Source of the DNA: Acidimicrobiia bacterium | GTDB taxonomy: Bacteria > Actinomycetota > Acidimicrobiia > Spongiisociales > UBA5794 | Direction: 5' to 3' | Assembly: GCA_024762335.1 (NCBI GenBank) | Contig: JANTHO010000002.1 | Coordinates: 5,766 to 69,765, forward strand | Length of the DNA: 64,000 bases | Shown: one piece after another, positions 1 through 64,000 of the stretch | How positions within the stretch are numbered: the first letter of the stretch is position 1 | Layout: each line of letters starts with the position of its first letter | Position numbers and translations under genes: made by a program | Notes under the pieces: generated by a model | The model's database searches: none | Told to the model about the DNA's origin: nothing | Seen by the model: only the letters and a program-made list of their open reading frames with translations

Positions 1-1198
1 ATACGAGACCCATCGACGTCTTCGGGATTCGCTTCTCCGCCGACTTCGGATCGATCACAACCACCTGCGCATCCGTTTCGAGGTCGGCGTAGTCGGGGAT
101 CGTCAGCACGAGGTCGTTCGCCGTCATCGCAGACAGATACGGACCCGCTTTGCCGTAGCCGTCGTCCGAGATGATCGCGAGAACGTCCGGCTGTGTCACC
201 GCCGTCAGCGGCATCTCCTCCGGCGCCAGCCAGAGTTCGGAAACCGAGTGGCCCGACTTGACCGTCACCGGGTAGTCGTCGCGCTGGGCCGCCCACAGGC
301 CGGAGCGGATTCCACCGAGGGCGATCAGGCGCGACGCCGAACGGATCTTCCCGCCTGCAGAGCCCGCGACGACGAGCGACATCGGATGGTTGAGCGTCGC
401 CTCGAACTCGACGGGGATCGGGCGGGCGCTCATCGTCGGCGTACCGACGATCCCCTCGTGTGCGGCCCGGTAGCCGGTTGCGTACTCGGACGTGACCCGG
501 TCGTACAACAGACCCGGCTCCATCCCCCAGGACCGCATCGAATCCTCCATGCCGGCCCGTGTGAACTTGTTCGACCGGACGTAGTAGGCGGTGCACAGAT
601 CCCACACATCGAGAAGGGCGAAGCCAGGCTTCTGCATCCCGGCGACGATCCGGTCCGCGAGGTCCTTGTCGAACGACGATCCCCGGTAGACATAGGCGGC
701 GCCGTTGACACCGACCGTCGCGCAGATGTCGAGCGGGTGTTCGAGGTTGCCGAGCGGCGTCGTCGACGTCACACCGCCTTCCGGTGTCGTGGTCGAGTGC
801 TGCCCGCCGGTCATCCCGAAGTTCAGGTTGTTCATCACGATGACGGTGATCCCGATATTGCGACGGGCCGCCGAGATGAGATGCGTACCTCCGATCCCGG
901 TGCCGCCGTCGCCCATGATGACGACAACGTCGAGGTCGGGGTTGGCGAGCTTGATGCCCGTGGCGTAGGTGATCGAACGGCCGTGGAGACCGTGGAACGC
1001 CGAGGTGATGAAGTACTGGTCGGACAGCCCCGAACAGCCGATGTCGGAGACGATGACGACTTTGGCCGGGTCGAGATCCATCTTGATCATCGCTTCGTTC
1101 AGCCGGTCGAGGATCGGTCCGTGCCCGCATCCGGGACAGAACGGGTAGGGATCGTCCGTCCGGAAGGTGGAGATCGGAGTGATGGTCACCGTGTTCAT
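1..1198 (-). CDS. korB: 2-oxoacid:ferredoxin oxidoreductase beta subunit (TPP-binding), C-terminus beyond window edge
   Basis: Manual minus-strand translation from the ATG at 1198: MNTVTITPISTFRTDDPYPFCPGCGHGPILDRL...GDGGTGIGGTHLISAARRNIGITVIVMNNLNFGMTGGQHS. This is a typical KorB/PorB TPP motif. The ATG overlaps the korA stop (ATGA). No stop is found before position 1, so the CDS is open-ended and absent from the ORF track. Confidence 0.85.
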   Translation of the reverse strand, partial: MNTVTITPISTFRTDDPYPFCPGCGHGPILDRLNEAMIKMDLDPAKVVIVSDIGCSGLSDQYFITSAFHGLHGRSITYATGIKLANPDLDVVVIMGDGGTGIGGTHLISAARRNIGITVIVMNNLNFGMTGGQHSTTTPEGGVTSTTPLGNLEHPLDICATVGVNGAAYVYRGSSFDKDLADRIVAGMQKPGFALLDVWDLCTAYYVRSNKFTRAGMEDSMRSWGMEPGLLYDRVTSEYATGYRAAHEGIVGTPTMSARPIPVEFEATLNHPMSLVVAGSAGGKIRSASRLIALGGIRSGLWAAQRDDYPVTVKSGHSVSELWLAPEEMPLTAVTQPDVLAIISDDGYGKAGPYLSAMTANDLVLTIPDYADLETDAQVVVIDPKSAEKRIPKTSMGLV

Positions 1199-2352
1199 CG
1201 GACCACCTCCACGATCTCGTCGACGGTGATGAGTCGGCCGTCGATCCGGTTCACACCGACGACTTGCCGATCGCCGGCGATTCGATCGATCTCCCTGCGA
1301 TAGAGGCCCATATTGAGTTCGGGGACGACGATGCGATCAATACCGTCGAACGCGACGCCAAGTGCCGTCTCGGGGATCGGCCAGAGACTCTGCACGACCG
1401 CGCCCGAGACGGCGACGCCTTCGGATCGGAGTTGCCGCACGGCGGCGCGTGCCGACCCTGCGGTGACGCCGTAGGACAGAACGAGCGTATGAGCCCCTGC
1501 TTCGAGGTCGAGGTCGACCATCTCGATCTCGTCGCGATGGTCCTCGATCTTGGCGATGAGGTGCTCATTGAGCGCCCCCACCTTCGCCGGGTTCTTCGTG
1601 ATGTAGCCGCCCTCGTCGTGCGTGGACCCGGTGAACCGGAAGGCGTCGCCGTATCCGTAGTGCCGCATCGGCTCGACGGCATCGGCCGGCTCCCACGAAT
1701 ACGGCAGGCCGCTGTCCTTCTCAACGCGAGCGGGCAGCGCCGCTTCCGGATAGTGGTCGACATCGACCGCGGAGAGCGTCATGGCGATCTCCTTGTCCGT
1801 AAGGAGGAAAACGGGACAGCGGAATCGCTCGGCAAGCTCGAAAGCCTTGACCGTCAATGCATACGATTCCGGGACGCTCGACGGGGCGAGCACGATCACC
1901 GGATAGCCGCCGGCCGTTCCCCACCGGACGAATTGCACGTCTCCCTGGGCGACCGTCGTTGCGCCGCCCGTCGCCGGTCCGAGCCGTTGCACATCGACGA
2001 TGACGAGAGGAACTTCGCCCATCACCGCGACGCCGATGTTCTCCGAGTAGAGGCTGATCCCGGGACCCGATGTGGCGGTCATCGACCGTGCACCCGTCAT
2101 TGTCGCTCCAAGACACATGCCGATCGAGGCGATCTCGTCCTCGCCCTGCATCGCGATGCCACCCACCTTCGGGAGTTCCCTCATCATCGCCATCAGGATT
2201 CCGGATGCGGGCGTGATCGGGTAGCCGGCGAAGAAGGTACAGCCGGCATCGATCGCGCCGCGCACGATCGCCGTCGCCCCGTCGACATACTCCCGTCTCG
2301 GTGCCTCGATATTCGTGGTCATGTGCTGCAGGCTAGGCAGGCCCTGAATCAT
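1195..2352 (-). CDS. korA: 2-oxoacid (2-oxoglutarate/pyruvate):ferredoxin oxidoreductase alpha subunit
   Basis: 385-aa ORF with a KorA/PorA-like sequence (…GYPITPASGILMAMMREL…VVQSLWPIPE…). It is translationally coupled to korB. An alternative start at the ATG at 2322 (MTTNIEAP) is possible. Confidence 0.85.
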   Translation of the reverse strand: MIQGLPSLQHMTTNIEAPRREYVDGATAIVRGAIDAGCTFFAGYPITPASGILMAMMRELPKVGGIAMQGEDEIASIGMCLGATMTGARSMTATSGPGISLYSENIGVAVMGEVPLVIVDVQRLGPATGGATTVAQGDVQFVRWGTAGGYPVIVLAPSSVPESYALTVKAFELAERFRCPVFLLTDKEIAMTLSAVDVDHYPEAALPARVEKDSGLPYSWEPADAVEPMRHYGYGDAFRFTGSTHDEGGYITKNPAKVGALNEHLIAKIEDHRDEIEMVDLDLEAGAHTLVLSYGVTAGSARAAVRQLRSEGVAVSGAVVQSLWPIPETALGVAFDGIDRIVVPELNMGLYRREIDRIAGDRQVVGVNRIDGRLITVDEIVEVVR

Positions 2353-2424
2353 CCATGACGCGTCACACGTGCCCGGGAATCGACCGGAAGGTCGCCCCGG
2401 ACACGTGCGGCGGGAGGACCCGTG

Positions 2425-4372
<1,948 letters not shown>

Positions 4373-4432
4373 GCAACCTCCGGATAGCGGTCGGATGTTC
4401 CCAGGGTATGCGTTCTGGCGCCCGCTCGGGAG

Positions 4433-4470
4433 GGCCGGAGGACCCTGACGCGTGGGGCCGGAGGACCCTG
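4433..4470. promoter_or_regulatory. perfect 16-bp direct repeat GGGCCGGAGGACCCTG x2 (period 22 bp) in the acs / tRNA-cluster intergenic region
   Basis: Read directly: copies at 4433-4448 and 4455-4470. They lie 60-100 bp upstream of the acs start (minus strand) and just upstream of an AT-rich putative tRNA promoter (TATACT at 4501-4506). Confidence 0.4.
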
Positions 4471-4550
4471 CTCTCCTCTTTCGGAACGCAAACAATTCGA
4501 TATACTCATGTGCCACTGCTCATCCGAGGCCGTTATGCTCCTGGGGCCCT

Positions 4551-4623
4551 GCCCCCATCGTCCAGAGGCCTAGGACTCCGCCCTTTCAAGGCGGCAACGG
4601 GGATTCGAATTCCCCTGGGGGCA
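4551..4623 (+). tRNA. tRNA-Glu (anticodon TTC)
   Basis: Manual fold: acceptor GCCCCCA/TGGGGGC, anticodon stem CGCC/GGCG with loop CTTTCAA, T-arm GGGGATTCGAATTCCCC, discriminator A. CCA is not encoded. Confidence 0.85.
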
Positions 4624-4628
4624 CGTTT

Positions 4629-4706
4629 GGGGGCGTGGTGAAGTCTGGAGTTCACGCCGGCCTGTCAAGCCGGAGGTCGCGGGTTCAAATCCCGTCGCTC
4701 CCGCCA
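4629..4706 (+). tRNA. tRNA-Asp (anticodon GTC)
   Basis: Anticodon stem CCGGC/GCCGG with loop CTGTCAA; T-arm GCGGGTTCAAATCCCGT; 3' end GCCA encoded (CCA present). Confidence 0.85.
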
Positions 4707-4749
4707 AACACTTCCGCCCGGGTCACGACCCGGGCGTTGGTGTTGACCC

Positions 4750-4822
4750 GGTCAGGTAGCTCAGCTGGTAGAGCGCTGGTCTGAAAAACCAGAGGTCGGC
4801 AGTTCGACCCTGCCCCTGACCA
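4750..4822 (+). tRNA. tRNA-Phe (anticodon GAA)
   Basis: Acceptor GGTCAGG/CCTGACC; D-arm TAGCTCAGCTGGTAGAGC; anticodon stem CTGGT/ACCAG with loop CTGAAAA; T-arm GGCAGTTCGACCCTGCC. Confidence 0.9.
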
Positions 4823-4832
4823 CGATTGAGAA

Positions 4833-4857
4833 CCCTCTGTTCCGCAGGGGGTTCCGT
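4833..4857 (+). terminator. GC-rich hairpin after the tRNA cluster (GAACCCTCTG-ttccg-CAGGGGGTTC), no U-tract
   Basis: Inverted repeat read directly, 10 nt after tRNA-Phe. Likely a 3' processing/termination structure. A similar GAACCCC…GGGGTTC hairpin follows tRNA-Pro at 47451-47474. Confidence 0.35.
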
Positions 4858-4927
4858 CGCGTCCACAACCCGGGTCTGCCGATCGTCTCCACCCGCGAAT
4901 GGAGCAAGGCGCCGAGCGCCGTGGTAT

Positions 4928-5956
4928 TCACTGCACCGGCTTGCGGAACGCCGTCGACCTCCGCTCGGGGACGAACCCGAGCCGCTCGTAGATGCGATTC
5001 GCCCCTGTCGGGTTCTCCGAATCGACCCCGAGGATCGCGTACTCCATGTCGTCCTCGCGAAAGGCACGCATCGCCATCGTGATGAGCGCCGATGCGATGC
5101 CCCGGCCCCGATGGCTCCTGATGGTTCCTATTCCTTCGATCCACGCCTCGGTGCGGCCCCGGTCGTCCCAATCGTGTGGATACTTCGAACACTGCATGTA
5201 CGCGACCGGCTGATCACCGTCATAGACAACCAGCGAGGTCTGAGGCAGGAAGAACTCGTTGTCGTGGTACGACGCCCACTGCTCGGGTGCGATGGGCTGC
5301 GATGCCCAATGATCGGCGAACGCTGCATTGTGAACGGTGAGCGCATCGCCGGAGACCTCTTCTGTCCAGGATCGTGTGGTGAGGCCGCCGGCCAGCGGCG
5401 CGGTGTCGATGGGCAGCGAGAGATCGCGGAGATTCTCGGTGAAGTATCTGGCCGGCACGAATCCATGCCGTTCGAGCAGCGCGGCTTCATCGACCATCCC
5501 ATCCAGGATCTCGTATCGGTAGAGCGCTGCCGGAAGACCATCGTCGAAGCTGCGCAGCCGTGCCGAACCCGCGGTCTCGACCCAGTCGAGGAGTGCATCG
5601 TCGATCCGTCCCCGGATGTCGGGATGCACGAGAATCCAGACGAATCCGCGATGCTCGGTCTCGGCACCGGGCGGCACACCACACCACCCGAGCGCAAGCA
5701 TCGACCCATTCTGTGCAAATGCGCCGATCGAGTCCTCATCGGCATGCTCGCCGAACCGGTCGAACTCGTCACGCATCTCGCCCGACGTGATCCGGTAGGT
5801 GCGATCCACTTCGAAACACGCGTTCTGAAGATCGGCCATGGCCTCAGCATCACCGGGAACGAGCGCCCGCCAGACGGCGCCGTCGAGTGGAGGAAGGTTG
5901 CGATGATCCATACGGCAACGGTACCGATCCGACATGCGAGCCGCCAGAGCAGCCAT
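4928..5956 (-). CDS. two-domain GNAT family N-acetyltransferase (MshD/mycothiol-synthase-like architecture)
   Basis: 342-aa ORF. The C-terminal half has a clear GNAT acetyl-CoA motif (…GTIRSHRGRGIASALITMAMRAF…YAILGVDSENPTGANRIYERLGF). The N-terminal half is also GNAT-like. The start is uncertain: ATG at 5956, 5935 or 5911. Confidence 0.7.
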   Translation of the reverse strand: MAALAARMSDRYRCRMDHRNLPPLDGAVWRALVPGDAEAMADLQNACFEVDRTYRITSGEMRDEFDRFGEHADEDSIGAFAQNGSMLALGWCGVPPGAETEHRGFVWILVHPDIRGRIDDALLDWVETAGSARLRSFDDGLPAALYRYEILDGMVDEAALLERHGFVPARYFTENLRDLSLPIDTAPLAGGLTTRSWTEEVSGDALTVHNAAFADHWASQPIAPEQWASYHDNEFFLPQTSLVVYDGDQPVAYMQCSKYPHDWDDRGRTEAWIEGIGTIRSHRGRGIASALITMAMRAFREDDMEYAILGVDSENPTGANRIYERLGFVPERRSTAFRKPVQ

Positions 5957-5960
5957 ACAC

Positions 5961-6085
5961 GCGTACGAACCCAGGGCTCGCAGGTGCTATTGAGTGCTTT
6001 TCCGGCGCACGGTTCAGAATCGCCTTCTGAACTCTGAGTTAGAAAAGCACCTATACGCGCGTACGAGCCCTGGGTTCGCAGGGCA
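5961..6085. repeat. REP-like intergenic element: two inverted copies of the CGAGCCCTGGGTTCG imperfect palindrome with AGCACCTATACGC flanks
   Basis: 5963-5985 reads cgtacgaacccagggctcgcagg. 6047-6085 reads gcacctatacgcgcgtacgagccctgggttcgcagggcac. Copies are related by inversion around about 6020 and lie between the divergent GNAT and GH13 genes. The same motif occurs at 10486-10510 and 27247-27290. Confidence 0.6.
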
Positions 6086-6102
6086 CATGGCAGAATGGGG
6101 TC

Positions 6103-7971
6103 ATGCCGTACTTCCCCGATCAGATGTTCTTCGGCGCCCAGGGAGACCTGAACCCGTGGGACGTCCGGTTCGATCCGTCGGACGCGGCGTTCCTGTCCCT
6201 CGAATCCGACGGACGGGTGCGGTTCCGACTCGTTACCGAACCGACATTCATGTCGGCGTTCGTCGTCACGGACGACGGTATCGGACACCCGATGGAGCGA
6301 CGTTTCGACGAACGGACGCTCCAGGTGTGGGAGACGACGATCGATCCAGCGGACGGCGTCGGCTTCACCTTCGCGCTCAAGACCGATGACGGCCGACCCG
6401 TCTACCGGGTGCCGGCCGGGATCGCCAACGCCGTGGAACGTCTCGACCGGTGGACCCTGGACCGTTCCGATGTTCGCCGCACCGTCGTTCCAGAGTGGAC
6501 TCGGGGCATGGTCATGTACCAGATCTTCCCGGAACGATTCCGCAACGGCGACCCGTCCCTCGACGCCGAGGGAGCAACGCCGTGGGGTTCGGAACCGGGA
6601 TGGCTCGACTTCCAGGGCGGCGATCTGGTCGGCATCGCGGAGAAGGCGAACCACCTCGAACGGCTCGGCATCGACTGCGTCTATCTGAATCCGATCTTCA
6701 CGTCGCCGTCGACGCACCGGTACGACGCGATCGACTACTACTCGGTCGATCCGGCGCTCGGAGGCAACGACGCACTCCGTACCCTCGTCGACGATCTGCA
6801 CCACCGGGGCATCCGGTTGATCATCGACGCATCCTTCAACCACTGCCACCCCCGGTTCTTCGCGTTCACCGACGTCGTCGACAAAGGCCCGGCGTCTCGG
6901 TATAGGGATTGGTTCAACGTCACCGATTGGCCGGCCCGCGTCATCTTCCGACCGCACATGCTGGCGGCCGACGGCTACCGGGACCCGGTGCGGTACCGCG
7001 ACTACATGGAACGGTTCGCCGCAACGTCCGGCGTCCCCATTGAGATCGTCGATGGCGACGGTCCGGCCGTGGAACCCACCTACGAGGCCTGGTACGGCGT
7101 GCCGTCGCTTCCCCGCATCGACCTCGCGACCCCCGAGGCTCGCAGGTATTTCCTCGATGTCGCCCAACACTGGATCACCGAGTACCGCATCGACGGCTGG
7201 CGCATGGACGTCGCCCGGTACGTCGATTTCGACTTCTGGCCCGAGTTCCGAGAAGCGGTGAAAGCGGCGAATCCTGACGCCTACCTGATCGCGGAGATCA
7301 TGGGTGACGCATCGATATGGCTCCAGGGCAACACGTTCGACGCGACGATGAACTACACATTCCGTCAGCTCATCCTCGACTTCATCGCGAGACAGACGAG
7401 CACAGGACACAACCTCGCCGACGGCCTTGCTCGCATGTATGCCACCTATTCGCCGGATGGCGTGGCATCGTCCCAGAACCTCCTCGGCAGCCACGACACG
7501 GCACGATTCCTCCACGAGGCCGCTGGTGATGCGGATCGCCTTCGCCTCGCCACCGCGATCCAGTTGACGCTGCCGGGATCACCCGGCCTCTACTACGGCG
7601 ACGAGGTGGGCATGGCCGGCGGGGAAGAACCGGCGTCCCGTGGCGCGTTTCCGTGGCACGATCCTTCGGCCTGGGACACGGACCAGCTGGAATTCGTTCG
7701 CGATCTCACCGCTCTTCGTCGCTTCCACCCGGCCCTTCGCGATGGTGACCTGAGAATTGTCGGTCGATGGCACGACGGCATCGCGTTCACACGAGCTCTC
7801 GGTTCGGACCGTGTGCTCGTCGTGATCGACCGTAGCCCCAAACCGGACGCGGCACACGTCACGGTTGAAACGGCTGTTCCGTCCATCCTCTGGGGTGCCG
7901 GGACCCTCAACCAGAGCGATGGCACCCTCACCGTCGTTCCGACATCGGGAGTCACGATCGTCGGACTATGA
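6103..7971 (+). CDS. glycoside hydrolase family 13 alpha-amylase-type enzyme (neopullulanase/cyclomaltodextrinase-like, with N-terminal domain)
   Basis: 622-aa ORF with GH13 catalytic regions (GIRLIIDASFNHC, GWRMDVARY, AEIMGD, LLGSHDTARF). Confidence 0.85.
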   Translation: MPYFPDQMFFGAQGDLNPWDVRFDPSDAAFLSLESDGRVRFRLVTEPTFMSAFVVTDDGIGHPMERRFDERTLQVWETTIDPADGVGFTFALKTDDGRPVYRVPAGIANAVERLDRWTLDRSDVRRTVVPEWTRGMVMYQIFPERFRNGDPSLDAEGATPWGSEPGWLDFQGGDLVGIAEKANHLERLGIDCVYLNPIFTSPSTHRYDAIDYYSVDPALGGNDALRTLVDDLHHRGIRLIIDASFNHCHPRFFAFTDVVDKGPASRYRDWFNVTDWPARVIFRPHMLAADGYRDPVRYRDYMERFAATSGVPIEIVDGDGPAVEPTYEAWYGVPSLPRIDLATPEARRYFLDVAQHWITEYRIDGWRMDVARYVDFDFWPEFREAVKAANPDAYLIAEIMGDASIWLQGNTFDATMNYTFRQLILDFIARQTSTGHNLADGLARMYATYSPDGVASSQNLLGSHDTARFLHEAAGDADRLRLATAIQLTLPGSPGLYYGDEVGMAGGEEPASRGAFPWHDPSAWDTDQLEFVRDLTALRRFHPALRDGDLRIVGRWHDGIAFTRALGSDRVLVVIDRSPKPDAAHVTVETAVPSILWGAGTLNQSDGTLTVVPTSGVTIVGL

Positions 7972-7978
7972 CCACCGG

Positions 7979-9049
7979 TCACCAGCGGGCGTGGTGCTCC
8001 TCTGCCCACCCAACCAGGCCGTCGATCCGGACCGTAGACCCACCGTCGTCGACGACGGTGCCGGCGTAGTGCCCGAACATCTGGTGCACCTCGGACCGCA
8101 CGACGATGAGATTCGTGGCGGCCACGCGCTCGAGGAACGGGGTGAACTCGAGATCCACACGATCGGATCGCATCGTCCACGGCCGCATGAAGTCGGTGTC
8201 GGAGTAGTCGATGTCGATCGTCCCGAGTTGGTGGATCCGGCCGTCGACCAGCAACGTGTTCTCCATCACCGGTGACACATCTCCGATCGGCAGCCCCATG
8301 TTCAACCCGACCGTTCGGCCGTCATCGAGCAGCCCGGATGCACTCGCCCAGACCCAGAACGAGTTGTACTCCCACACGCCACGTCCCCAGTCGAGGTTGC
8401 CGAAGCTCGACGATGGATCCATACGCGTGACCGTGTCTCCGATGCGAAGCGTTCCCTCGACGGGCATGGCGTTGATCTTCCGGTTGTAGTAGAACCGCTT
8501 GCCACGTATCGGAATGACGGCCACCGTCGATTCGTGTCCCTCGGCGAAGTCGAATCGAAGGTCGGCATCGAGCGGCACCCCGCCGAAGTCGTCCCAATGC
8601 ATCTTGACGAACCGGGCGCCCTCATCGACCAAGAACTCGATCTGAACGTGCCGGTTCGAAAAGCGACTGTCCCCACTCTCGCTGTTCCTCGGGAGCACGA
8701 CGCTTCTTCCGAGGGGGACGGTCACGGTCTCTTCGTGATACGACCCGCAGGTGAAATCGATCACGTAGACGAACGCCATATCGGCATAGCCGAGATCGGC
8801 GAGCGTGACGGAGAAGAACCCACCGGGTGACGTGACGCCGTAGTAGTCCCACCGCTTCACCAACAGCCGTTGGATCGGTCTGATTCGCGTCGTGTACGCG
8901 TTCTCCAGATTGCAGTCGAGCAGCGGCTGTCGTGCCCACCCGGTCTGAAGCAGCGATCCCGTGCCATCGAGAAGCGGTGACGGCTCGGTGATCTCGTGGG
9001 GAATCGGTGACTGTCTCGCGTTCACCGCCGCGATCCAATCATCCGTCAC
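7979..9049 (-). CDS. conserved hypothetical protein, possibly DUF2804 family
   Basis: 356-aa ORF with a GTG start at 9049. Protein-like composition with motifs WDYYG and NLDWGRGVWEYNSFWVW. The family assignment is from memory and uncertain. Confidence 0.6.
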   Translation of the reverse strand: MTDDWIAAVNARQSPIPHEITEPSPLLDGTGSLLQTGWARQPLLDCNLENAYTTRIRPIQRLLVKRWDYYGVTSPGGFFSVTLADLGYADMAFVYVIDFTCGSYHEETVTVPLGRSVVLPRNSESGDSRFSNRHVQIEFLVDEGARFVKMHWDDFGGVPLDADLRFDFAEGHESTVAVIPIRGKRFYYNRKINAMPVEGTLRIGDTVTRMDPSSSFGNLDWGRGVWEYNSFWVWASASGLLDDGRTVGLNMGLPIGDVSPVMENTLLVDGRIHQLGTIDIDYSDTDFMRPWTMRSDRVDLEFTPFLERVAATNLIVVRSEVHQMFGHYAGTVVDDGGSTVRIDGLVGWAEEHHARW

Positions 9050-9281
9050 CGCCGCCCTTCGACAATCGAGGTACGACGAACGGGGTCACAGCGAACACGA
9101 TGAACATCACGACGGCAATGACCTCCGTTACCCGCCTGCGAAGGAGAGAACCGGGGTCGACTCCAAAGAACGTGATGATCTGGCCGACCAAGAGCGCAGC
9201 GACCAGAGCCATCGCGACCGACGCCAGCAGCCACAGGAGATAGATGAGGACGAACTTCCAGAGGGCGTCGTCCTCTCGCAT
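9039..9281 (-). CDS. small membrane protein (2 predicted TM helices)
   Basis: 80-aa ORF. Its ATG overlaps the stop of the upstream DUF4870 gene (ATGA at 9281). Hydrophobic stretches LIYLLWLLASVAMALVAALLV and VIAVVMFIVFAVTPFVV. Confidence 0.5.
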   Translation of the reverse strand: MREDDALWKFVLIYLLWLLASVAMALVAALLVGQIITFFGVDPGSLLRRRVTEVIAVVMFIVFAVTPFVVPRLSKGGGDG

Positions 9282-9640
9282 CAGCCGGTCACGAACCGGA
9301 ACGTCAGCGGATATCGGTAGAACTCGCCGTTGGCCGCTTTGATGCCGGCAATGATTTCGACGACGAGGGCGAAGATCATCACCACGAAGATCAGGACGAA
9401 ACCAATGATGACCAGCATCAGCAACACCGAGGCCAGGATGTAGATGATCAGCGTGATCTGGAAGTTCAACGACTCCCGAGCGTGATATTCGACGAACGGA
9501 TCATCGTCCTTCTTCATCAGCCAGATCACGAGGGGGGCGATGAAACCCAACCCGATCAGCGGAACGAGGTGGGCGGCGGTCGACCAGCCTCTGGAGTCGG
9601 AGGGGACGGGTTCGGGGACGGGAGGGAAGTCCTCGGTCAT
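9281..9640 (-). CDS. DUF4870-like small membrane protein
   Basis: Start at the internal ATG at 9640 (MTEDFPPVPEP…), which has an AAAGGA RBS. TM core LIGLGFIAPLVIWL…YHARESLNFQITLIIYILASVLLMLVIIGF. The 189-aa track ORF is an N-terminal over-extension. Confidence 0.6.
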   Translation of the reverse strand: MTEDFPPVPEPVPSDSRGWSTAAHLVPLIGLGFIAPLVIWLMKKDDDPFVEYHARESLNFQITLIIYILASVLLMLVIIGFVLIFVVMIFALVVEIIAGIKAANGEFYRYPLTFRFVTG

Positions 9641-9722
9641 TCTGATCCTTTCTCTGCTGCCGAAACGATACTCGTCTACGCCGAAGCTCCGGCCGTTCGC
9701 GTACCCTGTGCGGAGAGGAGGG

Positions 9723-10454
9723 ATGATGATCGAGACACCGCCACACCTTGATCCGGGATTGAGCGACGCTGCGAGGGCTGCGAAACGGGAGGCGCTTCGC
9801 CGACGATTCGCCGATCTTCCGTTCGAACTCCTCGACGTCCACCTCGACAACTACATCGACGCGGAGTTCCGGCTCAGCGCTGCGACCGAGCCCCTCGACT
9901 CGATCGGCCATGTCGAAGTCGGACCGGTCGGACCGGAGGATGTCGACGACGTGCTCGCCTTCTTCGACCACGACGCGTTCGCGGGTAAGCCCGAGTGGGC
10001 GATGTGCTACTGCCGGTCCCCGCACGTCGACCATGAGCGAGATTGGATCGAGCGCACCTGGCAACAGAATCGGTCGGAATTGGCGGACGCACTCCGGTCG
10101 GGCACGACTCGCGCCGTTGTCGCGAGAGTCGACGGACGGATCGTCGCGTGGCTCAATTGTTCGGATCGCACAACGTCGCCCAGGTACGCGACCGGTGATG
10201 ATGCGGGGGTCGCCCAGACGTTCTGCTGGATGGTTGCTCCCCCGTATCGTGGACACGGCCTCGCAGGATCGCTCCTCGAAACCGCGATCGAGATCCTCCC
10301 TGCCGAAGGGATCCATACGATTCAAGGCCATGCAATCGTCGAACCGGCCGACGAGAACGCCGCGTTCGTCGGTCCGCTCAGCCTCTACGAATCCCACGGC
10401 TTCACCGTGGGCGATGAATCCGACGGTCGAGCATTCGTGACCCGCGACCTCTGA
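9723..10454 (+). CDS. GNAT family N-acetyltransferase
   Basis: Start ATG at 9723, preceded by GGAGAGGAGGG. C-terminal GNAT motif (…WMVAPPYRGHGLAGSLLETAIE…YESHGF). Confidence 0.7.
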   Translation: MMIETPPHLDPGLSDAARAAKREALRRRFADLPFELLDVHLDNYIDAEFRLSAATEPLDSIGHVEVGPVGPEDVDDVLAFFDHDAFAGKPEWAMCYCRSPHVDHERDWIERTWQQNRSELADALRSGTTRAVVARVDGRIVAWLNCSDRTTSPRYATGDDAGVAQTFCWMVAPPYRGHGLAGSLLETAIEILPAEGIHTIQGHAIVEPADENAAFVGPLSLYESHGFTVGDESDGRAFVTRDL

Positions 10455-10485
10455 TTCCGCCATTCCGCGGGCCCGGGACGCCATA

Positions 10486-10510
10486 TAGGGCGCAGAGAAC
10501 CCTGGGTTCG
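10486..10510. repeat. REP-like palindrome copy (GAACCCTGGGTTCG, a 13-bp perfect palindrome core)
   Basis: atagggcgcagagaaccctgggttcgtg sits between convergent genes (GNAT stop 10454, minus-strand gene stop 10516). Related to the copies at 5961-6085 and 27247-27290. Confidence 0.5.
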
Positions 10511-10515
10511 TGTCG

Positions 10516-11265
10516 TTAGTTGGCGAAGGTGAGGGCTTGGCGGCCGGCCCACCGTCTCGCCACCCGGGTGTAGGCCGATCGCGACGCTGCTCCGTCGCCC
10601 CGTTCGAGCGCTTCGATGCTCTCCCGAACGTCGGCTGCCGACTCGTCGAACGTCAGGTCCCCATCCGTGATGTCGTCGGCGACCGTGCCGTAGTCGAGTT
10701 CGAGCATCGAACCGGCGGGGAACTCGGCGAGCCATCGTTCGAGATCGCGAACCTGCTCGATCACCGGCGCGGGGAATCCGGCGTCGTCGAGGACGCGCAC
10801 GGCCCAGCCAACCCGATCGACCGCTTCACCCATGCCGGTTCGGTATCGGATCCCGATCCCATCGGCCCGGTCGTAGATCTCCCGCTCCGACGCACTGAAC
10901 GCTCCGAACCATCGCAGCGGAACGTGCCAGGCCGATGCCAGGATATGGCTCCGTCGGTTCGCCGAACGGTGGGTGGCCAGTTCGTTCTTGAGTATCTCCC
11001 GCTCGTCTTCGGTGACGAGGGGGATCTTGGGAAACGATCCAGAAAACGCCAGAACGCCTTCCACCATGCGCAGCCTCGTATGGCGCGGACAGGCGTAGGT
11101 GACACCGTGCCACGTGGTGACGAACGCATCCTCGGTCATCGGTTCATCCCAAACGAAACGACCGTCGGAGCGCACGACGCGTTCGTCCGCTCCCGACTCG
11201 ACGTGCAACGCGAAGCCGGCGGGGTCGTCGGCGAGATAGACACGGAGATAGGCGGTGCTGATCAC
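10516..11265 (-). CDS. hypothetical protein
   Basis: Protein-like ORF. The 280-aa track ORF starts at 11358 and would overlap the divergent leucine dehydrogenase start. An in-frame GTG at 11265 (VISTAYLRVYLADD…) leaves a normal divergent intergenic region. No family recognised. Confidence 0.5.
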   Translation of the reverse strand: MISTAYLRVYLADDPAGFALHVESGADERVVRSDGRFVWDEPMTEDAFVTTWHGVTYACPRHTRLRMVEGVLAFSGSFPKIPLVTEDEREILKNELATHRSANRRSHILASAWHVPLRWFGAFSASEREIYDRADGIGIRYRTGMGEAVDRVGWAVRVLDDAGFPAPVIEQVRDLERWLAEFPAGSMLELDYGTVADDITDGDLTFDESAADVRESIEALERGDGAASRSAYTRVARRWAGRQALTFAN

Positions 11266-11351
11266 GCAGGGATGGTAACGGAGGGGGTCCCGATACGGAC
11301 CGGGTACCGCCCAACTAGAATCGGCTGCGCGGCGCAGAGCATGACCGCTGC

Positions 11352-12449
11352 GTGGCATCGAAAGGAGCCCCGTTGGGTGTATTCGAAGCGATCGGTACCG
11401 AGACCCATGAAGAGGTACTGTTCGGAGTAGACCACGAGAGTGGCCTCCGAACCATCATCGCCATCCACAGCACTGCCCTCGGTCCCGCTCTCGGCGGGAC
11501 CCGTTTCTTTCCGTACCCCGATGAGGACGCGGCGCTCCGGGACGTGCTCCGCCTCTCGAAAGGCATGACCCTCAAGTCGGCTGCGGCGGGTCTCGACCTC
11601 GGCGGCGGCAAGGCCGTGATCATCGGCGATCCCGCCACGCTGCGATCGGAGCGCCTCATTCGCGCATACGGCCGGGTGATCGACTCGCTCGGCGGGCGCT
11701 ACATCACCGCCGAAGACGTCGGCACGACGGTCGACGACATGGTCCTCATCGCCAGGGAGACGCCGTGGGTATCCGGCCTTCCGTATGCACAGGGAGGTTC
11801 GGGTGACCCATCGCCAGAGACCGCCCGCGGTGTGATGGCGGCATTGCGGGCCGTCGGCGACCGGGTCTGGGGATCGACCGATCTCGCGGGTCGGCGGGTC
11901 GCCGTCCAGGGCGTCGGCAAAGTCGGCATGGATCTCGTTCGACGGCTCACGGAGGCCGGGGCCGAAACGATCATCACGGACGCCAATCCGGATGCAATGG
12001 CGTTCGCCGCGGAGACGTACGGATCTGAGCCGGTTGGTCTCGACGAAATCTACGACGTCGAGTGTGACGTCTTCTCACCCTGCGCCCTCGGCGCCACGCT
12101 GAACGCCGACACCATCCCCCGGTTGCGCTGTTCAGCGATCGCCGGATCGGCGAACAACCAGCTCGCGACCGATACCGACATCGAGCGAATCGTGGCTCGC
12201 GGAATCCTCTACGCACCCGACTTCGTCGTCAACGCCGGTGGGGTGATCAACATCGCGGTCGAAACGGACGGCTACTCCATCGAGCGGGCCGAAGCGATGG
12301 TCGACCGCATCTACGACAATCTCTCCGAAGTCTTCGACACCGCCGAGCGGGATGGCGTCAATCCCGACGTCGCCGCAACACGTTTCGCACTACGAAGGAT
12401 CGATCAGATCGGACGTCTCCGCGTCAAACGCCGGCCCGGAGAGCAGTGA
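11352..12449 (+). CDS. Leu/Val/Phe (branched-chain) amino-acid dehydrogenase (Glu/Leu/Phe/Val DH family)
   Basis: Motifs GLRTIIAIHSTALGPALGGTRF and the Rossmann fold GVGKVGMDLVRRL. The track start is a GTG at 11352. A TTG at 11376, preceded by AAAGGAG with a 5-nt spacer, gives an N-terminus that fits LeuDH/ValDH homologues better. Confidence 0.85.
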   Translation: MASKGAPLGVFEAIGTETHEEVLFGVDHESGLRTIIAIHSTALGPALGGTRFFPYPDEDAALRDVLRLSKGMTLKSAAAGLDLGGGKAVIIGDPATLRSERLIRAYGRVIDSLGGRYITAEDVGTTVDDMVLIARETPWVSGLPYAQGGSGDPSPETARGVMAALRAVGDRVWGSTDLAGRRVAVQGVGKVGMDLVRRLTEAGAETIITDANPDAMAFAAETYGSEPVGLDEIYDVECDVFSPCALGATLNADTIPRLRCSAIAGSANNQLATDTDIERIVARGILYAPDFVVNAGGVINIAVETDGYSIERAEAMVDRIYDNLSEVFDTAERDGVNPDVAATRFALRRIDQIGRLRVKRRPGEQ

Positions 12450-12459
12450 GAGGAGCACC

Positions 12460-14490
<2,031 letters not shown>

Positions 14491-14521
14491 CCGTGGCCAC
14501 CGAAGGTCGTAGCATGGCGCC

Positions 14522-15397
14522 ATGTCCGACGGTGTGATCGTTCGACCAGCGCTGCCATCCGATCGTGAGGCGATCGTGGCATTCACCCACGACACGTTCG
14601 AGTGGGGCGACTACATCGCCGACGTGTTCGACGAGTGGCTCGCCCGCGACGACACGCAGGTCATGGTCGCCGTCGTGGACGACGTGCCGATCGCAACCGG
14701 CAGCGCACGGATGCTGTCTCCGACCGAAGCGTGGTTCCACGGCGCCAGGGTGCATCCGGACTACCGCGGCCGGGGAATCGCCGCCGACGTGTCGAAGGAT
14801 CTGCGGGCATGGGCCCGCGATCAGGGAGCCGTGGTCGGACGCCTCCTCATCGAGGAGGGCAACACGCCGTCGATCCGTCACGTCGAGAAGACCGGCCGGC
14901 GACGCGTTGCGACGATGGTCCGATGTTCGAAGCCGGTCGGTGACGCATCGCCCTCCCCGAGCGGCAACGGCGGACGGCGAGTGCCGTCGAAACTGCGGGC
15001 CCGACCGGCGAGTTCGACCGAGGCTCAGGCAGCGTTCGCCTCGTGGTCCGTCGGGGAGTTGGGCCGAGCGTCGCGCGGCCTCTTCGGGATCGGCTGGGCA
15101 TTCCGGCGCCTCACGATCGGGGACCTGGCGGCGGCCGCACGCGGCAGCGCGTTCTGGGAGATTGGAGCCGGCTGGGCCCTGGCTTCGCCGACGCAGGAGG
15201 CCCGTCTCGAGGTCGGATGGATCGAGACCCGGTCGGAAGACGCCGACGATCTTCTCCGCTCCCTGATCGACCTGGCGATCGGATCGGGCTCCGAGTCGAT
15301 CATCCTGTGGGTTCCGGAAATCGAATGGACGGTCCGCGCCGCCAGGCGACTCGGTTTCGAGACCGCGAAGATGCATGTCTACGCGTCGGCGCTGTGA
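14522..15397 (+). CDS. GNAT family N-acetyltransferase
   Basis: 291-aa ORF with an N-terminal GNAT motif (…ARVHPDYRGRGIAADVSKDLRAWA…) and a second GNAT-like half. Confidence 0.65.
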   Translation: MSDGVIVRPALPSDREAIVAFTHDTFEWGDYIADVFDEWLARDDTQVMVAVVDDVPIATGSARMLSPTEAWFHGARVHPDYRGRGIAADVSKDLRAWARDQGAVVGRLLIEEGNTPSIRHVEKTGRRRVATMVRCSKPVGDASPSPSGNGGRRVPSKLRARPASSTEAQAAFASWSVGELGRASRGLFGIGWAFRRLTIGDLAAAARGSAFWEIGAGWALASPTQEARLEVGWIETRSEDADDLLRSLIDLAIGSGSESIILWVPEIEWTVRAARRLGFETAKMHVYASAL

Positions 15398-15659
15398 CGA
15401 CGAGGCGGGATCGAACGGCCGGTTGCTCATGGATCCTTTCGCCTCCCGACACCAACACAGGGTGAGGCCGGTCCGTCCGGGTTGGGATCGGCGGCGCAGC
15501 CGTTCGCACGATCGATCCCGACCATCTGTCTCAATCACGAACAGACTGAGCAATGACACGGCGTTGCCGCCGATGCCGATAGCCCCGGATTCCGGTGTAG
15601 GGGAAACACTCGGGACATCCCTGATATCGCACGACGCCGTGAAGTCCGATACTCGATGC

Positions 15660-16685
15660 ATGTCCACAGAAAGAGGGTCGGGTTTCTCAGGCATCGCGAC
15701 CAGCCTCGCATTCGTCTTCTTGTCGGCTCTCATCGTTGTGACGGCTTCGGAGCGGGTCTACTGGTATTGGGGATTCGCCGGCGCCGACCCTGCCGATGTT
15801 GCTCTCGGTACCATCGAGGCAGCACTGTTCTACTCGGTGCCGATGGCCGCCGCGCTCTGGGTGATGGCGAAAACCCCCGTGCGCCGCCTGCACCAACTGG
15901 TGCTCGCCTCGGCGGTGTTCGCCTTCGTGGTCGAAGGTGTGCTCACGGCGGTCATCTTCGAAGCCGGCCCGATCGATCCGATCTTCCCGGCCATGTTCGT
16001 CGGCTGGCATGGATTGCTCGCGATGGTCGGCTTCTGGTATCTCACCCGGAAGTGGCTGATCGAGCGTCGTCGTCGCCTCTTGGGGATCGGTGCGATCGCG
16101 ATGGGCATGCTCTGGGGTCTGTGGGCGACGACGTCGTGGCTGCCCGGGAACCTGGCCGACGCCGCCCCCGACGAAATCAGGACTGTGGCTGATCCCGCGG
16201 TGTTCGCTCTCTATGCCGCGTGGGTCGGTGCAGTCTTCATCGCAGGCCACTGGCTCCTCGGACGTGTTTGGCGACCGCAGTTCAGCCCCGGTCGCGTAGG
16301 TACGGTCGTTCTCGCCGCCGTGATGATCGGTCTGCACGCCTTGGTTGTCATCGCCGTTCCCTGGGCACCGTTCAAGCTGGCGGCGCTGCTCGGCGTCGTC
16401 GCCTGGGCTCTCGTTCGCAGCCGCAGGGGCAGTGAGGGTCCGACGATTCTCGAGCAACTCGACGGCCACGTGCGATGGCGCGACGCCGCGCTCCTCTCAC
16501 TCATGCCGATCACGGCGGCCGGGACATACGCCGCCGCATGGGGCGCCGCCGTGCCGGATGGAGTCATCGAGGTCGTCTTCCTAGCGCTTGTCGCCGTCCA
16601 GGTTCTCGCAGGTGCGGTCGCGTTCGTCTGGGCATCGATCGAAGCCTTTCGAGCGAAGGAGCCCGATCGCCGCGTGTCATCGTGA
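15660..16685 (+). CDS. polytopic integral membrane protein (about 8 TM), function unknown
   Basis: Start at the ATG at 15660 (MSTERGSGFSGIATSLAFVFLSALIVV…), followed by a continuous hydrophobic helix pattern. The 436-aa track ORF has an Arg-rich, non-protein-like N-terminal extension. Confidence 0.6.
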   Translation: MSTERGSGFSGIATSLAFVFLSALIVVTASERVYWYWGFAGADPADVALGTIEAALFYSVPMAAALWVMAKTPVRRLHQLVLASAVFAFVVEGVLTAVIFEAGPIDPIFPAMFVGWHGLLAMVGFWYLTRKWLIERRRRLLGIGAIAMGMLWGLWATTSWLPGNLADAAPDEIRTVADPAVFALYAAWVGAVFIAGHWLLGRVWRPQFSPGRVGTVVLAAVMIGLHALVVIAVPWAPFKLAALLGVVAWALVRSRRGSEGPTILEQLDGHVRWRDAALLSLMPITAAGTYAAAWGAAVPDGVIEVVFLALVAVQVLAGAVAFVWASIEAFRAKEPDRRVSS

Positions 16686-17891
16686 GCGAAGAGCGTCCCA
16701 GTACAACTCGATCGGGTGGGCGACGACGGTGCCGCTGTCGAGGTGTGCCTTCAGTTGCATCTCGCATCCGGGGTTCGCAGAAGCAACCAGGTTGAGGCCG
16801 GTCGCCCGGACCTGAGTCGACTTCGCCATGCCGAGAATCGCAGACATCTCCGGGTGGTCGAGTTGGTAGGCGCCCGCCGCCCCGCAGCACGTTCCCGCGG
16901 GGTCGGTCTCGACCGGTGAGTACCCGGCTGCTCGCAGAATCTCTCGCGGTTCTTCAGCGATGCCCTGAGCATGTCGGAGATGACACGGATCCTGGACGGC
17001 GATCGGCGTGTCGCCCTCGATGTGCGGCAGTAGGTCGGCATCGAGGAGCGTTGCGATGAGTTCGTTCGCGTCGATGATCCGGGATGCCAGATCATCGCCA
17101 CCGTCCGCCCAGTGCCCGTACCCCTTCATGTGGGCGCTGCACCCCGCCGAGTCGACGACGACGAGGTCGAACCCGTCGAACGCTTCGACGTTCTGAGCAG
17201 CCATCTTCGCCGCGTCGTACGCCGCCCCTTCGTGAGCGGCCAGGGCGCCACAACACGTCTGGTTCTTCGGGGCAACGACCCGATAGCCGGCAGTGCGGAG
17301 CACCTGGATGACGGCCGTATGCACATCTGAGTACCACTGGTCCATCACGCACCCGGCGAGGAAGCCGACGGTGCCGATCGGTTCACCTTCGGGCAGCCAC
17401 TCGTGACCGGCCGTCGTTGGAACGGGGAGCGGAATGGTGCGGAGCGCCGTGGCCTTCGCCGCCGAACCCGGAAGCACGGAGGCAAGGTGCATCCGCTGGA
17501 CGGCTCCCACGACCCATGACAACAGCACGACCGCCGACCGCGAGGCGATCGCCCGGCCGAACACGGTGCGTGTCGCGACGGTCCGCCAATCGGGAAGTTG
17601 CGCCGCAACCTCGGCCCGGGCCCCTTCCATGAGGCGACCGAACTGGACGAGGGAGGGACAGGCGACTTCGCAGGCCCGACACTGGAGGCAGAGTCCCATC
17701 ACTTCGGCGAAGCGTTCGTCTACCTCGACGAGTCGGCGATCGACGGCACGCATCGCTGCGATGCGTCCGCGGGGGGACGCCGATTCGTCCCCGGTGACGC
17801 CGAACGTGGGGCAGACGGGGAGGCAGAGACCGCAGTCGATGCATGCGTTCAGTTCCACGGTCGTCGGCGCGAAGTCGGTCACCCACGCCAT
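16677..17891 (-). CDS. glcF: glycolate oxidase iron-sulfur subunit
   Basis: Two 4Fe-4S motifs (CIDCGLCLPVCP, CLQCRACEVACP) and two CCG domains (…GCVMDQ…QTCCG…, …QDPCHL…GTCCGAAG). Start ATG at 17891 overlaps the glcE stop (ATGA). Confidence 0.85.
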   Translation of the reverse strand: MAWVTDFAPTTVELNACIDCGLCLPVCPTFGVTGDESASPRGRIAAMRAVDRRLVEVDERFAEVMGLCLQCRACEVACPSLVQFGRLMEGARAEVAAQLPDWRTVATRTVFGRAIASRSAVVLLSWVVGAVQRMHLASVLPGSAAKATALRTIPLPVPTTAGHEWLPEGEPIGTVGFLAGCVMDQWYSDVHTAVIQVLRTAGYRVVAPKNQTCCGALAAHEGAAYDAAKMAAQNVEAFDGFDLVVVDSAGCSAHMKGYGHWADGGDDLASRIIDANELIATLLDADLLPHIEGDTPIAVQDPCHLRHAQGIAEEPREILRAAGYSPVETDPAGTCCGAAGAYQLDHPEMSAILGMAKSTQVRATGLNLVASANPGCEMQLKAHLDSGTVVAHPIELYWDALRSR

Positions 17892-19015
17892 CAGAGGCCT
17901 CCGGGGAGGATGCCGGGGTTGCAGATGCTTGCAGGATCGAAGGACACTTTGATCCGTCGCTGGATCTCGATGGCCGCGGGAGCGTGTCCCCACGGATCGA
18001 CGCCGTCTCCGATCAGTTCGGCACCGTCGAGTACGACCGTCGACCCGCGTCGCGACACCGCCCATGAGCGGAGGTCTCCGAAGAGGTCCGTCTCGAGTCG
18101 CTCGAAGCCGACGGTGACGATGCCGACGCCGTGCTGAGCGATCCATCGGGTGGGGTCCATTTCCCGGATGAGAGCCACGGTCTCGCCGACGTCGTGTGGG
18201 GGGACCCGCACGGAGAGTCGGATCGGTTCACCGATCGGCTCCGGCCACGACAGGCCGGCGGACCCGTCGGAGGCGAGTTCGGCCGTCTGGGATGCGACCT
18301 CTTCTTCGGTTCCGCCGAGGTAGCAGCGTGCGCCGTCCTCCGTTTCGAGCACGGCGAGGGGCCGGTAGGCCGTCGCCAACGCCCCGGCTGCATCGGTGAC
18401 CGGCACCGTTGCCGTGGAGATCGGACGCGACCAGAGTTTCAGGGCAACCGTGCCGATCAGTCCGAGGCTGCCGAGCGATCCCGTGACGAGACGTTGCACG
18501 CCGTAGCCGGTCGACGACTTGACGACGAGGCTGCCCCCGGTGATCGCCTTCCCGTAGCCGGTCGCCATCTCGACCCGTAGGACACGATCCCGTGTCGGCC
18601 CGTATCTCAGCCGCCGGTACCCGGAGACTCCGGTGGCAATCACGCCGCCGATCGTCGCACCCGGGGCGGTCTCGGGGAGCACCGCCGTCTGCCGCCGTTC
18701 GGCGAGCGTCGCCTCGAGGTCGTCGACGGTCATCCCTGCGCCGACGACGACCGTGAGATCGTCCGGCTGCCAGTCGATGATCGAGGCCATGTTCGATGTG
18801 GTGACGACAAGGTCGGCGGTCACCGGATTGCCGATGTTGCTGTGGGTGCCGCCGCCCAGGAACGCCACAGCGAGTCCTTCGCTTGCTGCAACCGTCATCA
18901 GCGCCGCCGCTTCGTCGAGTGAAGCGGGTGCGACGACGAACCGGCCGTCGTCGTCGGCACGCTCGTCACGGAGGCGTTCGAAGAGTCGGAGCGTGGAGGT
19001 ACGCAACGTCGTCAT
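17891..19015 (-). CDS. glcE: glycolate oxidase FAD-binding subunit
   Basis: FAD PCMH-type domain (…VAFLGGGTHSNIG…). The ATG at 19015 overlaps the glcD stop. Confidence 0.8.
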   Translation of the reverse strand: MTTLRTSTLRLFERLRDERADDDGRFVVAPASLDEAAALMTVAASEGLAVAFLGGGTHSNIGNPVTADLVVTTSNMASIIDWQPDDLTVVVGAGMTVDDLEATLAERRQTAVLPETAPGATIGGVIATGVSGYRRLRYGPTRDRVLRVEMATGYGKAITGGSLVVKSSTGYGVQRLVTGSLGSLGLIGTVALKLWSRPISTATVPVTDAAGALATAYRPLAVLETEDGARCYLGGTEEEVASQTAELASDGSAGLSWPEPIGEPIRLSVRVPPHDVGETVALIREMDPTRWIAQHGVGIVTVGFERLETDLFGDLRSWAVSRRGSTVVLDGAELIGDGVDPWGHAPAAIEIQRRIKVSFDPASICNPGILPGGL

Positions 19016-20409
19016 GCGTCTCGCTCTTCTGTGAGCCGCGCGCCGGCGGGCAGGATCTTCCCGGGGTTGAGGCTCCCCTCGGGGTCGAAGGCATCCCGGA
19101 TCCTCGCCTGTGCATCGAGATCTTCCGGGGTGAACACGAGGTGCATCAGGTCGCGTTTCTCGAGTCCGATGCCGTGCTCGCCGCTCAAGGTTCCTCCGGC
19201 GGCGACCGCTGCGTGCACCATGTCGTGGGCTGCGTTGATTACCTTCTCACTCATCCCCGGTTCGGAGGCGTCGAAGGTGACGAGTGGGTGGAAGTTCCCG
19301 TCACCGGCGTGGAACACGTTCATGAGGCGCAGACCGTCCCGTTCGGCAATGGCATAGATCTCGTCGAGCACGTCGACGAACCGGGTTCGCGGGACGACCG
19401 TGTCGCTCAAGTAGTAGTCGGGGGCGGATTGGGCGATCGAACCGAACGCGTTCTTCCGGCCTTTCCACAGCAGCGCACGTTCGTCGTCGTCCGCCGCCGT
19501 GCGGATCTCCCTGGCGTCGTTGCGCCGGCCGATCTCCTCGATCAACGCAGCCTCGACGACGGTGCCGGCAGGATGGCCGACGACCTCGGCGATCAGAACC
19601 GCACCGGCGTCGGTCGGGAGGCCTGCATGCATGAAGTTCTCCACGGCAACGATCATCGGTTGATCCATCATCTCGAGGGCCGCAGGAACCAGTCCTGTCG
19701 CGACGATGTCGGAGACCGTCTGCGCCGCCTGGTGGATGTTCTCGAAGACGAGCAGCATCGTGACGACGTCCGGAGGATTCTGGATCAGTCGGACGAGTAC
19801 GCGGGTGACGATGCCCAGCGTCCCTTCGGATCCGACGATCAGTCCGCGCAGGTCGTAGCCCGGTTCGTCGGGCGCCTCTCCGCCGACGATGACGACGTCT
19901 CCATCCGCCGTGACCATCTCGACGCCGAGGATGTGCGCGGCCGTCGTTCCCTCGGCGAGACAGTGGGGACCGCCGGCGTTCGTTCCGACGTTGCCGCCGA
20001 TCGTCGACGACTGCTGCGACGCCGGGTCGGGGGCGAAGTGGAGACCCCGGTCGGCGAGGGCGCGCGACAGATCGAGGTTGACGACGCCGGGCCCCACCCA
20101 GGCGGTTCTTCCGATCTCGTCTACTTCTTCGATCGCGTTGAGTCTGGTGAGAACGATCACGATCGACCCGGGCGCCGGGACCGCCCCGCCGGCGAGTCCG
20201 GTTCCTGCACCCCGAGCCACGATCGGAATGCCGGCCCGCGAGGCGATTCGCACGACGGCGGCGACTTCCTCCGTTGTGTCGGGGAGCACGATGACCGCCG
20301 GATCTCCGGCGGTGACCCCGGAGTCCTTCGCATAGATGATCCGGTCGACCGGATGCGTGTGCACCCGGGATGCGCCGAGGAGATCAATGAGTTCGACGGT
20401 CGGATCCAT
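19012..20409 (-). CDS. glcD: glycolate oxidase / FAD-linked oxidase subunit
   Basis: GlcD-like FAD-binding oxidase (ARGAGTGLAGGAVP…, C-terminal HAGDGNFHP, SGEHGIG). Start chosen at the ATG at 20409 (MDPTVELIDLL), which matches homologue N-terminal length. An alternative ATG at 20514 has an AAGGAG RBS but would overlap lutA divergently. Confidence 0.8.
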   Translation of the reverse strand: MDPTVELIDLLGASRVHTHPVDRIIYAKDSGVTAGDPAVIVLPDTTEEVAAVVRIASRAGIPIVARGAGTGLAGGAVPAPGSIVIVLTRLNAIEEVDEIGRTAWVGPGVVNLDLSRALADRGLHFAPDPASQQSSTIGGNVGTNAGGPHCLAEGTTAAHILGVEMVTADGDVVIVGGEAPDEPGYDLRGLIVGSEGTLGIVTRVLVRLIQNPPDVVTMLLVFENIHQAAQTVSDIVATGLVPAALEMMDQPMIVAVENFMHAGLPTDAGAVLIAEVVGHPAGTVVEAALIEEIGRRNDAREIRTAADDDERALLWKGRKNAFGSIAQSAPDYYLSDTVVPRTRFVDVLDEIYAIAERDGLRLMNVFHAGDGNFHPLVTFDASEPGMSEKVINAAHDMVHAAVAAGGTLSGEHGIGLEKRDLMHLVFTPEDLDAQARIRDAFDPEGSLNPGKILPAGARLTEERDA

Positions 20410-20458
20410 CGTCACATCGTACCGGCCGGGGTCGTCGCCACGCCTATCGTGTGGCAAC

Positions 20459-21214
20459 GTGAACACCTCGGAACCCGACCGGCCCGCATCGGCGCAGCTG
20501 TTCGCCACGTGCATCGTCGACTCCTTCTATCCCGGGGTCGGGCGGGCCGTCGTCCACGTCCTTGAAGATCAGGGCGTCGCCGTCGAGTTCCCGGCCGATC
20601 AGACATGCTGCGGCCAACCCGCATATAACGCCGGTCACCGCGACGAGGCCAGGGCGATGGCGGCCCACACCGTCTCCGTACTCGATGCCACTGAGGGCCC
20701 GATCGTCGTCCCCTCCGGCTCCTGCGCCGCGATGATGATCGACCACTACGCAGACCTGCTCTCCGATGACGACGCTCTGGCCGCTGCTGCCCGGCGTGTA
20801 GCCGGCCGGGTCCGTGAGTTCACCCAATTCGTCGTCGACGATCTGGGCCTCGACGGTCTCGAAGCGGATGCGACTGGGCCCATCACGTTCCATCCTTCCT
20901 GCCACGGTCTCCGTCATCTCGGTCTCCGCGGCTACGGCGAACGGGTCCTCGACCACGTCGGCGTCGAACGACGGCCGCTCGAAGCCGCAGAGGAGTGCTG
21001 CGGGTTCGGTGGACTCTTCGCCGTTGAAATGCCCGAAATCTCCGGTGCGCTCATGGAGACGAAGATCGGCCACGTCGAAGCGACCGGGGCTGAGACGCTC
21101 GTCGGCTACGACATGTCCTGTCTGATGCACCTCGCCGGCGGCATGCGACGCCGCGGCACCGACGTCGAAGTGAGGCACATTGCCGAAATCATCGCCGGAG
21201 AGGATGAGGCGTGA
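20459..21214 (+). CDS. lutA: lactate utilisation protein A, (Fe-S)-binding CCG-domain oxidoreductase
   Basis: Two CCG domains (…ATCIVDSFYP…DQTCCGQPAYNAGH… and …HPSCHGL…EECCGFGG). The only in-frame start upstream of the conserved N-terminus is the GTG at 20459. Confidence 0.8.
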   Translation: MNTSEPDRPASAQLFATCIVDSFYPGVGRAVVHVLEDQGVAVEFPADQTCCGQPAYNAGHRDEARAMAAHTVSVLDATEGPIVVPSGSCAAMMIDHYADLLSDDDALAAAARRVAGRVREFTQFVVDDLGLDGLEADATGPITFHPSCHGLRHLGLRGYGERVLDHVGVERRPLEAAEECCGFGGLFAVEMPEISGALMETKIGHVEATGAETLVGYDMSCLMHLAGGMRRRGTDVEVRHIAEIIAGEDEA

Positions 21215-22605
21215 CGACCTCAACCTTCTCCGAGCGGGGAGCGGCAGCGGTCGGGTCGGCGGCCGCTGCGGCCGTCGGGGATGGGGCCCGGCACCTCATC
21301 GAGAAGCGCGCCGCCGCCGTCGACGCCTATCCGGCAATGGATGCCATGAGGGATCGGGTCCGCGAGATCCGCCTCCACACGCTTGCGCATCTCGATGCCT
21401 ATCTCGCCGACTTCGCCGATTCCGTCGAAGCTGCGGGAGGCCACGTCTTCTTCGCTGCAGACGCCGACGAAGCCAACGCCTACATCCTCGGTGTCGCCGG
21501 GGAGGCCGGGGCGGAATTGGTCGTCAAGTCCAAGTCGATGGTGACCGAGGAAATCGAACTCAACGGCGCACTCGAGGCCGGAGGGTTGACGATCGTCGAA
21601 ACCGACCTCGGGGAATTCATCGTTCAGCTTTCCGGCGACCGCCCGTCGCACATCGTGGCTCCAGTCCTCCACTGGACGAAGGAACAGGTCGGCCACCTGT
21701 TCGCCGACCAACTCGGCGTTCCCTACGCCGACGAGCCGACCGAGTTGAACCAGATCGCCCGCACGCATCTGCGACGCATCTTCCTCAGGGCGGACATGGG
21801 TATCTCCGGAGTGAACTTCGCCGCCGCGTCGACCGGCACGATCGCCATCGTCACGAACGAAGGCAACGGGAGGCTGACGACGACCGCTCCCCGGGTGCAT
21901 GTGGCGGTGATGGGGATGGAACGGGTTGTGCCGACCGTCGAGGATCTCGGCGTCATGCTCGAAGTGCTCGGTCGCTCGGCCACGGGGCAGTCGCTGACCA
22001 CCTATACGAACCTGATCACCGGTCCGCGCCGTCCGGACGATGACGACGGCCCGGACGAGTTCCACGTCGTCATCGTCGACAATGGACGGACGGCGGTCCT
22101 CGGCGACGAGGTCTCGGAGGTGCTGGCCTGTATCCGATGCGGCGCGTGTCTCAACATCTGCCCGGTCTATCGCACCGTCGGCGGTCACGCATACGGCGAC
22201 GTCTACCCGGGGCCGGTCGGATCCGTACTCTCCCCCATCCTCTTCGGATTCGAGGGCCGGGAGGAGTTGCCGTACGCCTGCACCCTCTGTGGCGCCTGTC
22301 TCGAAGTGTGCCCGGCTCGCATCGACCTGCCGAGCCTGCTGGTGAACCTGCGCGAGCGTGTAGCGCAGGAGGGGACGGCCTTCTCCTGGCTCGACCGCCC
22401 GCTCGACGCCTACGAGTTCGCGGCCACGCATCCGACGATGTGGACCGCCTCGATCGATGGGGCGTCGCTCGCCGGGAGGGCGAACCGGGGCGGATGGTTC
22501 AAGCGGCTCCCCTGGCGGGGCAAGACCTGGACGAGCGTGCGGAACCTGCCGGCTCCGGCCGTCACTTCGTTCCGTCGCTGGTGGAAGAAGCATCATGGAG
22601 CGTGA
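21211..22605 (+). CDS. lutB: lactate utilisation protein B (iron-sulfur, DUF162/LUD domain)
   Basis: LutB-like sequence with a 2x4Fe-4S ferredoxin region (CIRCGACLNICPVY, CTLCGACLEVCP). The GTG start overlaps the lutA stop (GTGA). Confidence 0.8.
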   Translation: MTTSTFSERGAAAVGSAAAAAVGDGARHLIEKRAAAVDAYPAMDAMRDRVREIRLHTLAHLDAYLADFADSVEAAGGHVFFAADADEANAYILGVAGEAGAELVVKSKSMVTEEIELNGALEAGGLTIVETDLGEFIVQLSGDRPSHIVAPVLHWTKEQVGHLFADQLGVPYADEPTELNQIARTHLRRIFLRADMGISGVNFAAASTGTIAIVTNEGNGRLTTTAPRVHVAVMGMERVVPTVEDLGVMLEVLGRSATGQSLTTYTNLITGPRRPDDDDGPDEFHVVIVDNGRTAVLGDEVSEVLACIRCGACLNICPVYRTVGGHAYGDVYPGPVGSVLSPILFGFEGREELPYACTLCGACLEVCPARIDLPSLLVNLRERVAQEGTAFSWLDRPLDAYEFAATHPTMWTASIDGASLAGRANRGGWFKRLPWRGKTWTSVRNLPAPAVTSFRRWWKKHHGA

Positions 22606-23254
22606 CGCCTTCCTGACCAGGGTCCGGTCCGGAATCTCTGGAGCGACGTTGCCACCGGCACCGGAACTCGATCCGGGGCCACTCACCCCGGAGCTTGCCG
22701 ATGTCGATCTCGTGGAGCGTTTCGGCACGGTGCTTGCCACTCTCGACGGAACGCTTCACACGGGGGATCCGCGAGCGGCTATCGAAGAAATCATCGCCCA
22801 CCATGGGCCGGGTCCGCTCCTCGCGTGGGACGACGAGCATCTGCCGCTCCCCGATGCCGTCCACCGTTTCCTGCAATCCGGCTGCGCCCGGACCGACGGC
22901 GTCGTTCCGCACTCCGCCGAAAAGCGACTCACCCACCAGGGTGGCTACTTCGATGTTCTCTACGGACTGACGGGTGCAGAGGCGGGCTTCGCCGAGACCG
23001 GTTCGATCGTCGTCCGGTCGGGCCCGGGACGACCTCGTATGGCATCCCTCGTCCCCCTCGTCCATATCGCCTTGCTCCCGAGCGACCGGATCTTCCGTTC
23101 CCCGATGCACTGGCTCACCGAACACGGAGCGGACGTTGCTGCAGTGGCGAATACCGTCTACATCACCGGCCCGAGTCGTACGGCAGACATCGAGCAACGC
23201 CTCGAACTCGGCGTCCACGGCCCCCGCGAAGTGCACGTCGTCGTGATCGAGTAG
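22595..23254 (+). CDS. lutC: lactate utilisation protein C (LUD domain)
   Basis: Start at the ATG at 22595 (MERDAFLTRV…), overlapping the lutB end by 11 nt. LUD-domain-like C-terminus. Confidence 0.7.
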   Translation: MERDAFLTRVRSGISGATLPPAPELDPGPLTPELADVDLVERFGTVLATLDGTLHTGDPRAAIEEIIAHHGPGPLLAWDDEHLPLPDAVHRFLQSGCARTDGVVPHSAEKRLTHQGGYFDVLYGLTGAEAGFAETGSIVVRSGPGRPRMASLVPLVHIALLPSDRIFRSPMHWLTEHGADVAAVANTVYITGPSRTADIEQRLELGVHGPREVHVVVIE

Positions 23255-23379
23255 TCGACCCACGTCCTCTACGAGGAGATCCACTGCCGGGGGTACCGCG
23301 ATCGTGCCTCACAAGCCGTTCGCGGCGAACCTCTGTATGGGAGTTTCGCCTCTGATCGCACGAACTCGTCGCGGATAGC

Positions 23380-23748
23380 GTGTCGGCGATGCTGTTTGTG
23401 GCGACATTCGAGTTGATCGCGGGACTCGGGATCGTTGGGTTGTGGACCATGCTGTTGGTCACCCGCAGGGTTCCCGAGATTCGAGATCGGGATCGTGCCA
23501 TCTGGTTCCATCTCGCTGCCGAGTACCTGCTCGGCTTGTTGCTCATCGCATCCGGTTCCTTACTCCTCGTCGTGGGCGGCGAGCCATGGGTTCGCGTCCT
23601 CGCTGGGGTTGCGATAGGAGCGATGCTCTACTCGACGATCAACAGTCCCGGCTACTACGCGCGCGACGGGGAGTGGGGTGCGGTGGCCGGGTTCGGCGTC
23701 ATAACCGTCCTCGGCGTCGTGGCGGCCGGGCTCCTCGTCGTCGGTTGA
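23380..23748 (+). CDS. small integral membrane protein (4 TM)
   Basis: 122-aa hydrophobic ORF. No family recognised. Confidence 0.5.
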   Translation: MSAMLFVATFELIAGLGIVGLWTMLLVTRRVPEIRDRDRAIWFHLAAEYLLGLLLIASGSLLLVVGGEPWVRVLAGVAIGAMLYSTINSPGYYARDGEWGAVAGFGVITVLGVVAAGLLVVG

Positions 23749-23788
23749 CCCGACCTTCAAGAGACTCGGAACCGACCGCGACGGGCCG

Positions 23789-25330
23789 TCAGGCAGATCC
23801 CCAGCCTCCGCCGCCGGGGGTGAGGACACGGAGGCGATCGCCCGCTTCGACTTCGATCGTGCACTTGCCGGGGAGCCGCTCTCCGGCACCGTTACGGATC
23901 AGCCAGTCCTCCCCGACGGCGCCCGGTTCTCCCCCCTGAAGACCCCACGGATGAAGACGTCTGCGCTCACCCATGAGCGACACGGTCGCTCCGGTGAGGA
24001 ATTCGATCTCGCGTTCAATGCCTTCGCCGCCCGGGTATCTCCCCCGGCCACCCGAACCCTGCCGGAGCCGGTATGCGGCGATCCGGAACGGGTAGTGCGC
24101 CTCGAGCGACTCGATCGGCGTGTTCTTCGTGTTCGTCATCCCCGTATGGATCCCCGACATCCCCGCCCGTCCCGGCCGCCCACCCTGGCCACCGCCGACG
24201 GTCTCGTAGTAGGCGAAGTCGTCGTTGCCGATCAACACGTTGTTCATCGTTCCCTGGCTCGCCGCCGGCACGCGATCGGGCGCCGCCTGGGCGAGCGCTC
24301 CGAGCAGCACGTCGGCGATCCGCTGACTCGTTTCGACGTTCCCTGCGGCCACCGCCGCAGGCCGTTGCGTATCGACGATGGTCCCCGGCTGCGTTGTGAG
24401 ACTTACCGGCCGGTAGCAACCCCCGTTGGCGGGGATCGTAGGATCGGTCGCCACCCGCACCGCGTAGTAGAGGCACGACCGCGTGACCGCCTCGACGGCG
24501 TTGATGTTGCCTGCGATCTGTGGCGTCGTCCCGGTGAAGTCGGCTTCGAGGTGCCCGCCGTCGATCGTGACGGCGACCGTGATCGGGAGGTTCTCATCAC
24601 GCCACTCGAGGAAGTCGGTGAAGCGGTAGATGCCATCCGGCAGATCACCGATCGCCGAAGCGGTCCTCCGCTCCCCGTACGACAGCAATGCTGCCGTGAC
24701 GGCGTTCCACCGGTCGATCCCTTCGGATTCGACGAGGCGTCCGATCCGGAGGGCACCTGCCTCGTTCGCACCCATCTGGGCGGAGAGGTCGCCGAGACGT
24801 TCGGCCGGTGTCCTCGTCGCTGCGAGGAACGGGTCGAGGAACGAGTCGATCCATTCGCCGTTCCGGACCGCAGGAATCGGCGGTACGACGTGGCCCTCCT
24901 GTTCGACGGTCGTGGCATGCGCCGGCATCGACCCGGGTGCCTCACCGCCCACATCGGCGTGGTGGGCCCGATTCGCGACCCATGCGACGAGGGTCCCATC
25001 GGTGAAGACGGGACGGACGAGCGTCAGGTCGTTGAGATGGGTTCCACCGGCGTACGGGTCGTTGACGGCGAACTGGGTTCCCGGTTCGACGTCGGTGCCG
25101 AAACGTTCGAGAATGGCCGCCACGGAAGCCGGCATCGAACCGAGATGTACCGGGATGTGCTCGGCTTGGGCAAGCATCTCCCCGGCAGGATCGAACAGGG
25201 CGGCCGAGCAGTCGGCCCGTTCCTTGATGTTCGGGGAGTATGCAGTTCTTCGCAGCACGATGCCCATGTCGTCGGCCATCGCCTCGAGACGACTCCTCGC
25301 CACCTCCAACGTGACCGGATCGATGATCAC
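23789..25330 (-). CDS. hydantoinase B / oxoprolinase family protein
   Basis: HyuB/OplB-like (…AYSPNIKERADCSAALFD…IPVHLGSMP…). The GTG start at 25330 overlaps the hyuA stop (GTGA). Confidence 0.85.
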   Translation of the reverse strand: MIIDPVTLEVARSRLEAMADDMGIVLRRTAYSPNIKERADCSAALFDPAGEMLAQAEHIPVHLGSMPASVAAILERFGTDVEPGTQFAVNDPYAGGTHLNDLTLVRPVFTDGTLVAWVANRAHHADVGGEAPGSMPAHATTVEQEGHVVPPIPAVRNGEWIDSFLDPFLAATRTPAERLGDLSAQMGANEAGALRIGRLVESEGIDRWNAVTAALLSYGERRTASAIGDLPDGIYRFTDFLEWRDENLPITVAVTIDGGHLEADFTGTTPQIAGNINAVEAVTRSCLYYAVRVATDPTIPANGGCYRPVSLTTQPGTIVDTQRPAAVAAGNVETSQRIADVLLGALAQAAPDRVPAASQGTMNNVLIGNDDFAYYETVGGGQGGRPGRAGMSGIHTGMTNTKNTPIESLEAHYPFRIAAYRLRQGSGGRGRYPGGEGIEREIEFLTGATVSLMGERRRLHPWGLQGGEPGAVGEDWLIRNGAGERLPGKCTIEVEAGDRLRVLTPGGGGWGSA

Positions 25331-27219
25331 CAGGTCACCTCCAAAGCCCCGGTTGCCGACACGACGGCGCGTTCTCCCGGCCCGATCCAAGTGGTCGCTT
25401 CGGTCTCTTCGATCACCGCGGGTCCGGTGATCTCCGCACCGACGGCTAGTCCGGCACGGTTCCACACGCTTGCCTCCGCCGGTCCGTCCCCGGTGATCAC
25501 GGATCGAACACCGATGTGTGCATCACCTTCCGGTTGCCACCGGAACGCCACCTCCGGGTCGATCGCCGCCGTTCCCGTGACGGAGGCGCGCACCGTCACG
25601 GCCTCGATCGGATCTTCGGGTCGGGCGAATCCGTTCCGCTCCCGGTGGATGCGATGGAATCGTTCCGAGAGAGCGAGCCATCCGTCGCCGACCGTGTACG
25701 GGACGGTGACCTCATGCGATTGGCCGAGGTAGCGAACGTCGACGAGCGTCTCGAGACGCCCGTCACTCATCCGTGCCTGCGCTTCGGACCCGATGTGGCC
25801 GACGGCGTCGTCGAGACCATCGCCGTCACGGATCAGGACGCTGCGTGCGAGATCGACGCGGGGTGGGCTGAGGAGGAGGCCGGCGGCCGAGAAGATTCCA
25901 CCGTGTGGCGGAACGATCACACCGGCCATGTCGAGCGATCGAGCCAGCGCCGCGGCGTGCAGCCCTCCTGCCCCGCCGAAAGCGACGAGCCAGGCGTCTC
26001 TCGGGTCGGCACCCTGTTCGATCGAGACGGTCCGGATCGCCCCCGCCATGACCTCCTCGACGACACGGACGATGCCGAGAGCAGTCTCATCGATGGTGAG
26101 TCCGAGCGGGCCACCGAGATCTGCGAGCGCTCCGCCGGAGAGCCGTCGATCGATCGTGAGTCGACCGCCGAGCGACGCATCCGGAGCGATCCGGCCGAGT
26201 GCCACGTTCGCGTCCGTGACGGTGGCCTCCATCCCGCCTCTCCGGTAGCAGGCCGGTCCGGGTTCCGCTCCGGCACTTCTCGGTCCGACCCGAAGCGACC
26301 CACCCGGATCGATCCATCCGATGCTTCCCCCGCCGGCTCCGACGGTGTGGATCGCCGTCGACGGCATCCGACTGGGGTATCCGGCAACCGCACGCTCGTA
26401 TGCGATCTCCGGCCGCCCGTCCCGGATCCGGCAGACGTCGGTCGACGTACCGCCCATGTCGAAGGCGATCACATGGTCGCGACCGAGTGCGGCTCCGATC
26501 GCCGCTGCGGCGACGACTCCGCCGGCCGGGCCGGAGAGCAGGATCGAAGCAGGGAGCGTCGCGGCGTCGGCAGCGTCGATCAGACCGCCGGATGACCGCA
26601 TCACACCGACGGCATCGGCCAGACCTGCCGCCCGAACCCCGGCTTCGAGACGGTCGAGGTAGCGGGCAACAACGGGGGTGAGATAGGCGTTGAGTACGGT
26701 CGTGGACGTCCGCTCGAACTCCCGGAACTCGGGTGCGACCTCGCTCGAAAGGGACACGGCCACATCGGCACCCGATCGTGCGATGACTCCCCGGATCTCC
26801 TCCTCCGACGCCGGATCCTCATACGAGCGGAGCAGGCAGACGGCGACGGCACCGAAGACCCCGATGTCGATGCCGTCGAGATCGGACACGCGATCGTTGC
26901 GCGCAACGAGCGGCTGCGGCTTGTCGGCGAACGGGTCGTACAGGCTCGGCCGATCCTGACGGCCGATCTCGATCACATCCTCGAATCCGGGACTCGTGAC
27001 GAGCAGTGTGCGGGCGCCGGTGCGTTCCAGGAGCGCGTTCGTTGCCGTCGTCGTGCCGTGGAGGAACGTATCGACCCGGTCGGCAAGTTCGGCGGCACCG
27101 GCGAGGACCGCTTCGCTCTGGTCGGTGGTCGTCGTCGGCAGTTTGGCCGTTCGGATCCGGACACCGTCCCAGAAGAACAGATCCGTGAACGTGCCCCCCA
27201 CGTCAACGCCGAGAATCAC
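25327..27219 (-). CDS. hydantoinase A / oxoprolinase family protein
   Basis: HyuA/OplA-like N-terminus MILGVDVGGTFTDL. GTG start at 27219 preceded by GAGAGGAG. Confidence 0.85.
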   Translation of the reverse strand: MILGVDVGGTFTDLFFWDGVRIRTAKLPTTTTDQSEAVLAGAAELADRVDTFLHGTTTATNALLERTGARTLLVTSPGFEDVIEIGRQDRPSLYDPFADKPQPLVARNDRVSDLDGIDIGVFGAVAVCLLRSYEDPASEEEIRGVIARSGADVAVSLSSEVAPEFREFERTSTTVLNAYLTPVVARYLDRLEAGVRAAGLADAVGVMRSSGGLIDAADAATLPASILLSGPAGGVVAAAAIGAALGRDHVIAFDMGGTSTDVCRIRDGRPEIAYERAVAGYPSRMPSTAIHTVGAGGGSIGWIDPGGSLRVGPRSAGAEPGPACYRRGGMEATVTDANVALGRIAPDASLGGRLTIDRRLSGGALADLGGPLGLTIDETALGIVRVVEEVMAGAIRTVSIEQGADPRDAWLVAFGGAGGLHAAALARSLDMAGVIVPPHGGIFSAAGLLLSPPRVDLARSVLIRDGDGLDDAVGHIGSEAQARMSDGRLETLVDVRYLGQSHEVTVPYTVGDGWLALSERFHRIHRERNGFARPEDPIEAVTVRASVTGTAAIDPEVAFRWQPEGDAHIGVRSVITGDGPAEASVWNRAGLAVGAEITGPAVIEETEATTWIGPGERAVVSATGALEVTW

Positions 27220-27246
27220 GCCGCTCCTCTCGACGAACCGCGGACG

Positions 27247-27290
27247 GGAGAAGCACCTATACGCACCTGCGAGCCCTGGGTTCGCAGAGC
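27247..27290. repeat. REP-like element copy (GAAGCACCTATACGCACCTGCGAGCCCTGGGTTCGCAGAGCAC)
   Basis: Near-identical to 6044-6085. It sits in the divergent hyuA/nfu intergenic region, 20 nt upstream of the nfu ATG. Confidence 0.6.
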
Positions 27291-27309
27291 ACTAGGATCG
27301 GGGGACGAT

Positions 27310-27567
27310 ATGGCTGTAACCATCTCCAACACTCCGAACCCCAATGCGCTCAAGTTCACCGTCGGTGTCGACGTCGGCGGTCCCGCCACCTTCGTCGCCG
27401 GGAAGGAATCCGACGACGCCACGGCGTCGGCGCTCCTGGCCATCGAAGGTGTGACGAGCATCTTCATGACCGCCGATTTCGTGACGTTGTCGAAAACCCC
27501 TGCTGCGTCGTGGGACGCGATCGCACCCGCAGCAACGACGATCCTCGAGGAGCGGTTCGGGGCCTGA
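27310..27567 (+). CDS. Nfu/NifU N-terminal-domain-like small Fe-S scaffold protein
   Basis: 85-aa protein MAVTISNTPNPNALKFTVGVDVGG…VTSIFMTADFVTLSK. The track ORF 27058-27567 is over-extended upstream. Confidence 0.65.
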   Translation: MAVTISNTPNPNALKFTVGVDVGGPATFVAGKESDDATASALLAIEGVTSIFMTADFVTLSKTPAASWDAIAPAATTILEERFGA

Positions 27568-27574
27568 CGCGCCG

Positions 27575-28279
27575 TCAGGGGCGTATCCCCCGCACGATGA
27601 GCCACGGGAGGGTCTCCACCACGGGGAAGCGAGTCGGCGGCTGCAGCGACGCATCGACCCGCTCCAGCAACCGGTCGAGCGCATCTGCGTCGAGCATCTC
27701 GGTTCCGGGCCAGATCCCGGAACGAACCGCTTCAACCCCCTCGGCAGCCGATTCGATCGTCGCCATCGGCAGATCTACTTTGCTCTCGGTTACCTCACGG
27801 ATACCGGCCCGTACCGCTTCGATCCCAATCGCGTCTGCCGCGCGGAATCGCCACTCAACCTCGGCGGCGACTGCCGGTTCGAAACGGTAGAGCAGCCCGT
27901 AGCGCCTGGCGGCGGGCATCGAGCCGGTGAGCGCCTTCGGGTCGATCTCGCCGATCCACACCGTTCCACCGGGCTTGATGGTTCGAACCGCTTCCTGAAC
28001 GACCGGTTCGACACCGGCCGGCCCGTCCCATGCTGAGAGCGCCACGACCACGTCGAACGTGCCGTCCGGATAGCCGGTCGCCTCCGCCGTTGCCCCTTCG
28101 GGGACCGAAGCCACGCGCAGCGTTGCGACCTGGGGGGTCGTCGCCCCGGTCGGATCGGGAAGACGGTCGGCGAGGAACTCGGCGTACGGTCCGAGGATGA
28201 GCGTGTCGGCGCCTCTCGGAGCACCGAGGCTCTCGAGCGTGGCGAGCCAGGCGTTGCGGAGTGTTCGATCGGGTTGCAT
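27575..28279 (-). CDS. class I SAM-dependent methyltransferase
   Basis: Start at the ATG at 28279 (MQPDRTL…). MTase motifs LILGPY…, FDVVVALSAW, IKPGGTVWI. The track ORF's N-terminal extension is Arg/Ser-rich junk. Confidence 0.7.
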   Translation of the reverse strand: MQPDRTLRNAWLATLESLGAPRGADTLILGPYAEFLADRLPDPTGATTPQVATLRVASVPEGATAEATGYPDGTFDVVVALSAWDGPAGVEPVVQEAVRTIKPGGTVWIGEIDPKALTGSMPAARRYGLLYRFEPAVAAEVEWRFRAADAIGIEAVRAGIREVTESKVDLPMATIESAAEGVEAVRSGIWPGTEMLDADALDRLLERVDASLQPPTRFPVVETLPWLIVRGIRP

Positions 28280-28328
28280 GGGCGTCAGCGTAGCGAACCG
28301 TGCGCCTGCTCCGGCTACGCCTCCGGCA

Positions 28329-29171
28329 TTACGAACCGGGGATGGTGTCGGATCGCATGACGACCGGCCAGCGGTTCCCCGACCGATCTCCGATCGTGAA
28401 GACCACACGCCATTCCGGCCCGACCGCACCGGATCCCACCACCTCAGCGCTCTCGTCGAACAGGCCCGCATATTCGAGCGTCGCCGCGACCGCATCGTCC
28501 CGCGCTTCCTCGTCCGTCTTCATCCACCCCTCGATCGAGTTGTAGACGGGAGGCATGATCGGGATCGGCAAGTCTGCGATCGCCGTCTCCCCGTCCTGCA
28601 CGGCGACGAGCACCTCGACGGCCCGAACCGGTCCCCGGACGAACGAACCGTCCGGTTCCTCGGTGAGACTCCGGAAGACGACCGACACGGCGTAGCCATC
28701 GGCCGTCGGCCGCACCGCGTACGCACGTGCCCACTCCACATACGACGTGCCGCTCGCCGTCTGGCGGAACGAGTCGGGCAGGTCTGCGTCTGCAACGAAT
28801 GCGGACAACAATTCCTCCGGTATCGGCCCGTCGACGGTGAAGTAGTCGGTGACGAACCACTCGGCACGAGCGACGGCGCCGAGCTCGGCCATCGCCGGTT
28901 CGACCGCCATCAGATCGGCTTCCGAGAGCACACCGGTGGTCCTGGTGGTGATGGCTTCTGACGTGACGGGAACTGCCGTCGTGGTCGTCGAGGCGACGGG
29001 TGGAGCGAGCGTCTGCGTTTCCCCGTGTCCCGGGGCGTTGAGCCATCGGATACCAACGAATCCGATCACGACGGCAACGAGCACGCCTGCGACGATGTAG
29101 AGCGTCTTCGCCCGACCCTGCCGATGTTCGCTCAGCAGTGTGGTCCACGGGATCTCTTCATATTCATCCAT
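28329..29171 (-). CDS. membrane-anchored hypothetical protein (single N-terminal TM)
   Basis: 280-aa ORF. Its start overlaps the stop of the upstream LysM gene. TM helix LYIVAGVLVAVVIGFVGI. Confidence 0.55.
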   Translation of the reverse strand: MDEYEEIPWTTLLSEHRQGRAKTLYIVAGVLVAVVIGFVGIRWLNAPGHGETQTLAPPVASTTTTAVPVTSEAITTRTTGVLSEADLMAVEPAMAELGAVARAEWFVTDYFTVDGPIPEELLSAFVADADLPDSFRQTASGTSYVEWARAYAVRPTADGYAVSVVFRSLTEEPDGSFVRGPVRAVEVLVAVQDGETAIADLPIPIMPPVYNSIEGWMKTDEEARDDAVAATLEYAGLFDESAEVVGSGAVGPEWRVVFTIGDRSGNRWPVVMRSDTIPGS

Positions 29172-29172
29172 G

Positions 29173-29649
29173 TCATCCCTCCGGGATCACGAGTCGTTGT
29201 CCGGGGAAGATCAAGTTGGGGTTCTCACCGATCGTCGATCGGTTCGCCTCGTAGATTGCGGGCCAGAACGCCGCTATCTCTGCGCTCGATGGTCTGCTGC
29301 CCGTTCGTTCGGCGAGGACGTGGCGTGCGATGCGCCACAGACTGTCGCCGCGCTCGACGACGTATGCCGCGACCCCGGTCGTCGGCGGTGGAGCAGGGAT
29401 GTCCTCCGGTGATTCGGCAGGTTCGCCGGAGAGACGGACGATCGGGGGTGCGACCGTGGCGGTGGCCGGCCGGGGGCGGGACAGGGCGGTGAGAAGACTC
29501 GCCATCATCAGCACCGTCGCGATCGAACGAACGGGAACGGGGACGGTGATCGACGCCAGGCGGCGGCTCAGTGCCCCCGCCGTACCGATCGCACCGAATG
29601 ACAGGGCGGCGGCGGCAACAGCGGCGCAGATGACCATCGCAGGTTCCAT
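29173..29649 (-). CDS. LysM domain-containing membrane protein
   Basis: C-terminal LysM motif YVVERGDSLWRIARHVL…NPNLIFPGQRLVIP, with N-terminal hydrophobic segments. Confidence 0.75.
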   Translation of the reverse strand: MEPAMVICAAVAAAALSFGAIGTAGALSRRLASITVPVPVRSIATVLMMASLLTALSRPRPATATVAPPIVRLSGEPAESPEDIPAPPPTTGVAAYVVERGDSLWRIARHVLAERTGSRPSSAEIAAFWPAIYEANRSTIGENPNLIFPGQRLVIPEG

Positions 29650-29723
29650 ATCCGCACCGTATCGTTGACCACAAGTGACATCAATAGGGTTGATTGGAGG
29701 TATTTATCGCGCTCTGGTGCGCG

Positions 29724-30728
29724 TCATCCGCCGATGTAGGACATCTCCACTTTCGGGAGGCCGATCGACACTCCGGTCCGATCCTCGCTGTACCGATCGG
29801 TTCTGGATTCCCACACATTCGTGATGAGTTCGGTGATTTCGGCGTCGGTGGCGCCGTCTCGCAGCGGGCCGCGCAGGTCGGTGCCGTCGACTCCGAACAG
29901 GCACGTGTAGATCGAGCCGTCGGCGGAGAGCCGCAGGCGTGTGCACTCGCCGCAGAACGGTTGCGATACGGATGAGATCACACCGACCTCGCCGCCACCG
30001 TCCCGGTAGCGCCACCGATTGACGACCTCACCCGGGTAGTTCGCTTCGACCGGTTCGAGAGGCCACTCGGCGCCGATCGTCTCCAGGATCTCGCCGGCGG
30101 TGATCACATCGGTCATCTGCCATCCGTTGGACGACCCGACGTCCATGTACTCGATGAACCGGACGATGTGCCCGGTACCGCGGAAGGCTCGTGCCACATC
30201 GAGGATCGAACCCTCGTTGAGTCCGCGCCGCACGACCGTGTTGATCTTGATCGGTGTGAGACCGGCTTCGTTCGCGGCTTCGATCCCTTCGAGCACCCGC
30301 GCAACGGGGAAATCGACATCGGCTGCCAATCGGAACAGGGCGTCGTCGATCGCGTCCAGACTCACGGTGATCCGGTCGAGACCCGCAGCAGCCAGCGCAG
30401 GGGCGTGGCGGGCGAGGATGCTCCCGTTCGTCGTCAGAGCGATGTCTCCGATCCCTTCGATCCCGGCGATCATCTCGACGAGGCTCGGAAGGTCGTGCCG
30501 CAGCAACGGTTCGCCGCCTGTGAGCCGAACCTTCTCGACCCCGAGATCGGCGAAGATGCCGACGAGCCGCTCGATCTCCTCGAACGTCAGGATCTCCTCG
30601 CGGGGGAGGAACGCATGGTCCCGCCCGTATGCGTCGCGCGGCATGCAATACGTGCATCGGAAGTTGCAGCGGTCCGTCACGGACACGCGGAGGTCACGCA
30701 GTGGTCGTCCGAGGGCGTCGATCAGCAT
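29724..30728 (-). CDS. moaA: GTP 3',8-cyclase (molybdenum cofactor biosynthesis protein A)
   Basis: Radical SAM motif CNFRCTYCMP and the C-terminal Cys cluster CGECTRLRLSADG. Full-length MoaA homology. Confidence 0.9.
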   Translation of the reverse strand: MLIDALGRPLRDLRVSVTDRCNFRCTYCMPRDAYGRDHAFLPREEILTFEEIERLVGIFADLGVEKVRLTGGEPLLRHDLPSLVEMIAGIEGIGDIALTTNGSILARHAPALAAAGLDRITVSLDAIDDALFRLAADVDFPVARVLEGIEAANEAGLTPIKINTVVRRGLNEGSILDVARAFRGTGHIVRFIEYMDVGSSNGWQMTDVITAGEILETIGAEWPLEPVEANYPGEVVNRWRYRDGGGEVGVISSVSQPFCGECTRLRLSADGSIYTCLFGVDGTDLRGPLRDGATDAEITELITNVWESRTDRYSEDRTGVSIGLPKVEMSYIGG

Positions 30729-30767
30729 GGTCGAAGGCTACCGACCTGCGGGTCCCTGCGGGACGGT

Positions 30768-31883
30768 TCAGCGGGCGAGGTCGAGGAACTCGTTCCTGGT
30801 TCGCGGATCGGTAATGAACGTTCCGCGCATGGCGCTCGTCACCATGGCGCTCTCCTGTTTCTGTACGCCGCGCATCATCATGCACAGATGCCGTCCCTGC
30901 ATGGTGACCGCGACGCCGTGCGGATCGAGAATGTCGATGAGCGCATCGGCGACCTGGTTCGTGAGCCGCTCCTGGACCTGGAGCCGTCGCGCGAACACGT
31001 CGACGATGCGGGCGACCTTCGAGAGACCGATGATCTTGCCCTTCGGGAGATAGGCAACGGCCGCTTTGCCGAAGAAGGGCAGCATGTGGTGTTCGCACAT
31101 CGAGTAGAACTCGATGTCTTTGACGAGCACCATCTCGTCTGCTCCTTCGGCATCGAACACGGCGTCGTTGACGACCTCCTCGAGTGACGTGGAGTAGCCG
31201 CTGGTCAGGAAGTCCATCGCCTTGGCCACACGAAGCGGTGTGCGGACGAGCCCTTCGCGATCGGGATCCTCGCCGATCTCGACAAGTTGCTCGCGCACGA
31301 GTCCTTCAAACCTGGGGGCGTAGACGTCGACGACGTCGTCGAAGTCCTCCGGCGCCCGGGGTGTGTACGGGGAGTTGAGGTGAATCGCCATGACGGGTCG
31401 AACCTCTCCCCGGCCGATTTGTTCCGCGATCTCCGAGACGGTCCGCCCGTCTGCGGGATGCACCCAGTCCGGTGCGACCTCCGCGATCGGGATCGCAACG
31501 TGTGGTTCGGTGATCGCCGCAGGGTCGGGAATCCGCCACCCATCGAGATCGAATTCACTGTCGCCGTAGTAGGCGATATCGAGATCGATCCTCCGCGGCG
31601 CATCCGGATCGTCGCCCCGTTCGCGCCCGAGGACGGCTTCGATTCCTCGCAGCACTGCTCGGAGTCCTTTCGGATCCAGTTCCGTGCAGACGAGAGCCGC
31701 CGCGTTGAAGAAGTCCGGGGCTCCCGCCGGACCGCCGACCGAAGGGCTCTCGTAGAAGCCACTCACGTTCTCCACCCGGACGTGCTCTGCTCTTCGGAGC
31801 ATCCGGATCGCCTCGGGGAGGTTCCGCTCCCGCTCGATGTTGGACCCGAGCACGATGATCGCCCGGGCTGTTCCTTCACGCAT
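30768..31883 (-). CDS. bifunctional 6-hydroxymethyl-7,8-dihydropterin pyrophosphokinase (FolK) / GTP cyclohydrolase I (FolE) fusion
   Basis: N-terminal HPPK ([22 protein letters not shown]…). C-terminal GTP cyclohydrolase I (…[22 protein letters not shown]…[14 protein letters not shown]…). Start at the ATG at 31883, preceded by GAGGGGAG; it overlaps the folB stop by 8 nt. Confidence 0.85.
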
Positions 31884-32247
31884 CTTCTTCTCCCCTCGTT
31901 CTGTGAATCGTGATCCCCACGGATCGGGCATGCCGGAGCGCTCCCGGCTTCTCGACCGTCATCTCGACAGCAGCGACACGATCGTCGGATGCGAAGCACA
32001 TCTCGGCGAGTTCCGCGACAAGACGTTCGACGAGCATCGGCTCTCCCTCTTCGATGTGGGCGATGAGGCGCTTCGTGATCGTCCGGTAGTTGACGGCGTC
32101 GCCGATGTCGTCGCTGGCAGCAGCCGGTCGGGTGTCGGCCCACAGCGTCGCGTTGACGAGGATGTCCTGCCGGTTGATCCGTTCCTCCGGGTTGATCCCG
32201 AGAATCCCCGACACAACGAGATCCCGAATGTGTATCTCATCCAACAT
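31876..32247 (-). CDS. folB: dihydroneopterin aldolase
   Basis: Start at the ATG at 32247 ([23 protein letters not shown]…), typical FolB. The 285-aa track ORF is an upstream over-extension through the tandem repeat. Confidence 0.85.
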
Positions 32248-32248
32248 C

Positions 32249-32318
32249 TTGCCCCTTGCCTCTTGCCTCTTGCCTCTTGAATCTTGACTCTTGATTCTTG
32301 ACTCTTGACTCTTGCTTC
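32249..32318. repeat. heptanucleotide tandem repeat, about 10 units of TTGNCTC (TTGCCTC x3, TTGAATC, TTGACTC, TTGATTC, TTGACTC x2, TTGCTTC)
   Basis: Read directly. The repeat fills the whole interval between the SDR stop (32319) and the folB ATG (32247). On the mRNA strand it reads AGAGTCA…AGAGGCA AGAGGCA AGGGGCAAG-ATG. Confidence 0.8.
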
Positions 32319-33080
32319 TCACACCAGATGCCCTCCGCCGTCGACCCGGACGATCTCGCCGGTGATGAAGTCGTTCTCGAGGAGGGCGAGCGCCGCGGCA
32401 ACCACCGGATCGGTCCCGCCGACCCGTCCGAGCGGTAGATCCTCTGCGAGCCTCAGTGCGTAGTCGTCGTCCTCCGAGCCCGGCGGGAGGATGACGCCGA
32501 GAGCAACGGCGTTGACCCGGATCCTCGGGGCGAGTTGCAGCGCTGCGGTCCTCGTGAAGGTGTCGATGCCGCCTTTCGCGACGATGTAGCTGAAGTGCTC
32601 TCGATACGGCGCATGAGTACGGACGTCGGTGATGTTGACGACCGACCCGTCCAGGTCGTCCGGAAGCGCATCGGCAAACGCTTGGGTAGCGAACACGGGA
32701 GCGCCCAACGTCAGATCCAGCGTCGCTCTCCATGCATCGAGGTCCACGTTCCGGATCGTGTCCGACGGGAACCCGGATGCACTGTTTACGAGGATCGATG
32801 GGGATCCAAGCCGTTCGGTCGCCATCTTGACGAGTTCGGAGGCCGTCGACGGGTCGGAGAGATCGACCGAACCGACCGCGGCTCGCACACCGAGACGCCG
32901 CGCCATCTCCGCCGTCTCCCGGGCCGGCCCGTCCGAGCGGTTGTAGTGGATGAACACGTCGACGCCGGCCCGTGCCAGGCCGAGTGCAAGCGCTCGGCCG
33001 ACGCGAATGCCGCCGCCGGTGATGATTCCTGTTCGTCCGCGAAGCTCCATACCGGTGAGCGTAACCCGCGGAAGGCCCAT
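32319..33080 (-). CDS. SDR family NAD(P)-dependent oxidoreductase (possibly pteridine-related, given the folate-gene context)
   Basis: Rossmann motif TGIITGGGIRVGRALA and catalytic YxxxK (…YIVAKGG…). Alternative start at 33050. Confidence 0.75.
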   Translation of the reverse strand: MGLPRVTLTGMELRGRTGIITGGGIRVGRALALGLARAGVDVFIHYNRSDGPARETAEMARRLGVRAAVGSVDLSDPSTASELVKMATERLGSPSILVNSASGFPSDTIRNVDLDAWRATLDLTLGAPVFATQAFADALPDDLDGSVVNITDVRTHAPYREHFSYIVAKGGIDTFTRTAALQLAPRIRVNAVALGVILPPGSEDDDYALRLAEDLPLGRVGGTDPVVAAALALLENDFITGEIVRVDGGGHLV

Positions 33081-33130
33081 GTCCTTCCCAGTTCCCTCTC
33101 CGTTCCCGCAGGAGCGCCTATCCTGCTGAC

Positions 33131-33719
33131 CGTGAGCAAGGAAGACCCGAAACCAGGCCGCTGGATCCTCCCCGCCATCGTGGTGGCGCTGATCGGATTC
33201 ACCTATCTGTTCGTCAACGCTCTTCCCCCGGCCGAGATCCCGGTCGGCACCACGACCACGATCGCGGCGCAGAGCACGACGACGACCGTCCCGGAGCTGG
33301 AGACGACCACGACGACTCTTCCGCCGGAGATCGCCGCGTTCCTGAGACTCGTCGATGACTACGCCGCCACGGCGAATCTCGTCGCGGACGATGTCGACAG
33401 CACGAATACGGCGTGGGAGGAGCGGGCGGACGGGGCTCCATCGTTCAACGACACGCTGGCCGCATTCGAGGCGGCTCAGGCGGAAGCCCAGACCCTGAGC
33501 GACAACGTCGAGGGAACGAACCCACCCGATGCATACGCGGCCGTGTGGCCGGACGCGGTGGCAGCCGCAGCCGATCTCCCGACCGGAGTGAACGCGGTGA
33601 TCGAAGGCCTCCGCGCTCCCGACGACGGAACGGCGAGGCGAGAAGCCGTCGCAGCCTACGAGGAACTCACCGCGACGTTCCTCGCGGCCCTCGACGAAGT
33701 CAAAGCCGCAACCCCGTAG
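33131..33719 (+). CDS. membrane-anchored hypothetical protein with Thr-rich linker
   Basis: GTG start at 33131; the start is uncertain. N-terminal TM helix WILPAIVVALIGFTYLFV, then TTTTIAAQSTTTTVPELETTTTTLPP, then an Ala-rich helical region. Confidence 0.45.
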
Positions 33720-33737
33720 ACCGGGACCGGGTTCCGG

Positions 33738-34742
33738 CTACCCGTTCTCCAGGGCGCTGCAGATCGTGTCGGTCATCAGGCGGGCCACGACGTACGGGTC
33801 GGCGTTGGCGTTCGGGCGCCGGTCCTCGAGGTAGCCCTTCTTCTCCTTGGCCGTCTGCCACGGGATCCGGACCGACGCGCCGCGGTTCGACACGCCGTAC
33901 GAGTACTCGGTCCACGGCGCCGTCTCGTGCAGGCCGGTCAGCCGCCGCTGGATCCCTGCGCCGTAGTTCGCGATGTGCTCATCGGCTTTCTCCCCGAGCG
34001 CCTCGCAGGCCGCGATGATCGGGTCGTAGGATTCCCGCATCGCCTTCGTCGAGAAATTCGTGTGCATGCCGGCACCGTTCCAGTCGCCTTCGACCGGCTT
34101 TGGATTGAGGTGAGCGGAGATGTCGTAGTTCTCGGCGATGCGATAGAGCAGCCAGCGAGCCATCCACAGGTGATCACCGACGGATACCGGGTCGAGTGGG
34201 CCGATCTGGAACTCCCACTGACCGATCATTACCTCCGCATTGGTCCCGGAAATCATCAGCCCGGCCTCGATGCAGGCGGCCGTGTGATCCTCGACGACGT
34301 CGCGGCCCCAGATCTCGTCCGATCCGACACCGCAGTAGTACCCGCCCTGTGGCGCCGGATACCCGCCGATCGGCCAACCGTGGGGGCGTCCGTCCTTGTA
34401 GAACGTGTACTCCTGTTCGAGTCCGAACCACGGCTCCTGATCTGCATACCGTTCGTAGGCGGCCACGCAAGCGGCCCGGTGGTTCGACGGATGCGGCTCC
34501 ATGTCCACGTTCAGCACTTCACAAAGGACGAGGACGTCGTCACCTCCGCGGATCGGGTCGGGTCGCACGAATACCGGCCGCAGCACGCAGTCCGATTCGG
34601 TCCCCGGAGCCTGCTCGGTGCTCGATCCGTCGAACCCCCACAGGGGTGGCTCTTCACCGCTGGGAATGACCTTCGTCTTCGATCGGAGCTTGGCCGTCGG
34701 CTTCTGCCCATCGATCCATATGTATTCGGCCCGATAGGGCAT
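33738..34742 (-). CDS. glnII: glutamine synthetase type II (eukaryote-like GSII)
   Basis: Start at the ATG at 34742 with a GGAGGA RBS: MPYRAEYIWIDGQKPTAKLRSKTK… is a classic GSII N-terminus. Motifs …WPIGGYPAPQGGYYCGVG… and …NGAGMHTNFST…. Confidence 0.85.
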   Translation of the reverse strand: MPYRAEYIWIDGQKPTAKLRSKTKVIPSGEEPPLWGFDGSSTEQAPGTESDCVLRPVFVRPDPIRGGDDVLVLCEVLNVDMEPHPSNHRAACVAAYERYADQEPWFGLEQEYTFYKDGRPHGWPIGGYPAPQGGYYCGVGSDEIWGRDVVEDHTAACIEAGLMISGTNAEVMIGQWEFQIGPLDPVSVGDHLWMARWLLYRIAENYDISAHLNPKPVEGDWNGAGMHTNFSTKAMRESYDPIIAACEALGEKADEHIANYGAGIQRRLTGLHETAPWTEYSYGVSNRGASVRIPWQTAKEKKGYLEDRRPNANADPYVVARLMTDTICSALENG

Positions 34743-34839
34743 GGTTCCTCCACAGTTGGGTTCGGCGCGCGGAATCTTGCCACACCCCGGATCGCTTCGC
34801 ACGCTATCGGCGACCGGGAAGTGTGAGCCTGTCGGCGGT

Positions 34840-36354
34840 TCAGACGAATTCGATCCCCTGGGCGAGCGGAAGTTCGCCGGACCAGTTGATCGTCACGGTC
34901 TGGCGACGCATGTACGCCTTCCACGCGTCGGAGCCGGATTCACGGCCGCCGCCGGTTTCCTTCTCGCCGCCGAACGCCCCGCCGATCTCGGCGCCCGACG
35001 GGCCGATGTTGACGTTGGCGATCCCGCAGTCTGAACCCTCCGGTCCGAGGAACTGCTCGGATGCACTCACCGAGTCGGTGAAGATGGATGACGAAAGACC
35101 CTGGGTTACGCCGTTGTTGATCTTGATCGCCTCTTCGACCGAGTCGACTTCGATCACGTAGAGGATCGGAGCGAACGTCTCGATCTGGAGGATGGGAGCG
35201 TCGGATGGCATCTTGATGATCGTCGGCTCAACGAAGTGGCCGGGTCCGTCGATGACGCCGCCTCCGTGGAGGAGTTCGCCACCCTGCTCCTGTGCGATGC
35301 CGACCGCGGCGGAGAAGTTGGCGACCGCGATCTCGTCGATGAGCGGCCCCATGAGATTCGCATCGTCGAGCGGATCACCGATCTGGACGGTGCGATAGGC
35401 GGAGACGAGCCGGCGGCTCAGCTCTTCCGACACACCCTTCTGGACGATGAGGCGACGCAGCGAGGTGCACCGCTGGCCCGCCGTTCCGACGGCAGCGAAG
35501 ACGGCCGCTCTCGTAGCGAGATCGAGATCGGCATCGTCCATGACGATCATGGCGTTGTTCCCGCCGAGTTCGAGGAGCGACCGTCCGAGGCGCTTGGCGA
35601 CGGCCACACCGACCTTCTCGCCCATACCGCACGAACCGGTCGCGGAGATCAGCGGAACACGCCGGTCGTTGATCATGACGTCACCAACCTCGGCTCCCGA
35701 ACCCACTGCGAGGCTGAAGACACCCTCGAACCCGGAGCCTTCCATGACCCGTTCGGCCAGCTTCGTCGTTGCCACAGCGGTGAGCGGCGTTTTCGAAGAC
35801 GGCTTCCAGATGAGCGTGTCTCCGGCGACGGCGGCGATCATGGCGTTCCACGCCCAGACGGCGACGGGGAAGTTGAATGATGTGATGATCCCGACCGGTC
35901 CGAGCGGCTGCCACTGTTCGTACATGCGGTGGCGCGGGCGTTCCGACGCGATCGTGAGACCGTAGAGCTGCCGGGAGAGGCCCACGGCAAAGTCGGTGAT
36001 GTCGATCATCTCCTGAACTTCGCCCTCACCTTCAGCTTTGATCTTCCCCATTTCGAGCGCGACGAGCGCGCCGAGCGGTTCCTGATACTCCCGGAGCATG
36101 TCGCCGATGTCGCGTACGAACTTGCCTCGCTCGGGCGCCGGCAGCATGCGCCACTCGGTGAACGTGTCGGTTGCCGTGGCAACAACCTTCTCGTAGTCGT
36201 CCCCGTCGGCCCGTTTGACGGAACCGATGACCTCGCCGGTCGACGGGTTCTCCACTTCGAGCAGCGTCCCGCCGGTCTCGAGCCATCCGCCGGCGTAGGC
36301 GCCGGCGTTGACGTCGTTCAGATCGAGAGCGGAGAAGATGGCGTCACGGTTCAC
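34840..36354 (-). CDS. aldehyde dehydrogenase family 7 (alpha-aminoadipic semialdehyde / piperideine-6-carboxylate dehydrogenase, antiquitin-like)
   Basis: ALDH catalytic region …ELGGNNAMIVMDDADLD… and FGGEKETGGGRESGSDAWK, which is typical of ALDH7. Confidence 0.8.
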   Translation of the reverse strand: MNRDAIFSALDLNDVNAGAYAGGWLETGGTLLEVENPSTGEVIGSVKRADGDDYEKVVATATDTFTEWRMLPAPERGKFVRDIGDMLREYQEPLGALVALEMGKIKAEGEGEVQEMIDITDFAVGLSRQLYGLTIASERPRHRMYEQWQPLGPVGIITSFNFPVAVWAWNAMIAAVAGDTLIWKPSSKTPLTAVATTKLAERVMEGSGFEGVFSLAVGSGAEVGDVMINDRRVPLISATGSCGMGEKVGVAVAKRLGRSLLELGGNNAMIVMDDADLDLATRAAVFAAVGTAGQRCTSLRRLIVQKGVSEELSRRLVSAYRTVQIGDPLDDANLMGPLIDEIAVANFSAAVGIAQEQGGELLHGGGVIDGPGHFVEPTIIKMPSDAPILQIETFAPILYVIEVDSVEEAIKINNGVTQGLSSSIFTDSVSASEQFLGPEGSDCGIANVNIGPSGAEIGGAFGGEKETGGGRESGSDAWKAYMRRQTVTINWSGELPLAQGIEFV

Positions 36355-36396
36355 GTTCGGACCTCCTGGAATGGATTGTTGACGGTCGTTGGGGTG

Positions 36397-36777
36397 CTAG
36401 CGGGCGGCAATCGTTTCGATCTCGACGAGGAATCCGCCGGGGAGGGCCGAGACCTCGACCGTCGAACGCGCCGGTTTCGCGTCGCCGACATATTCGCCGT
36501 ACACGGCGTTCACCGCGGCGAAGTCGTCCATGTTGGTGACGAAGATCGTCGTCTTCACGATGTCTGCGTATCCGAGGCCGACGTCACCGAGAACCGCACC
36601 GATGTTGCGCATGATCTGATCGGTCTGCTCGGCAGCACCGCCTTCCACGACGGCGCCGTCCGCTGGGTTGATGGCGATCATCCCCGAGACGAAGACCAGT
36701 CCGTGCGCTTCGGTGACGATGCTGTAGGGACCGAGCGGTTTCGGCCCGCTCGGAGCATCGTGAATCTGTTTCGGCAT
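36397..36777 (-). CDS. ridA: RidA family protein (YjgF/reactive-intermediate deaminase)
   Basis: 126 aa: …PLGPYSIVTEAHGLVFVSGMIAINPADG… and the C-terminal ARSTVEVSALPGGFLVEIE. Confidence 0.8.
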   Translation of the reverse strand: MPKQIHDAPSGPKPLGPYSIVTEAHGLVFVSGMIAINPADGAVVEGGAAEQTDQIMRNIGAVLGDVGLGYADIVKTTIFVTNMDDFAAVNAVYGEYVGDAKPARSTVEVSALPGGFLVEIETIAAR

Positions 36778-36819
36778 GGGACCTCCCGGATCGTTCGGGA
36801 GGCAGTCTACGAGGGTTCG

Positions 36820-37149
36820 TCAGCCGCGTTTTCCGCAGGTGCAGGAGTGGCCGCTCTCGTTCGGGTTGTCGATCGCAAAGCCCGCGCCTGCGAGACCATC
36901 GTCCCGGAAGTCGATCGTTGACCCCATCAGCCGATCGACGCTCCGTTCGTCGATCACGACGTTGAACGCACCGGTCTCCACGACTGTGTCCGTCACAGAC
37001 GCACCGGTATCGAAGTGCAGGTCGTAGCGGAACCCGGAGCATCCTCCCGGCTTGGCACCGAGCCTGAGAACGAGAGTCTCATCCCCTTCGCCATCGAGCA
37101 GTTCCCGCACCTTGTTGATTGCTGAGTCGGTAAGCATCACCGGCGTCAT
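36820..37149 (-). CDS. HesB/IscA/ErpA family iron-sulfur cluster insertion protein
   Basis: Start at the ATG at 37149 after GGAGGAGG. C-terminal SGHSCTCG motif and GGCSGFRY. Confidence 0.8.
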   Translation of the reverse strand: MTPVMLTDSAINKVRELLDGEGDETLVLRLGAKPGGCSGFRYDLHFDTGASVTDTVVETGAFNVVIDERSVDRLMGSTIDFRDDGLAGAGFAIDNPNESGHSCTCGKRG

Positions 37150-37239
37150 TGCACATCGCCTCCTCCGCGCGTCGCACTGCAACTCTAACTCCTATCGCCG
37201 TGTTGGGAATAGGGAATCTCATTCGATAGCATCGGCCGG

Positions 37240-38376
37240 GTGACGAAACGAGCAGACATTGAGGCCGCTCTACGCGGAGTGATCGACCCCGAACTGAACG
37301 CGGACATCGTCGAACTCGGCATGGTGAGCGACATCAAGGTGGACGGTGCTCACGTCTCGATCGGCGTCGCCCTCACCGTGGCGGCGTGCCCGATGCGAAA
37401 CCAGATCGAGTCCGATGTGGTCCGGAAGGTCGCCGCGATCCCCGGGATCGATGACGTGACCGTCGACGTCACCGCGATGAACGCCGAACAACGGTCGGAA
37501 CTCATGAGCAAGGTTCGCCTGCGTGCCCGTGAGAACGCGACGCCGACGATGATCAGTCCACAGACCCGGGTCATCGCCGTCTCGAGTGGCAAGGGCGGCG
37601 TCGGCAAGTCGTCGCTCAGCGTCAATCTGGCGTTGGCCATCTCGGCGCTTGGACACCGAACGGGACTCCTCGATGCCGACATCTGGGGATTCTCGGTTCC
37701 GAGAATGCTCGCTTCGACAGATGCCCGTCTCGAAGCGGGCGAGAACCGCAAGATCCAGCCGCTCCAGGCGACCGGTCTGGAGATCGTCTCGACCGGGTTG
37801 CTCGTCGACGACGAGGACACGGCGCTCATGTGGCGGGGACTGATGCTCTCGAAAGCGCTCGAACAGTTCCTCACCGACGTGGCGTGGAGTCCGAATCTCG
37901 GATACCTCATCATCGACATGCCCCCCGGAACCGGTGACGTGCAGATGGCTCTGTCGCGCATGCTCCCGCAGGCCGAAATGGTCGTTGTGACCACGCCGCA
38001 GCGCGCCGCACAGAAGGTCGCGGCACGGGTCGCAGACATGGCCCGCAGGTCGCACATGCCGGTCGTCGGCGTCGTCGAGAACATGTCCGGTTTCACCACA
38101 GAGGACGGTCGCCACTACGACCTGTTCGGATCGGGAGGCGGCCTCGAACTGGCCGATCAGCTCGGCGTTCCCCTTCTCGGCCGGGTGCCCCTCGACCCCG
38201 GTGTCGTCAACGGCGGCGACGAGGGGCGGCCCGTCGTCACCGAGGATCCGAACGGCCCCGCCGGAACTGAGATCCGATCGATCGCCGCCCGTCTCACGGA
38301 ACTGATCCCCCCCGCCGCCGAAGACACCTGCACCGCCCGCATCGCCGTCCTGGCCGAACAACTCGAACACCTGTAG
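37240..38376 (+). CDS. Mrp/ApbC family Fe-S cluster carrier ATPase
   Basis: N-terminal DUF59-like region. P-loop AVSSGKGGVGKSSLSVNLA and CPMR motif. GTG start at 37240. Confidence 0.85.
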   Translation: MTKRADIEAALRGVIDPELNADIVELGMVSDIKVDGAHVSIGVALTVAACPMRNQIESDVVRKVAAIPGIDDVTVDVTAMNAEQRSELMSKVRLRARENATPTMISPQTRVIAVSSGKGGVGKSSLSVNLALAISALGHRTGLLDADIWGFSVPRMLASTDARLEAGENRKIQPLQATGLEIVSTGLLVDDEDTALMWRGLMLSKALEQFLTDVAWSPNLGYLIIDMPPGTGDVQMALSRMLPQAEMVVVTTPQRAAQKVAARVADMARRSHMPVVGVVENMSGFTTEDGRHYDLFGSGGGLELADQLGVPLLGRVPLDPGVVNGGDEGRPVVTEDPNGPAGTEIRSIAARLTELIPPAAEDTCTARIAVLAEQLEHL

Positions 38377-38379
38377 CCC

Positions 38380-38830
38380 CACCTGCAATCTCTTCGACTG
38401 CAACGCTTCACAGAAAAGGTGAGGGCGTGGACGGCGGCTTCGCGCACTCTCCCCCGGCCCGTAGGGCTGGGGGAGATGCCCGGAGGGCAGAGGGGGATGC
38501 GTGGAGCCCACGGATCGCAAGGGTGAGGTGATCCCGCTACTGAAGGCCCGTGTGTATCCGTGGAACCGCGCCCGGGCTGATCTCGGGATGGCACCTCCCC
38601 CCCACCCAGTTCGAGCAGAGCTCGAACGCGTCCCCCCATCGCTTCGCTCTGGTGGGACGTGAACTGGGGGTCGAACGCTCTTGTCGTCGAGAGTCCGTGG
38701 ATTCAGGCGCAGTGGGGGAGAATGGGAACCCGTTCGGTGCCTCAGAGAAACCACCGGTTCAGGCGAAGCGATGAAGATTGGAAAAGAGCGCTCTCACGAT
38801 CCCGGGCTCTTGGCTCTTGGCTCTTGACTC
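38380..38830. repeat. non-coding repeat island A, homologous and inverted relative to island B (47444-48112); ends in 3.5 units of the CTCTTGR heptamer
   Basis: The six-frame track shows overlapping ORFs in all frames; the strongest apparent protein-level similarity between the two islands, the PWIQAQWGR peptide motif, traces to a single shared DNA module. Shared modules: 38408-38430 matches the reverse complement of 48001-48025. The hairpin TCTCCCCC…GGGGGAGA followed by GATGCCCG(C/G)AGGGCAGAGGGGG is at 38448-38492 and at 47615-47666. CCGTGGATTCAGGCGCAGTGGGGGAGAATGG…GGTGCCTCAGAGAAACC is at 38693-38760 and at 47541-47600 (reverse complement). Heptamers GGCTCTT GGCTCTT GGCTCTT GACTCTT are at 38797-38828. 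Confidence 0.7.
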
Positions 38831-40156
38831 TTATCTACAGAGTTTGTCGACCATGGGGTAGGGGTTCGCCCAGTCGCCGCCGCCGGGCTTCCAGCCGAGA
38901 TGCAGATGGGGGAGCCAGGACGGAGCGTTGCCTGTCGTGCCGACCGTCCCGATCATGTCCCCGGCCGAGACTCGCTGTCCTCCTGCGAGCCCGTCGGCCC
39001 AGGAATCCATGTGGGCGTAGTAGTAGATGTCACCCGAGTTGCCCTGTAGGTACACCGAGATCCCACCGAGGGTGCTGTTCGACAGCCGGTAGATGCGTCC
39101 CGTCTCCATCGCGACGAGTGGCGTTCCTCGCGACGCCGACATGTCGACGCCTTTGTGTGTCCTGCCACCGGATCGGGGCGCTCCCCACGTATCGGAGAAC
39201 GAAACGGCACCGTCGACGGGACAGACCCGTCCGGCCGTTGAGACGGGAGGGGTCGTCGTGGTCGTCGTTGGTGCCACAGTGGTCGTGGTGGATGACGTGC
39301 TCGTCGTCGTCTCTTCGTCGGACGGCGGGGCGGTTGTCGTGGTCGGAGCCATCGTCGTCGATGTCGTGGTAGTCGTCGTGGAAGATGTCGTGGTTGTGGT
39401 TGGAGCAGCGGTCGTGGTCGTGGAGACAGTTGCCTTCGCAATCGTCGTGGTCGTCGACGTAGCCGCCACGGCTGCGGCAGCAGCGGCTGCAGCGGCGGCC
39501 TCCTCCCTCTTTCGCTCCGCCTCGAGTTTACGCTGTCGTTGCTCTTCGGCGAGGCGCCGGCGCTCGGCTTCCTGCCGCTCCCAGGTGGCCTGCATCTCCC
39601 GATATTCGGCGTTCGCAGCGTCGAGGTCGGTAAGGAGTTGAGCCGCGAGCCCCTCGATCTCGGTTACGAGTTCACGCTGTCGCGACAGTGCAGCGTCGAG
39701 GGTCTCAACCTGCTCGCGATACTCAGTCTCGACGGCCATCCATTCATCCACGATCTTGCGATCGTGGTCGCTTGCGGCCTCGAGATACGTGCCCCGAACA
39801 GGAATGTCGATGAAAGCGTTCGCTCCGAGCACCGCAGAGACGGCACCGTCGGAACCGGCGGTCATATAGAGCTCACGAACGACATCCTGAGCCGTCAGGC
39901 GAAGCACGGCGAGCCGTTGCTCGGTCTCGGTGACCCGAGTGGCGAGACCGTGAAGGCTCTCGCGAATCTGAATCTCCTCAGCGACCGCCGCTTCGTATTG
40001 CGCATCCGTTGCTTCGAGGCTCGCAGAGATCTCGGCGTTGCGTTGGCGCGCAGTTTCCAGATCCGCCTGGGTGACCTCGCGTTCTTCGACGGCGAACGCA
40101 GGCGCTGCCAAACCGAGGATCAGAACAAGAATGAGGGCGATTCGCATATCGATCAT
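38831..40156 (-). CDS. M23 family metallopeptidase with N-terminal coiled-coil and Thr/Ala-rich linker (secreted)
   Basis: Signal peptide MIDMRIALILVLILGLAAPAFA. Long coiled-coil region, then a poly-Thr linker. C-terminal M23 motifs HKGVDMSA…GNSGD…HLHLG. Confidence 0.85.
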   Translation of the reverse strand: MIDMRIALILVLILGLAAPAFAVEEREVTQADLETARQRNAEISASLEATDAQYEAAVAEEIQIRESLHGLATRVTETEQRLAVLRLTAQDVVRELYMTAGSDGAVSAVLGANAFIDIPVRGTYLEAASDHDRKIVDEWMAVETEYREQVETLDAALSRQRELVTEIEGLAAQLLTDLDAANAEYREMQATWERQEAERRRLAEEQRQRKLEAERKREEAAAAAAAAAAVAATSTTTTIAKATVSTTTTAAPTTTTTSSTTTTTTSTTMAPTTTTAPPSDEETTTSTSSTTTTVAPTTTTTTPPVSTAGRVCPVDGAVSFSDTWGAPRSGGRTHKGVDMSASRGTPLVAMETGRIYRLSNSTLGGISVYLQGNSGDIYYYAHMDSWADGLAGGQRVSAGDMIGTVGTTGNAPSWLPHLHLGWKPGGGDWANPYPMVDKLCR

Positions 40157-40935
40157 CTCGCGTTCAACTCGACCATCGTCGATGGCCCCACTGCGCCCGC
40201 CGGAAACCTTACTTGTCCATCGGCATACAGCTTGCGCATCTGAACGATGACCTGGTGGGTCGCGGCGTCACGCAACCCGGTTGGAACGAAGTCGTACACG
40301 GCGTCGACCACCTCCCCGACCGTCTTCGCGCCCGCCCGGATGGTGTCGAGGATCTCAGCCTCCCTGGCCACCCGGTGATCGATGTACCCGTCGATCACCG
40401 TGCCGGCATCGTCCATTGATGGGCCATGCCCCGGTTCGATGCGCCCCACGTTGAGATCCCGGATCCGGTACAGCGACTCCATGTATGCCGTGGCGTCCTC
40501 CATGACGACGGTCGATCCGCCCATGATGTGGTCACCCGTGAAGAGACGGTCTCCGAGACGGAAGCAGAGATGATCCGCCGTGTGTCCGGGTGTGTGGACC
40601 GCTGCGATGGCCACGGCACCGACGGCGACCGCATCCCCGTCGGCGAGACGCCTATCGGGATCGAACTCCGGACCCGGTTCGTATCCGTAGACCGGCACGT
40701 CGAGCCGTCTCGCGAGCGGGTTCGCGAGCGGAGCATGATCCGGATGCGTGTGGGTTGCGATCACGGCGACGGGGGATCGACCGGTGACGGCGCCGACGAT
40801 TGCCAGGAGATGGCTCTCGATGACCGGCCCGGGATCGATGACGGCCACCTCGCCGCCATCGGCCACCAGATATGTGTTGGTTCCCGGCCCCGTGTAGATG
40901 CCGGGATTCGGCGCGAGGATTCGCTCAATCATCAT
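40153..40935 (-). CDS. MBL-fold metallo-hydrolase
   Basis: HTHPDH motif (IATHTHPDHAPL) and …TPGHTADH…. The ATG at 40935 overlaps the NUDIX stop (ATGA); the stop overlaps the M23 start. Confidence 0.8.
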   Translation of the reverse strand: MMIERILAPNPGIYTGPGTNTYLVADGGEVAVIDPGPVIESHLLAIVGAVTGRSPVAVIATHTHPDHAPLANPLARRLDVPVYGYEPGPEFDPDRRLADGDAVAVGAVAIAAVHTPGHTADHLCFRLGDRLFTGDHIMGGSTVVMEDATAYMESLYRIRDLNVGRIEPGHGPSMDDAGTVIDGYIDHRVAREAEILDTIRAGAKTVGEVVDAVYDFVPTGLRDAATHQVIVQMRKLYADGQVRFPAGAVGPSTMVELNAR

Positions 40936-41711
40936 GTCGGTCGGAAGTCCGGGGGAACGTCGCCACCGGCCGAGACGACTTCCATGATTTTGGCCATGAG
41001 ACCGGGATCCCGTTCGGCCGCGCCCGCCGACTCGAAGCCATCGTCGCCCGGGATCAAGATCAGGATCCTCCTGCCGTTCACGGAGAGTCTCGGCTGGATC
41101 GTCCGGACCGGACCCGCGCCCTCGATGTGTTCGATCACATCGCGCACCGACCGATGGGATGCGAAGAACTCCACCGTCTTCAGCGTCGGGAACGCCACGA
41201 CCCATGTTCCGGTGGCCGATCGCTCGAGCGCCTCGCGAGGTTGAACCCACGCGCCGTCGACGAGTTCGCAGCCGTCGACGATCGGATCGACTCCGGCCGG
41301 TGTCGGCGCCACGAAGAACTTCGTATCGAACCGGATCGGCAACGGGGCGGGCGTGATCCATCGGGCGAAGAACCGGAGCGAGTCGCCGTCGAACCGGTCA
41401 CCGAATCCGTCGACGCTCGTGAACACCTCGGATCCGGACGGCCGCTCGGCGGTGGCTCTCGGTCCGGACCGCAGGAGCCAGATGCCGGTCTCTTCGACGA
41501 GTTCCCGCACGGCCGCGGCCTGCCATGGATCGAGTCGGCTTTCCGTTGATTGGACATGTGCATCCGATTCGTCGACGGAGCCGCCGGGGAACACCCAGGC
41601 TCCCCCCATGAACCGGGCTTGGGGCGTTCTGCGCACCATGAGGACTTCGACGCCGGCGACGCCGTCACGGATCAGGCACACCGTCGAGGCGTCCCGTGCC
41701 GGGGCACTCAC
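40932..41711 (-). CDS. NUDIX hydrolase
   Basis: Nudix box …GGSVDESDAHVQSTESRLDPWQAAAVRELVEETGI…. The GTG at 41711 overlaps the fxsA stop (GTGA). Confidence 0.75.
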   Translation of the reverse strand: MSAPARDASTVCLIRDGVAGVEVLMVRRTPQARFMGGAWVFPGGSVDESDAHVQSTESRLDPWQAAAVRELVEETGIWLLRSGPRATAERPSGSEVFTSVDGFGDRFDGDSLRFFARWITPAPLPIRFDTKFFVAPTPAGVDPIVDGCELVDGAWVQPREALERSATGTWVVAFPTLKTVEFFASHRSVRDVIEHIEGAGPVRTIQPRLSVNGRRILILIPGDDGFESAGAAERDPGLMAKIMEVVSAGGDVPPDFRPT

Positions 41712-42088
41712 GGCACGATCGTCCAACGATTCGCCGAGCGGGCAACGACCCACCTGCGAATCGTCTCACGGACCGCGGGAATCAGGAGGAGGAACCCGGT
41801 CGCATCGGTGAGAAGGCCCGGCGTGAGGAGGAAGGCGCCTGCGATGAGGATCATCGCACCGTGGGCGAGCGAGACACCGGGGAACACTCCCTGGGAGAAG
41901 TCCCGGCGTACCGCGAGATACGTCTCGCGGCCCTGACGGGAAACAAGCCACGATCCGAGAAATGCCGTCGTGACAACGAGCGCGATGGTCCACCAGATTC
42001 CGACGACCCGGCTGAACGACACGAGGAGCGCGATCTCGACGATCGGGACGACGAGAAAGGCGCCGAAGAGGATCCACCGGTATCGCAT
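41708..42088 (-). CDS. fxsA: FxsA family cytoplasmic membrane protein
   Basis: MRYRWILFGAFLVVPIVEIALLVSFSRVVG… is a typical FxsA N-terminus. Start at the ATG at 42088; the track start is a GTG at 42163. Confidence 0.65.
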   Translation of the reverse strand: MRYRWILFGAFLVVPIVEIALLVSFSRVVGIWWTIALVVTTAFLGSWLVSRQGRETYLAVRRDFSQGVFPGVSLAHGAMILIAGAFLLTPGLLTDATGFLLLIPAVRETIRRWVVARSANRWTIVP

Positions 42089-42123
42089 CTGACCGAGGAT
42101 ACCGGTGCCGGTAGTCTGGGTAC

Positions 42124-43440
42124 ATGGACCTTCGTGACCTCCCATCGGTCGACGCCCTGGCACTCGACCTTGCAGAAGAGTTCACCGCACCCCGCGTCCT
42201 GCTCAACGCGGTGGCGCGGGATGCGATCGAGGACGCCCGGACGTCCCTGCGCTCCGGGCGGCTGGCAGATCCCACACACGAAGCGTTCCGACGCATGTCC
42301 GCACTGGACTCTGCCCGTCTCCGCAACGTCGTCAACGCCACAGGGGTGCTCCTCCACACCAACCTCGGACGGGCCCCGCTCGTGGCAGCACCGGTGCCGC
42401 TCTACGGCAACCTCGAGTTCGATCTCCGAACGGGTGAGCGAGGCAAACGGGGCGGGTATCTGAGAGAACTCGTCGCGGCGACCGTGGGAGCCGAGGCGGC
42501 GCTCGTCGTGAACAACAACGCGGGCGCACTGCTCCTGGCACTCGCGGCCATCGCCGGCCGTGACGGCAGGGTCGCCGTCTCCCGCGGCGAATTGATCGAG
42601 ATCGGAGGATCGTTCCGACTTCCGGATCTGATGGCCGCGTCCGGGGCTCACCTCGTCGAGGTCGGGACGACGAACCGGACCCGCGAGTCCGACTATCTCC
42701 AAGCCCCGGGGACGATCGAAGCCGTCCTCAAGGTTCACCCGTCGAACTACCGGGTCGAGGGATTCACCGAGGAGGTTCCGTTTGCGCGAATGCCGGCTGT
42801 GGCCGCGGCCGTCGGGGCGCCATGCATCGCCGACGTCGGCAGCGGCCTCATCGATGTCGACACCCCGTGGATCGCCGACGGCCCGCCCTCCTGGCTCGCA
42901 GGCGAGCCGGGCGTCCGGCAGACCCTCTCCCAAGGAGCGGACGTCGTTCTCTTCTCTGGCGACAAACTCCTCGGAGGTCCGCAGGCGGGCATCGCCGTCG
43001 GCAACCGGGACATGATCGACCGCATGGCACGCCACCCGATCGCGAGAGCGGTCCGGATCAACACTCCGACGATCATCGATCTCACGGACACGTTCGAGGC
43101 GTACGCCGAGAACCGGGCATCGTCGCTCCCGTTCTGGATGATGGCGACCGCTCCCCCGGGCGAGATCGAACGACGCACCAGAGCCGTGATCGACGCTTCG
43201 GGTGTCACCGGTTCGATCGTCGAAGGCCGTTCGCTCCCGGGAGCCGGATCGGTACCGGGGCTGACGATTCCAACACCCGTCCTTCGCATCGAAGGAGCCG
43301 GCGAGCGGGTGTGGACGACCCTCGCGGCGCACGATCCACCCGTTCTCGCGACGCGTCGCGACGGAGGGACGATCGTGAACCTGCGATCCGTCCTCCCGGG
43401 AGACGACGCCGTCGTCGCGTCCGCACTCGCGGGGGTCTGA
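42124..43440 (+). CDS. selA: L-seryl-tRNA(Sec) selenium transferase
   Basis: SelA motifs: RNVVNATGVLLHTNLGRAPL, PLP-lysine region FSGDKLLGGPQAG, and EIGGSFRLPD. Confidence 0.85.
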   Translation: MDLRDLPSVDALALDLAEEFTAPRVLLNAVARDAIEDARTSLRSGRLADPTHEAFRRMSALDSARLRNVVNATGVLLHTNLGRAPLVAAPVPLYGNLEFDLRTGERGKRGGYLRELVAATVGAEAALVVNNNAGALLLALAAIAGRDGRVAVSRGELIEIGGSFRLPDLMAASGAHLVEVGTTNRTRESDYLQAPGTIEAVLKVHPSNYRVEGFTEEVPFARMPAVAAAVGAPCIADVGSGLIDVDTPWIADGPPSWLAGEPGVRQTLSQGADVVLFSGDKLLGGPQAGIAVGNRDMIDRMARHPIARAVRINTPTIIDLTDTFEAYAENRASSLPFWMMATAPPGEIERRTRAVIDASGVTGSIVEGRSLPGAGSVPGLTIPTPVLRIEGAGERVWTTLAAHDPPVLATRRDGGTIVNLRSVLPGDDAVVASALAGV

Positions 43441-45248
43441 TGCCGATCATCGGAACCGCAGGGCACGTCGATCATGGAAAGTCCACCCTGGTTCAGGCAC
43501 TCACCGGACGCGACCCGGATCGTTGGGCGGAGGAGAAGGACCGGGGGCTGACCATCGACCTCGGGTTCGCTTGGGCCGACCTCGCCGATACGGCGGTCGG
43601 GTTCGTCGACGTTCCCGGCCATGAACGGTTCATCAAGAACATGCTCGCCGGTGTCGGCGGTTTCGACGTTGCCCTGTTCGTTGTCGCAGCCGACGAGGGC
43701 TGGATGCCCCAGTCGGAAGAGCATCTCGCCATTCTCGATCTGCTCGACGTGCGCCACGGTGTCATCGCTCTCACGCGAGTCGATCTCGCCGATCCCGACC
43801 TCATCGAGCTCTCGACCGCCGAGGTCGTCGAGCACGTGGAGGGGACGGTTGCCGCATCGTGGCCCATCGTCGAAGTATCGCCTCCGACCGGTGAGGGCAT
43901 GGACCGGATCGTCGCTGCGCTGAACGCGGCACTCGACACCGCCGGTCCCACGGCAAATCTCGGTCGCCCCCACATGTGGGTCGATCGGGCGTTCACGATC
44001 TCCGGTGCCGGTGTCGTGGTGACCGGTACGCTCACCGGCGGCTCGATCTCCATCGGGGACCGCATGGAGTGTTACCCGGGTGGAGAGGTTCGGATCAGGG
44101 GACTTCAATCTCATGAGATTCCGCGCGACACCATCGGGCCGGGATCGCGTGTCGCGGCGAACATCGTCGGAATCGACCGCGGAAACGTCGGACGCGGCAC
44201 GTTGATGGCGCTGCCCGGCTCTGCCGGCATGACCAAACGATTCCTTGCCCTCTTGCACCGGCCACCTCGCACCGATGCCGAGATCACGGACCGTGGTGCC
44301 TATCACGTGCATCTGGGAACCGCAACGGTCCCCGCCCGGATCAGGGTCCTCGATGAGGGTGACGAGCCCGGCGTAATCGTGACGACCAACGCCCCCGTTC
44401 CGGTGACGATGGGGGATCGATTCATCCTCCGTGACACCGGTCCGAAGGAAGTCGTCGGAGGCGGGGTCGTGCTCGATCCGTCGCCGGTCCGCCGCCCCAC
44501 CGAGCAACACATCACCGAATTGTCTCAGGCGATCGCGCTCGATCCGGTAGGACGTGCCGATGCCCTCGTGGCCGTTCACGGCGAGATCGACGCCGACGAA
44601 GTGAGCCGGTCCAGCGGCGGCGGCACGCCTTCCGTCGCGATCTCTGCAGGGACGAGGTTCTACTCACCCGGGGCGTTCTCCATGCGCGGAGACGCCCTGC
44701 TCGACGCCGTCAACGACTACCACGAACGATTCCCACTCCGACCCGGTCTTCCCCGTTCGGAAGCAGCGTCCCGACTCGGGGCGGATGCGGATCTCGTTGC
44801 TGCACTCGTTGCCGCCGAACCCGGCCTCGTGGAGGAAGGCCCGATCCTTCGCCGTGTCGAGTTCGTCCCCGCGCTGAGCGAGGCCGACGAGGAGATCTGG
44901 AAACGGGATCGAGCGGTACTCGGCGCCAGCCTCGCCGTTCCCCGAGTTTCCGATCTCTCCATCTCCGACGAGGTTCTCCATGCGCTCATCAGGCGGGGCG
45001 ATCTCGTCCGGGTCGCAAACGACCTCGTGTTCCTCCCGGAGCAGATGGCTGAAATCAAGGACCGGCTCGGGGCGCTTCCCGACGAGTTCACGGTGGCGAT
45101 GTTCCGCGACGGTCTCGGCGTTTCACGACGTCAGGCCGTCCCCCTCCTCGAGTGGCTCGACGCTGCGGGTTGGACGCGTCGCCGGGGCGACGTGCGTTCG
45201 GTCAGATCCTCGAACGGGCCTTCTGCTGGCGACGCTCCGTCTCGGTGA
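43440..45248 (+). CDS. selB: selenocysteine-specific translation elongation factor
   Basis: GTP-binding N-terminus IIGTAGHVDHGKSTLVQALTG…DVPGHERF, followed by a long C-terminal extension with winged-helix-like domains. The ATG overlaps the selA stop (TGATG). Confidence 0.85.
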   Translation: MPIIGTAGHVDHGKSTLVQALTGRDPDRWAEEKDRGLTIDLGFAWADLADTAVGFVDVPGHERFIKNMLAGVGGFDVALFVVAADEGWMPQSEEHLAILDLLDVRHGVIALTRVDLADPDLIELSTAEVVEHVEGTVAASWPIVEVSPPTGEGMDRIVAALNAALDTAGPTANLGRPHMWVDRAFTISGAGVVVTGTLTGGSISIGDRMECYPGGEVRIRGLQSHEIPRDTIGPGSRVAANIVGIDRGNVGRGTLMALPGSAGMTKRFLALLHRPPRTDAEITDRGAYHVHLGTATVPARIRVLDEGDEPGVIVTTNAPVPVTMGDRFILRDTGPKEVVGGGVVLDPSPVRRPTEQHITELSQAIALDPVGRADALVAVHGEIDADEVSRSSGGGTPSVAISAGTRFYSPGAFSMRGDALLDAVNDYHERFPLRPGLPRSEAASRLGADADLVAALVAAEPGLVEEGPILRRVEFVPALSEADEEIWKRDRAVLGASLAVPRVSDLSISDEVLHALIRRGDLVRVANDLVFLPEQMAEIKDRLGALPDEFTVAMFRDGLGVSRRQAVPLLEWLDAAGWTRRRGDVRSVRSSNGPSAGDAPSR

Positions 45249-45462
45249 GTCCGCCCCAGATCCCGTAGGGCTCCCGAATCGTCATGGCATAGGTGAGGCA
45301 TTCGGTTCCGACGGGGCAGCTCCGACAGATCGCTTTCGCCCTGACTTCTCTTCGTTCCCGCTCTTCCTTCCTCTCGGTCGTGCTCGGCGGGAAGAAAAGG
45401 TATGAGTGACTTCCGCTACACGAGGCAACCGGTTGCCAGGATCGATCGAGCGCCATCACCAT
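45202..45462 (-). CDS. WhiB family transcriptional regulator (Fe-S)
   Basis: 86 aa starting at the ATG at 45462, preceded by GGAGG with a 5-nt spacer. Four Cys (C…CRSCPV…EC) and the EPYGIWGGLTETERR signature. Convergent with the selB 3' end, overlapping it by 47 nt. Confidence 0.75.
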   Translation of the reverse strand: MVMALDRSWQPVASCSGSHSYLFFPPSTTERKEERERREVRAKAICRSCPVGTECLTYAMTIREPYGIWGGLTETERRQQKARSRI

Positions 45463-45681
45463 TACTGCCTCCAACTCGTCAGATTTCCAAGCCGGTGAGA
45501 ATGTAGAGTCCTGCGCTCCGGATTACCAGGAAAATTATGGCATCACCACGGGGTTTTTTTCCGTTTGTTTTCGCGACCTCACGGGGTCTCCGAAGCGCCG
45601 TTCAGTCGGACATCACGGACGGCCCCGATATCGAACCGTTCGGCGACTCCAGACATCGGCCCACCGACTACCCTTCCGCTC

Positions 45682-46038
45682 ATGTCACGCGTACTGATCG
45701 TCGCCGATGAACCGTGGGTGGTGAACGAAGTTCACGCCGCGCTCAGCATCGGGGACAACGAACTCATCGACCATCCCGATCCGGCTACGGTCGCGGACGC
45801 AGTCCTCGCAGAAGACTTCGACGTTGCCGTTGTCGATCTCCAGGTTGCGTCGATGGGTGGGATCGCCGTGACCCACTCCATTCGCAACACGGAGGCATCC
45901 GTGCCGGTCGTCCTTCTCCTCGACCGCGAGGCTGATACGTTCCTCGCAGGCCGGGCCGGAGCGAGCGCGTGGGTGACGAAGCCGTTCTCAGCCTCGGCGC
46001 TCCGGGCGGCAATCGCGGACGTCACCGGAGCGGTGTGA
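45682..46038 (+). CDS. response regulator receiver-domain protein (standalone REC)
   Basis: MSRVLIVADEPWVVNEVHAALS…VVDLQV…, CheY-like. No output domain. Confidence 0.6.
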   Translation: MSRVLIVADEPWVVNEVHAALSIGDNELIDHPDPATVADAVLAEDFDVAVVDLQVASMGGIAVTHSIRNTEASVPVVLLLDREADTFLAGRAGASAWVTKPFSASALRAAIADVTGAV

Positions 46039-46084
46039 CGGACCGTTCGGAACCTCCGAGTACATGGGCCGCCGGTGAGCGGCC

Positions 46085-47332
46085 ATGACGTATGCGTATG
46101 TGATCTACATCGCCATCCTCGCCGCCTGCACGGTCGCTTCCGGGTTCTTCTCCGGCTCCGAAACGGCCCTCATCGGAATCTCGAAGGAACGGGTTCATCG
46201 GCTCGCCGCCGAGAACAAGCGCGGCCGTCGCGTCGAGCAACTCGTCGCAGATCCGGAGCGGATGCTGTCGACACTCCTCGTCGCAAACAACATCGTCAAC
46301 GTGCTGGCCGCCGCCGTCGCCACCACACTGTTCATCAGCCTCGTCGGAGAACAGTGGGGACCGTGGCTCGCAACGCTCGTCGTCACCGCGGTGATCCTCG
46401 TCTTCGGTGAGATCACCCCCAAGACGCTCGCCACCCGGTACCCGGAACGTTTCGCCCTGTCCGTGGCTCCTGCCATCTGGCAGCTCTCCCGGTTCCTCGC
46501 ACCCGTCGCGACGTTCTTCCGTTCGATCACGAGAGGGCTCCTCCGGCTGTTCCGTGTTCCGGTCGAGGGTGACTCGACGGCCGTGACCGATGCCGACATT
46601 CGTGCGCTCGCCGAACTCGGCCACCGTGACGGGCAGATCGAGAGGGTGGAACGGGAGATCATCGACGCCCTCTTCGATCTCGCCGACCGACCCGTGCGCG
46701 ACGTCATGACACCGCGGGTCGACATCGTGGCGCTCACCGATCCCGTGTCGCTGGACGACGTCAGAATGGCCGTCGCCGCAACCGGCCATTCCCGGTACCC
46801 GGTGACGCGCGGAGATCTCGACGATCTCGTTGGGATGCTCTTCGTCAAGGATCTCCTCCAGCGCTCCGGAGAGGCAACCCCGGAGGACATTGCGGCGCTC
46901 GTCCACCACCCGGAGTACATCCCCGAGACCGCAACGATCCTCGATGCGCTCACGGAGATGCGCCAGCGCAAGTATGCGATCGCCTGCGTCGTCGACGAGC
47001 ACGGCGGCATTGAAGGTGTGATCACGGCAAAGGATCTCCTCTCCGAACTCGTCGGGGAGATCCAGGATGAGTACGACCCGGGAGTCCCCTCCGTCGTTCG
47101 CATCGGGCCGCGCCGGTGGATCGCCGAGGGCCGTGTTCCCATCGAGGACCTCGAGGCCGAAATCGAACAGGATCTGCCGGAGGGCCCCTACAGCACCGTC
47201 GCCGGTCTCTTCATGGCCGAGGCGGGTCGCGTGCCGGCCGTCGGCGACGTCACCGACATCGGGTCAATCCGGTTGACGGTGCTCGAGATGGATCGGAATC
47301 GGATCGATCGAATCGAAGTTCTGCTGGCGTAG
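46085..47332 (+). CDS. CNNM/CorC-family transporter (DUF21-CBS pair-CorC_HlyC), 'hemolysin family protein'
   Basis: N-terminal TM/DUF21 region (FFSGSETALIG), CBS pairs, and a C-terminal CorC/HlyC domain (…DEHGGIEGVITAKDLL…IRLTVLEMDRNRIDRIEV). Confidence 0.85.
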   Translation: MTYAYVIYIAILAACTVASGFFSGSETALIGISKERVHRLAAENKRGRRVEQLVADPERMLSTLLVANNIVNVLAAAVATTLFISLVGEQWGPWLATLVVTAVILVFGEITPKTLATRYPERFALSVAPAIWQLSRFLAPVATFFRSITRGLLRLFRVPVEGDSTAVTDADIRALAELGHRDGQIERVEREIIDALFDLADRPVRDVMTPRVDIVALTDPVSLDDVRMAVAATGHSRYPVTRGDLDDLVGMLFVKDLLQRSGEATPEDIAALVHHPEYIPETATILDALTEMRQRKYAIACVVDEHGGIEGVITAKDLLSELVGEIQDEYDPGVPSVVRIGPRRWIAEGRVPIEDLEAEIEQDLPEGPYSTVAGLFMAEAGRVPAVGDVTDIGSIRLTVLEMDRNRIDRIEVLLA

Positions 47333-47369
47333 GACGCCAGAGTCGAAACGGGGGTACAATCTTCGCATT

Positions 47370-47443
47370 CGGGACGTGGCGCAGCTTGGTAGCGCGCATC
47401 GTTCGGGACGATGAGGTCGCCGGTTCAAATCCGGCCGTCCCGA
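47370..47443 (+). tRNA. tRNA-Pro (anticodon CGG)
   Basis: Acceptor CGGGACG/CGTCCCG; anticodon stem CATCG/CGATG with loop TTCGGGA; T-arm GCCGGTTCAAATCCGGC; discriminator A. CCA is not encoded. Confidence 0.85.
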
Positions 47444-48112
47444 CTCATAGGAACCCCGCCCCCGGGCGGGGTTCCGTCATTCCAGGTGCAAGGGACACAG
47501 CGGATAGGGAACCGGAGGCAACTCTCCATATTCCCCCGGCGGCCCTTTCCGTCATTCTCCCCCACCGCCGAGCCTGAATCCACGGTTTCTCTGAGGCACC
47601 GGACCGCCTTCCATTCTCCCCCACCGCCGAGGTGGGGGAGATGCCCGCAGGGCAGAGGGGGCATCTCGGAGGCAGAAGAGCCATACCGAGACCGAATGCA
47701 GCTACGGGTCCCGCGGGAAGCCCCCTCTGCGATCGAGCAACAGCTCGATCGCGTCTCCCCCACTGCGCCTGAATCCATGGTCTCTCGTGGGGTGTGTGGC
47801 TGAGATGCCTTGTCGTACCTGCGATATCTGCGACTGCAGCGCTGCACGAACTGGGTGAATTCGGCGGCCACCTTGCATGCCACTCTTCCTCCCCCTCAGG
47901 GGGAGGAAGGGGACGGCTTGGTGGAATGGAGATTCGCGTTCCTCTCTCCGTCGCGAGGAACCGTGGATTCAGGCTGGCGTGGTGGAGACGAAGAACCATC
48001 CACACCCTCACCTCTTCTGTGAACCCCGACATCGACTGAAACGTCGGCCGGGACAGGGATTCCGTTCATCGGCCGGCGTGGAGCGATTCCGTCAGGTTCC
48101 GCCCCCCGGCAC
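47444..48112. repeat. non-coding repeat island B, immediately 3' of tRNA-Pro; hairpin-rich modular repeats homologous to island A
   Basis: It begins with the hairpin GAACCCCGCC-cccg-GGCGGGGTTC (47451-47474). It contains three copies of the GGATTCAGGC module, at about 47568, 47750 (reverse complement) and 47963. There is an 11-bp-stem hairpin TCTCCCCCACC-gccga-GGTGGGGGAGA (47615-47641) followed by GAGATGCC…GGCATCTC. There is a 12-bp palindrome CTTCCTCCCCCT-ca-AGGGGGAGGAAG (47885-47910). The track shows ORFs in every frame and both strands, all Arg/Gly/Pro-rich. Confidence 0.7.
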
Positions 48113-48144
48113 GTGAGCCTGTATCCCGGCCTACCCGGCACGAG

Positions 48145-48312
48145 ATCAACCGCCCTGCATGAAGTTGCGGCGGATGCGCTGTTCGGTGATCTCGGTCATC
48201 ATCTCGTCCTCGTGATCACGCCACTCGGACTGACGGCGAGAGTCGAGGGGGCGCCATGCTGCAAACGCGAGAACTGCAACGACGATCACCGATCCGACGA
48301 TGAATCCCAGCA
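48145..48312 (-). CDS. possible small membrane protein (55 aa, one TM), not in ORF track
   Basis: Manual translation: MLGFIVGSVIVVAVLAFAAWRPLDSRRQSEWRDHEDEMMTEITEQRIRRNFMQGG. GC3 is high and a GGGGG run sits 4 nt upstream of the ATG. The antisense track ORF 48113-48346 is the alternative reading. Confidence 0.35.
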
Positions 48313-48367
48313 TCTCGCCCCCGTTGGTGTCCTGAGGCGAGCGTAGTCCGCTGGACGACGGCGGTCG

Positions 48368-49402
48368 CTACCGATCGAGGAGGAGTTCGGCCAGTTGCAC
48401 CGTGTTCAGTGCCGCACCCTTGCGGAGGTTGTCGCCGACGGCCCAGAGGCTGATGCCGCCCGGATCACCGATCGTCTCGCGGATGCGTCCGACGAGCACA
48501 TCGTCGATCCCTGCGGAGTCGAGCGGCGTCGGGACATGATCGTCCGGCCACACCTGTGCCCCCGGAGCGTCGGCCAGGATCTCCTTCGCCTCCTGCCCGC
48601 TCATCGGGCGGTCGAAGAACATCGTCGCCGCGATGCCGTGACCGACCATGGTCGGGACACGCACACACGTCGGTTCGACCCGGATGTTCGGAGCGTCGAG
48701 GATCTTCCGCGTCTCGTGAACGAGTTTCCACTCCTCGTCGGTGTGCCCGGCCTCGGTGATCGCACCGGCCATCGGCAATACGTTGTATCCGATGGGCCGC
48801 TGGTAGAGATCGCCGCCGGGATCCTTCCAAACCCCGTGCTGCAATGCGTCACGATCGGTTCCCAGTTCGGCGATCTGGCGTTCGAGCGTATCCATGCCCT
48901 GCTGTCCAGACCCGGATGTGGCCTGGTACGACATGGCGACCATCCGGTCGATGCCTGCGGCCCGATGCAACGGTGCGATGGCCATCATCAGCGCCATCGT
49001 GGTGCAGTTGGGGTTGGCGATGATTCCCTTGTGGGATTCGATCGCCTCGTCGTTGACCTGGGCCACGACGAGCGGAACGTCCGGATCCCGCCGGAATGCC
49101 GACGAGTTGTCGATCACCGCAGCCCCCGCCTCGACGAACCGCGGGGCGTACTCCCTGGAGCGCCCGCCGCCCGCCGAGAAGATGGCGATGTCGATACCGG
49201 CCGGATCCGCTTCGGCCAGGTTCTCGATCGTGACCGAACCCCACGGCGTGTCGACAACACTTCCCGCGGATCGCTCGGATGCGAGAAGACGGAGGTGTTC
49301 GACGGGGAAGTCGCGTTCGGCGAGGATCGACTGGATCGTGCGTCCGACCGCGCCGGTTGCGCCTACGACTCCGACGGTGGGTTGAGCAATCTTCTTCATC
49401 AT
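48368..49402 (-). CDS. asd: aspartate-semialdehyde dehydrogenase
   Basis: Start at the ATG at 49402 ([20 protein letters not shown]…), overlapping the lysC stop (ATGA). Catalytic NPNCTTM motif. The 508-aa track ORF is an upstream run-through. Confidence 0.9.
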
Positions 49403-50610
49403 TTCTCTCCGATCAGGCTCGCGTGGAGTGCCTCGACCGCGGCCTGGGTGTCGTCGCCACGCACGATGCAGCTGATGCGGATCGTGGAAGTCGAGATCAT
49501 CTCGATGTTCACTCCCGACTCGGACAGGATGCGGAACATCGTTGCCGCCACCCCGGACTCCGCCTTCATACCGGCGCCGACGACGCTGATCTTCGTGATG
49601 TCCGTGTCGAGATCGACACCGACCGCGCCGATCTCGTCGGCGATCCGCTCCGCTACGGCAACAGCCTCGAGCGCCGAGGCGGCCGGCACGGTGAACGAGA
49701 TATCGGTGACGCCGCGACTCGACACGTTCTGAACGATCATATCGACGTTGATGCCTGCGGAGGCCATCGGTTCGAAGACGGCGGCGGCGATGCCCGGCTG
49801 ATCCGGCACGCCGTACACGGTCAGTTTCGCTTCGGAGTCGTCGTGGGCGATGCCACGGATGACCGGTTCTTCCATCGTCTCCTCCTTGACCCACGTGCCT
49901 TCGCCGCCGTGGAACGACGACCGGACGTGGATGGGAATGTTGTAGCGGATGCCGAATTCGACACTCCTCGGCATGAGCACGCCGGCACCGGAGTTCGCCA
50001 GTTCCAGCATCTCTTCGAACGTCACCTCGTCGAGTTTGACGGCCGTGGGTACGACCCGGGGGTCGGCAGTGAAGACACCGTCGACGTCGGTGTAGATCTC
50101 GCAGAGGTCGGCTTCGAGCGATGCGGCGAGTGCCACGGCGGTGGCGTCCGATCCGCCGCGACCGAGTGTCGTCACGTCCTTCGAGTCGGGGCTGACGCCC
50201 TGGAATCCGGCGACGATTGCGACCTTTCCCTCATCCAGGCTCTCCCGGACACGGAATGCCCGGATGTCGAGGATCTCGGCCCGTCCATGGTCGGCGGTGG
50301 TGAGGATCCCGGCCTGAGATCCGGTGAAGCTGACGGCGGGGACGTCCTCTGCGCGGATCGCCATCGCTACGAGCGCCATCGAGATTCGTTCACCCGCCGT
50401 GAGCAGCATGTCCATCTCGCGGGGATGGGGAACCTCGGCGATCTCCGTTGCGAGAGAGATGAGAGCGTCGGTGGACTTGCCCATTGCCGACACGACCACG
50501 ACGACGTCGTTGCCCGCGCGGTAGGTTTCGACGACCCGATGGGCGACCCTGCGGATGCGGTCGGCGTCGGCGAGCGAGGTGCCTCCGAACTTCTGAACGA
50601 CGAGTGCCAT
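49399..50610 (-). CDS. lysC: aspartate kinase
   Basis: Start at the ATG at 50610 ([23 protein letters not shown]…), the canonical actinobacterial Ask N-terminus. ACT domains at the C-terminus. Confidence 0.9.
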
Positions 50611-50672
50611 GTGGGGAGAAGTGTAGGGGGTGGCGGCGCCGGTACCGGTACGTTGGGAATAGCCTTTCGGGC

Positions 50673-51386
50673 ATGACACGCCTCTCCTTGTTCGCCGCGC
50701 TCGTGGCTACCGCACTCGTCCTCGCCGCATGTGGAGGAAGCACGTCGACGACCACGACGCAGGCCGAGATCCCCCTCGAAGTGGTCCCCCGCACCTACGA
50801 GCAGTTCCGGGCCCAGCCGACCGCATGTGGCGCCGAAGCCCCCGCCCCCGTCACCGAGATGCAGTTCGACGGCCCGGGTGACGAGTCGATCGACCCGACC
50901 ACTCCGAATCTCGCCGTCATCTCCACTTCCTGCGGTGATCTCACCGTTGAACTCGATCCGTCGCTCGCCCCTGAAACCGTCACCTCGTTCATCTTCCTGG
51001 CCAGACAGGGTTACTTCGACGGCACCGTCTTCCACCGTGTCATCCCGGGATTCGTCGTCCAGGGCGGAGACCAGACGGCCACCGGTATCGGCGGCCCCGG
51101 CTACACGGTCCCCGACGAATACCCACCGGCGGGTGTTGGATACGATCGCGGCGTCCTGGCGATGGCGAACGCCGGGCCCGGCACGACCGGAAGCCAGTTC
51201 TTCATCGTTCTCGACGACGCGGAACTCCCCCCGCAGTTCACCATCTTCGGCCGCGTCACCGAAGGGTTCGACGTTCTCGACCTTCTCCAAGCAGTTCCCC
51301 TCGGCAAGGCTCCCGGGAGTCCCGATCCGGTTCCGAGCACCCCGCTCGAAACCATCTACGTGAACACCATCACGATCGACGCGTAG
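50673..51386 (+). CDS. peptidyl-prolyl cis-trans isomerase, cyclophilin type, lipoprotein
   Basis: Lipobox signal [22 protein letters not shown]. Cyclophilin core …[14 protein letters not shown]…GSQFFIV…. Confidence 0.85.
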
Positions 51387-51428
51387 CGCCGCGAAGCGAA
51401 CCCCTCCGGCGTCCGGTAGCCTTCCCCC

Positions 51429-51599
51429 ATGGCAACGGACAAACGAGAACGACAGCGGGCTCTTCGAGCCGAGAAGAAGGCTGCAGAAGCCAAAGCCAAG
51501 CGGCGGCACGACACCCTGGCGATCGTCAAACGCTACGCCATGTATGCGGTGCTCATCGTGATCGCACTCCTCGTAATCACGTTCATCGGCAGCGGCTGA
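51429..51599 (+). CDS. possible small C-tail-anchored membrane protein (56 aa), not in ORF track
   Basis: Manual translation: MATDKRERQRALRAEKKAAEAKAKRRHDTLAIVKRYAMYAVLIVIALLVITFIGSG. No clear SD sequence. Confidence 0.3.
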   Translation: MATDKRERQRALRAEKKAAEAKAKRRHDTLAIVKRYAMYAVLIVIALLVITFIGSG

Positions 51600-51606
51600 G
51601 TTCGCC

Positions 51607-52446
51607 GTGGCGGTCGATCTCCATCTCCACTCAAACGCGTCGGATGGGACCGATCCTCCGGAGTTGGTCGTCGAGAAGGCCGCAGCGATCGGACTGAGCG
51701 CGATCGCCCTCACCGATCACGACACGCTCTCCGGCATCCACGACGCGCGCGAGGCGGCCCACACCTTCGGTATCGAATTGATTCCGGGCGTGGAACTGTC
51801 CGTCGACCACAACGGCATCAAGATCCACATGCTCGCCTACTTCATCGAGCCGGTCCCGGGACCGCTCCAGGATCGTCTCGAGGAGTTGAGAGCCGGACGC
51901 TCCGTCCGTAACGATCTGATCATCGAACGCCTCAACGATCTCGGCTATCGGATCACGATGGACGATGTGCTGCGGCAGTCCTCGGGAGATGCCGTCGGCC
52001 GTCCCCACATCGCCGATGCCCTCGTCGCCGCAGGCTTGATGGCGAATCGCGCGCAGGCATTCCACGAACTCCTCCGCGACGGCGGACCGGCCTACTTCGA
52101 ACGTGACCGCCTCACCGCCACCAACGCGATTGAACTCGCTGCGGCCTCGAACGGGGTGACGTCGATCGCACATCCGCTGACGATCGACCCGGGCGACGCC
52201 ACCCTTCTCGACGTGTTCCGGGAGTTGAAAGCGGCCGGCCTTGCCGGCATCGAGGCGTACTACTCGGAGTACGCACCGCACATCCGCTCCCAGCTCGCCG
52301 AGACGGCAGCCGAACTCGGCCTCGTCGCGACCGGCGGCTCCGACTACCACGGAGCCGGCAAGCCCCACCTGTCCATCGGAACCGGACGCGGCGATCTCGT
52401 GGTCCCCGATTCCGTCCTCGAAGAACTGCGCGCCCGTAGGGGATAA
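51607..52446 (+). CDS. PHP domain phosphoesterase (TrpH/YciV-like)
   Basis: N-terminal DLHLHSNASDG…ALTDHDT, the PHP metal-binding signature. GTG start. Confidence 0.8.
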   Translation: MAVDLHLHSNASDGTDPPELVVEKAAAIGLSAIALTDHDTLSGIHDAREAAHTFGIELIPGVELSVDHNGIKIHMLAYFIEPVPGPLQDRLEELRAGRSVRNDLIIERLNDLGYRITMDDVLRQSSGDAVGRPHIADALVAAGLMANRAQAFHELLRDGGPAYFERDRLTATNAIELAAASNGVTSIAHPLTIDPGDATLLDVFRELKAAGLAGIEAYYSEYAPHIRSQLAETAAELGLVATGGSDYHGAGKPHLSIGTGRGDLVVPDSVLEELRARRG

Positions 52447-52474
52447 CAGGTCAACCGCGGGGCTTCGGACGCCG

Positions 52475-53785
52475 ATGCATCCATCAGAGCACGAAAGGGT
52501 TCTGGTGATTCCACACCTCTCGGCGGGCCGTTCGCCGATCGAATACGGAGCAATTCGACGCTCCGCGAATCAGGTACGCGCGGCCACGGCCGCTCTCATC
52601 GCCCTGGTTTCCACCGGTTTCGCTGTGTTCGGATCGGCCCCATACGCCATCCCGTACGCCATTGGCGCAACGATCGTCACGATCGACGCTCTATACCGGC
52701 AGAACCACGGCGACTCCGCGACCGCACCGCTGCTCATCGACATCACCGTCATCGGCGCCACCATGGTCGTCGGGGGAGCGTCCCCCTCCGTGCAGGTCGC
52801 CGCCCTGGCGTACGCGATCGTGGCAATCTCCGTGTTGCTCCCTCCCCGTCAGACGGGTGTCCTCATGCTCTACACGCTTGTCTGGGCGTCGACGGTGATG
52901 GCCATGGGCGGTTCGGGGCTGCACACTTTTGCAGATCGGGGTGCCTTCGATGGCTTCCTTACGATCGTTATGCTCGCCGACGTCGCCGCCCTCATGGCCG
53001 GTGCCACGAGAAACCTGCTGGCCGTCCAGGACCGCCAGCAGGAACTTCTCGAACAGGAGCGGAGAACGGTCGAGGTGAAGAACGAGTTCGTGTCGATGGT
53101 GTCGCACGAACTGCGGACACCGATCACGGGCATCTCCGGCTTCGCGGAGACCCTGCTCGAGCACTGGCGCGACCTCCCGCCGTCTGAGATCGATGAGTTC
53201 CTCGCGATTCTGCGCGGCGAGGCCGACCATCTGGGGAACCTGGTCGAGGACATTCTCGTGATTCCCCGCCTCGAGGCCGGCCAACTTCGATTCCACCTGG
53301 AGCAGGTGACCGTTGCCGACGTCGCCGCGACCGTCGCCGAAATGGTCCTCGACAGCTCGACGACGGTCGAAATCGATCTCCCCGTGTATGTCACGGTGTG
53401 GTCGGACCCGGCCCGGCTCCGCCAAATCCTCCGCAATCTGATGGAGAACGCTCGCAAGTACGGTGGAAACGAGGTCTTCGTGTCGGGCGAGGAGCGCCGC
53501 GAGGGTACGTACACCGTGATCGTGGCCGACGACGGCCCCGGGATCGCCGAGGCAGACCGGGAGCGGATCTTCGAGCACTTCGAACAGCTCTCGAAGGGCG
53601 ACGCCCGTCTCGAACAGGGCGTGGGCCTCGGTCTCCCGATCGCACGGAAACTGGCTCGGGCCATGGGCGGGGATCTCTGGTACGAGGACCGGTTCCCTGT
53701 GGGAGCGGCATTCTGCTTCACGCTCGACCTGGTGAAGGAGACCGAACGGGTCCCGTCGCCGATGGATGCCGCCACCGGGATGTAG
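52475..53785 (+). CDS. membrane-associated sensor histidine kinase
   Basis: N-terminal hydrophobic region. H-box NEFVSMVSHELRTP. HATPase region (…LRNLMENARKYGG…DDGPGI…GLGLPIARKLA). Start at the ATG at 52475. Confidence 0.8.
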   Translation: MHPSEHERVLVIPHLSAGRSPIEYGAIRRSANQVRAATAALIALVSTGFAVFGSAPYAIPYAIGATIVTIDALYRQNHGDSATAPLLIDITVIGATMVVGGASPSVQVAALAYAIVAISVLLPPRQTGVLMLYTLVWASTVMAMGGSGLHTFADRGAFDGFLTIVMLADVAALMAGATRNLLAVQDRQQELLEQERRTVEVKNEFVSMVSHELRTPITGISGFAETLLEHWRDLPPSEIDEFLAILRGEADHLGNLVEDILVIPRLEAGQLRFHLEQVTVADVAATVAEMVLDSSTTVEIDLPVYVTVWSDPARLRQILRNLMENARKYGGNEVFVSGEERREGTYTVIVADDGPGIAEADRERIFEHFEQLSKGDARLEQGVGLGLPIARKLARAMGGDLWYEDRFPVGAAFCFTLDLVKETERVPSPMDAATGM

Positions 53786-53794
53786 TCTGCCGGG

Positions 53795-54211
53795 ATGCTT
53801 CCCTACAACATCGACCACGTCGCCATCGCAGTTCGCGACCTCGACGCGGCCCTGGCTGATCTGAAGGAGCAGTACGGCACCGAACCCCTGTCCCGCGAGG
53901 TCATCGAGAGTCAGGGTGTCGAGGAAGCGATGGTTCCCGTCGGAGCCTCGTACATCCAGGTCCTCCAACCGCTCGGTCCCGAAACACCCGTCGGTCGCTT
54001 CGTCGAAAAGCGCGGCGAAGGCCTCCACCACATCGCCTTCTCGGTACCCGACATCGAAGCCGCCATCGAGCATCTCGAGTCGACCGGCGTTCGCCTCATC
54101 GACCACGAACCGCGGGTGGGTGGCGGCGGCAACCGGATCGCATTCGTTCACCCGAGCGCATTCGCCGGTACCCTTGTCGAACTCGTGGAACTCGTCGAGG
54201 AACCAACGTGA
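53795..54211 (+). CDS. mce: methylmalonyl-CoA epimerase (VOC/glyoxalase family)
   Basis: 138 aa: NIDHVAIAVRDLD…GEGLHHIAF…, typical Mce. Confidence 0.75.
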   Translation: MLPYNIDHVAIAVRDLDAALADLKEQYGTEPLSREVIESQGVEEAMVPVGASYIQVLQPLGPETPVGRFVEKRGEGLHHIAFSVPDIEAAIEHLESTGVRLIDHEPRVGGGGNRIAFVHPSAFAGTLVELVELVEEPT

Positions 54212-54441
54212 ACCGGATCATCACCATCAAAGGCGGCGCAGACGCCTGCATGGCCGCGGCCATCGCCGCCACGATCGCCCACCTCGAAGACGCCGACGCC
54301 GAGACGAGATCGACCAGGCCTCCGGTTCCGCGACCCAGCCACTGGGTCCAGTCGACCCGGCCTCGTGAGATCCCAACACCGCTGCCTTCGCACCTCTACG
54401 ACGCCGCACCCTGGACCGATCTCGGAGAAGTCGAGGACTGA
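54208..54441 (+). CDS. small Ala-rich protein, possibly acyl-CoA carboxylase epsilon-subunit-like
   Basis: 77 aa. The GTG start overlaps the mce stop. IKGG…AAAIAATIAHLEDADAE…PSHWVQSTRPRE resembles ACC_epsilon proteins. Assignment is tentative. Confidence 0.4.
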   Translation: MNRIITIKGGADACMAAAIAATIAHLEDADAETRSTRPPVPRPSHWVQSTRPREIPTPLPSHLYDAAPWTDLGEVED

Positions 54442-54504
54442 GACCCCGGCGACGGCGTCGGCGACGAGGGGTACCATCGTGGTGAACGCCACGAAAGGGT
54501 TGCG

Positions 54505-55689
54505 ATGGCCACCGTAATCACGTCAATCGCCCGAACACCGATCGGCAAGTTCCGGGGTGGATTCACTCCACTGACCGCGATGGATCTCGGCGGTGTCGCG
54601 ATCGCAGGTGCCCTCGAACGAGCGGGCATCACCGGAGATCAGGTCGACGAGGTGCTCTTCGGGCACGTGATACAGACGGGTCAGGGACAGATCACTTCAA
54701 GGCAGGCAGCGCTCAAGGGCGGGATACCCATGACCGTGCCGTCGACCACGATCAACAAGGTCTGCCTCTCCGGCATGGCTGCCATCGCCGATGCGGATCT
54801 CAGGATCCGAGCCGGGGAGTCCCGTATCGTCATGACCGGCGGCATGGAGTCGATGACGAACGCTCCGCACGTCCTCCCGGGGGCTCGACAGGGCTTCGGA
54901 TACGGTGGAGCAACACTGATCGACTCTCTCAATCAGGACGGGCTCATGTGCGCGTTCGATCATGTACTCATGGGTGAGTCGAGCGACGGCCGGAATGCCG
55001 AACTCGGTATCGGTCGTGAGGAACAGGACATCTGGTCGGCGGCGAGCCACGATCGCGCGATCGCCGCGACAGAGTCCGGAGCCTTCACCGACGAGATCGT
55101 TCCCGTCACAGTCCCACAGCGACGGAAGGACCCGGTCGTCATCGCGAACGACGAGGGAATGCGCCCGGGCACGACCGTCGAATCCCTCGCGAGGCTGCGA
55201 CCCGCTTTCATCGAGGGGGGAACGATTACCGCAGGCAACGCGTCGCAGATCTCCGATGGCGCGGCTGCGCTCGTCGTCGCGGATCGTGACGCCGCCGACG
55301 AACTCGGGATGCCGATCGTGGCCGAGATACTCGCCTACGGACAGGTCGCCGGCCCCGGAACCAGCCTGCAGGAACAGCCGGCGAACGCCATGAACGTCGC
55401 CCTCGGACGGGCGGGTCTGGATGCCTCCGATCTGGATCTCGTTGAGATCAACGAGGCGTTCGCCTCCGTGGCGATGTACTCGTCGCGGATGCTAGGTATT
55501 GCTCACGACCGTGTGAACGTGAACGGCGGCGCCGTCGCATTGGGACACCCGCTCGGCGCAACCGGCGCACGGATCGTCGTCACCTTGATCAACGCCCTGC
55601 GACGTAGGGGCGGCGGCACCGGAGGAGCGGCTCTCTGCGGCGGCGGCGGTCAGGGGGACGCGCTGATCGTACGGGTGCCGTCATCATGA
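54505..55689 (+). CDS. acetyl-CoA C-acetyltransferase (thiolase II)
   Basis: Thiolase motifs …NKVCLSGMAAI…, NVNGGAVALGHPLGATGAR and ALCGGGGQGDA. RBS GAAAGGG. Confidence 0.9.
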   Translation: MATVITSIARTPIGKFRGGFTPLTAMDLGGVAIAGALERAGITGDQVDEVLFGHVIQTGQGQITSRQAALKGGIPMTVPSTTINKVCLSGMAAIADADLRIRAGESRIVMTGGMESMTNAPHVLPGARQGFGYGGATLIDSLNQDGLMCAFDHVLMGESSDGRNAELGIGREEQDIWSAASHDRAIAATESGAFTDEIVPVTVPQRRKDPVVIANDEGMRPGTTVESLARLRPAFIEGGTITAGNASQISDGAAALVVADRDAADELGMPIVAEILAYGQVAGPGTSLQEQPANAMNVALGRAGLDASDLDLVEINEAFASVAMYSSRMLGIAHDRVNVNGGAVALGHPLGATGARIVVTLINALRRRGGGTGGAALCGGGGQGDALIVRVPSS

Positions 55690-56672
55690 CGCAGGCTCAA
55701 CCGGCAGACCGGAATCTTGCTCTCGAACTCGTCAGGGTTACCGAAGCGGCAGCGATCGAATCGGCGAAGTGGCAGGGTCGCGGAGACAAGAACGCCGTCG
55801 ACCAGGCGGCCGTCGACGCCATGCGCGCCATGCTCTCGACCGTCGACGTCGACGGTCTCGTCGTGATCGGCGAGGGGGAGAAGGACGAGGCGCCGATGCT
55901 CTTCAACGGCGAGATCGTGGGGAACGGTCGGGATCCCAAGATGGACATCGCCGTCGATCCGGTGGACGGGACACGCCTGACCGCAGGAGGCATGCCCGGC
56001 GCGCTCGCCGTCATCGCCATGGCCGATCGAGGTTCGATGTATGCGCCGGGGTCGCTCGTCTACATGGACAAGATCGCCGTCGGAGAGGAAGCCGCCGGAT
56101 CGATCGACATCAACGCACCGGTCGCCCACAATCTCCGTCAGGTGGCGAAAGCGAAGGGCAAAGATGTCGACGAGGTGACCGTCGTGCTCCTCGATCGTCC
56201 GAGGAACGACGAGTACATCCGCCAGATCCGCGAGGTCGGCGCCCGTATCTCCCTGATCGGAGACGGCGACATCTCGGGGTCGATCGCGACGGCGAAGGCC
56301 GACAGCGGTATCGACGTCCTCATGGGGATCGGCGGCTCGCCCGAAGCCGTCACCTCGGCCTGTGCCCTTGCGGCGCTCCACGGTGAGATCCAGTGCAAGC
56401 TGTGGCCTCGCGACGAGTCGGAACGGGAGTACGCCATCGAACACGGCCTCGACCTCAACCAGGTGCTAACGACCCGGGACCTCGTGGACTCGGACAACAC
56501 GTTCTTCGCCGCCACCGGCGTGAGTTCGGGTTCGCTGTTGAGGGGTGTCCGGTTCTACGGCAAGAGCGTCGAGACCCATTCGGTCGTGATGCGCTCGCGC
56601 TCTGGCACGATCCGCTTCGTCGAAAGCACACACCGGCTCGACTGGCTCGACGAGATCAACGCCATCGACTGA
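55686..56672 (+). CDS. glpX: fructose-1,6-bisphosphatase class II
   Basis: GlpX-family sequence (…DGLVVIGEGEKDEAPMLF…DPVDGT…). Start overlaps the thiolase stop (ATGA). Confidence 0.85.
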   Translation: MTQAQPADRNLALELVRVTEAAAIESAKWQGRGDKNAVDQAAVDAMRAMLSTVDVDGLVVIGEGEKDEAPMLFNGEIVGNGRDPKMDIAVDPVDGTRLTAGGMPGALAVIAMADRGSMYAPGSLVYMDKIAVGEEAAGSIDINAPVAHNLRQVAKAKGKDVDEVTVVLLDRPRNDEYIRQIREVGARISLIGDGDISGSIATAKADSGIDVLMGIGGSPEAVTSACALAALHGEIQCKLWPRDESEREYAIEHGLDLNQVLTTRDLVDSDNTFFAATGVSSGSLLRGVRFYGKSVETHSVVMRSRSGTIRFVESTHRLDWLDEINAID

Positions 56673-56676
56673 CCGA

Positions 56677-57366
56677 TCACCGGCAACTCTCCTCAACGCC
56701 CGTCGCCGGCATCATTCCGGTGAGGAGTCGGTAGCCCGCGGTCATTGCCGGACACGTCGCGTTCGGGAGCTTCCACAGGTGGATCTGCTGGTCGATGATG
56801 CCCCAGGAGATGATCTCTGCGGCATGCTCGGTTCCCCTGCGACCCCACTCAACCGACGGATCGTTCCATGCGGCGAGGCCGCGCAGCGCCAGGAAGTGCT
56901 GTCGGTCGGTCTCGTCGAGCGTGGATCCGGCCCATGCGTGGGCGAGTTCGTGAACGAGGGTGCGGCGCTGCCACTCGTCCTCCACCGCTGGTTTGTCGTG
57001 GGTGATGCAGACCATGATTCGATCAGCCTCGGCATCGCGGTGTTCCCAACGGCCGTCCGTGCCGTGACATCCCGCCCCGTCGGCAGGGAACGTTACGTCC
57101 ACCGGCGGCAGGTCGAGTCCCGCTGCTTCGAAGCGCCCACGGGCCCACGCCACCATCGACCGTTGCCGGTCGGTGAGTGAGGTTCCCGGGACACGGTGGC
57201 GCCGCGCGGTTGGTGCTGCGGCCCGATGGACCCTGCGGACCACCGTGGCGGTGTTCTCGGAAACCGTCGCGTCGGCCGCCTCGACGGACGAACCGGTTGC
57301 CAGACAGAGGGCCGCGGCCAGTGCAGCGGCGACGATGCGGCTGAGGGGGATCTTGTTGGTTGCCAT
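56677..57366 (-). CDS. secreted protein with HEXXH motif (putative zinc metallopeptidase)
   Basis: Signal peptide MATNKIPLSRIVAAALAAALCLATGSSVEA. LVHELAHAW zinc-binding-like motif. Confidence 0.55.
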   Translation of the reverse strand: MATNKIPLSRIVAAALAAALCLATGSSVEAADATVSENTATVVRRVHRAAAPTARRHRVPGTSLTDRQRSMVAWARGRFEAAGLDLPPVDVTFPADGAGCHGTDGRWEHRDAEADRIMVCITHDKPAVEDEWQRRTLVHELAHAWAGSTLDETDRQHFLALRGLAAWNDPSVEWGRRGTEHAAEIISWGIIDQQIHLWKLPNATCPAMTAGYRLLTGMMPATGVEESCR

Positions 57367-57409
57367 GCCACCAACCTCTGCGCGCGGCCTTCCCGGCGCG
57401 TAGGCTTGG

Positions 57410-57453
57410 CTTCAGATCGCCTTCGCCGGGGCTTAAGCCGCCCTTAAGCCGGA
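57410..57453 (+). promoter_or_regulatory. four tandem 11-bp-periodic direct repeats (CTTcagatcgc / CTTcgccgggg / CTTAAGCCgcc / CTTAAGCCgga), SARP/OmpR-box-like
   Basis: Read directly. The two distal units share the 8-mer CTTAAGCC exactly, at 57432 and 57443. The last unit ends about 60 bp upstream of the GTG start of the downstream SARP-domain gene. Confidence 0.4.
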
Positions 57454-57512
57454 CGGCGTCCCATGTCGGGGTGAACAGAAAGGGAGCGACCAGAACCGAG
57501 GGAGCACGGATC

Positions 57513-60500
57513 GTGCGATTCGGGATCCTCGGCCGACTCGAGGCCGAACGCGACGGGACAGCAATTTCGCTCGGCTCGTTCAAGGAACGGTCGCTGCTCA
57601 CATTGCTCCTCATCCACCGTGACGAGGTCGTCTCCACCGACCGCATCATCGACGAACTCTGGGGTGAAGACGCCGTCGGTCGCCAGAATGCCCTCTGGGT
57701 GCACATCTCCAACCTCCGAAGCGCCCTCGAACCCGATCGAGAGAAAGGGTCGGAGGGGACCGTGATCCTCACCCGCTCCCCCGGTTACCTCATCCCTGCA
57801 GTTACATGCGATCTCGACGCTCCGCGATTCGAGCACCTCGCAGCAGAGGGCCGTGCGTTGATCCCCACCGATCCGGCTGCGGCGGCACTCGTCCTCGGCG
57901 AGGCGCTCGCCCTTTGGAGGGGGCACGCTCTCGAGGACTTCACCTACGAGAACTTCGCACAAGCAGAGATCGCGCGACTCGAGGAGGCCAGGCTCGGCAC
58001 GGTCGAAGCGAAGATCGACGCCGAACTCGCGGCCGGACGTTCCCGTGAACTCGTCGGCGAACTCGAAGGCCTCGTCCGCCAGCATCCGACTCGCGAGCGC
58101 TTCACAGCCCAACTGATGCTCGCGCTCTACCGCTCCGGGCGCCAGACCGAAGCGCTTCGTGCCTACCACCTCGTGGCCTCGCGGCTGGGACAAGAACTCG
58201 GGCTCGAGCCGTCGGCCGATCTCCGGCATCTCGAAGGGCAGATCGTCTCAGGCGATCCGGCCCTCGACGCGACTGCAACGACCCGGCTCCCTGGCGATGC
58301 CGGCCCGTCGGGGCTGTCGATCCGCGGCTATGAAATGCGGGAGCGCCTCCGCGAAGACCCGCTCGGCATCACCTACCGTGCGTTCCAGCCTTCGGTCGGC
58401 CGCGAGGTCGCCGTCAAGGTGATCCGACCCGGAGTTGCCGACCGTCCGGAGTTCATTCGCTCGTTCGAGGATTCCGCCCGGCTCGCCGCCCGCCTCGAAC
58501 AGCCGCACATCGTGCCGATCTACGACTACTGGCGCGAGCCGGGCAACGCGTTCCTTGTGATGCGGCTGATGATGGAACGGAGCCTCGCCGATCGTCTCGC
58601 CGGCGGGCCGCTCGACCACACCGCCACCGCAACCATGGTGGACCATATCGGCTCGGCGCTCGATCACGCACACCGCAACGGCATCGTGCACGGCGACGTC
58701 AACGCCGGCAACGTTCTCATCGACGACGCGGGCAACGCCACACTCGCCGACTTCGGCATCGCAGCCGCAGCCGAAGTCGTCGCCGCCGGATCAGCGAGAA
58801 CGCTGTTGACGCCTGAGACCGCGCCCACGGTCGCGACCGACATCGCCGGTCTGGCTTGCGTGACAGCAAGTGCATTGACGGGACGAACGGGAACCATCGA
58901 CGAACTCCGCGTTGGCCTCGATCCGGACCTGGCACAGATCCTCGGCGATGCAGCTGATCCGAACGGGCCCTTTGCCGACATCACATCGTTCACAACAGCG
59001 CTTATCTCGTCTCTCACTGCTGCACCGGCGCCACGTGCGGCCGGTATGATCGCCAACCCATACAAGGGGCTTCGCCCGTTCGAACAGCCCGACGTTGCAG
59101 ACTTCTTCGGACGGACGCGGCTCGTCGATCGCCTCGTTGCCCGCCTCGGCCGCCCCGGACGAACGGGGCGGTTCGTCGCCGTCGTCGGACCGAGTGGATG
59201 CGGCAAATCGAGCCTGGTGAAGGCCGGTGTGCTCCCGGCCCTGAAAGGAAATGCTGCGCCGTCATCCGGCGGATGGTTCCAGGTGGAGGTCGTGCCCGGT
59301 AGGCACCCCTTCGAAGAGCTCGAAACGGCGCTGCTAAGGGTCACCGTCGATCCCCCCGGCTCCCTCCTGCGCGACCTCACCGCCGAAGGGGGGCTGCGCC
59401 GTGTCGTGGAGCGGGTCCTTCCCGACGACCACGGGCAGCTACTGATCGTCGTCGACCAACTCGAAGAGCTGTTCACGATGACGGCTCCCGACACGGCCAA
59501 CCGGTTCCTCGACGCTCTCGCCGATGCGGCGACGACCGAGCCCAGCCGGGTTCGGATCGTCGCCACACTCCGAGCCGACTTCTACGACCGTCCGTTGAGC
59601 CACCGAGCCTTCGGCGAATTGCTGCGCGAAGGAACGGAGGTCGTCACGCCCATGTCGCCCGCCGAACTGGAGCAGGCAATCACCCGACCGGCCGGTCGCC
59701 TGGGAATCGAGTTCGAGCCCGCCCTCGTCGCCGAAATGGTGGCCGAAGCGGCCGAACATCCTGCGGCGCTGCCGCTGTTGCAGTATGCGTTGACGGAAGT
59801 GTTCGAGCGGCGCAGAGGAAGGATCATCGGCCTCGACGCCTATCACGAGATCGGTGGCGTCTCCGGAGCGCTCGCCGATCGGGCCGAGGGTCTGTACCAC
59901 GCACTCGACGAGCAGGGCCGTCGGGCGGTACGCCAGGTCTTCCTGCGGCTCGTCACGATCGGCGAATCCACAGATGACACCCGACGCCGGGTCCTATTGA
60001 GCGAATTGCGGGGACTCACCGACTGCGGCGAAGCCGTACCGACCGTCGTCGAGAGCTACGGACGGCACCGGCTCCTCAGCTTCGATCGGGATCCGATCAC
60101 TCGCACGCCAACCGTCGAGATCTCCCATGAAGCAATCATCCACGGGTGGGAACGCCTCGATGGCTGGATCGAAGACGCCCGATCGGAGTTGCGCGATCAG
60201 CGGAAGATCTCCGAAGCCGCGGCCGAATGGGTTCGAGCCTCGTGTGCCAACGACTACTTGTTGCGGGGGCCCCAACTCGACCGCCTCGCCGCTTCGGTAG
60301 CCGCAGCATCACTGTCGCTCAGCCCCGACGAACGGGAGTTCATGTCGGCATCGCTCGCCGAGCGGGATCGGTCGCGTCGCGAGGACGACGAACGAGAGCG
60401 CCGCCGGGAGGAGGCCGAGCAGCGATCGCGCCGGAGAACGAGATTGCTCGGTGCGGCCGTCGTCGTCGCCGTGCTGATCGCGTTCCTCGGCGTCTTCGCT

Positions 60501-62258
60501 CTCTACCAGCGTCAACAGGCGAAAGCGGCGGAGCAGCGGGCCGCCGACATCGCGGAGGGGAACCGCATCGCCGACCTGGCGAACCGCGCCTCGGACTCGC
60601 ACCTGGCGATGCTGTTCTCCCTCGCCGCCGCCGACCTGCTGACCGAACCGAACGAACCGATCCCGATCAACGCGGAGGAGGCGATGCACCTCGCCGCGCA
60701 GAAGGCGCGCCTCGCCTACCCACCGGGTGACTGGCCGACCGGCAGCATCGCCCAGCGCGCCGGATCGGTCGGAGTCTTCATCCTGCCGCCCGACGACCTC
60801 GTCGCCCATCTCCGCGCCCACCTCGACCGGACGTTTACGGTCGACGAGTGCGCGGAGTACGGGCTCCCGAAGCCGTGCCCTCCGCCGCCGGGATCTTTGG
60901 CGACACCGGCGGAATCCGGCCCGCTCGACCTCGACCTCGCCGGGGTCACCTCGGCGATCGGCGCTTCCCCCGCCTTCGCTGCGTCGGCCCCGCCGCGCGT
61001 CGTCATCCTCGGACCGATGAACCCGGATGGAGGTCTCGGTGACGAGTTCGAGGCACTCGGCGAAGCGTCCGGGATGACCGTCACCTACGCCTGGGAAGAC
61101 AACCCGCCGGCAACCGCAATGGGGTGGACCGAGACGGGTCACCCGCCGGATATCGTCTGGATCGCGCAGCCGGCGATTATCCCCGCCGGCGACGCGGCGC
61201 TCGGTCACATCGACCTCAGCGCGTATCTGGATCGCGACACGCTCATCACCGACTACGGTCGCTATTCCATTCAGGCCGCGACGGTCGCCGACGACGGAGT
61301 CTGGCCGTCGAACGACGGGCGGATCCTCGGCGTCCCCGTCAAGGCGGATGTCAAGGCCCTCGTCTGGTATCCCCGGGAGGCGTTCACCGAAGCGGGCTAC
61401 ACCGTGCCGGAGTCGTGGGACGATCTCATCGCTCTCTCCGACCGCATCGTCGCCGACGGCCGCACCCCCTGGTGCGTCGGCTGGAGCGACGGGGGCTTCG
61501 CCGACGGATGGCCGGCGACGGACCTGCTCGAAGGCCTGGTGTTACGCACCGCCGGTCTCGACGGGTACGACCGATGGGTGCGGCATGAGATCCCGTTCGA
61601 CGACCCGGACGTCATGGCAGCGGCCGAGGCGCTCGATCAGATCGTCATGACCCCCGGCTACGTCCACGGCGGACCGCAGGTGATCAGCCGCACCCCGTGG
61701 TTCGTCGCATCGGAGCCGATGTACCGTCCCGGCGAGCCGGACTGCTGGCTCACCTACCAGGCGAGTTTCATGACTCAGTACATGCCACCGAACGTCGATC
61801 CCGATGCGGCAGCAGGGGTCTTCTCACTCCCACCGATAGAGACCGGCGGCGACGCCCCGGTGCTGGGCGGTGCCGTCTACGCCGTCGTCCTCACCGACCG
61901 GCCCGAAGTGCGCGACGTCGTCCGCTGGCTCGCAAGTCCCGAGTTCGGAGCCAACTGGGCCTCGGTTCCCGGAAGCGAGTTCCTGCCGGCGAACAACCGA
62001 TTCGATCTCGACAAATTCGGGTCGGTTGGATCGATCCGCCGGGACATGGCCGCGATCGTTACCGACGCCTGGCGACACGACGCCTGGCGTTTCGACGGCT
62101 CGGATATGATGCCCGGGCCGATCGGGTCGTGGGGAGACGACGGAATCGGTTCGTTCTGGCAGGGCATGCTCGACTACGCCGATGGGAAGCGCACGATCGA
62201 ACAGGTCATGCACGAGATCGAAGCGGACTGGGTAACACTGGAATCGAACGGGTCCTAG
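57513..62258 (+). CDS. giant multidomain signalling protein: SARP-type wHTH + BTAD / degenerate Ser-Thr kinase / STAND P-loop NTPase / TM helix / extracytoplasmic solute-binding-like domain
   Basis: Start at the GTG at 57513 (after GAGGGAG). Residues about 1-250: OmpR-type wHTH (LLTLLLIHRDEVVSTDRIIDELWG) plus BTAD. About 270-480: Hanks kinase fold with VAVK and DFG, but a non-canonical catalytic loop HGDVNAGN and a degenerate Gly-loop. About 515-880: NPYKGLRPFEQPDVADFFGR…VVGPSGCGKSSLVKAGVLPAL Walker A, LLIVVDQLEEL Walker B. About 950-980: charged coiled-coil. A TM helix LLGAAVVVAVLIAFLGVFALY. About 570 aa C-terminal extracytoplasmic domain. Confidence 0.8.
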   Translation: MRFGILGRLEAERDGTAISLGSFKERSLLTLLLIHRDEVVSTDRIIDELWGEDAVGRQNALWVHISNLRSALEPDREKGSEGTVILTRSPGYLIPAVTCDLDAPRFEHLAAEGRALIPTDPAAAALVLGEALALWRGHALEDFTYENFAQAEIARLEEARLGTVEAKIDAELAAGRSRELVGELEGLVRQHPTRERFTAQLMLALYRSGRQTEALRAYHLVASRLGQELGLEPSADLRHLEGQIVSGDPALDATATTRLPGDAGPSGLSIRGYEMRERLREDPLGITYRAFQPSVGREVAVKVIRPGVADRPEFIRSFEDSARLAARLEQPHIVPIYDYWREPGNAFLVMRLMMERSLADRLAGGPLDHTATATMVDHIGSALDHAHRNGIVHGDVNAGNVLIDDAGNATLADFGIAAAAEVVAAGSARTLLTPETAPTVATDIAGLACVTASALTGRTGTIDELRVGLDPDLAQILGDAADPNGPFADITSFTTALISSLTAAPAPRAAGMIANPYKGLRPFEQPDVADFFGRTRLVDRLVARLGRPGRTGRFVAVVGPSGCGKSSLVKAGVLPALKGNAAPSSGGWFQVEVVPGRHPFEELETALLRVTVDPPGSLLRDLTAEGGLRRVVERVLPDDHGQLLIVVDQLEELFTMTAPDTANRFLDALADAATTEPSRVRIVATLRADFYDRPLSHRAFGELLREGTEVVTPMSPAELEQAITRPAGRLGIEFEPALVAEMVAEAAEHPAALPLLQYALTEVFERRRGRIIGLDAYHEIGGVSGALADRAEGLYHALDEQGRRAVRQVFLRLVTIGESTDDTRRRVLLSELRGLTDCGEAVPTVVESYGRHRLLSFDRDPITRTPTVEISHEAIIHGWERLDGWIEDARSELRDQRKISEAAAEWVRASCANDYLLRGPQLDRLAASVAAASLSLSPDEREFMSASLAERDRSRREDDERERRREEAEQRSRRRTRLLGAAVVVAVLIAFLGVFALYQRQQAKAAEQRAADIAEGNRIADLANRASDSHLAMLFSLAAADLLTEPNEPIPINAEEAMHLAAQKARLAYPPGDWPTGSIAQRAGSVGVFILPPDDLVAHLRAHLDRTFTVDECAEYGLPKPCPPPPGSLATPAESGPLDLDLAGVTSAIGASPAFAASAPPRVVILGPMNPDGGLGDEFEALGEASGMTVTYAWEDNPPATAMGWTETGHPPDIVWIAQPAIIPAGDAALGHIDLSAYLDRDTLITDYGRYSIQAATVADDGVWPSNDGRILGVPVKADVKALVWYPREAFTEAGYTVPESWDDLIALSDRIVADGRTPWCVGWSDGGFADGWPATDLLEGLVLRTAGLDGYDRWVRHEIPFDDPDVMAAAEALDQIVMTPGYVHGGPQVISRTPWFVASEPMYRPGEPDCWLTYQASFMTQYMPPNVDPDAAAGVFSLPPIETGGDAPVLGGAVYAVVLTDRPEVRDVVRWLASPEFGANWASVPGSEFLPANNRFDLDKFGSVGSIRRDMAAIVTDAWRHDAWRFDGSDMMPGPIGSWGDDGIGSFWQGMLDYADGKRTIEQVMHEIEADWVTLESNGS

Positions 62259-62297
62259 GACGTCATCCTCGGGCGGCGTCTCAGTCCTCCGGCCACG

Positions 62298-63389
62298 TCA
62301 CCTCAACCTTTCGAGCGCCTCGTCACACACCGGAGCGACTGCCGACCAGTCGAAGGGAGCGACCGCTGCAGCCAGGTCGGCCACGATGCGGGCGGCCTCG
62401 ACCGCATGCTCGATCGCCCATGCGACCCGGTCGGCGGGTCCGGACTGCTCGTCGTACAGACAGCGGCCATGATGTTGCTCCGGGATCCGCTCCGGGTAGA
62501 CGAGGCGATTCGGAAGAACGGGGAACGCGCCGGCGGCGATCGCTTCGACGATGGCGATCCCGAAGAACTCATGGTGCGCGGTGGACACGACGATATCGGC
62601 CCGGCGAAGCAGTTCCACGTACTCGTCGTCCGGGAGGAACCCGAACGCCACGAGCCGGTCGCCCAGCAGATCGGGGAGGCGATCGAATGAGTCGGGGGCC
62701 GACACGAACCGTTCGCCGACGACGGCGACCCGGAAGTCGAGGTTCCGAGCGATGAGCGCTTCGATCAGGTCGACGAACTCGTCGGGTCCTTTGTCGTGCT
62801 CCCACCGTTGATTCCAGAGGATGAGCGGCTGATCCTGACCCGTGCGGTCGGCCGGTGGTCCGATCCGTTGGAGATCAACGCCGACCGGCAGGACGATCGA
62901 GCGGGCCTCGACTTCGGGGATCAGCGAAGCGTGGCGGTGGTCGGGGAATTGTCGGAGAAACCGTTCCGCTTGCTCGAAGAACAGCGAGCGATGGAACTCG
63001 GAGTTGAAGATCGGCAGGTCGGCGACGGCGGCACTCGCCCAGTTGATCATCGGGTACGTCTGGTCGACGCGGTCCAGGGGCGATAGTGGGTACGAGAACT
63101 GGCTCTCATGGAAGTACACGGCAACGGGGGCATCGCCGATCGTGTTCCGGGCGGCACCGATGAACGCCGGGACGTTCATCATCGACGACGCGAGTACGAC
63201 ATCCGGCGGCGAGTCGAAGGTTTGCGCCAGTGCGTTCGCAAGGGTCAGGTGCGCGCCGTGCATCCGCCACTTCCAGAATCGTGCCTCGTGGGTGACGAGC
63301 GTCACATCGTGAGCGCTGTTCGCGACATAGCCGTCTGCCCAGGCCCGGTGGGATCCGCCGTAGTAGGACTCGACGAGCAGAATCTTCAC
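62298..63389 (-). CDS. glycosyltransferase (GT1/GT4-type with DUF3524/GTDC1-like N-terminal domain)
   Basis: The GTG at 63389 overlaps the stop of the upstream small ORF (GTGA). N-terminus KILLVESYYGGSHRAW resembles GTDC1/DUF3524. C-terminal GT-B motif EFFGIAIVEAIAAGAFPV. Confidence 0.65.
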   Translation of the reverse strand: MKILLVESYYGGSHRAWADGYVANSAHDVTLVTHEARFWKWRMHGAHLTLANALAQTFDSPPDVVLASSMMNVPAFIGAARNTIGDAPVAVYFHESQFSYPLSPLDRVDQTYPMINWASAAVADLPIFNSEFHRSLFFEQAERFLRQFPDHRHASLIPEVEARSIVLPVGVDLQRIGPPADRTGQDQPLILWNQRWEHDKGPDEFVDLIEALIARNLDFRVAVVGERFVSAPDSFDRLPDLLGDRLVAFGFLPDDEYVELLRRADIVVSTAHHEFFGIAIVEAIAAGAFPVLPNRLVYPERIPEQHHGRCLYDEQSGPADRVAWAIEHAVEAARIVADLAAAVAPFDWSAVAPVCDEALERLR

Positions 63390-63634
63390 GGGTGCGACAT
63401 CCCACGGGCGATGTTCCAACCGGTGGCGACCGGCACGTACTCGATCACGACTTCGTCCCCTCGGGCGAGCCGGCTTGCCCGGGCAGCGAGGGCGGCGTCG
63501 GCATCCTCCCCCTTCGCATGGAACGCGAAACCGACCGGCTCCACTTCGTCGAAGGCATCCACCGGCCTGCCCCACACGATGACGGTGTCTCCTTCGTCCG
63601 AGACGGCGGTGACGGCGATGTGTGTGTCCGGCAT
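63386..63634 (-). CDS. small hypothetical protein (82 aa), translationally coupled to the glycosyltransferase
   Basis: Start at the ATG at 63634 (MPDTHIAVTAVSDEGDTVIVWGRPVDAFDEV…). Protein-like, acidic. No family recognised. Confidence 0.45.
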   Translation of the reverse strand: MPDTHIAVTAVSDEGDTVIVWGRPVDAFDEVEPVGFAFHAKGEDADAALAARASRLARGDEVVIEYVPVATGWNIARGMSHP

Positions 63635-63715
63635 GGGCGACAAACTACAGAAATTCCTGAGATTTCTTGCCCGGGACACGCGTTTCTGTCACACCCGTCG
63701 TTCACAATGGACACA

Positions 63716-64000
63716 TGTTGGATATCGGTGTTGACGAGATGATCGGGGTGGCCACCGCCGCTCAGATGAGCGGCATCCCGGCCGGTCTCGACGAGATGGA
63801 ACCGGGCCCGTTCCTCGCGATCGTCCTGTCGGGCATCGACCTCGCAGCGCTGTCCGGCACGGACCGGGTCACCGTCCTGCGTGCCCGCCAACGCATGGCG
63901 TCACACTATGCGGCCGAGACGTTCGAGGCGATGGCGTCGATCGTCGACTCCTACCAGGATGAAGAGCAATCCGGTCTCGCCGACGCTGCGGAAGGAGCCG
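63716..64000 (+). CDS. DUF222 domain protein (N-terminal domain of actinobacterial HNH endonucleases, REP13E12-like), 3' end beyond window
   Basis: Manual translation from the ATG at 63716: MLDIGVDEMIGVATAAQMSGIPAGLDEMEPGPFLAIVLSGIDLAALSGTDRVTVLRARQRMASHYAAETFEAMASIV… It matches the DUF222 pattern (…DxxxLSxxDRVxVLRAxQR…). It is open-ended, so absent from the track. Confidence 0.55.

Follow-up and report, generated by a model that had tools for sequence, protein, structure and literature searches.

A heptanucleotide repeat between an SDR gene and folB in Acidimicrobiia probably grew from a translationally coupled stop/start overlap

MIRU elements are built of units tens of bases long, about 40-100 bp, and their tandem copies vary in number between strains (VNTR). 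A MIRU is an inserted repeat with an ORF that is coupled to the neighbouring gene, and it has little effect on expression (PMC12548453). NTGA is the commonest translational coupling motif, and there are short ORFs that exist solely to deliver ribosomes to the next start (PMC12548453). Heptanucleotide repeats are the most abundant class of longer simple-sequence repeats (SSRs) in many bacteria (PMC4679880), and polymerase slippage has been proposed as the origin of bacterial heptamer repeats (PMC4679880, PMC4692102). Unit number is known to matter in Haemophilus influenzae, where a change in the count of heptamers at the hmw genes alters expression (PMC12721329, PMC2651432).

The repeat described here lies at the junction between an SDR gene and folB in the window, the whole 64,000-nucleotide stretch of Acidimicrobiia DNA that was analysed. 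It falls within a known class, the bacterial heptanucleotide SSRs, and the twist is that its evolution is gated by translational coupling. Like the cyanobacterial STRR, the GGGAATC-type repeats of Xanthomonas and Nostoc and the TAACTGA repeats of Beggiatoaceae, it is a tandem 7-nt repeat of a kind that is overwhelmingly intergenic, often adjoins start or stop codons, sometimes forms inverted pairs, varies in length and sequence between close relatives and makes up the dominant longer SSR class (PMC4679880, PMC4692102). Those repeats are described as untranslated and one or a few of their units recur genome-wide, whereas the folB units vary by locus and lineage and lie in an apparently translated path with a conserved frame. 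The folB array may also be regarded as analogous to a MIRU with 7-nt units. Both are actinobacterial repeats between operon cistrons with an ORF coupled at the -4 (NTGA) spacing (PMC12548453), and the window shows GTGA and an in-frame fusion between co-oriented cistrons. Unlike the MIRU, whose conserved sequence forms a dispersed and presumably mobile family, the folB array has a 7-nt unit and no conserved sequence, its units differ between loci and lineages, and it apparently arose in place from the junction. As in NTGA-coupling ORFs in general, the candidate start overlaps the upstream stop and its Shine-Dalgarno (SD) sequence lies within the 3' end of the gene before it; unlike the usual coupling ORF, the one at folB is a simple-sequence repeat, and may be fused, single or multiple.

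In the window folB is an internal cistron of a minus-strand operon, and the array sits inside that operon at a stop/start overlap. Pfam and NCBIfam identified folB, of the dihydroneopterin aldolase family, at 31876..32247 (123 aa from the ATG). The cistron upstream of the junction, at 32319..33080, encodes an SDR closest to pteridine-reductase-type SDRs and below the NCBIfam cut-offs. A gene joining HPPK (folK) to GTP cyclohydrolase I (folE) occupies 30768..31883 (Pfam, NCBIfam); this fusion is an uncommon architecture. The co-oriented cluster ends with a moaA-like radical SAM gene at 29724..30728 (Pfam), separated from folK/folE by a spacer of only 39 nt. According to gene calls on the identical contig L116, the folB stop and the folK+folE start overlap by 8 nt (31876-31883), which is the -8 coupling spacing, so that the entire SDR-folB-folK/E string looks translationally coupled from its sequence.

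Direct reading, Tandem Repeats Finder (TRF) and a pattern count all identified ten tandem heptamers at 32249..32318, read in the minus-strand sense of the operon. The SDR stop and the annotated folB ATG, which are minus-strand codons, stand 71 nt apart, and the heptamers fill this gap exactly, as had been reported in a preliminary description of this DNA. On the plus strand the units are, in order, TTGCCCC, TTGCCTC (three times), TTGAATC, TTGACTC, TTGATTC, TTGACTC (twice) and TTGCTTC. The consensus is TTGNNTC, with two variable positions, and replaces the TTGNCTC first given for the repeat. In the mRNA sense the first half reads UGA-GAAGCAA GAGUCAA GAGUCAA GAAUCAA GAGUCAA and the second half GAUUCAA GAGGCAA GAGGCAA GAGGCAA GGGGCAA-G-AUG. 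TRF delimited the repeat at 32247-32319 with period 7, 10.4 copies, 86% matches and a score of 83, bounds that reach into both flanking codons, the stop and the start. An alternative period of 21 scored higher, at 97, which fits growth by in-frame triplets of units. A two-unit pattern matched 12 times in the window against 1.74 expected, a count reached by none of 100 shuffles, and the short head-to-tail units are thus repeated beyond chance. Two independent Logan assemblies from other sequencing runs (L116 and L117) contain an identical array, with 0 mismatches over 6 and 11 kb, indicating that the array is not an assembly artefact.

The TGA stop of the SDR gene lies at 32319..32321 on the minus strand, and its A together with the next G forms the conserved A|G unit boundary. 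Overlapping this stop as GTGA is a candidate GTG start at 32320..32322 (minus strand), at the -4 coupling spacing. A Shine-Dalgarno-like hexamer, GGAGGG (32331..32336, minus strand), is placed 8 nt upstream of the GTG and is encoded by Gly codons of the conserved SDR C-terminus, DGGGHLV. From the GTG the frame is open through to folB; the whole array is read in frame as 25 extra codons, and the product is 148 aa if begun at GTG 32322. The ATG annotated as the folB start, at 32245..32247 on the minus strand, is the choice of the gene caller and belongs to the last repeat unit, CAAGATG. It has an SD-like sequence of its own in the window, with three GAGGCAA units and GGGGCAAG directly upstream, and the SD-like GAGG/GGGG units that had been noted before this ATG are indeed present. 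Together with the comparison of relatives given below, these features indicate that the array is probably traversed by ribosomes in the window, where the GTG may serve as the start. Because folB is an internal cistron and the putative GTGA start reads the array into folB, the array is, judged by its sequence, not the 5' leader that it was initially taken to be.

The explanation that we favour, and regard as probable, is that the array is a heptanucleotide SSR that arose from a coupled stop/start overlap, is traversed by ribosomes, is probably without sequence-specific function and is constrained to the folB frame. The array would have grown from a translationally coupled NTGA|G overlap between the pterin-reductase-like SDR gene and folB, and would be transcribed within the operon and crossed by ribosomes. 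Ribosomes ending the SDR at UGA could restart at the overlapping GUG, with GGAGGG 8 nt upstream, and would go on to translate the ten units into a hydrophilic, disordered tail of 25 codons joined to FolB, which would be functionally neutral as a tail. The AUG at 32247 would be a mutated last unit following GAGG/GGGG and could act as a second, independent start. The repeat would expand, contract and be replaced quickly, presumably by slippage and probably by recombination, and selection would retain only those versions whose ribosome path ends in the folB frame. Three kinds of path would be permitted: extension of folB in frame, one mini-ORF with a UGA overlapping the AUG of folB, or several mini-ORFs in a chain.

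The same junction was compared in 80 folB loci from genomes, mostly Acidimicrobiia MAGs with some Chloroflexota, and in 35 loci from metagenomes; the metagenome scan yielded no relative above 90% FolB identity. A heptamer array is present at the SDR-folB junction of about 25 relatives. All of these arrays begin at the SDR stop, where the preceding base is A, G or T and an overlapping start (NTGA) results. The units are lineage-specific: GCTACCA, GTCGCCA, GACACAA, GACGTGA, GATATGA and GCCGCGA were found, with GAGTCAA in the window and in L118. Among 123 loci, the pattern of three GAGNCAA units is confined to the copies from the window strain itself and to L118. Copy number at the junction ranges from 1 to 10 across relatives. 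More distant relatives (L033, L071 and L073) have a plain GTGA or ATGA overlap with no array, and this direct overlap is likely to be the ancestral state. In other relatives folB has an apparent promoter of its own. A conserved TAnnnT element (for example GCTACCGTTCC) is placed 6-10 nt upstream of the folB ATG, with no Shine-Dalgarno sequence, in more distant relatives including L021, L032, L036, L051, L063, L076, L078, L080 and others; its sequence and position suggest a putative -10 box, from which these distant lineages would express folB as a leaderless mRNA.

Of 23 independent configurations, 20 have a chain of NTGA overlaps leading from the SDR stop into the folB frame, where 5.6 would be expected (P ~3e-10, an optimistic value because the configurations are phylogenetically related and not fully independent). 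For the null model each spacer was shuffled and its length modulo 3 randomised, and a relay was counted as successful when the chain reached the folB frame no later than the conserved N-terminus. The relay takes one step, as an in-frame extension, in the window and in L118, L002, L003, L016/L043, L017, L024, L026, L037 and L053. It takes two steps, through a mini-ORF with its TGA overlapping the ATG or GTG of folB, in the L004/7/8/9 group and in L011, L014, L015, L019, L025, L081 and L086, and at least 8 distinct configurations have a mini-ORF of this kind. Mini-ORFs of the form ATGA...ATGA occur in L004, L007, L008, L009, L014, L015, L019, L025, L081, L086 and L123. Three steps, with NTGA inside the units, were found in L010 and L030, where every unit has its own NTGA and coupling survived most simulated changes in unit number. 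The strict chain is broken in L001, L005 and L012, which depend on a strong SD and ATG of their own, showing that coupling is not obligatory. All natural alleles seen in consensus assemblies keep the relay except these three.

The closest array-bearing relative is L118, with 90% FolB identity. Its junction consists of ATGA followed by seven units, GAGTCAA four times and then GAGCCAA, GAACCAA and GAGCCAA, so that the arrays of L118 and the window differ by 21 nt, exactly 3 units (7 versus 10). The codon of L118 that matches the window folB ATG is AGG (CAAGAGG versus CAAGATG), and the sole in-frame folB start is the ATG that overlaps the SDR stop. An in-frame start is likewise found only at the SDR-stop overlap in L026, L043, L016, L002, L017, L024, L037 and L053, and since these lineages have no other in-frame start the array must be coding in them. 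The preliminary description had dismissed the translation of ORF 31876-32733 as probably spurious and had named translation of the upstream extension as evidence against its reading. That dismissal is upheld only upstream of 32322; from the GTG onward, the relay (20 of 23) and the L118 junction are comparative evidence that points to just such a translated extension.

An alternative is that the array is an untranslated intercistronic spacer, a tunable ribosome-binding region or contingency locus with initiation only at AUG 32247 through GAGG/GGGG, in which slippage alters spacing or SD dosage or toggles folB expression. We consider this unlikely, although for the window itself, with an ATG of its own, it has some plausibility: the GAGGCAA units and GGGGCAAG right before the ATG, the choice of that ATG by the gene caller and an unstructured region that favours initiation are all as it would predict. 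The loss of the ATG from L118, whose array is made of the same units, argues against it, and a relay kept in frame in 20 of 23 configurations would not be expected of such a spacer. The units of most relatives, such as GCTACCA, GTCGCCA and GACACAA, are not SD-like. Unit number does differ among relatives, as had been suggested (10 in the window and 7 in L118, with L119 and L120 being 3 units apart at another junction). The array is nevertheless identical in 3 consensus assemblies of the window strain, and four assemblies of one sister species are without length variation at the junction.

Heptamer SSRs upstream of the hmw genes of H. influenzae tune expression, and the (ATCTTTC)n repeats of hmw1A and hmw2A resemble the folB array in having at least about 10 units, in lying upstream of a coding sequence and in being co-transcribed with it (PMC12721329, PMC2651432). 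Unlike the folB array, the hmw repeat follows a promoter within a true 5'-UTR, at a distance of ~70-140 nt from its ATG, forms with a G-rich arm a long hairpin that is cut by RNase III, and controls a surface adhesin. The folB array has no partner arm, structure or promoter, and no hmw-type hairpin with a complementary arm was found at it; its position is internal to an operon and its target is a housekeeping folate gene. None of folB, folK/folE and moaA is a surface, restriction-modification or niche-adaptive gene, all being housekeeping genes of cofactor synthesis.

A unit length of 7, which is not a multiple of 3, gives the array the geometry of a contingency locus, in that slippage shifts the frame, and this too would suit an untranslated, tunable spacer. 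When slips were simulated in the window, gain or loss of 1 or 2 units broke the frame from GTG to folB, and gain or loss of 3 units (21 nt) kept it. With one unit fewer or two units more, ribosomes started at the GTG entered folB out of frame for 286 nt, and three different translational outcomes were obtained in all. Phase variation, which had been suggested for this locus, is thus feasible in principle; against it, no out-of-frame variants of one strain were seen among consensus assemblies, and the target is a housekeeping gene.

The repeat-encoded tail is predicted to be coil (pLDDT < 50), and the FolB fold begins at residue 28. Tail residues are hydrophilic in all lineages with tails, and the tail sequences are unrelated across lineages (RSKSQES, SRQSPVA, RYKTQDT and SYELRAT). 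It could be proposed that the encoded peptide is itself functional, as a variable N-terminal tail in FolB assembly, turnover or localisation, or as a leader mini-peptide in relatives. Most lineages have the array either in frame or as a defined mini-ORF, the tails are all hydrophilic, and the length of a 61-nt mini-ORF cassette is kept in L004, L007, L008, L009 and L123. This proposal is very unlikely to be correct, as the sequences are not conserved, the tail is predicted to be disordered and is absent from many FolB proteins with identical cores, and the repeat sequence is fused to FolB in some lineages and forms a separate mini-ORF in others.

Turnover of the junction was apparent from close relatives. 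Among L119-L122 and L123, the SDR genes are 99.2-99.9% identical and the folK/folE genes 99.7-100% identical, and the junction alleles are unrelated. The first allele in this group is ATGA followed by GTCGCCA four times and GACG, read in frame; the second is ATGA, then GCTGTGA, GCTGCGA, GCTGCCA and GCGGTCA, a further 30 nt and another ATGA, and its mini-ORF is homologous to the 61-nt cassette of L004, L007, L008 and L009. Both alleles maintain the relay. The folKE-moaA arrays of L120 have exactly 3 units more than those of L119 with folKE 100% identical, and the paired arrays between folK/folE and moaA in L123 belong to a different unit family from those of L119 and L120. One protein cluster formed at 90% identity contains identical or near-identical FolB cores with different N-terminal junctions, and in a weakly resolved FolB tree (~116 residues) the unit families are intermixed. 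Compared across these sequences, the repeat region evolves much more rapidly than the flanking genes, through changes in copy number and, it would seem, cassette replacement as well.

Unit positions G1, R4, C5 and A7 are 84-90% conserved across lineages and positions 2-3 vary freely. T is found in only 3% of units at position 6, where it would create TAG, and is mostly avoided at position 5. Descent from ATGA|G, together with avoidance of TAG, TAA and TGA, can explain the conservation at G1, R4, C5 and A7. Units free of stop codons (12 of 14, against 0.82 by chance) were not significantly enriched and were not used as evidence of translation.

TRAP binds repeats of (G/U)AG. The spacing of the HutP target is UAG-N4, or 7 nt, and GAG recurs every 7 nt in 7 of the 10 window units. 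The array therefore has the look of a platform for a ring-shaped or multimeric RNA-binding regulator of the TRAP/HutP type, through which a folate or pterin signal might control folB translation; a position just before a start codon would suit translational repression, and conserved positions are available at G1, R4, C5 and A7. Regular NAG triplets in unstructured RNA beside a start codon are indeed shared with TRAP and HutP targets. Unlike in those targets, the triplet is not conserved, positions 2-3 being free, and there is no terminator or antiterminator, so that the likeness is in appearance only. No cognate TRAP/HutP-type protein was identified among the operon neighbours scanned. The conserved positions are explained by ATGA|G descent and stop avoidance, copy number falls as low as 1, and unrelated units (GTCGCCA versus GCTGNNA) occupy the junction in strains whose flanks are 99-100% identical. 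With units that differ even among near-identical strains, a site for an oligomeric protein of this type was rejected as most improbable.

Searches for structure and regulatory signals were negative. The RNA of the folB array folded no better than shuffled sequences (z -1.17) and was unpaired in the centroid, and no terminator, antiterminator or other structure was found at the array. Rfam covariance models run over the window brought only tRNAs to the gathering score, with no THF riboswitch or other family, and a known RNA family was rejected for the array. A search of both strands in 31500-39500 gave no promoter-like site, and a promoter within the array was rejected on this ground. It is hardly credible that the array acts at the DNA level, as a promoter (TTGAC, which had been read as a -35-like hexamer, occurs in 4 plus-strand units), a set of protein-binding iterons or a hotspot of recombination with no link to translation (junction alleles do appear to have been swapped as cassettes between near-identical strains), given that no promoter-like site was detected, that a plus-strand promoter would transcribe antisense to the SDR gene, that relatives' units lack TTGAC and that the 7-bp period does not keep phase with the turns of the DNA helix.

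A census of arrays covered 820 kb from 83 related loci with GC >= 58%. Period 7 was found in 69 of 109 arrays of at least 3 copies and in 52 of 63 intergenic arrays. Heptamer arrays had been supposed to be rare in high-GC genomes; in this lineage they are the dominant class of intergenic array. TRF on the first 80 loci and the window returned 115 rows with period 7, 103 with period 9, 48 with period 6 and 40 with period 8. Most intergenic arrays occupy the space from a stop to the following co-oriented start (29) or the space separating two convergent stops (12), and 23 of 58 stop-adjacent array edges are within 5 nt of the stop codon. The 52 other heptamer arrays of these genomes share no common motif. 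A single generating motif such as GAGTC was considered and rejected: several arrays contain GAGTC or AGTC, and most do not.

Within the window, TRF and the pattern count also located a second array at 38805..38832 on the minus strand (T-AAGAGTC AAGAGCC AAGAGCC AAGAGCC). It belongs to the same unit family as the folB array, 6.5 kb away, and its start lies within the TAA that ends an M23 peptidase gene (38831-40156, minus strand); no ORF lies downstream of the array. Its RNA is less structured than shuffles (z +2.2), and on the values for the two arrays an RNA hairpin or terminator was rejected. Between the M23 gene and a convergent Mrp/ApbC gene (37240-38376, plus strand) there is a gap of ~430 nt (38377-38804) with no convincing ORF; a 21-nt tandem repeat is located within it at 38457-38500, and a Logan contig from the same strain breaks in the gap. 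An Rfam scan of 38300-38900 at E<=1 gave no match, and the gap could be an undescribed RNA or plain spacer. The M23 gene also encodes, at 39251-39500, a long low-complexity linker rich in Thr, Ser and Ala, in which TRF reported periods of 6, 9 and 12.

A further arrangement was noted in relatives, including Chloroflexota, where spacers of 60-175 nt after folK/folE (and moaA) consist of two adjacent heptamer arrays. Examples are found in L119 (4020-4173), L120 (4020-4194), L123 (3996-4151, with a different unit family in the left arm), L010 (2344-2424 and 3460-3564), L026 (7479-7583), L031 (7609-7681), L035 (4338-4396), L054 (7008-7064) and L061 (334-399). The paired arrays are often in opposite orientation and could pair as long hairpins.

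A bolder interpretation is that the SDR-folB junction and other operon junctions of Acidimicrobiia and Chloroflexota act as hypermutable translational switches that produce population heterogeneity in folate and pterin synthesis, which we regard as improbable. If it were true, the gain or loss of a unit would, since 7 equals 1 modulo 3, shift ribosomes from one to another of three paths: a FolB fusion, an end beside the folB start, or a far out-of-frame run into folB. The resulting heterogeneity would be heritable and reversible, and some lineages would have evolved slip-proof units, each containing an NTGA. Selection for turnover, as opposed to neutral decay, would then account for the unrelated alleles of strains otherwise 99-100% identical.

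Around essentially the same core, the lengths in public gene calls of the FolB clade (L118-L123 and protein hits P0001-P0136) span 121 to 153 aa, as callers leave the repeat out, take it in, or run on into the SDR gene in a different frame (for example MGGISYELPAASYQPP...). The NTGA relay offers a rule for calling FolB starts in this clade, where current calls are inconsistent. The junction also provides a natural example of a fast-evolving repeat tolerated in an essential operon only when ribosomes stay on track, in a group of uncultured marine and sediment Acidimicrobiia whose intergenic tandem repeats are dominated by heptamers. If unit number varies within populations, the junction would represent an unusual form of translational switching on a housekeeping cofactor pathway.

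Follow-up and report, generated by a model that had tools for sequence, protein, structure and literature searches.

The analysed window comprises 64,000 nucleotides of a contig from an uncultured member of the Acidimicrobiia and contains two gene-free stretches, designated below as islands A and B, which are composed of repeated sequence modules. Island A occupies the spacer between an Mrp/ApbC gene transcribed from the plus strand and ending at 38376 and an M23 peptidase gene of the minus strand ending at 38831 (Pfam assignments of the flanking genes). Island B spans 47482-48145, its mosaic proper being followed by a gene remnant; the flanking features are the end of the tRNA-Pro gene at 47444 and position 48146, with asd located downstream (Table 1). 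No credible gene was found in either island: Pfam returned no match for nine island ORFs, and a homologue search with the longest of them (195 aa) retrieved only this ORF itself and one other repeat-derived ORF. GC content of the islands equals that of the surroundings, no sigma-70-like promoter was detected in 37000-49500, and the number of terminator-like sites is not above the shuffle expectation. Folding as single-stranded DNA compared to shuffled sequences gave z = -5.9 for island B and z = -2.3 for island A. Only tRNAs reach the Rfam gathering score in the whole window, and relaxing the limit to E <= 5 for both islands added nothing beyond chance matches far below the threshold.

The two islands have at least five modules in common, with order shuffled or inverted and similarity far above chance. 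Repeat finding and blastn revealed inverted correspondence of 47572-47627 to 38764-38709 (56 nt, 82%, E 3e-10), of 47754-47787 to 38721-38688 (34 nt, 94%, E 3e-9) and of 47996-48023 to 38434-38407 (28 nt, 89%, E 2e-4), along with direct matches between 47612-47661 and 38445-38496 (52 nt, 83%, E 1e-8) and between 47817-47847 and 38381-38411 (31 nt, 84%, E 3e-3). Elsewhere in the 64 kb, blastn matched the islands solely to a heptamer array at 32247-32319. The pattern GGATTCAGGC-N3-7-GTGGGGGAGA occurs three times in the window and the 28-mer GGGGGAGATGCCCGSAGGGCAGAGGGGG twice, against 0.00 in shuffles for both. Hairpin units corresponding to the short palindromes of REP elements lie outside genes at 38448-38496, 47615-47661 and 47720-47763. 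Thus the blastn matches, the shuffles and the lack of Pfam hits confirmed the first-pass annotation in its main description, that of gene-free repeat islands sharing rearranged and inverted modules; similarity did not vanish under proper alignment, and no protein-coding frame with homologues emerged. Several of its details had to be revised. The block of about 60 nt, counted three times in B and twice in A, is present at full length once per island, while its core GGATTCAGGC..GTGGGGGAGA is indeed found three times in B and, in A, once plus one degenerate copy. The match for CGAACTGGGTG, proposed as another shared module, is weak (20 nt, E 0.13), and the interval assigned to the repeat island up to 48112 comprises in its final ~60 nt and beyond (~48080-48140) the remnant of a gene.

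Table 1. Features of islands A and B and of their borders, in window coordinates.
Feature	Position	Strand	Basis and remarks
Island A	38378..38837	.	Same modules as island B; between convergent Mrp/ApbC and M23 peptidase genes (flank Pfam)
Module CACAGAAAAGGTGAGGGCGTGG	38407..38434	+	blastn match to island B
Class-I triplex-type unit, island A	38448..38496	+	TCTCCCCC 38448-38455; GGGGGAGA 38469-38476; hairpin TGCCC-GGA-GGGCA 38477-38489; AGAGGGGG 38489-38496
Degenerate long-hairpin unit, ATGGGGGGAC-GC-[GTTCGAGC-TCT-GCTCGAAC]-T-GGGTGGGGGGG on minus strand	38596..38641	-	Island B counterpart 47728-47765
T module CCGTGGATTCAGGC-GCA-GTGGGGGAGAATGG	38688..38724	+	Inverted match; nhmmer E 2e-5
65-nt block in common with 47563-47627 (inverted), then degenerate second T module GGTTCAGGCGAAGCGATGAAGATTGG	38709..38790	+	Repeat match, blastn, sequence reading
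Heptamer array GGCTCTT x4	38805..38832	+	TRF; right edge of island A
tRNA-Pro (CGG)	47370..47444	+	ARAGORN; Rfam tRNA 65 bits; landmark beside and outside the repeats
Native terminator-like hairpin of tRNA-Pro, GGAACCCCGCCC-CCG-GGCGGGGTTCC	47450..47475	+	Outside the island; kept in L031, L034, L036, L037
Island B proper	47482..48079	.	Module mosaic missing in congeners; collinearity with L031-L037 ends at 47481 and resumes at 48146
T module copy 1, CCGTGGATTCAGGC-TCGGCG-GTGGGGGAGAATG on minus strand	47553..47585	-	Pattern match in window
Class-I triplex-type unit, island B	47615..47661	+	Repeat match to island A; TCTCCCCC 47615-47622 (pyrimidine arm); GGGGGAGA 47634-47641 (purine arm); TGCCC-GCA-GGGCA 47642-47654 (hairpin); AGAGGGGG 47654-47661 (mirror copy of purine arm); repeats of Rhizobiaceae match at 94%
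T module copy 2 fused to long-hairpin unit, GTGGGGGAGA-C-[GCGATCGAGC-TGTT-GCTCGATCGC]-AGAGGGGGC	47716..47790	-	nhmmer E 3e-20; alignment; hairpin covariation
MITE-like composite, ~235 nt, inverted T modules at both ends	47754..47988	.	T- 47754-47780, T+ 47961-47988
Central palindrome P, CTTCCTCCCCC-TCA-GGGGGAGGAAG, class-IV-type arm pair	47878..47912	.	Self-inverted match 47885-47909, 96%
Module CACAGAAGAGGTGAGGGTGTGG on minus strand	47996..48023	-	Inverted copy of 38407-38434; blastn 28 nt, 89%, E 2e-4
Remnant, 3′ end of a 132-aa ORF intact in congeners	48080..48140	-	Local alignment to L031 11435-11486; 10-aa tblastn trace; gene tables L031, L033, L037

Both islands are lineage-specific insertions. 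Comparison of the tRNA-Pro 3′ flank with related genomes, proposed earlier as a test for insertion, was extended to both sites using the congeners L031-L037 (~85-88% DNA identity to the window). Their collinearity with the window breaks off at 38377 to resume at 38838, and breaks off once more at 47481 to resume at 48146; their ~110 kb contain none of the modules. In place of island A congeners have a spacer without a gene (97 nt in L032, ~70 nt in L036), and in L034 only 81 nt separate the tRNA terminator from asd. The left border of island B was also reconsidered. It had been placed right at the 3′ end of tRNA-Pro on account of a strong hairpin, yet this hairpin persists with small changes in L031, L034, L036 and L037, all of them island-free. 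It is the tRNA's own terminator and lies outside island B, and its presence in every island-free relative means that the island begins at ~47482. Gene content downstream varies among congeners, the 132-aa ORF and a hydrolase gene being present or absent, and beside island B the ORF is cut down to a remnant of ~50 nt and the hydrolase gene is missing. No repeat of tRNA-Pro of 12 nt or longer occurs elsewhere in the window, so there is no att-like repeat; Pfam identified no mobile-element gene, integrase included, between tRNA-Pro and asd and no transposase, RAYT or integrase among the genes adjoining the islands. Independent short-read assemblies are interrupted within island A and again where tRNA-Pro ends, and the repeats account for the fragmentation of short-read assemblies of this lineage at these points.

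Other Acidimicrobiia MAGs, as well as metagenome contigs, contain the same modules in unrelated loci, T and long-hairpin modules being found beside unrelated genes in L006, L009, L011 to L015, L018, L022 and L027 to L030. To the two islands of the 64-kb window a third one, containing the composite, is added by another NCBI contig of 74 kb. Scanning of genomes for the T module yielded nine loci with ~5 expected by chance (an estimate from 596 Gb x 2 strands x 5 gap lengths / 4^20), among which L006, L009 and L011, and weakly L010, share further island modules; of the 19 loci from metagenomes 9 are AT-rich chance matches, and the single viral match falls on the contig of one such chance match, L024. 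The composite (~235-237 nt in the window, 238 nt in L028 at 1262-1499) has inverted ends of 27 nt and is present also in L013 (2942-3166), L009 and L022. Window segments 47714-47783 and 47886-48009 are collinear with L028 1262-1499, and the interior retains ~72% identity. Palindrome P was traced in L009, L013, L014, L022, L027 and L028. Flanks of five full composite copies contain no matching direct repeats that could represent a target-site duplication, and no clear sharp boundary of the element was seen, since conservation extends outward past either T module, with a CGCG-hairpin on one side and C[GA]AAGAC on the other. Bases preceding palindromic units are variable; the purine arm of T modules starts with GTGG, and there is no consistently placed GTAG-like tag. 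Module maps of islands A and B and of L009, L013, L022 and L028 show palindromic units alternating with other motifs in both orientations; copy number and arrangement vary freely from island to island, and units nest in and truncate one another. Heptamer arrays resembling that of island A flank related islands as well, and the L028 island is located between divergent gene starts, so that related islands are not all confined to convergent genes.

One of the modules, the core unit of the type TCTCCCCC-loop-GGGGGAGA-hairpin-AGAGGGGG, is distributed far more widely. Its class-I form shares 94% identity over 33-35 nt with a Rhizobiaceae repeat, which is multi-copy, resides on megaplasmids and is represented by several copies per Sinorhizobium or Rhizobium replicon; in a plasmid collection 168 Rhizobiaceae-dominated records match it at 603 places at this level of identity. 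The T module, the long-hairpin unit and the ~237-nt composite are not among these plasmid matches. The earlier remark that the modules could not be matched to a known family is correct only in part, the module TCTCCCCC...GGGGGAGATGCCCGSAGGGCAGAGGGGG being the one that matches the Sinorhizobium/Rhizobium multi-copy repeat. In viral and prophage contigs the class-I unit was found in 82 stretches (~80 contigs), almost always with the TCTCCCCC arm upstream, which was not part of the search, and often as inverted pairs ~123-127 nt apart. The core of 28-29 nt hardly varies over contigs ranging from 47 to 74% GC, nor between two phyla. A full-text literature search with the sequence of the core motif gave no match.

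Covariation of the hairpins across copies, suggested by the first-pass annotation as a check, was evident for the long hairpin: across 11 copies 96.4% of the positions are paired, and in 4 of 10 pairs both sides have changed, a level reached by 0 of 500 shuffles. In the core unit it is three tracts that co-vary, as required for a class II intrastrand purine-motif triplex, in four variant classes (class I, TCTCCCCC / GGGGGAGA / AGAGGGGG; class II, CCTCTCCC / GGGAGAGG / GGAGAGGG; class III, GTCCCCCC / GGGGGGAC / CAGGGGGG; class IV, CCTCCCCC / GGGGGAGG / GGAGGGGG). The classes are small in number, some of them differ from each other by a 2-nt shift, and the tracts are G-rich and of low complexity. 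The mirror rule (C-G*G and T-A*A triads) is obeyed at all eight positions of both class-I units of the window and holds in the other three variant classes. The first loop measures 11-13 nt in window units and 3-18 nt across other copies; the second is the hairpin of 13-24 nt. A strict triplex parser (8/8 Watson-Crick pairs, fixed offsets) found three units only, because the third tract shares one base with the hairpin, and owing to this low recovery the assignment to classes rests on a looser scan and on reading of the sequences. With the hairpin ATGCCCGGCAGGGCAG held fixed and the flanks left free, 90 of 133 flanks are identical, and a scan with flanks so nearly invariant provides no independent test of covariation. 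As judged from its sequence, the core unit could, when single-stranded, form a class II purine-motif triplex of eight triads with the hairpin as second loop; it may instead adopt a G-quadruplex or a plain hairpin.

Taken together, these data make it probable that both islands are BIME/RIME-like mosaics of non-coding, hairpin-forming modules of the REP/MITE type. This option had already been named in the first-pass annotation and gains support from the multiple copies of the modules, their capacity to form hairpins, occurrence in both orientations and at unrelated loci, and absence from the congener spacers. The modules would have entered two short spacers, each separating convergent transcription units, and probably did so by several nested insertions. 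Two building blocks recur: a 27-nt T module, CCGTGGATTCAGGC-N3-6-GTGGGGGAGA, which also provides the inverted ends of the ~235-nt composite, and the unit in which the pyrimidine arm TCTCCCCC is followed by the purine arm GGGGGAGA, its partner in Watson-Crick pairing, then by a small hairpin that covaries and finally by the mirror arm AGAGGGGG. Since neither an enzyme nor target-site duplications were found, mobility is argued from the presence/absence pattern and from dispersal. The modules presumably spread as DNA by means of a trans-acting enzyme encoded elsewhere. For the palindromic units a hairpin-recognising transposase of the HUH/RAYT or IS200/IS605 type appears to be the most likely candidate, and the T-bounded composite might be served by a TIR-binding transposase. 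Accumulation would be expected wherever insertion is tolerated, mostly at 3′ ends of convergent genes. Once in place, the modules could behave as strong secondary structures in ssDNA or RNA, working as terminators or 3′-end stabilisers and as obstacles to replication and recombination, which would render the neighbourhood unstable.

Among other explanations, the structured ncRNA (an sRNA or a cis-regulatory 3′-UTR element, with modules kept for the RNA fold) was likewise an option of the earlier annotation. It would agree with covariation of the long hairpin, with the much better folding of island B compared to shuffles, with the location of both islands on the 3′ side of convergent genes, the place of action of 3′-UTR structures, and with the detectable transcription of REP-type repeats in S. 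meliloti (PMC2873474). Nevertheless, we consider it distinctly improbable, taking into account the Rfam null at E <= 5, the lack of a sigma-70-like promoter in the region scanned, the modules' occurrence in both orientations and their shuffling within and between islands, and the absence of islands from congeners with conserved flanking genes. Moreover, mirror-repeat covariation has no Watson-Crick reading in RNA, which reportedly does not form triplexes of the purine motif (PMC4666352). Comparably little probability is given to the modules being host-selected DNA sites, such as protein-binding sites, bidirectional terminators or triplex barriers, with the class-I unit kept across phyla by function. 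In its favour are the near-invariance of the core over a wide GC range in two phyla, the co-variation of three tracts as a triplex demands, and an inverted heptamer-array hairpin at the congener island A site, which resembles a bidirectional terminator and implies that some structure seems wanted there. Close relatives, however, have no modules at the same sites, and the free variation of copy number and arrangement, with nesting and truncation, is that of selfish repeats. As function and mobility are compatible, selection for such sites is more a complement than a rival to the mosaic of mobile repeats.

That island B is what remains of a genomic island or prophage once integrated into the tRNA-Pro 3′ end, with island A as a secondary copy of its debris, is very improbable in our estimation, although island B does adjoin a tRNA gene, the downstream gene content differs between congeners in the 132-aa ORF and the hydrolase, and the class-I unit is carried by many viral and prophage contigs. 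Both tRNA-Pro and the hairpin that terminates it have stayed intact and are conserved, neither a direct tRNA repeat of 12 nt or longer in the window nor an integrase between tRNA and asd was found, island A has no tRNA nearby, related islands lie beside unrelated genes, GC content of the islands is that of the surroundings, and the only viral match of the T module is on a chance-match contig. Scarcely more than negligible is the likelihood that the islands are decayed protein-coding genes whose shared modules descend from paralogues. Relatives do hold the 132-aa ORF at the site of island B, where its remnant survives, but tblastn with this protein and with the neighbouring hydrolase detected nothing else in the island apart from the 10-aa trace, island ORFs have neither Pfam matches nor homologues, the modules are palindromic and present in both orientations, and the congener counterpart of island A is a gene-free spacer of 70-97 nt.

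The preferred reading, that of mobile repeat mosaics, implies that such islands should be masked as interspersed repeats rather than mined for genes or sRNAs and that the ORFs which public records already annotate across them, such as those of proteins of 184 aa and 209 aa, are spurious. Most descriptions of REP/BIME-type mosaics concern Proteobacteria; the present case is documented in uncultured Acidimicrobiia, and its clean empty sites show recent gain together with loss of neighbouring genes. The islands belong to a known kind of repeat, and their one unusual aspect is the cross-phylum unit of triplex type. It can be proposed from the sequences that this nearly invariant unit, common to Alphaproteobacteria (Rhizobiaceae), Acidimicrobiia and lower-GC organisms, differs from ordinary lineage-specific REPs and folds in ssDNA as a hairpin-bridged class II triplex, which would be under selection either for recognition by a mobilising enzyme or because it blocks replication or transcription in a programmed way; we regard this as speculative and rather unlikely in its entirety. 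Earlier triplex surveys, with loops limited to 6-10 nt at most, would have missed the hairpin-bridged class. Should the near identity to the Rhizobiaceae sequence and the triplex-like co-variation of the three tracts hold, REP-like repeats would be connected with non-B DNA and with genome instability in more than one phylum. The core unit offers a defined oligonucleotide of 45-50 nt for a direct test of triplex formation.

Similarity to REP/BIME and REPIN-RAYT systems is apparent in short imperfect palindromes that are extragenic, often located at gene 3′ ends, assembled into mosaic clusters in both orientations, and, being multi-copy, a cause of assembly breaks; REPs are known to form BIME clusters and to serve as IS targets (PMC1525189, PMC3116915). 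Unlike them, the modules display no recognisable conserved 5′ tetranucleotide of the GTAG type, no RAYT is encoded by the genes adjoining the islands, and the core unit consists of three tracts with an inner hairpin versus a single palindrome. The class-I unit in Rhizobiaceae-type contigs resembles REPINs in forming inverted pairs with a variable spacer, but its core sequence occurs in more than one phylum, in contrast to REPIN populations, described as lineage-specific and vertically inherited (10.1101/2022.05.22.493013, 10.1101/2021.07.10.451892). Intergenic repeat mosaics of Rhizobiaceae, where palindromic repeats of S. meliloti are annotated (PMC2573895) and known as IS targets (PMC1525189), have palindromic modules too, and one of their repeats is that closely matched by the class-I unit, although the host here is an actinobacterium of the class Acidimicrobiia.

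The composite has much in common with MITEs such as the Neisseria Correia elements, being non-coding, ~235 nt long and bounded by imperfect terminal inverted repeats of ~27 nt, with conserved ends, a more divergent interior (~72% between window and L028) and unrelated loci of residence. It differs in that no target-site duplication was recognised and conservation continues past the inverted ends, no IS was seen in the loci compared, and no parent IS with the ends of this composite is known.

BoxC/TM-ECO/PIT sequences are repeats of the class II intrastrand purine-motif triplex kind (Hoyne and Maher 2000; Holder et al. 2015, PMC4666352). TM-ECO conforms to CCCTCNCCC-N3-6-GGGNGAGGG-N3-GGGNGAGGG, the loops allowed being 1-6 nt in ITxF and 0-10 nt in the work of Hoyne et al. 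(PMC4666352), and window units conform neither to these loop limits nor to the consensus: their tracts are of different sequence, their stems would comprise eight triads versus nine, and the second loop is a stable hairpin of 13-24 nt, beyond the 1-6 nt of ITxF. Folding of the class II repeats BoxC/TM-ECO is established in vitro, and they are linked to local genome instability (PMC4666352), while the triplex layout of the window unit is deduced from sequence. The order of elements is nonetheless alike, namely a pyrimidine tract, a loop, the complementary purine tract, a loop and a second purine tract capable of reverse Hoogsteen pairing, and so are the G/C-rich, intergenic and multi-copy character, the occasional arrangement in palindromic pairs and the association with local rearrangements and deletions.

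Two homologous non-coding repeat islands, one of them abutting tRNA-Pro, had been claimed in the first-pass annotation, and this observation is correct, since the segments shared by island A (38378-38837) and island B (47482-48145, proper part 47482-48079) are well above chance and no Pfam, protein or Rfam match supports genes in them. Repeat finding and blastn on the islands revealed several similar segments, partly in inverted orientation (see table); the pattern GGATTCAGGC-N3-7-GTGGGGGAGA occurs three times in the window and the 28-mer GGGGGAGATGCCCGSAGGGCAGAGGGGG twice, both with zero occurrences in shuffles, and elsewhere in the 64-kb window there are no island matches except for a heptamer array. 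GC content of the islands equals that of their surroundings. No ORF crossing the islands has a Pfam match, and the longest one (195 aa) has no homologue among 5.8 billion proteins apart from its database entry and a second ORF derived from repeats, so that the coding frame which could have contradicted the claim was not found. The recommended Rfam scan returned no family even at E <= 5. Folding as single-stranded DNA is more stable than in shuffles, with z = -5.9 for island B and z = -2.3 for island A.

Features of the islands, their neighborhood and related loci (window coordinates unless a locus is named)
Feature	Composition	Location	Strand or remark
tRNA-Pro(CGG)		47370-47444	ARAGORN and Rfam
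Mrp/ApbC-type ATPase gene, left of island A		ends 38376	+; 3' end faces island
M23 peptidase gene, right of island A		ends 38831	-; 3' end faces island
Shared segment	56 nt, 82%, E 3e-10	47572-47627 vs 38764-38709	inverted
Shared segment	34 nt, 94%	47754-47787 vs 38721-38688	inverted
Shared segment	52 nt, 83%	47612-47661 vs 38445-38496	direct
Shared segment	28 nt, 89%	47996-48023 vs 38434-38407	inverted
Shared segment	31 nt, 84%	47817-47847 vs 38381-38411	direct
T module	CCGTGGATTCAGGC-N3-6-GTGGGGGAGA	38695-38721, 47556-47581, 47754-47776, 47965-47988	+, -, -, +
Long-hairpin unit	GTGGGGGAGA-C-[10-bp stem, 4-nt loop]-AGAGGGGGC	47716-47790, fused to T	-
Short-hairpin unit	TCTCCCCC-loop-GGGGGAGA-[TGCCC-GSA-GGGCA]-GAGGGGG	38448-38496, 47615-47661	
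Palindrome P	CTTCCTCCCCC-TCA-GGGGGAGGAAG	47878-47912	
Further modules	CACAGAARAGGTGAGGGYGTGG; 65-nt linker block		
Heptamer arrays, window		32247-32319; 38805-38832	
Heptamer arrays, other loci		L032 2687-2745; L009 865-960 and 4086-4120/4222-4250; L013 3240-3290; L012 3100-3135; L018 470-500	
Second repeat	AAGCACCTATACGC..GCGAGCCCTGGGTTCGCAG	5944-5988, 6042-6086, 27248-27292	three copies, one inverted
Class I tracts	TCTCCCCC / GGGGGAGA / AGAGGGGG		
Class II tracts	CCTCTCCC / GGGAGAGG / GGAGAGGG	L012, L022, L027, L028	
Class III tracts	GTCCCCCC / GGGGGGAC / CAGGGGGG	L029, L015	
Class IV tracts	CCTCCCCC / GGGGGAGG / GGAGGGGG	L009, L022	

The proposed covariation analysis showed that the stem of the long-hairpin unit is 96.4% paired across 11 copies with both sides changed in 4 of 10 pairs, a level matched by none of 500 shuffles, while pairing in slid controls falls to 17-46%. 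The largest assembly of modules is the composite of island B, about 235 nt long, running from T(-) at 47754 to T(+) at 47988 and carrying P in its center. It recurs in other loci with 238 nt (L028, 1262-1499) or about 225 nt (L013), and in L009 and L022, where an insertion interrupts it; its ends are conserved at ~90% and its interior at ~72%. In the metagenome locus L027 (1020-1162) the central palindrome is split at its axis, between ..GATTCCTCCCCCTCAGGGG and TGTATGGGCC.., by unrelated DNA, which would fit IS insertion into the palindrome of the kind reported for REPs.

Pattern scans for the T module gave 9 loci in GTDB genomes and 19 in JGI metagenomes. By our estimate about five matches are expected by chance in the genome scan, consistent with the archaeal, AT-rich or otherwise unrelated matches having nothing else in common with the islands; L010 likewise shares the T core alone. 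Further island modules were detected in 14 loci, including L006, L009 and L011 from genomes (Acidimicrobiaceae, Actinomycetota and Acidimicrobiia MAGs) and L012-L015, L018, L022 and L027-L030 from metagenomes. There the copies adjoin unrelated genes (e.g., sugar transferase, FAD oxidoreductase, tRNA-Asn), mostly between convergent ones; in L028 they are placed between divergent starts. A third island with identical order of units, detected via a spurious 209-aa ORF, lies on another 74-kb NCBI contig. Different packaging of the T core is seen in L015 (2690-2830) and in the Acidimicrobiaceae MAG (L006, 1-240), the latter having the T module inside a tandemly repeated 128-nt unit (63-107 and 193-235).

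Island B is flanked by tRNA-Pro (+) on one side and by a conserved 55-aa ORF (-, 48146-48313) followed by asd on the other. This ORF has a hydrophobic segment and no Pfam family above threshold; congeners (L031 11851-12018) retain it with 86% DNA identity, but L034 lacks it. A WhiB gene and the NCBI names given to close homologues ('Acidimicrobiia bacterium', 'Actinomycetota bacterium') assign the organism to Acidimicrobiia; the window originates from a metagenome-assembled genome. Two independent short-read assemblies span 38725-47441 and 44697-47441, with breaks therefore within island A and at the 3' end of the tRNA. In L031 (GCA_029935855.1, ~3010-3100) a run of N starts inside the heptamer array of the equivalent spacer, so the island A spot interrupts assemblies in a congener too.

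The orthologous region was taken from five related populations via homologues of the CNNM/CorC protein; congeners L031, L032 and L033 (~85-88% DNA identity) and L036, L037 and L034 (~75-82%) are collinear with the window. Their alignments end at 38377 and 47481 and restart at 38838 and 48146. The place of island A (460 nt) is occupied by 97 nt in L032, composed of an inverted pair of heptamer arrays, and by ~70 nt in L036; that of island B by 81 nt separating the tRNA terminator and asd in L034, and by ~50 nt plus a 132-aa ORF in L031 and L037. This ORF, with a signal-peptide-like N-terminus in congeners, where it lies between tRNA-Pro and asd, is represented in the window by a ~50-nt 3' remnant alone (48080-48140), and a 300-aa alpha/beta hydrolase gene, lying in the same interval in these relatives, is wholly missing; gene loss thus adjoins island B (48080-48367 vs L031 11398-13050). 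Island modules have zero occurrences in ~110 kb of these relatives. The modules were gained in the window's lineage at two sites which are short spacers in congeners.

Comparison of the tRNA-Pro 3' flank supported the suspected insertion, not its tRNA-att type. The hairpin at 47450-47475, previously read as opening the island and pointing to an insertion hotspot, occurs in every relative compared and is the native terminator of tRNA-Pro. Insertion of tRNA-att type was rejected, as tRNA-Pro has no repeats >= 12 nt elsewhere in the window and Pfam scans of genes and ORFs around the islands found no integrase. Given empty sites in relatives, both islands are thus lineage-specific insertions of another type. 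Among the suggested options, MITE/REP-like origin is supported: the islands resemble BIMEs or RIMEs and the composite resembles a MITE, but no target-site duplication was found at its ends and similarity extends past the T modules, therefore the unit of mobility is not sharply defined.

The modules are multi-copy, dispersed, found in both orientations and constrained by hairpins. They would move as DNA by means of a trans-acting enzyme encoded elsewhere; the Pfam scan of genes next to the islands and of island ORFs identified no transposase. The simplest candidate for the palindromic units would be a hairpin-recognizing transposase of HUH/RAYT or IS200/IS605 type, and for the T-bounded composite a TIR-binding one is possible. 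Modules would nest within one another at tolerated positions, chiefly terminator regions of convergent genes, where their strong secondary structures may serve as terminators or 3'-end protectors, and may also act as obstacles and recombination substrates destabilizing the neighborhood.

Tandem arrays with 7-nt period accompany the edges of repeat islands and the congeners' empty spacers. The unit is TCTTGCC/TCTTGAC (x10) in the window and CTGCAAG, GGGTCTC, GAGTCTC, CTACGAG or GCTGGTA elsewhere. The arrays often form two inverted arms enclosing modules, as in the window and L009; the congeners' island A site carries a heptamer-array hairpin. The array at 32247-32319 is immediately upstream of a minus-strand start codon. 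The second repeat, unrelated to the islands, contains the near-palindromic 15-mer CGAGCCCTGGGTTCG; an ATG follows up to ~20 nt downstream of the copies at 6042-6086 and 27248-27292, and it looks like a candidate shared operator or promoter.

The short-hairpin unit extends beyond Acidimicrobiia. With 51 nt of island B as query, matches were obtained at 603 places in 168 plasmid or megaplasmid records (up to 94% over 33-35 nt), nearly all from Sinorhizobium, Rhizobium, Shinella, Ensifer and Phyllobacterium, the S. meliloti pSymB copy being TCTCCCCCCTTGTGGGGGAGATGCCCGGCAGGGCAGAGGGGG. S. meliloti repeats include RIMEs, Sm-repeats, AB/C palindromes and REPs, part of them transcribed and part targeted by ISs (PMC2573895, PMC2873474, PMC1525189); full-text literature search for the unit's sequence gave no match. 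A search for the exact purine-hairpin-purine core without the pyrimidine arm gave 82 stretches in IMG/VR contigs (GC 47-74%), nearly all of which have the arm (A/G)ATCTCCCCCC just upstream. Many of these copies form inverted pairs ~123-127 nt apart with variable spacer, in the manner of REPINs. A lower-GC variant of class I (L044, L063, L064, L078, L086, L091, L106, L109 and L117; IMG/VR contigs, GC 47-57%) has a small hairpin in the first loop too: TTCTCCCC-AAAT-[hairpin]-TATTT-GGGGGAGA-TGCCC-GAA-GGGCA-GAGGGGG.

Purine tracts on either side of the inner hairpin are mirror images, neither inverted nor direct repeats, and the first of them is Watson-Crick complementary to the upstream pyrimidine arm. 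Four variant classes obey this rule, G-run length (5, 3, 6 and 5) and non-G positions shifting jointly in all three tracts; its chance in all four is roughly 1e-2 to 1e-3 with offsets allowed, for tracts of low complexity and few classes, two of them related by a 2-nt shift. With the short hairpin fixed and flanks left free, the flanks hardly varied, and that scan is therefore no independent test of covariation. As drawn from sequence, the layout is that of a putative class II intrastrand purine-motif triplex, in which C-G*G and T-A*A triads would form and the third strand would run antiparallel to the purine one. RNA is stated not to form triplexes of the purine motif (PMC4666352), so the fold, if it matters, acts on DNA. 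We consider it unlikely that this near-invariant, hairpin-bridged unit, found also in Rhizobiaceae, is a widespread triplex element under functional selection; if true, its interest would be considerably higher.

To our knowledge, no such mosaics are described in this phylum and class. The E. coli BoxC/TM-ECO has the same tract order; its triplex folding in vitro and its link with unstable loci are described by Holder et al. (2015, PMC4666352). Its sequence differs from that of the present unit, whose second loop is a stable hairpin of 13-24 nt, beyond the loop lengths of 1-6 nt (or 0-10 nt) covered by earlier surveys. By architecture, not by sequence or loop length, one unit thus belongs to BoxC-type intrastrand triplex motifs. 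The unusual element is this near-invariant three-tract unit common to Rhizobiaceae and the islands. The islands themselves function in the manner of enterobacterial BIMEs and rhizobial RIMEs.

Follow-up and report, generated by a model that had tools for sequence, protein, structure and literature searches.

A predicted membrane-anchored SARP regulator combining a kinase fold, an nSTAND1 NTPase and an extracytoplasmic SBP fold in one polypeptide

The locus and the domain order of the regulator

The regulator gene is located at 57513..62258 on the forward strand of the 64-kb window, the term used here for the whole stretch of DNA analysed. It encodes 1581 aa, 100% identical to database protein P0001. 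The uninterrupted ORF runs from 57360 to 62258 (+), with the stop codon at 62256-62258. The GTG at 57513 is the likely start and is favoured because a Shine-Dalgarno-like GAGGGAG (57498..57504, +) is found 8 nt upstream and the resulting N-terminus agrees with the homologues. A divergent gene for a 229-aa HExxH protein, predicted to be secreted and gluzincin-like from its sequence and a homologue census, lies at 56677..57366 (-). The neighbourhood in the window is of a housekeeping kind, with thiolase, glpX, recR, ybaB and dnaX. No paralogue of the regulator was found within the 64-kb window.

A sequence-only reading had proposed a single 1581-aa polypeptide, a proposal open to challenge by a frameshift, a missing membrane helix or an N-terminus of another type. 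One conserved, intact ORF was found, and both the helix and the SARP winged helix (wHTH) are present. Searching for homologues with the identical domain order returned at least 120 full-length proteins of about 1500-1650 aa, mostly from Acidimicrobiia and nearly all with an identical Pfam set; their contigs are independent and reach lengths of 938 kb. Since these 120 homologues are nearly all full length and lie on independent contigs, a frameshift, a gene-fusion artefact and a series of two or three adjacent genes are excluded. Based on sequence and structure models, the domain order is an OmpR-type wHTH, a BTAD, a kinase fold, an nSTAND1 NTPase, one transmembrane (TM) helix, a juxtamembrane module and a CUT1-type SBP fold. 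In the literature searched, nothing relevant was found on this domain order, on membrane-anchored SARPs or on BTAD+Pkinase fusions. This agrees with the earlier reading, in which the order was not recognised from characterised proteins. With at least 120 full-length homologues, it is not a one-off.

The wHTH DNA-binding domain covers aa 1-95 (57513..57797, +) and contains the recognition helix ...RQNALWVHISNLR.... It was identified by a Pfam Trans_reg_C match at aa 24-93 (2.2e-14) and by Foldseek to AfsR (8k60). The bacterial transcriptional activation domain (BTAD) follows directly at aa 101-244 (57813..58244, +), with a PF03704 match of 5.5e-42 covering the full profile. EmbR is the best sequence match of the SARP part (1.8e-33), AfsR gives 7e-33, and the alignments span residues 1-257. 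The SARP model superposes on DNA-bound AfsR with a TM score of 0.89, an rmsd of 2.3 A and 37% identity. These matches bear out the SARP wHTH proposed for the N-terminus. The features that define the SARP family are all found, namely the N-terminal OmpR-type wHTH, the BTAD right after it and, at the sequence level, 11-bp tandem repeats in the promoter. The NCBIfam AfsR equivalog reached 139.9 bits against a cut-off of 1430, with the SARP part alone covered, and the Pfam scan returned neither the NB-ARC nor the TPR match of the "large SARP" layout.

The kinase-fold domain (aa ~268-500; 58314..59012, +) is atypical, as determined by Pfam, Foldseek and a motif census. The Pfam Pkinase match at aa 285-421 (5e-20, 72 bits against a cut-off of 31.7) covers profile positions 13-149 only, the N-terminal half, and Foldseek of the model recovers a complete bilobal kinase fold compared with PknA, PknI and PknB (TM score 0.70-0.78 over ~250-280 columns). 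The catalytic residues K302, E319, D395, N400 and D413-F-G are kept in the 1581-aa protein; the Gly-rich loop reads REDPLG instead of GxGxxG, and the catalytic loop reads HGDVNAGN instead of HRDxKxxN, with Lys replaced by Asn. The earlier placement of a kinase between the SARP and STAND parts is upheld for the fold, and the canonical catalytic motif set is kept in part. All seven catalytic residues are retained in 26/120 close homologues and the K-D-N-D core in 59/120, and distant relatives carry canonical GxGxxG, VAIK, HRDVKPxN and DFG motifs. Judged by these motifs, erosion of the kinase affects over half of the close homologues, and distant relatives have a canonical one. The domain is also less conserved than the SARP and nSTAND1 parts. 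Because the kinase is atypical and fully canonical in only 26/120, the notion of an AfsK fused in cis may not hold for the query protein; it would hold for the distant relatives.

The nSTAND1 STAND NTPase occupies aa 516-909 (59058..60239, +), with Walker A GPSGCGKSS and Walker B VVDQLEE. The PF20703 match is 2.6e-113, 379.9 bits against a cut-off of 27.1, over profile positions 1-374 of 379. The P-loop string quoted in the sequence-only reading is present in the protein, and GPSGxGKSS and DQ[FL]EE are invariant in 120/120 homologues. A STAND-type NTPase is therefore confirmed, but not the families named for its checking (NB-ARC/AAA_16). An NB-ARC or AfsR-type NOD identity is ruled out as Pfam assigns nSTAND1, with AAA_16 and NACHT as weak secondary matches. 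By sequence, no solved homologue of the NTPase was found, and only P-loop-level matches to ABC ATPases were returned. The structure models were made with 47-row alignments; the cytoplasmic model does not place the domains reliably relative to one another (pTM 0.44), and it has low confidence at the P-loop strand. A known anti-phage STAND system such as Avs or bNACHT was rejected, as no specific match or defence STAND model was present among the 25 of 29 PADLOC matches listed and the effector is a transcription factor. Those 25 comprised generic kinases (PD-T4-6, mad6, MkoA) and a P-loop match of only 24 residues.

A highly charged helical stalk at aa 910-977 (60240..60443, +; AF2 helices 920-931 and 938-976) runs into a single TM helix at aa 978-998 (60444..60506, +), predicted as N-in/C-out from hydropathy and the homologue alignment. 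Its Kyte-Doolittle value is 2.87 over 19 residues, and the next best window in the protein is 1.43. The strongest hydrophobic window is aligned at this position in 120/120 homologues despite only 41% identity, which affirms the TM helix. In the query, 8 K/R precede the helix and 3 follow. The positive-inside bias is 5.8 vs 2.2 K/R. Four Cys are invariant; all are C-terminal of the helix, and none is elsewhere. A single hydrophobic helix after nSTAND1 is also present in unrelated architectures, kinase-nSTAND1-WD40 and trypsin-nSTAND1. A cytoplasmic N-terminal wHTH, one TM helix and an extracytoplasmic C-terminal sensor are predicted from sequence and model. The ToxR/CadC-like topology proposed earlier gains support because of the positive-inside bias, the invariant Cys on the outside only, the SBP fold, which is normally extracytoplasmic, and a minimal SARP-TM-SBP relative.

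The C-terminal ~570 aa, previously treated as one domain, are still predicted to be extracytoplasmic; the structure model resolves them into a juxtamembrane module and a complete SBP fold. The juxtamembrane module (aa 999-1135; 60507..60917, +; AF2 pLDDT above 90) is modelled as three helices and a beta-hairpin with the invariant Cys pair C1113 and C1122 (ECx7CP), which may stabilise it, and its helical part is common to WD40-type relatives. The CUT1-type, carbohydrate-class SBP fold spans aa ~1161-1581 (60993..62255, +), with Pfam SBP_bac_1 at aa 1208-1477 (6e-11) and the invariant Cys pair C1321/C1411. Its PDB sequence matches are AcbH, NagB1/2, XOS-BP and UgpB. Foldseek of the model (pLDDT 94.9) returned AcbH, chitin-oligosaccharide BP, Glc/Gal-BP, NagB2 and RafE, with E 3e-15 and TM scores up to 0.80 over ~430 columns. 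Foldseek and sequence both give a two-lobed class-II periplasmic-binding-protein fold of the SBP_bac_1 type, and the ligand is probably extracytoplasmic and sugar-like. A cognate sugar-ABC permease gene adjoining the regulator was found neither in the window nor at six further loci. The fusion of the SBP to the regulator implies sensing rather than transport. A fixed output combined with a diversifying sensor would be expected to leave SARP and nSTAND1 most conserved and SBP least; pairwise identity is highest for SARP and nSTAND1 (0.61-0.66) and lowest for SBP (0.39).

Candidate SARP box, divergent partner and family variants

A candidate SARP box is present upstream of the gene at 57432..57453 (+). 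It consists of two 11-bp direct repeats, CTTAAGCCGCC / CTTAAGCCGGA (CTTAAGCCG), each with 8 conserved and 3 variable bp, and was identified from sequence, family enrichment and co-variation. Its CTTAAG hexamers are the only two in the 64 kb, and the box is conserved in the 75% orthologue. Just downstream lies a -10-like hexamer, TCCCAT (57459..57464, +), recognised in aligned promoters with the family pattern CAnnnT, the last T being present in 89%. Transcription is predicted to start near 57471; the box would then span about -39 to -18 and take the place of a -35 element. This is the geometry of the AfsR box, which lies at -40 to -19 (PMC10936776). Because the CTTAAG core is palindromic, the orientation assigned to the box depends on the bases around this core and on other subgroups, whose boxes are not palindromic.

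Exact TAAG-N7-TAAG was found in 31/77 unique family promoters vs 0.055 expected from shuffles, and with one mismatch in 39/77 vs 1.4. On the gene strand, TAAG pairs have essentially only spacing 11, with one exact match elsewhere, and occur only at -70 to -111. Other subgroups have different repeats, also with 11-bp spacing; 5-mer self-repeats number 124 at spacing 11 and 5-22 otherwise. Across the family, the wHTH recognition helix and the sequence of the box vary together (38/40 vs 1/37, Fisher 2e-18, a value that ignores phylogeny), and four further recognition-helix/box pairs were found. This co-variation implies that the regulator autoregulates through its private box. Beyond the regulator's own promoter, no further box was found within the 64-kb window.

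The divergent partner matches no Pfam or NCBIfam family. Its 49 homologues are all annotated "hypothetical", and its invariant residues are H139, E140, H143, E180 and the Cys pair C100 and C120. A partner homologue lies divergently upstream of the regulator in 26/67 testable loci, across subgroups, and is absent from about 60%. The downstream glycosyltransferase was rejected as a conserved partner, being kept in the 75% orthologue only. Integrase or phage capsid genes adjoin some copies of the family.

The family varies by whole modules. Some members are without the kinase, some are without both kinase and STAND (SARP-TM-SBP), and in others WD40 replaces the SBP. P0124, P0135 and P0133 have no kinase and keep SARP, TM helix and SBP; P0133 is a SARP-TM-SBP protein of 894 aa, present on 9 contigs, with the same TM helix as the full-length family. 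A modular series is formed by SARP-TM-SBP, SARP-nSTAND1-TM-SBP and SARP-kinase-nSTAND1-TM-SBP, which have a common ectodomain, and SARP-kinase-nSTAND1-TM-WD40 also occurs. In relatives with the same NTPase-TM core, the head is a trypsin or a kinase and the sensor a WD40 domain. The family also shows expansion of paralogues and copies in tandem. A scan of genome contigs with a generic P-loop pattern gave at least one full-architecture locus (L008) and nSTAND1 relatives among the matches listed, and metagenome contigs were scanned with an N-terminal alignment. Two apparent new architectures, L084 (886 aa) and L092 (1119 aa), were rejected; their tails past the break are unlike the family, and they are probably assembly frameshifts. 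The L084 tail is rich in Arg, Gly and Pro, as out-of-frame GC-rich DNA would yield. Taken at the sequence level, the proteins appear to constitute a large and so far undescribed family in Actinobacteria of soil and water, in which each protein is a self-contained signalling pathway.

Proposed mechanism and alternative explanations

The reading we favour, and consider on balance probable from sequence and models, is a membrane-integrated one-component transcription activator with ToxR/CadC-like topology and AfsR-like logic. An extracytoplasmic, probably sugar-like ligand would close the SBP lobes, and closure would alter the packing or the oligomeric state of the juxtamembrane-TM-stalk helices. 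The altered helices would release the nSTAND1 switch, which would exchange NDP for NTP and oligomerise at the membrane, and the SARP modules would be set side by side. The two repeats would then be bound by two SARP protomers, which would recruit RNA polymerase in the manner of AfsR. Positive autoregulation would follow, possibly together with control of the divergent gene for the secreted HExxH peptidase. The kinase-fold domain would be an optional modulator, which looks competent in distant relatives and there may act like AfsK on AfsR but in cis; in the query subgroup it may be decaying into a scaffold or pseudokinase. Canonical STAND proteins have their sensor domain in direct contact with the NTPase, whereas in the regulator the membrane would separate the two. 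No precedent was found for gating of a STAND NTPase through a single TM helix. The stronger proposal of a transmembrane NLR-like receptor, in which an outside ligand drives the STAND switch via one helix and oligomerisation assembles the activator on a private box, is put forward tentatively as a real possibility.

The same components could be arranged into other explanations. The protein could be an NLR-like sensor of conflict or immunity, whose ectodomain detects a molecule derived from phage, competitor or kin and whose response is transcriptional instead of toxic. The nSTAND1 clade has been described in conflict systems (PMC8195603; PMC10907252), the same NTPase-TM core is joined to trypsin or kinase heads and WD40 sensors in relatives, paralogues are expanded with tandem copies, the sensor domain evolves fastest, and integrase or phage capsid genes adjoin some copies. 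However, in place of a death effector there is a transcription activator that has a private autoregulatory box, the 25 of 29 PADLOC matches listed include generic kinases and no defence STAND model, the neighbourhood in the window is housekeeping, and a sugar-class SBP fold is typical of nutrient sensing. This explanation is considered unlikely. Regulated proteolysis is judged quite unlikely, in spite of the secreted gluzincin-like gene divergently paired in 26/67 loci across subgroups. The tethered form would be inactive, and cleavage, with the HExxH neighbour as a possible site-1 protease, would free a soluble SARP-kinase-STAND fragment; release would spare the tethered 977-residue cytoplasmic part from capturing chromosomal DNA. 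Regulated proteolysis of membrane-tethered regulators is well established. Yet some 60% of the testable loci lack the pairing, no gene for a site-2 protease was found in the loci inspected, and the HExxH partner could equally be the regulated target. ToxR and CadC show that wHTH activators can work while bound to the membrane (PMC10629549; PMC6320335).

If the protein were primarily a PknB/PknD-type receptor Ser/Thr kinase, its main output would be to phosphorylate other proteins, with SARP and STAND as regulatory appendages or substrates. Kinase-TM-sensor layouts are common in Actinobacteria, as in PknB, PknD and PknH, and the model has the complete kinase fold, distant relatives have canonical motifs, and K302, E319, D395, N400 and D413 are kept in the query. 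The lost Gly-rich loop, the Asn in place of the catalytic-loop Lys, and the retention of all seven residues in only 26/120 and of the K-D-N-D core in only 59/120 close homologues argue against it, as do the stronger conservation of SARP and nSTAND1 and the existence of P0124, P0135 and P0133, which dispense with the kinase and still have SARP, TM helix and SBP. We consider this reading very unlikely. It is highly improbable that the hydrophobic segment lies outside the membrane and that the protein is wholly cytoplasmic, with the SBP-like domain sensing an intracellular metabolite in the manner of the MalT/AfsR sensor arms. Classical STAND sensors are indeed cytoplasmic and in direct contact with the NTPase; however, the segment has a Kyte-Doolittle value of 2.87 over 19 residues and is hydrophobic in 120/120 homologues at only 41% identity, the positive-inside bias is present, the four invariant Cys lie only beyond the helix, SBP_bac_1 proteins are extracytoplasmic, and the helix recurs in the minimal SARP-TM-SBP variant.

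Comparison with known systems and significance

AfsR of Streptomyces coelicolor is a "large SARP" composed of SARP, NB-ARC NOD and TPR, and is phosphorylated by AfsK. Similar to AfsR, the regulator has a SARP module followed by a STAND NTPase, and is linked to a Hanks-type kinase. Unlike AfsR, its NTPase is nSTAND1 and not NB-ARC, TPR is lacking, a partly degenerate kinase fold belongs to the same chain, and the protein is predicted to be membrane-anchored with an extracytoplasmic SBP sensor. It falls outside the small, medium, large and SARP-LAL classes of SARP reviews. The AfsR box has two 11-bp direct repeats, each of 8 conserved and 3 variable bp, replacing the -35 element (PMC10936776), and the regulator's candidate box has the same pattern of repeats at the sequence level. 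Autoinhibition by the AfsR NOD is relieved by ATP (PMC10936776).

ToxR, CadC and TcpP have the layout predicted for the regulator, with an OmpR-type wHTH at the cytoplasmic N-terminus, a single TM helix and a sensor outside the cytoplasm, and P0133 corresponds to the ToxR/CadC layout plus a BTAD. The outside domain carries Cys, as does that of CadC, which has a periplasmic disulfide (PMC3096576). Unlike ToxR and CadC, the regulator has BTAD, kinase fold and STAND NTPase between wHTH and membrane, roughly 880 extra residues. Its sensor is an SBP fold unrelated to their periplasmic domains, and the host is actinobacterial. ToxR and CadC families were absent among the 19 Pfam families and the best 25 of 59 NCBIfam families listed. 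Beyond the wHTH, the resemblance is one of analogy.

The nSTAND1 STAND NTPases of prokaryotic conflict systems were described by Kaur, Burroughs, Iyer & Aravind 2021 (PMC8195603). The regulator shares with them the full-length PF20703 match and the layout of N-terminal "effector", NTPase and C-terminal "sensor", and, with the kinase-nSTAND1-WD40 and trypsin-nSTAND1 proteins, the single hydrophobic helix after the NTPase. It differs in its effector, a DNA-binding transcription activator that has a candidate box of its own, and in its sensor, an SBP instead of repeats or C-type-lectin folds; neither a defence-island context nor a PADLOC system match (25 of 29 matches listed) was found.

In Mycobacterium tuberculosis, a Hanks kinase controls a SARP (EmbR/PknH) or is fused to a STAND-like ATPase and TPR (PknK). 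The SARP part is closest in sequence to EmbR, which is SARP+FHA. Unlike EmbR/PknH and PknK, the regulator has no FHA, places kinase, SARP and STAND in one chain, and has its sensor covalently attached via the TM helix. An extracytoplasmic periplasmic-binding-protein fold also serves as the ligand-perception module of the BvgS/EvgS histidine kinases and of GlnH-GlnX-PknG (PMC4810494; PMC6069109). Unlike these systems, the regulator would give direct transcription by the fused SARP, with no phosphorelay or separate kinase, and its SBP is of the CUT1 sugar class.

STAND/NLR switches are regarded as sensors inside the cell, and SARPs as soluble proteins that regulate antibiotic clusters. A STAND-SARP that spans the membrane and has its sensor outside would extend both concepts, and would raise the mechanistic question of how one TM helix gates a STAND NTPase. 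The series from SARP-TM-SBP to the forms with nSTAND1 and with the kinase provides built-in controls for the contribution of each layer, such as thresholding, cooperativity and memory through autoregulation. The predicted helix/box pairs could supply orthogonal ligand-responsive promoters for Actinobacteria. If the NLR-like receptor reading is true, the family would be a natural toolkit of orthogonal single-polypeptide pathways from outside ligand to promoter, with swappable SBP or WD40 sensors, optional kinase and STAND layers, and co-diversified recognition-helix/box pairs. The family is abundant in poorly studied soil and water Acidimicrobiia, and the identity of the ligand would reveal what these bacteria monitor.

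Gene model and predicted cytoplasmic domains

The uninterrupted reading frame spans window positions 57360-62258 (+). The GTG at 57513 appears to be the biologically sensible start, since GAGGGAG lies 8 nt upstream and the N-terminus MRFGILGRLEA… agrees with that of the homologues. A start at the TTG farther upstream, 57360, would run into the divergent neighbouring gene and the promoter. Among 5.8 billion proteins searched, there were one identical database entry and at least 119 further homologues of ~1500-1650 aa with 44-75% identity. These homologues are nearly all full length and carry the same Pfam set, and the contigs that bear them are independent and up to 938 kb long. This indicates that the gene is real and single rather than an assembly chimera, and the sequence-only reading of one 1581-aa polypeptide is confirmed. 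The named sources were Acidimicrobiia, Acidimicrobiales and Ilumatobacter, and the sole annotation was "extracellular solute-binding protein".

Pfam placed Trans_reg_C at aa 24-93, BTAD at aa 101-244, Pkinase at aa 285-421, nSTAND1 at aa 516-909 and SBP_bac_1 at aa 1208-1477. The SARP module (aa 1-257) matched EmbR (1.8e-33) and AfsR (7e-33) by sequence, and its AlphaFold model was superposed on DNA- and RNAP-bound AfsR with a TM score of 0.89, an rmsd of 2.3 Å and 37% identity. The proposed N-terminal SARP is thus borne out by both sequence and the structural model.

The Pkinase match is confined to the N-terminal half of the profile, yet the kinase fold is predicted to be complete, because the domain model aligns with PknA, PknI and PknB over 250-280 columns (TM 0.70-0.78). 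In the alignment of 120 family sequences, the window protein keeps K302, E319, D395, N400 and D413-F-G, and REDPLG and HGDVNAGN replace GxGxxG and HRDxKxxN, respectively. All seven canonical residues were found in 26 of the 120 members and the K-D-N-D core in 59. More distant relatives carry canonical GxGxxG, VA[IV]K, HRDVKPxN and DFG motifs, so the erosion is limited to the subgroup of the window gene. As judged from these residues, the kinase layer of the distant relatives looks active, whereas that of this subgroup looks to be in decay, and the window domain may be a scaffold or pseudokinase. The claim of a kinase fused between SARP and STAND therefore holds for the fold and its position, but the domain is eroding, with altered Gly-rich and catalytic-loop motifs.

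The NTPase is a full-length member of nSTAND1 (2.6e-113), and GPSGxGKSS and DQ[FL]EE are invariant in 120/120 homologues. In the window protein, K565 belongs to Walker A, and D648 and E651 to Walker B. The STAND assignment was correct; NB-ARC identity was rejected, as Pfam assigns the nSTAND1 clade. A search for solved structures related to the NTPase by sequence found none. Residues 548-562 (~59154-59198), comprising a strand and the P-loop entry (PGRTGRFVAVVGPSG), have an AlphaFold pLDDT below 50 despite the highest conservation in the family, which may reflect a nucleotide-free state or an alignment effect.

Membrane helix and predicted extracytoplasmic sensor

The strongest hydrophobic segment of the window protein is aa 978-998 (Kyte-Doolittle 2.87 versus 1.43 for the next best), and the strongest hydrophobic window aligns with it in all 120 homologues, as expected for the transmembrane helix already proposed. 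Within 15 residues, eight K/R precede and three follow the segment; over the 120 homologues, the N-side averages 5.8 K/R and the C-side 2.2. The model of aa 999-1581 is very confident (pLDDT 94.9, pTM 0.93). In this model, a long helix running on from the membrane, two further helices and a beta-hairpin form a juxtamembrane module, which is followed by a complete two-lobed SBP. Foldseek aligned ~430 columns of the SBP with TM scores up to 0.80 to the AcbH galactose/acarbose receptor, the Thermus Glc/Gal-BP, a chitin-oligosaccharide BP, RafE and a xylo-oligosaccharide BP, and the sequence matches were concordant. Four cysteines of the C-terminal part are invariant in 120/120 sequences, C1113/C1122 (ECx7CP motif) and C1321/C1411; the 977 cytoplasmic residues include no invariant cysteine. 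The cysteine pattern fits an oxidising, extracytoplasmic location. From these features an N-in/C-out topology is inferred, and the K/R bias, the cysteines and the sugar-class SBP fold support, at the level of prediction, the sensor outside the membrane that had been likened to ToxR/CadC. The predicted layout resembles that of ToxR/CadC, but the sensor is not homologous to theirs.

Pairwise identity in the family was highest in BTAD (0.66), nSTAND1 (0.63) and the wHTH (0.61), intermediate in the kinase (0.55) and lowest in the juxtamembrane module (0.41) and the SBP (0.39). Across the family, the output thus appears fixed while the sensor diversifies.

Candidate promoter box and genomic neighbourhood

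In the 146-bp region that separates the window gene from its divergent neighbour, CTTAAGCCG occurs twice, at 57432 and 57443, 11 bp apart. The only two CTTAAG hexamers of the 64-kb window lie in this box (57432-57453). The box is kept in the 75%-identical orthologue, whose remaining intergenic region has diverged. Among 77 non-identical upstream regions (the window, loci L002-L008 and 80 metagenome loci), exact TAAG-N7-TAAG was present in 31 and a one-mismatch version in 39, against 0.055 and 1.4 in shuffled sequences. On the gene strand the pair occurs essentially only at 11-bp spacing, with one exact match at spacing 17, and always at 70-111 nt before the start codon. Alignment gives the consensus CTTAAGtC-N3-CtTAAGtC, in which each repeat has 8 conserved and 3 variable bp. 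A T found in 89% of sequences, 16 nt past the second TAAG, ends a CAnnnT -10-like hexamer (TCCCAT at 57459-57464 in the window). If this T is -7, the box would lie at about -39 to -18; transcription is predicted to start near 57471, 6-8 nt past the hexamer. In the afs box of AfsR, which extends from -40 to -19, two 11-bp repeats are each bound by one SARP protomer that contacts the first 8 bp, and the promoter has a weak -10, CACTGT (PMC10936776).

More distant subgroups account for the 38 promoters that lack TAAG repeats; these carry other direct repeats (CTGGAAG, CTTGCAAG, TGAAA, TTCAAGCG, TCAACCG), again at 11-bp spacing. Self-repeats of 5-mers numbered 124 at spacing 11 versus 5-22 at the other spacings within 8-14. 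The helix …NALWV[HY]… accompanies the TAAG box in 38/40 loci, versus 1/37 for other helices (Fisher 2e-18, ignoring phylogeny). Similarly, TLQTY pairs with CTGGAA, TLQAY with CTTGCAAG, TLQVY with TGAAA and TLHSY with T[TA]CAAG. Box type thus appears to track the wHTH recognition helix, and the boxes that are not palindromes favour head-to-tail binding of the OmpR/SARP type. The distance from the box to the regulator's start codon is maintained while the intergenic length varies from ~100 to 280 bp, which indicates that the box is part of the regulator's own promoter. We read this as putative positive autoregulation via a private box. In a distant subgroup (L087, L094, L098, L103, L105, L106, L109 and other loci), a conserved leader, …CTTCC… then GCGTACGGTC[CG], was observed 10-60 nt before the start, directly 5' of ATG/GTG at the expected Shine-Dalgarno place. 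A 5'-UTR element might explain it, as might a true start codon farther upstream.

The divergent neighbour (56677-57366 (-)) encodes a 229-aa protein whose N-terminus resembles a signal peptide and which matches no family in Pfam or NCBIfam. Almost all of its 49 relatives lack a name or are listed as "hypothetical". An HExxH motif is invariant, as are a Glu downstream of it and a Cys pair; this is the signature of a putative secreted gluzincin-like peptidase. A homologue lies divergently, at most 900 nt upstream of the regulator, in 26 of 67 testable loci, with identity down to ~34% and across box subgroups. The regulator may control the HExxH gene, or the two may act together in signalling. 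A second small HExxH gene lies just past the regulator end at L087 7027-7452, L109 6851-7270 and L112 6661-7098, all (-), which suggests tandem arrays of HExxH gene-regulator pairs.

The surrounding genes are housekeeping (aspartokinase, thiolase, glpX, recR, ybaB, dnaX), and neither a conserved operon nor a nearby ABC permease was found in the window and six other loci. The convergent gene 40 nt downstream (62298-63392 (-)) encodes a glycosyltransferase with QTMAN_N (tRNA-queuosine mannosyltransferase N-terminal) and GT1 matches and a weak "GT4-conflict" match. It is kept only in the 75% orthologue (locus L002), and the adjacency is probably plain synteny. The window holds one copy of the regulator, whereas paralogues in other genomes occur in tandem or on one contig. 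Locus L004 (938-kb contig) is a local paralogue expansion, with full-length tandem copies at 8001-12728 and 12860-17677, each with a TAAG-type box, and a 769-aa BTAD-only protein nearby (3960-6269). A phage-type integrase or phage capsid gene lies beside some family loci (L006 3633-4898; L007 12144-13598). This hints that some copies, unlike the window copy in its housekeeping context, are on or beside mobile elements.

Modular family and proposed mechanism

When the ectodomain was searched exhaustively with HMMER, 2356 cluster representatives were found at E<=1e-3, 445 of them at E<=1e-30. Pfam scans of selected matches and metagenome loci gave an architecture series: SARP-TM-SBP (P0133, 894 aa, a length found on nine contigs), SARP-nSTAND1-TM-SBP without kinase (P0124, P0135), SARP-kinase-nSTAND1-TM-SBP (the window gene, L087) and SARP-kinase-nSTAND1-TM-WD40 (L095, L075, L088, L083). 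SBP- and WD40-type proteins share the juxtamembrane helical start. Outside the SARP-bearing group, nSTAND1 followed by a single hydrophobic helix was found in three other architectures among the matches listed: Pkinase-nSTAND1-WD40 (Chloroflexi), Pkinase-GerE-nSTAND1-WD40 (Aggregatilineales) and Trypsin-nSTAND1 (Streptomyces). The helix after nSTAND1 is therefore a clade-wide feature. The parts are interchangeable, with an SBP or WD40 sensor and the N-terminal head as output, and natural variants can do without the kinase layer. At L010 4013-9292 (Aggregatilineales, Chloroflexota), a 1760-aa Pkinase-GerE(LuxR HTH)-nSTAND1-TM-WD40 protein has another type of DNA-binding domain independently fused to the same kinase-nSTAND1-TM cassette. 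L084 6001-8658 (886 aa) and L092 6001-9357 (1119 aa) were rejected as new architectures, since their tails past the break are unlike the family. The L084 tail is Arg/Gly/Pro-rich, like an out-of-frame translation of GC-rich DNA. Both are probably assembly frameshifts.

The best-supported reading is a membrane-integrated one-component activator. At the level of prediction it is supported by what the domains are, by a TM helix that is conserved and probably oriented N-in/C-out, by NTPase motifs that are intact, by an SBP fold of the sugar class and by a candidate cognate box with AfsR-like geometry. In a plausible mechanism, ligand would close the SBP and shift the juxtamembrane, TM and stalk helices; the nSTAND1 module would then switch and oligomerise with NTP; and two SARP modules would fill the two repeats and recruit RNAP, so that the regulator amplifies its own expression. 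The chief conceptual problem with this reading is that in classical STAND proteins the sensor directly contacts the NTPase, whereas here the membrane lies between them.

Other readings were weighed against the same features. The literature treats nSTAND1 proteins as conflict-system NTPases (PMC8195603, PMC10907252), and an NLR-like conflict sensor with transcriptional output is unlikely given the sugar-class sensor and the private box. Activation through proteolytic release, possibly involving the HExxH neighbour, is a slim prospect; that gene lies beside the regulator in fewer than half of the testable loci. A receptor kinase with kinase activity as its primary output would suit the distant relatives with canonical motifs, and is very improbable for a family in which the layer can be absent. 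An entirely cytoplasmic protein is hardly credible beside the aligned hydrophobic segment and the cysteine pattern.

By wHTH and BTAD the window protein is a SARP, and it also belongs to nSTAND1 and, by fold, to SBP_bac_1. Its likeness to AfsR covers the SARP module, the proposed STAND gating, box geometry and the kinase link, but without NB-ARC and TPR it stands outside the "large SARP" class. Reviews and a 2026 preprint list only small, medium, large (NB-ARC+TPR) and SARP-LAL classes, and the literature searched contained no description of a membrane-anchored, kinase-fused or nSTAND1-type SARP. The architecture was thus rightly called unfamiliar, although it is that of a large family and not peculiar to this protein. 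Overall, the earlier interpretation stands for architecture and topology, with the nSTAND1 clade, the eroding kinase and the large family as corrections. Each module is already known; what is undescribed is their arrangement, the trans-membrane STAND logic that it implies and the co-diversified helix/box pairs.
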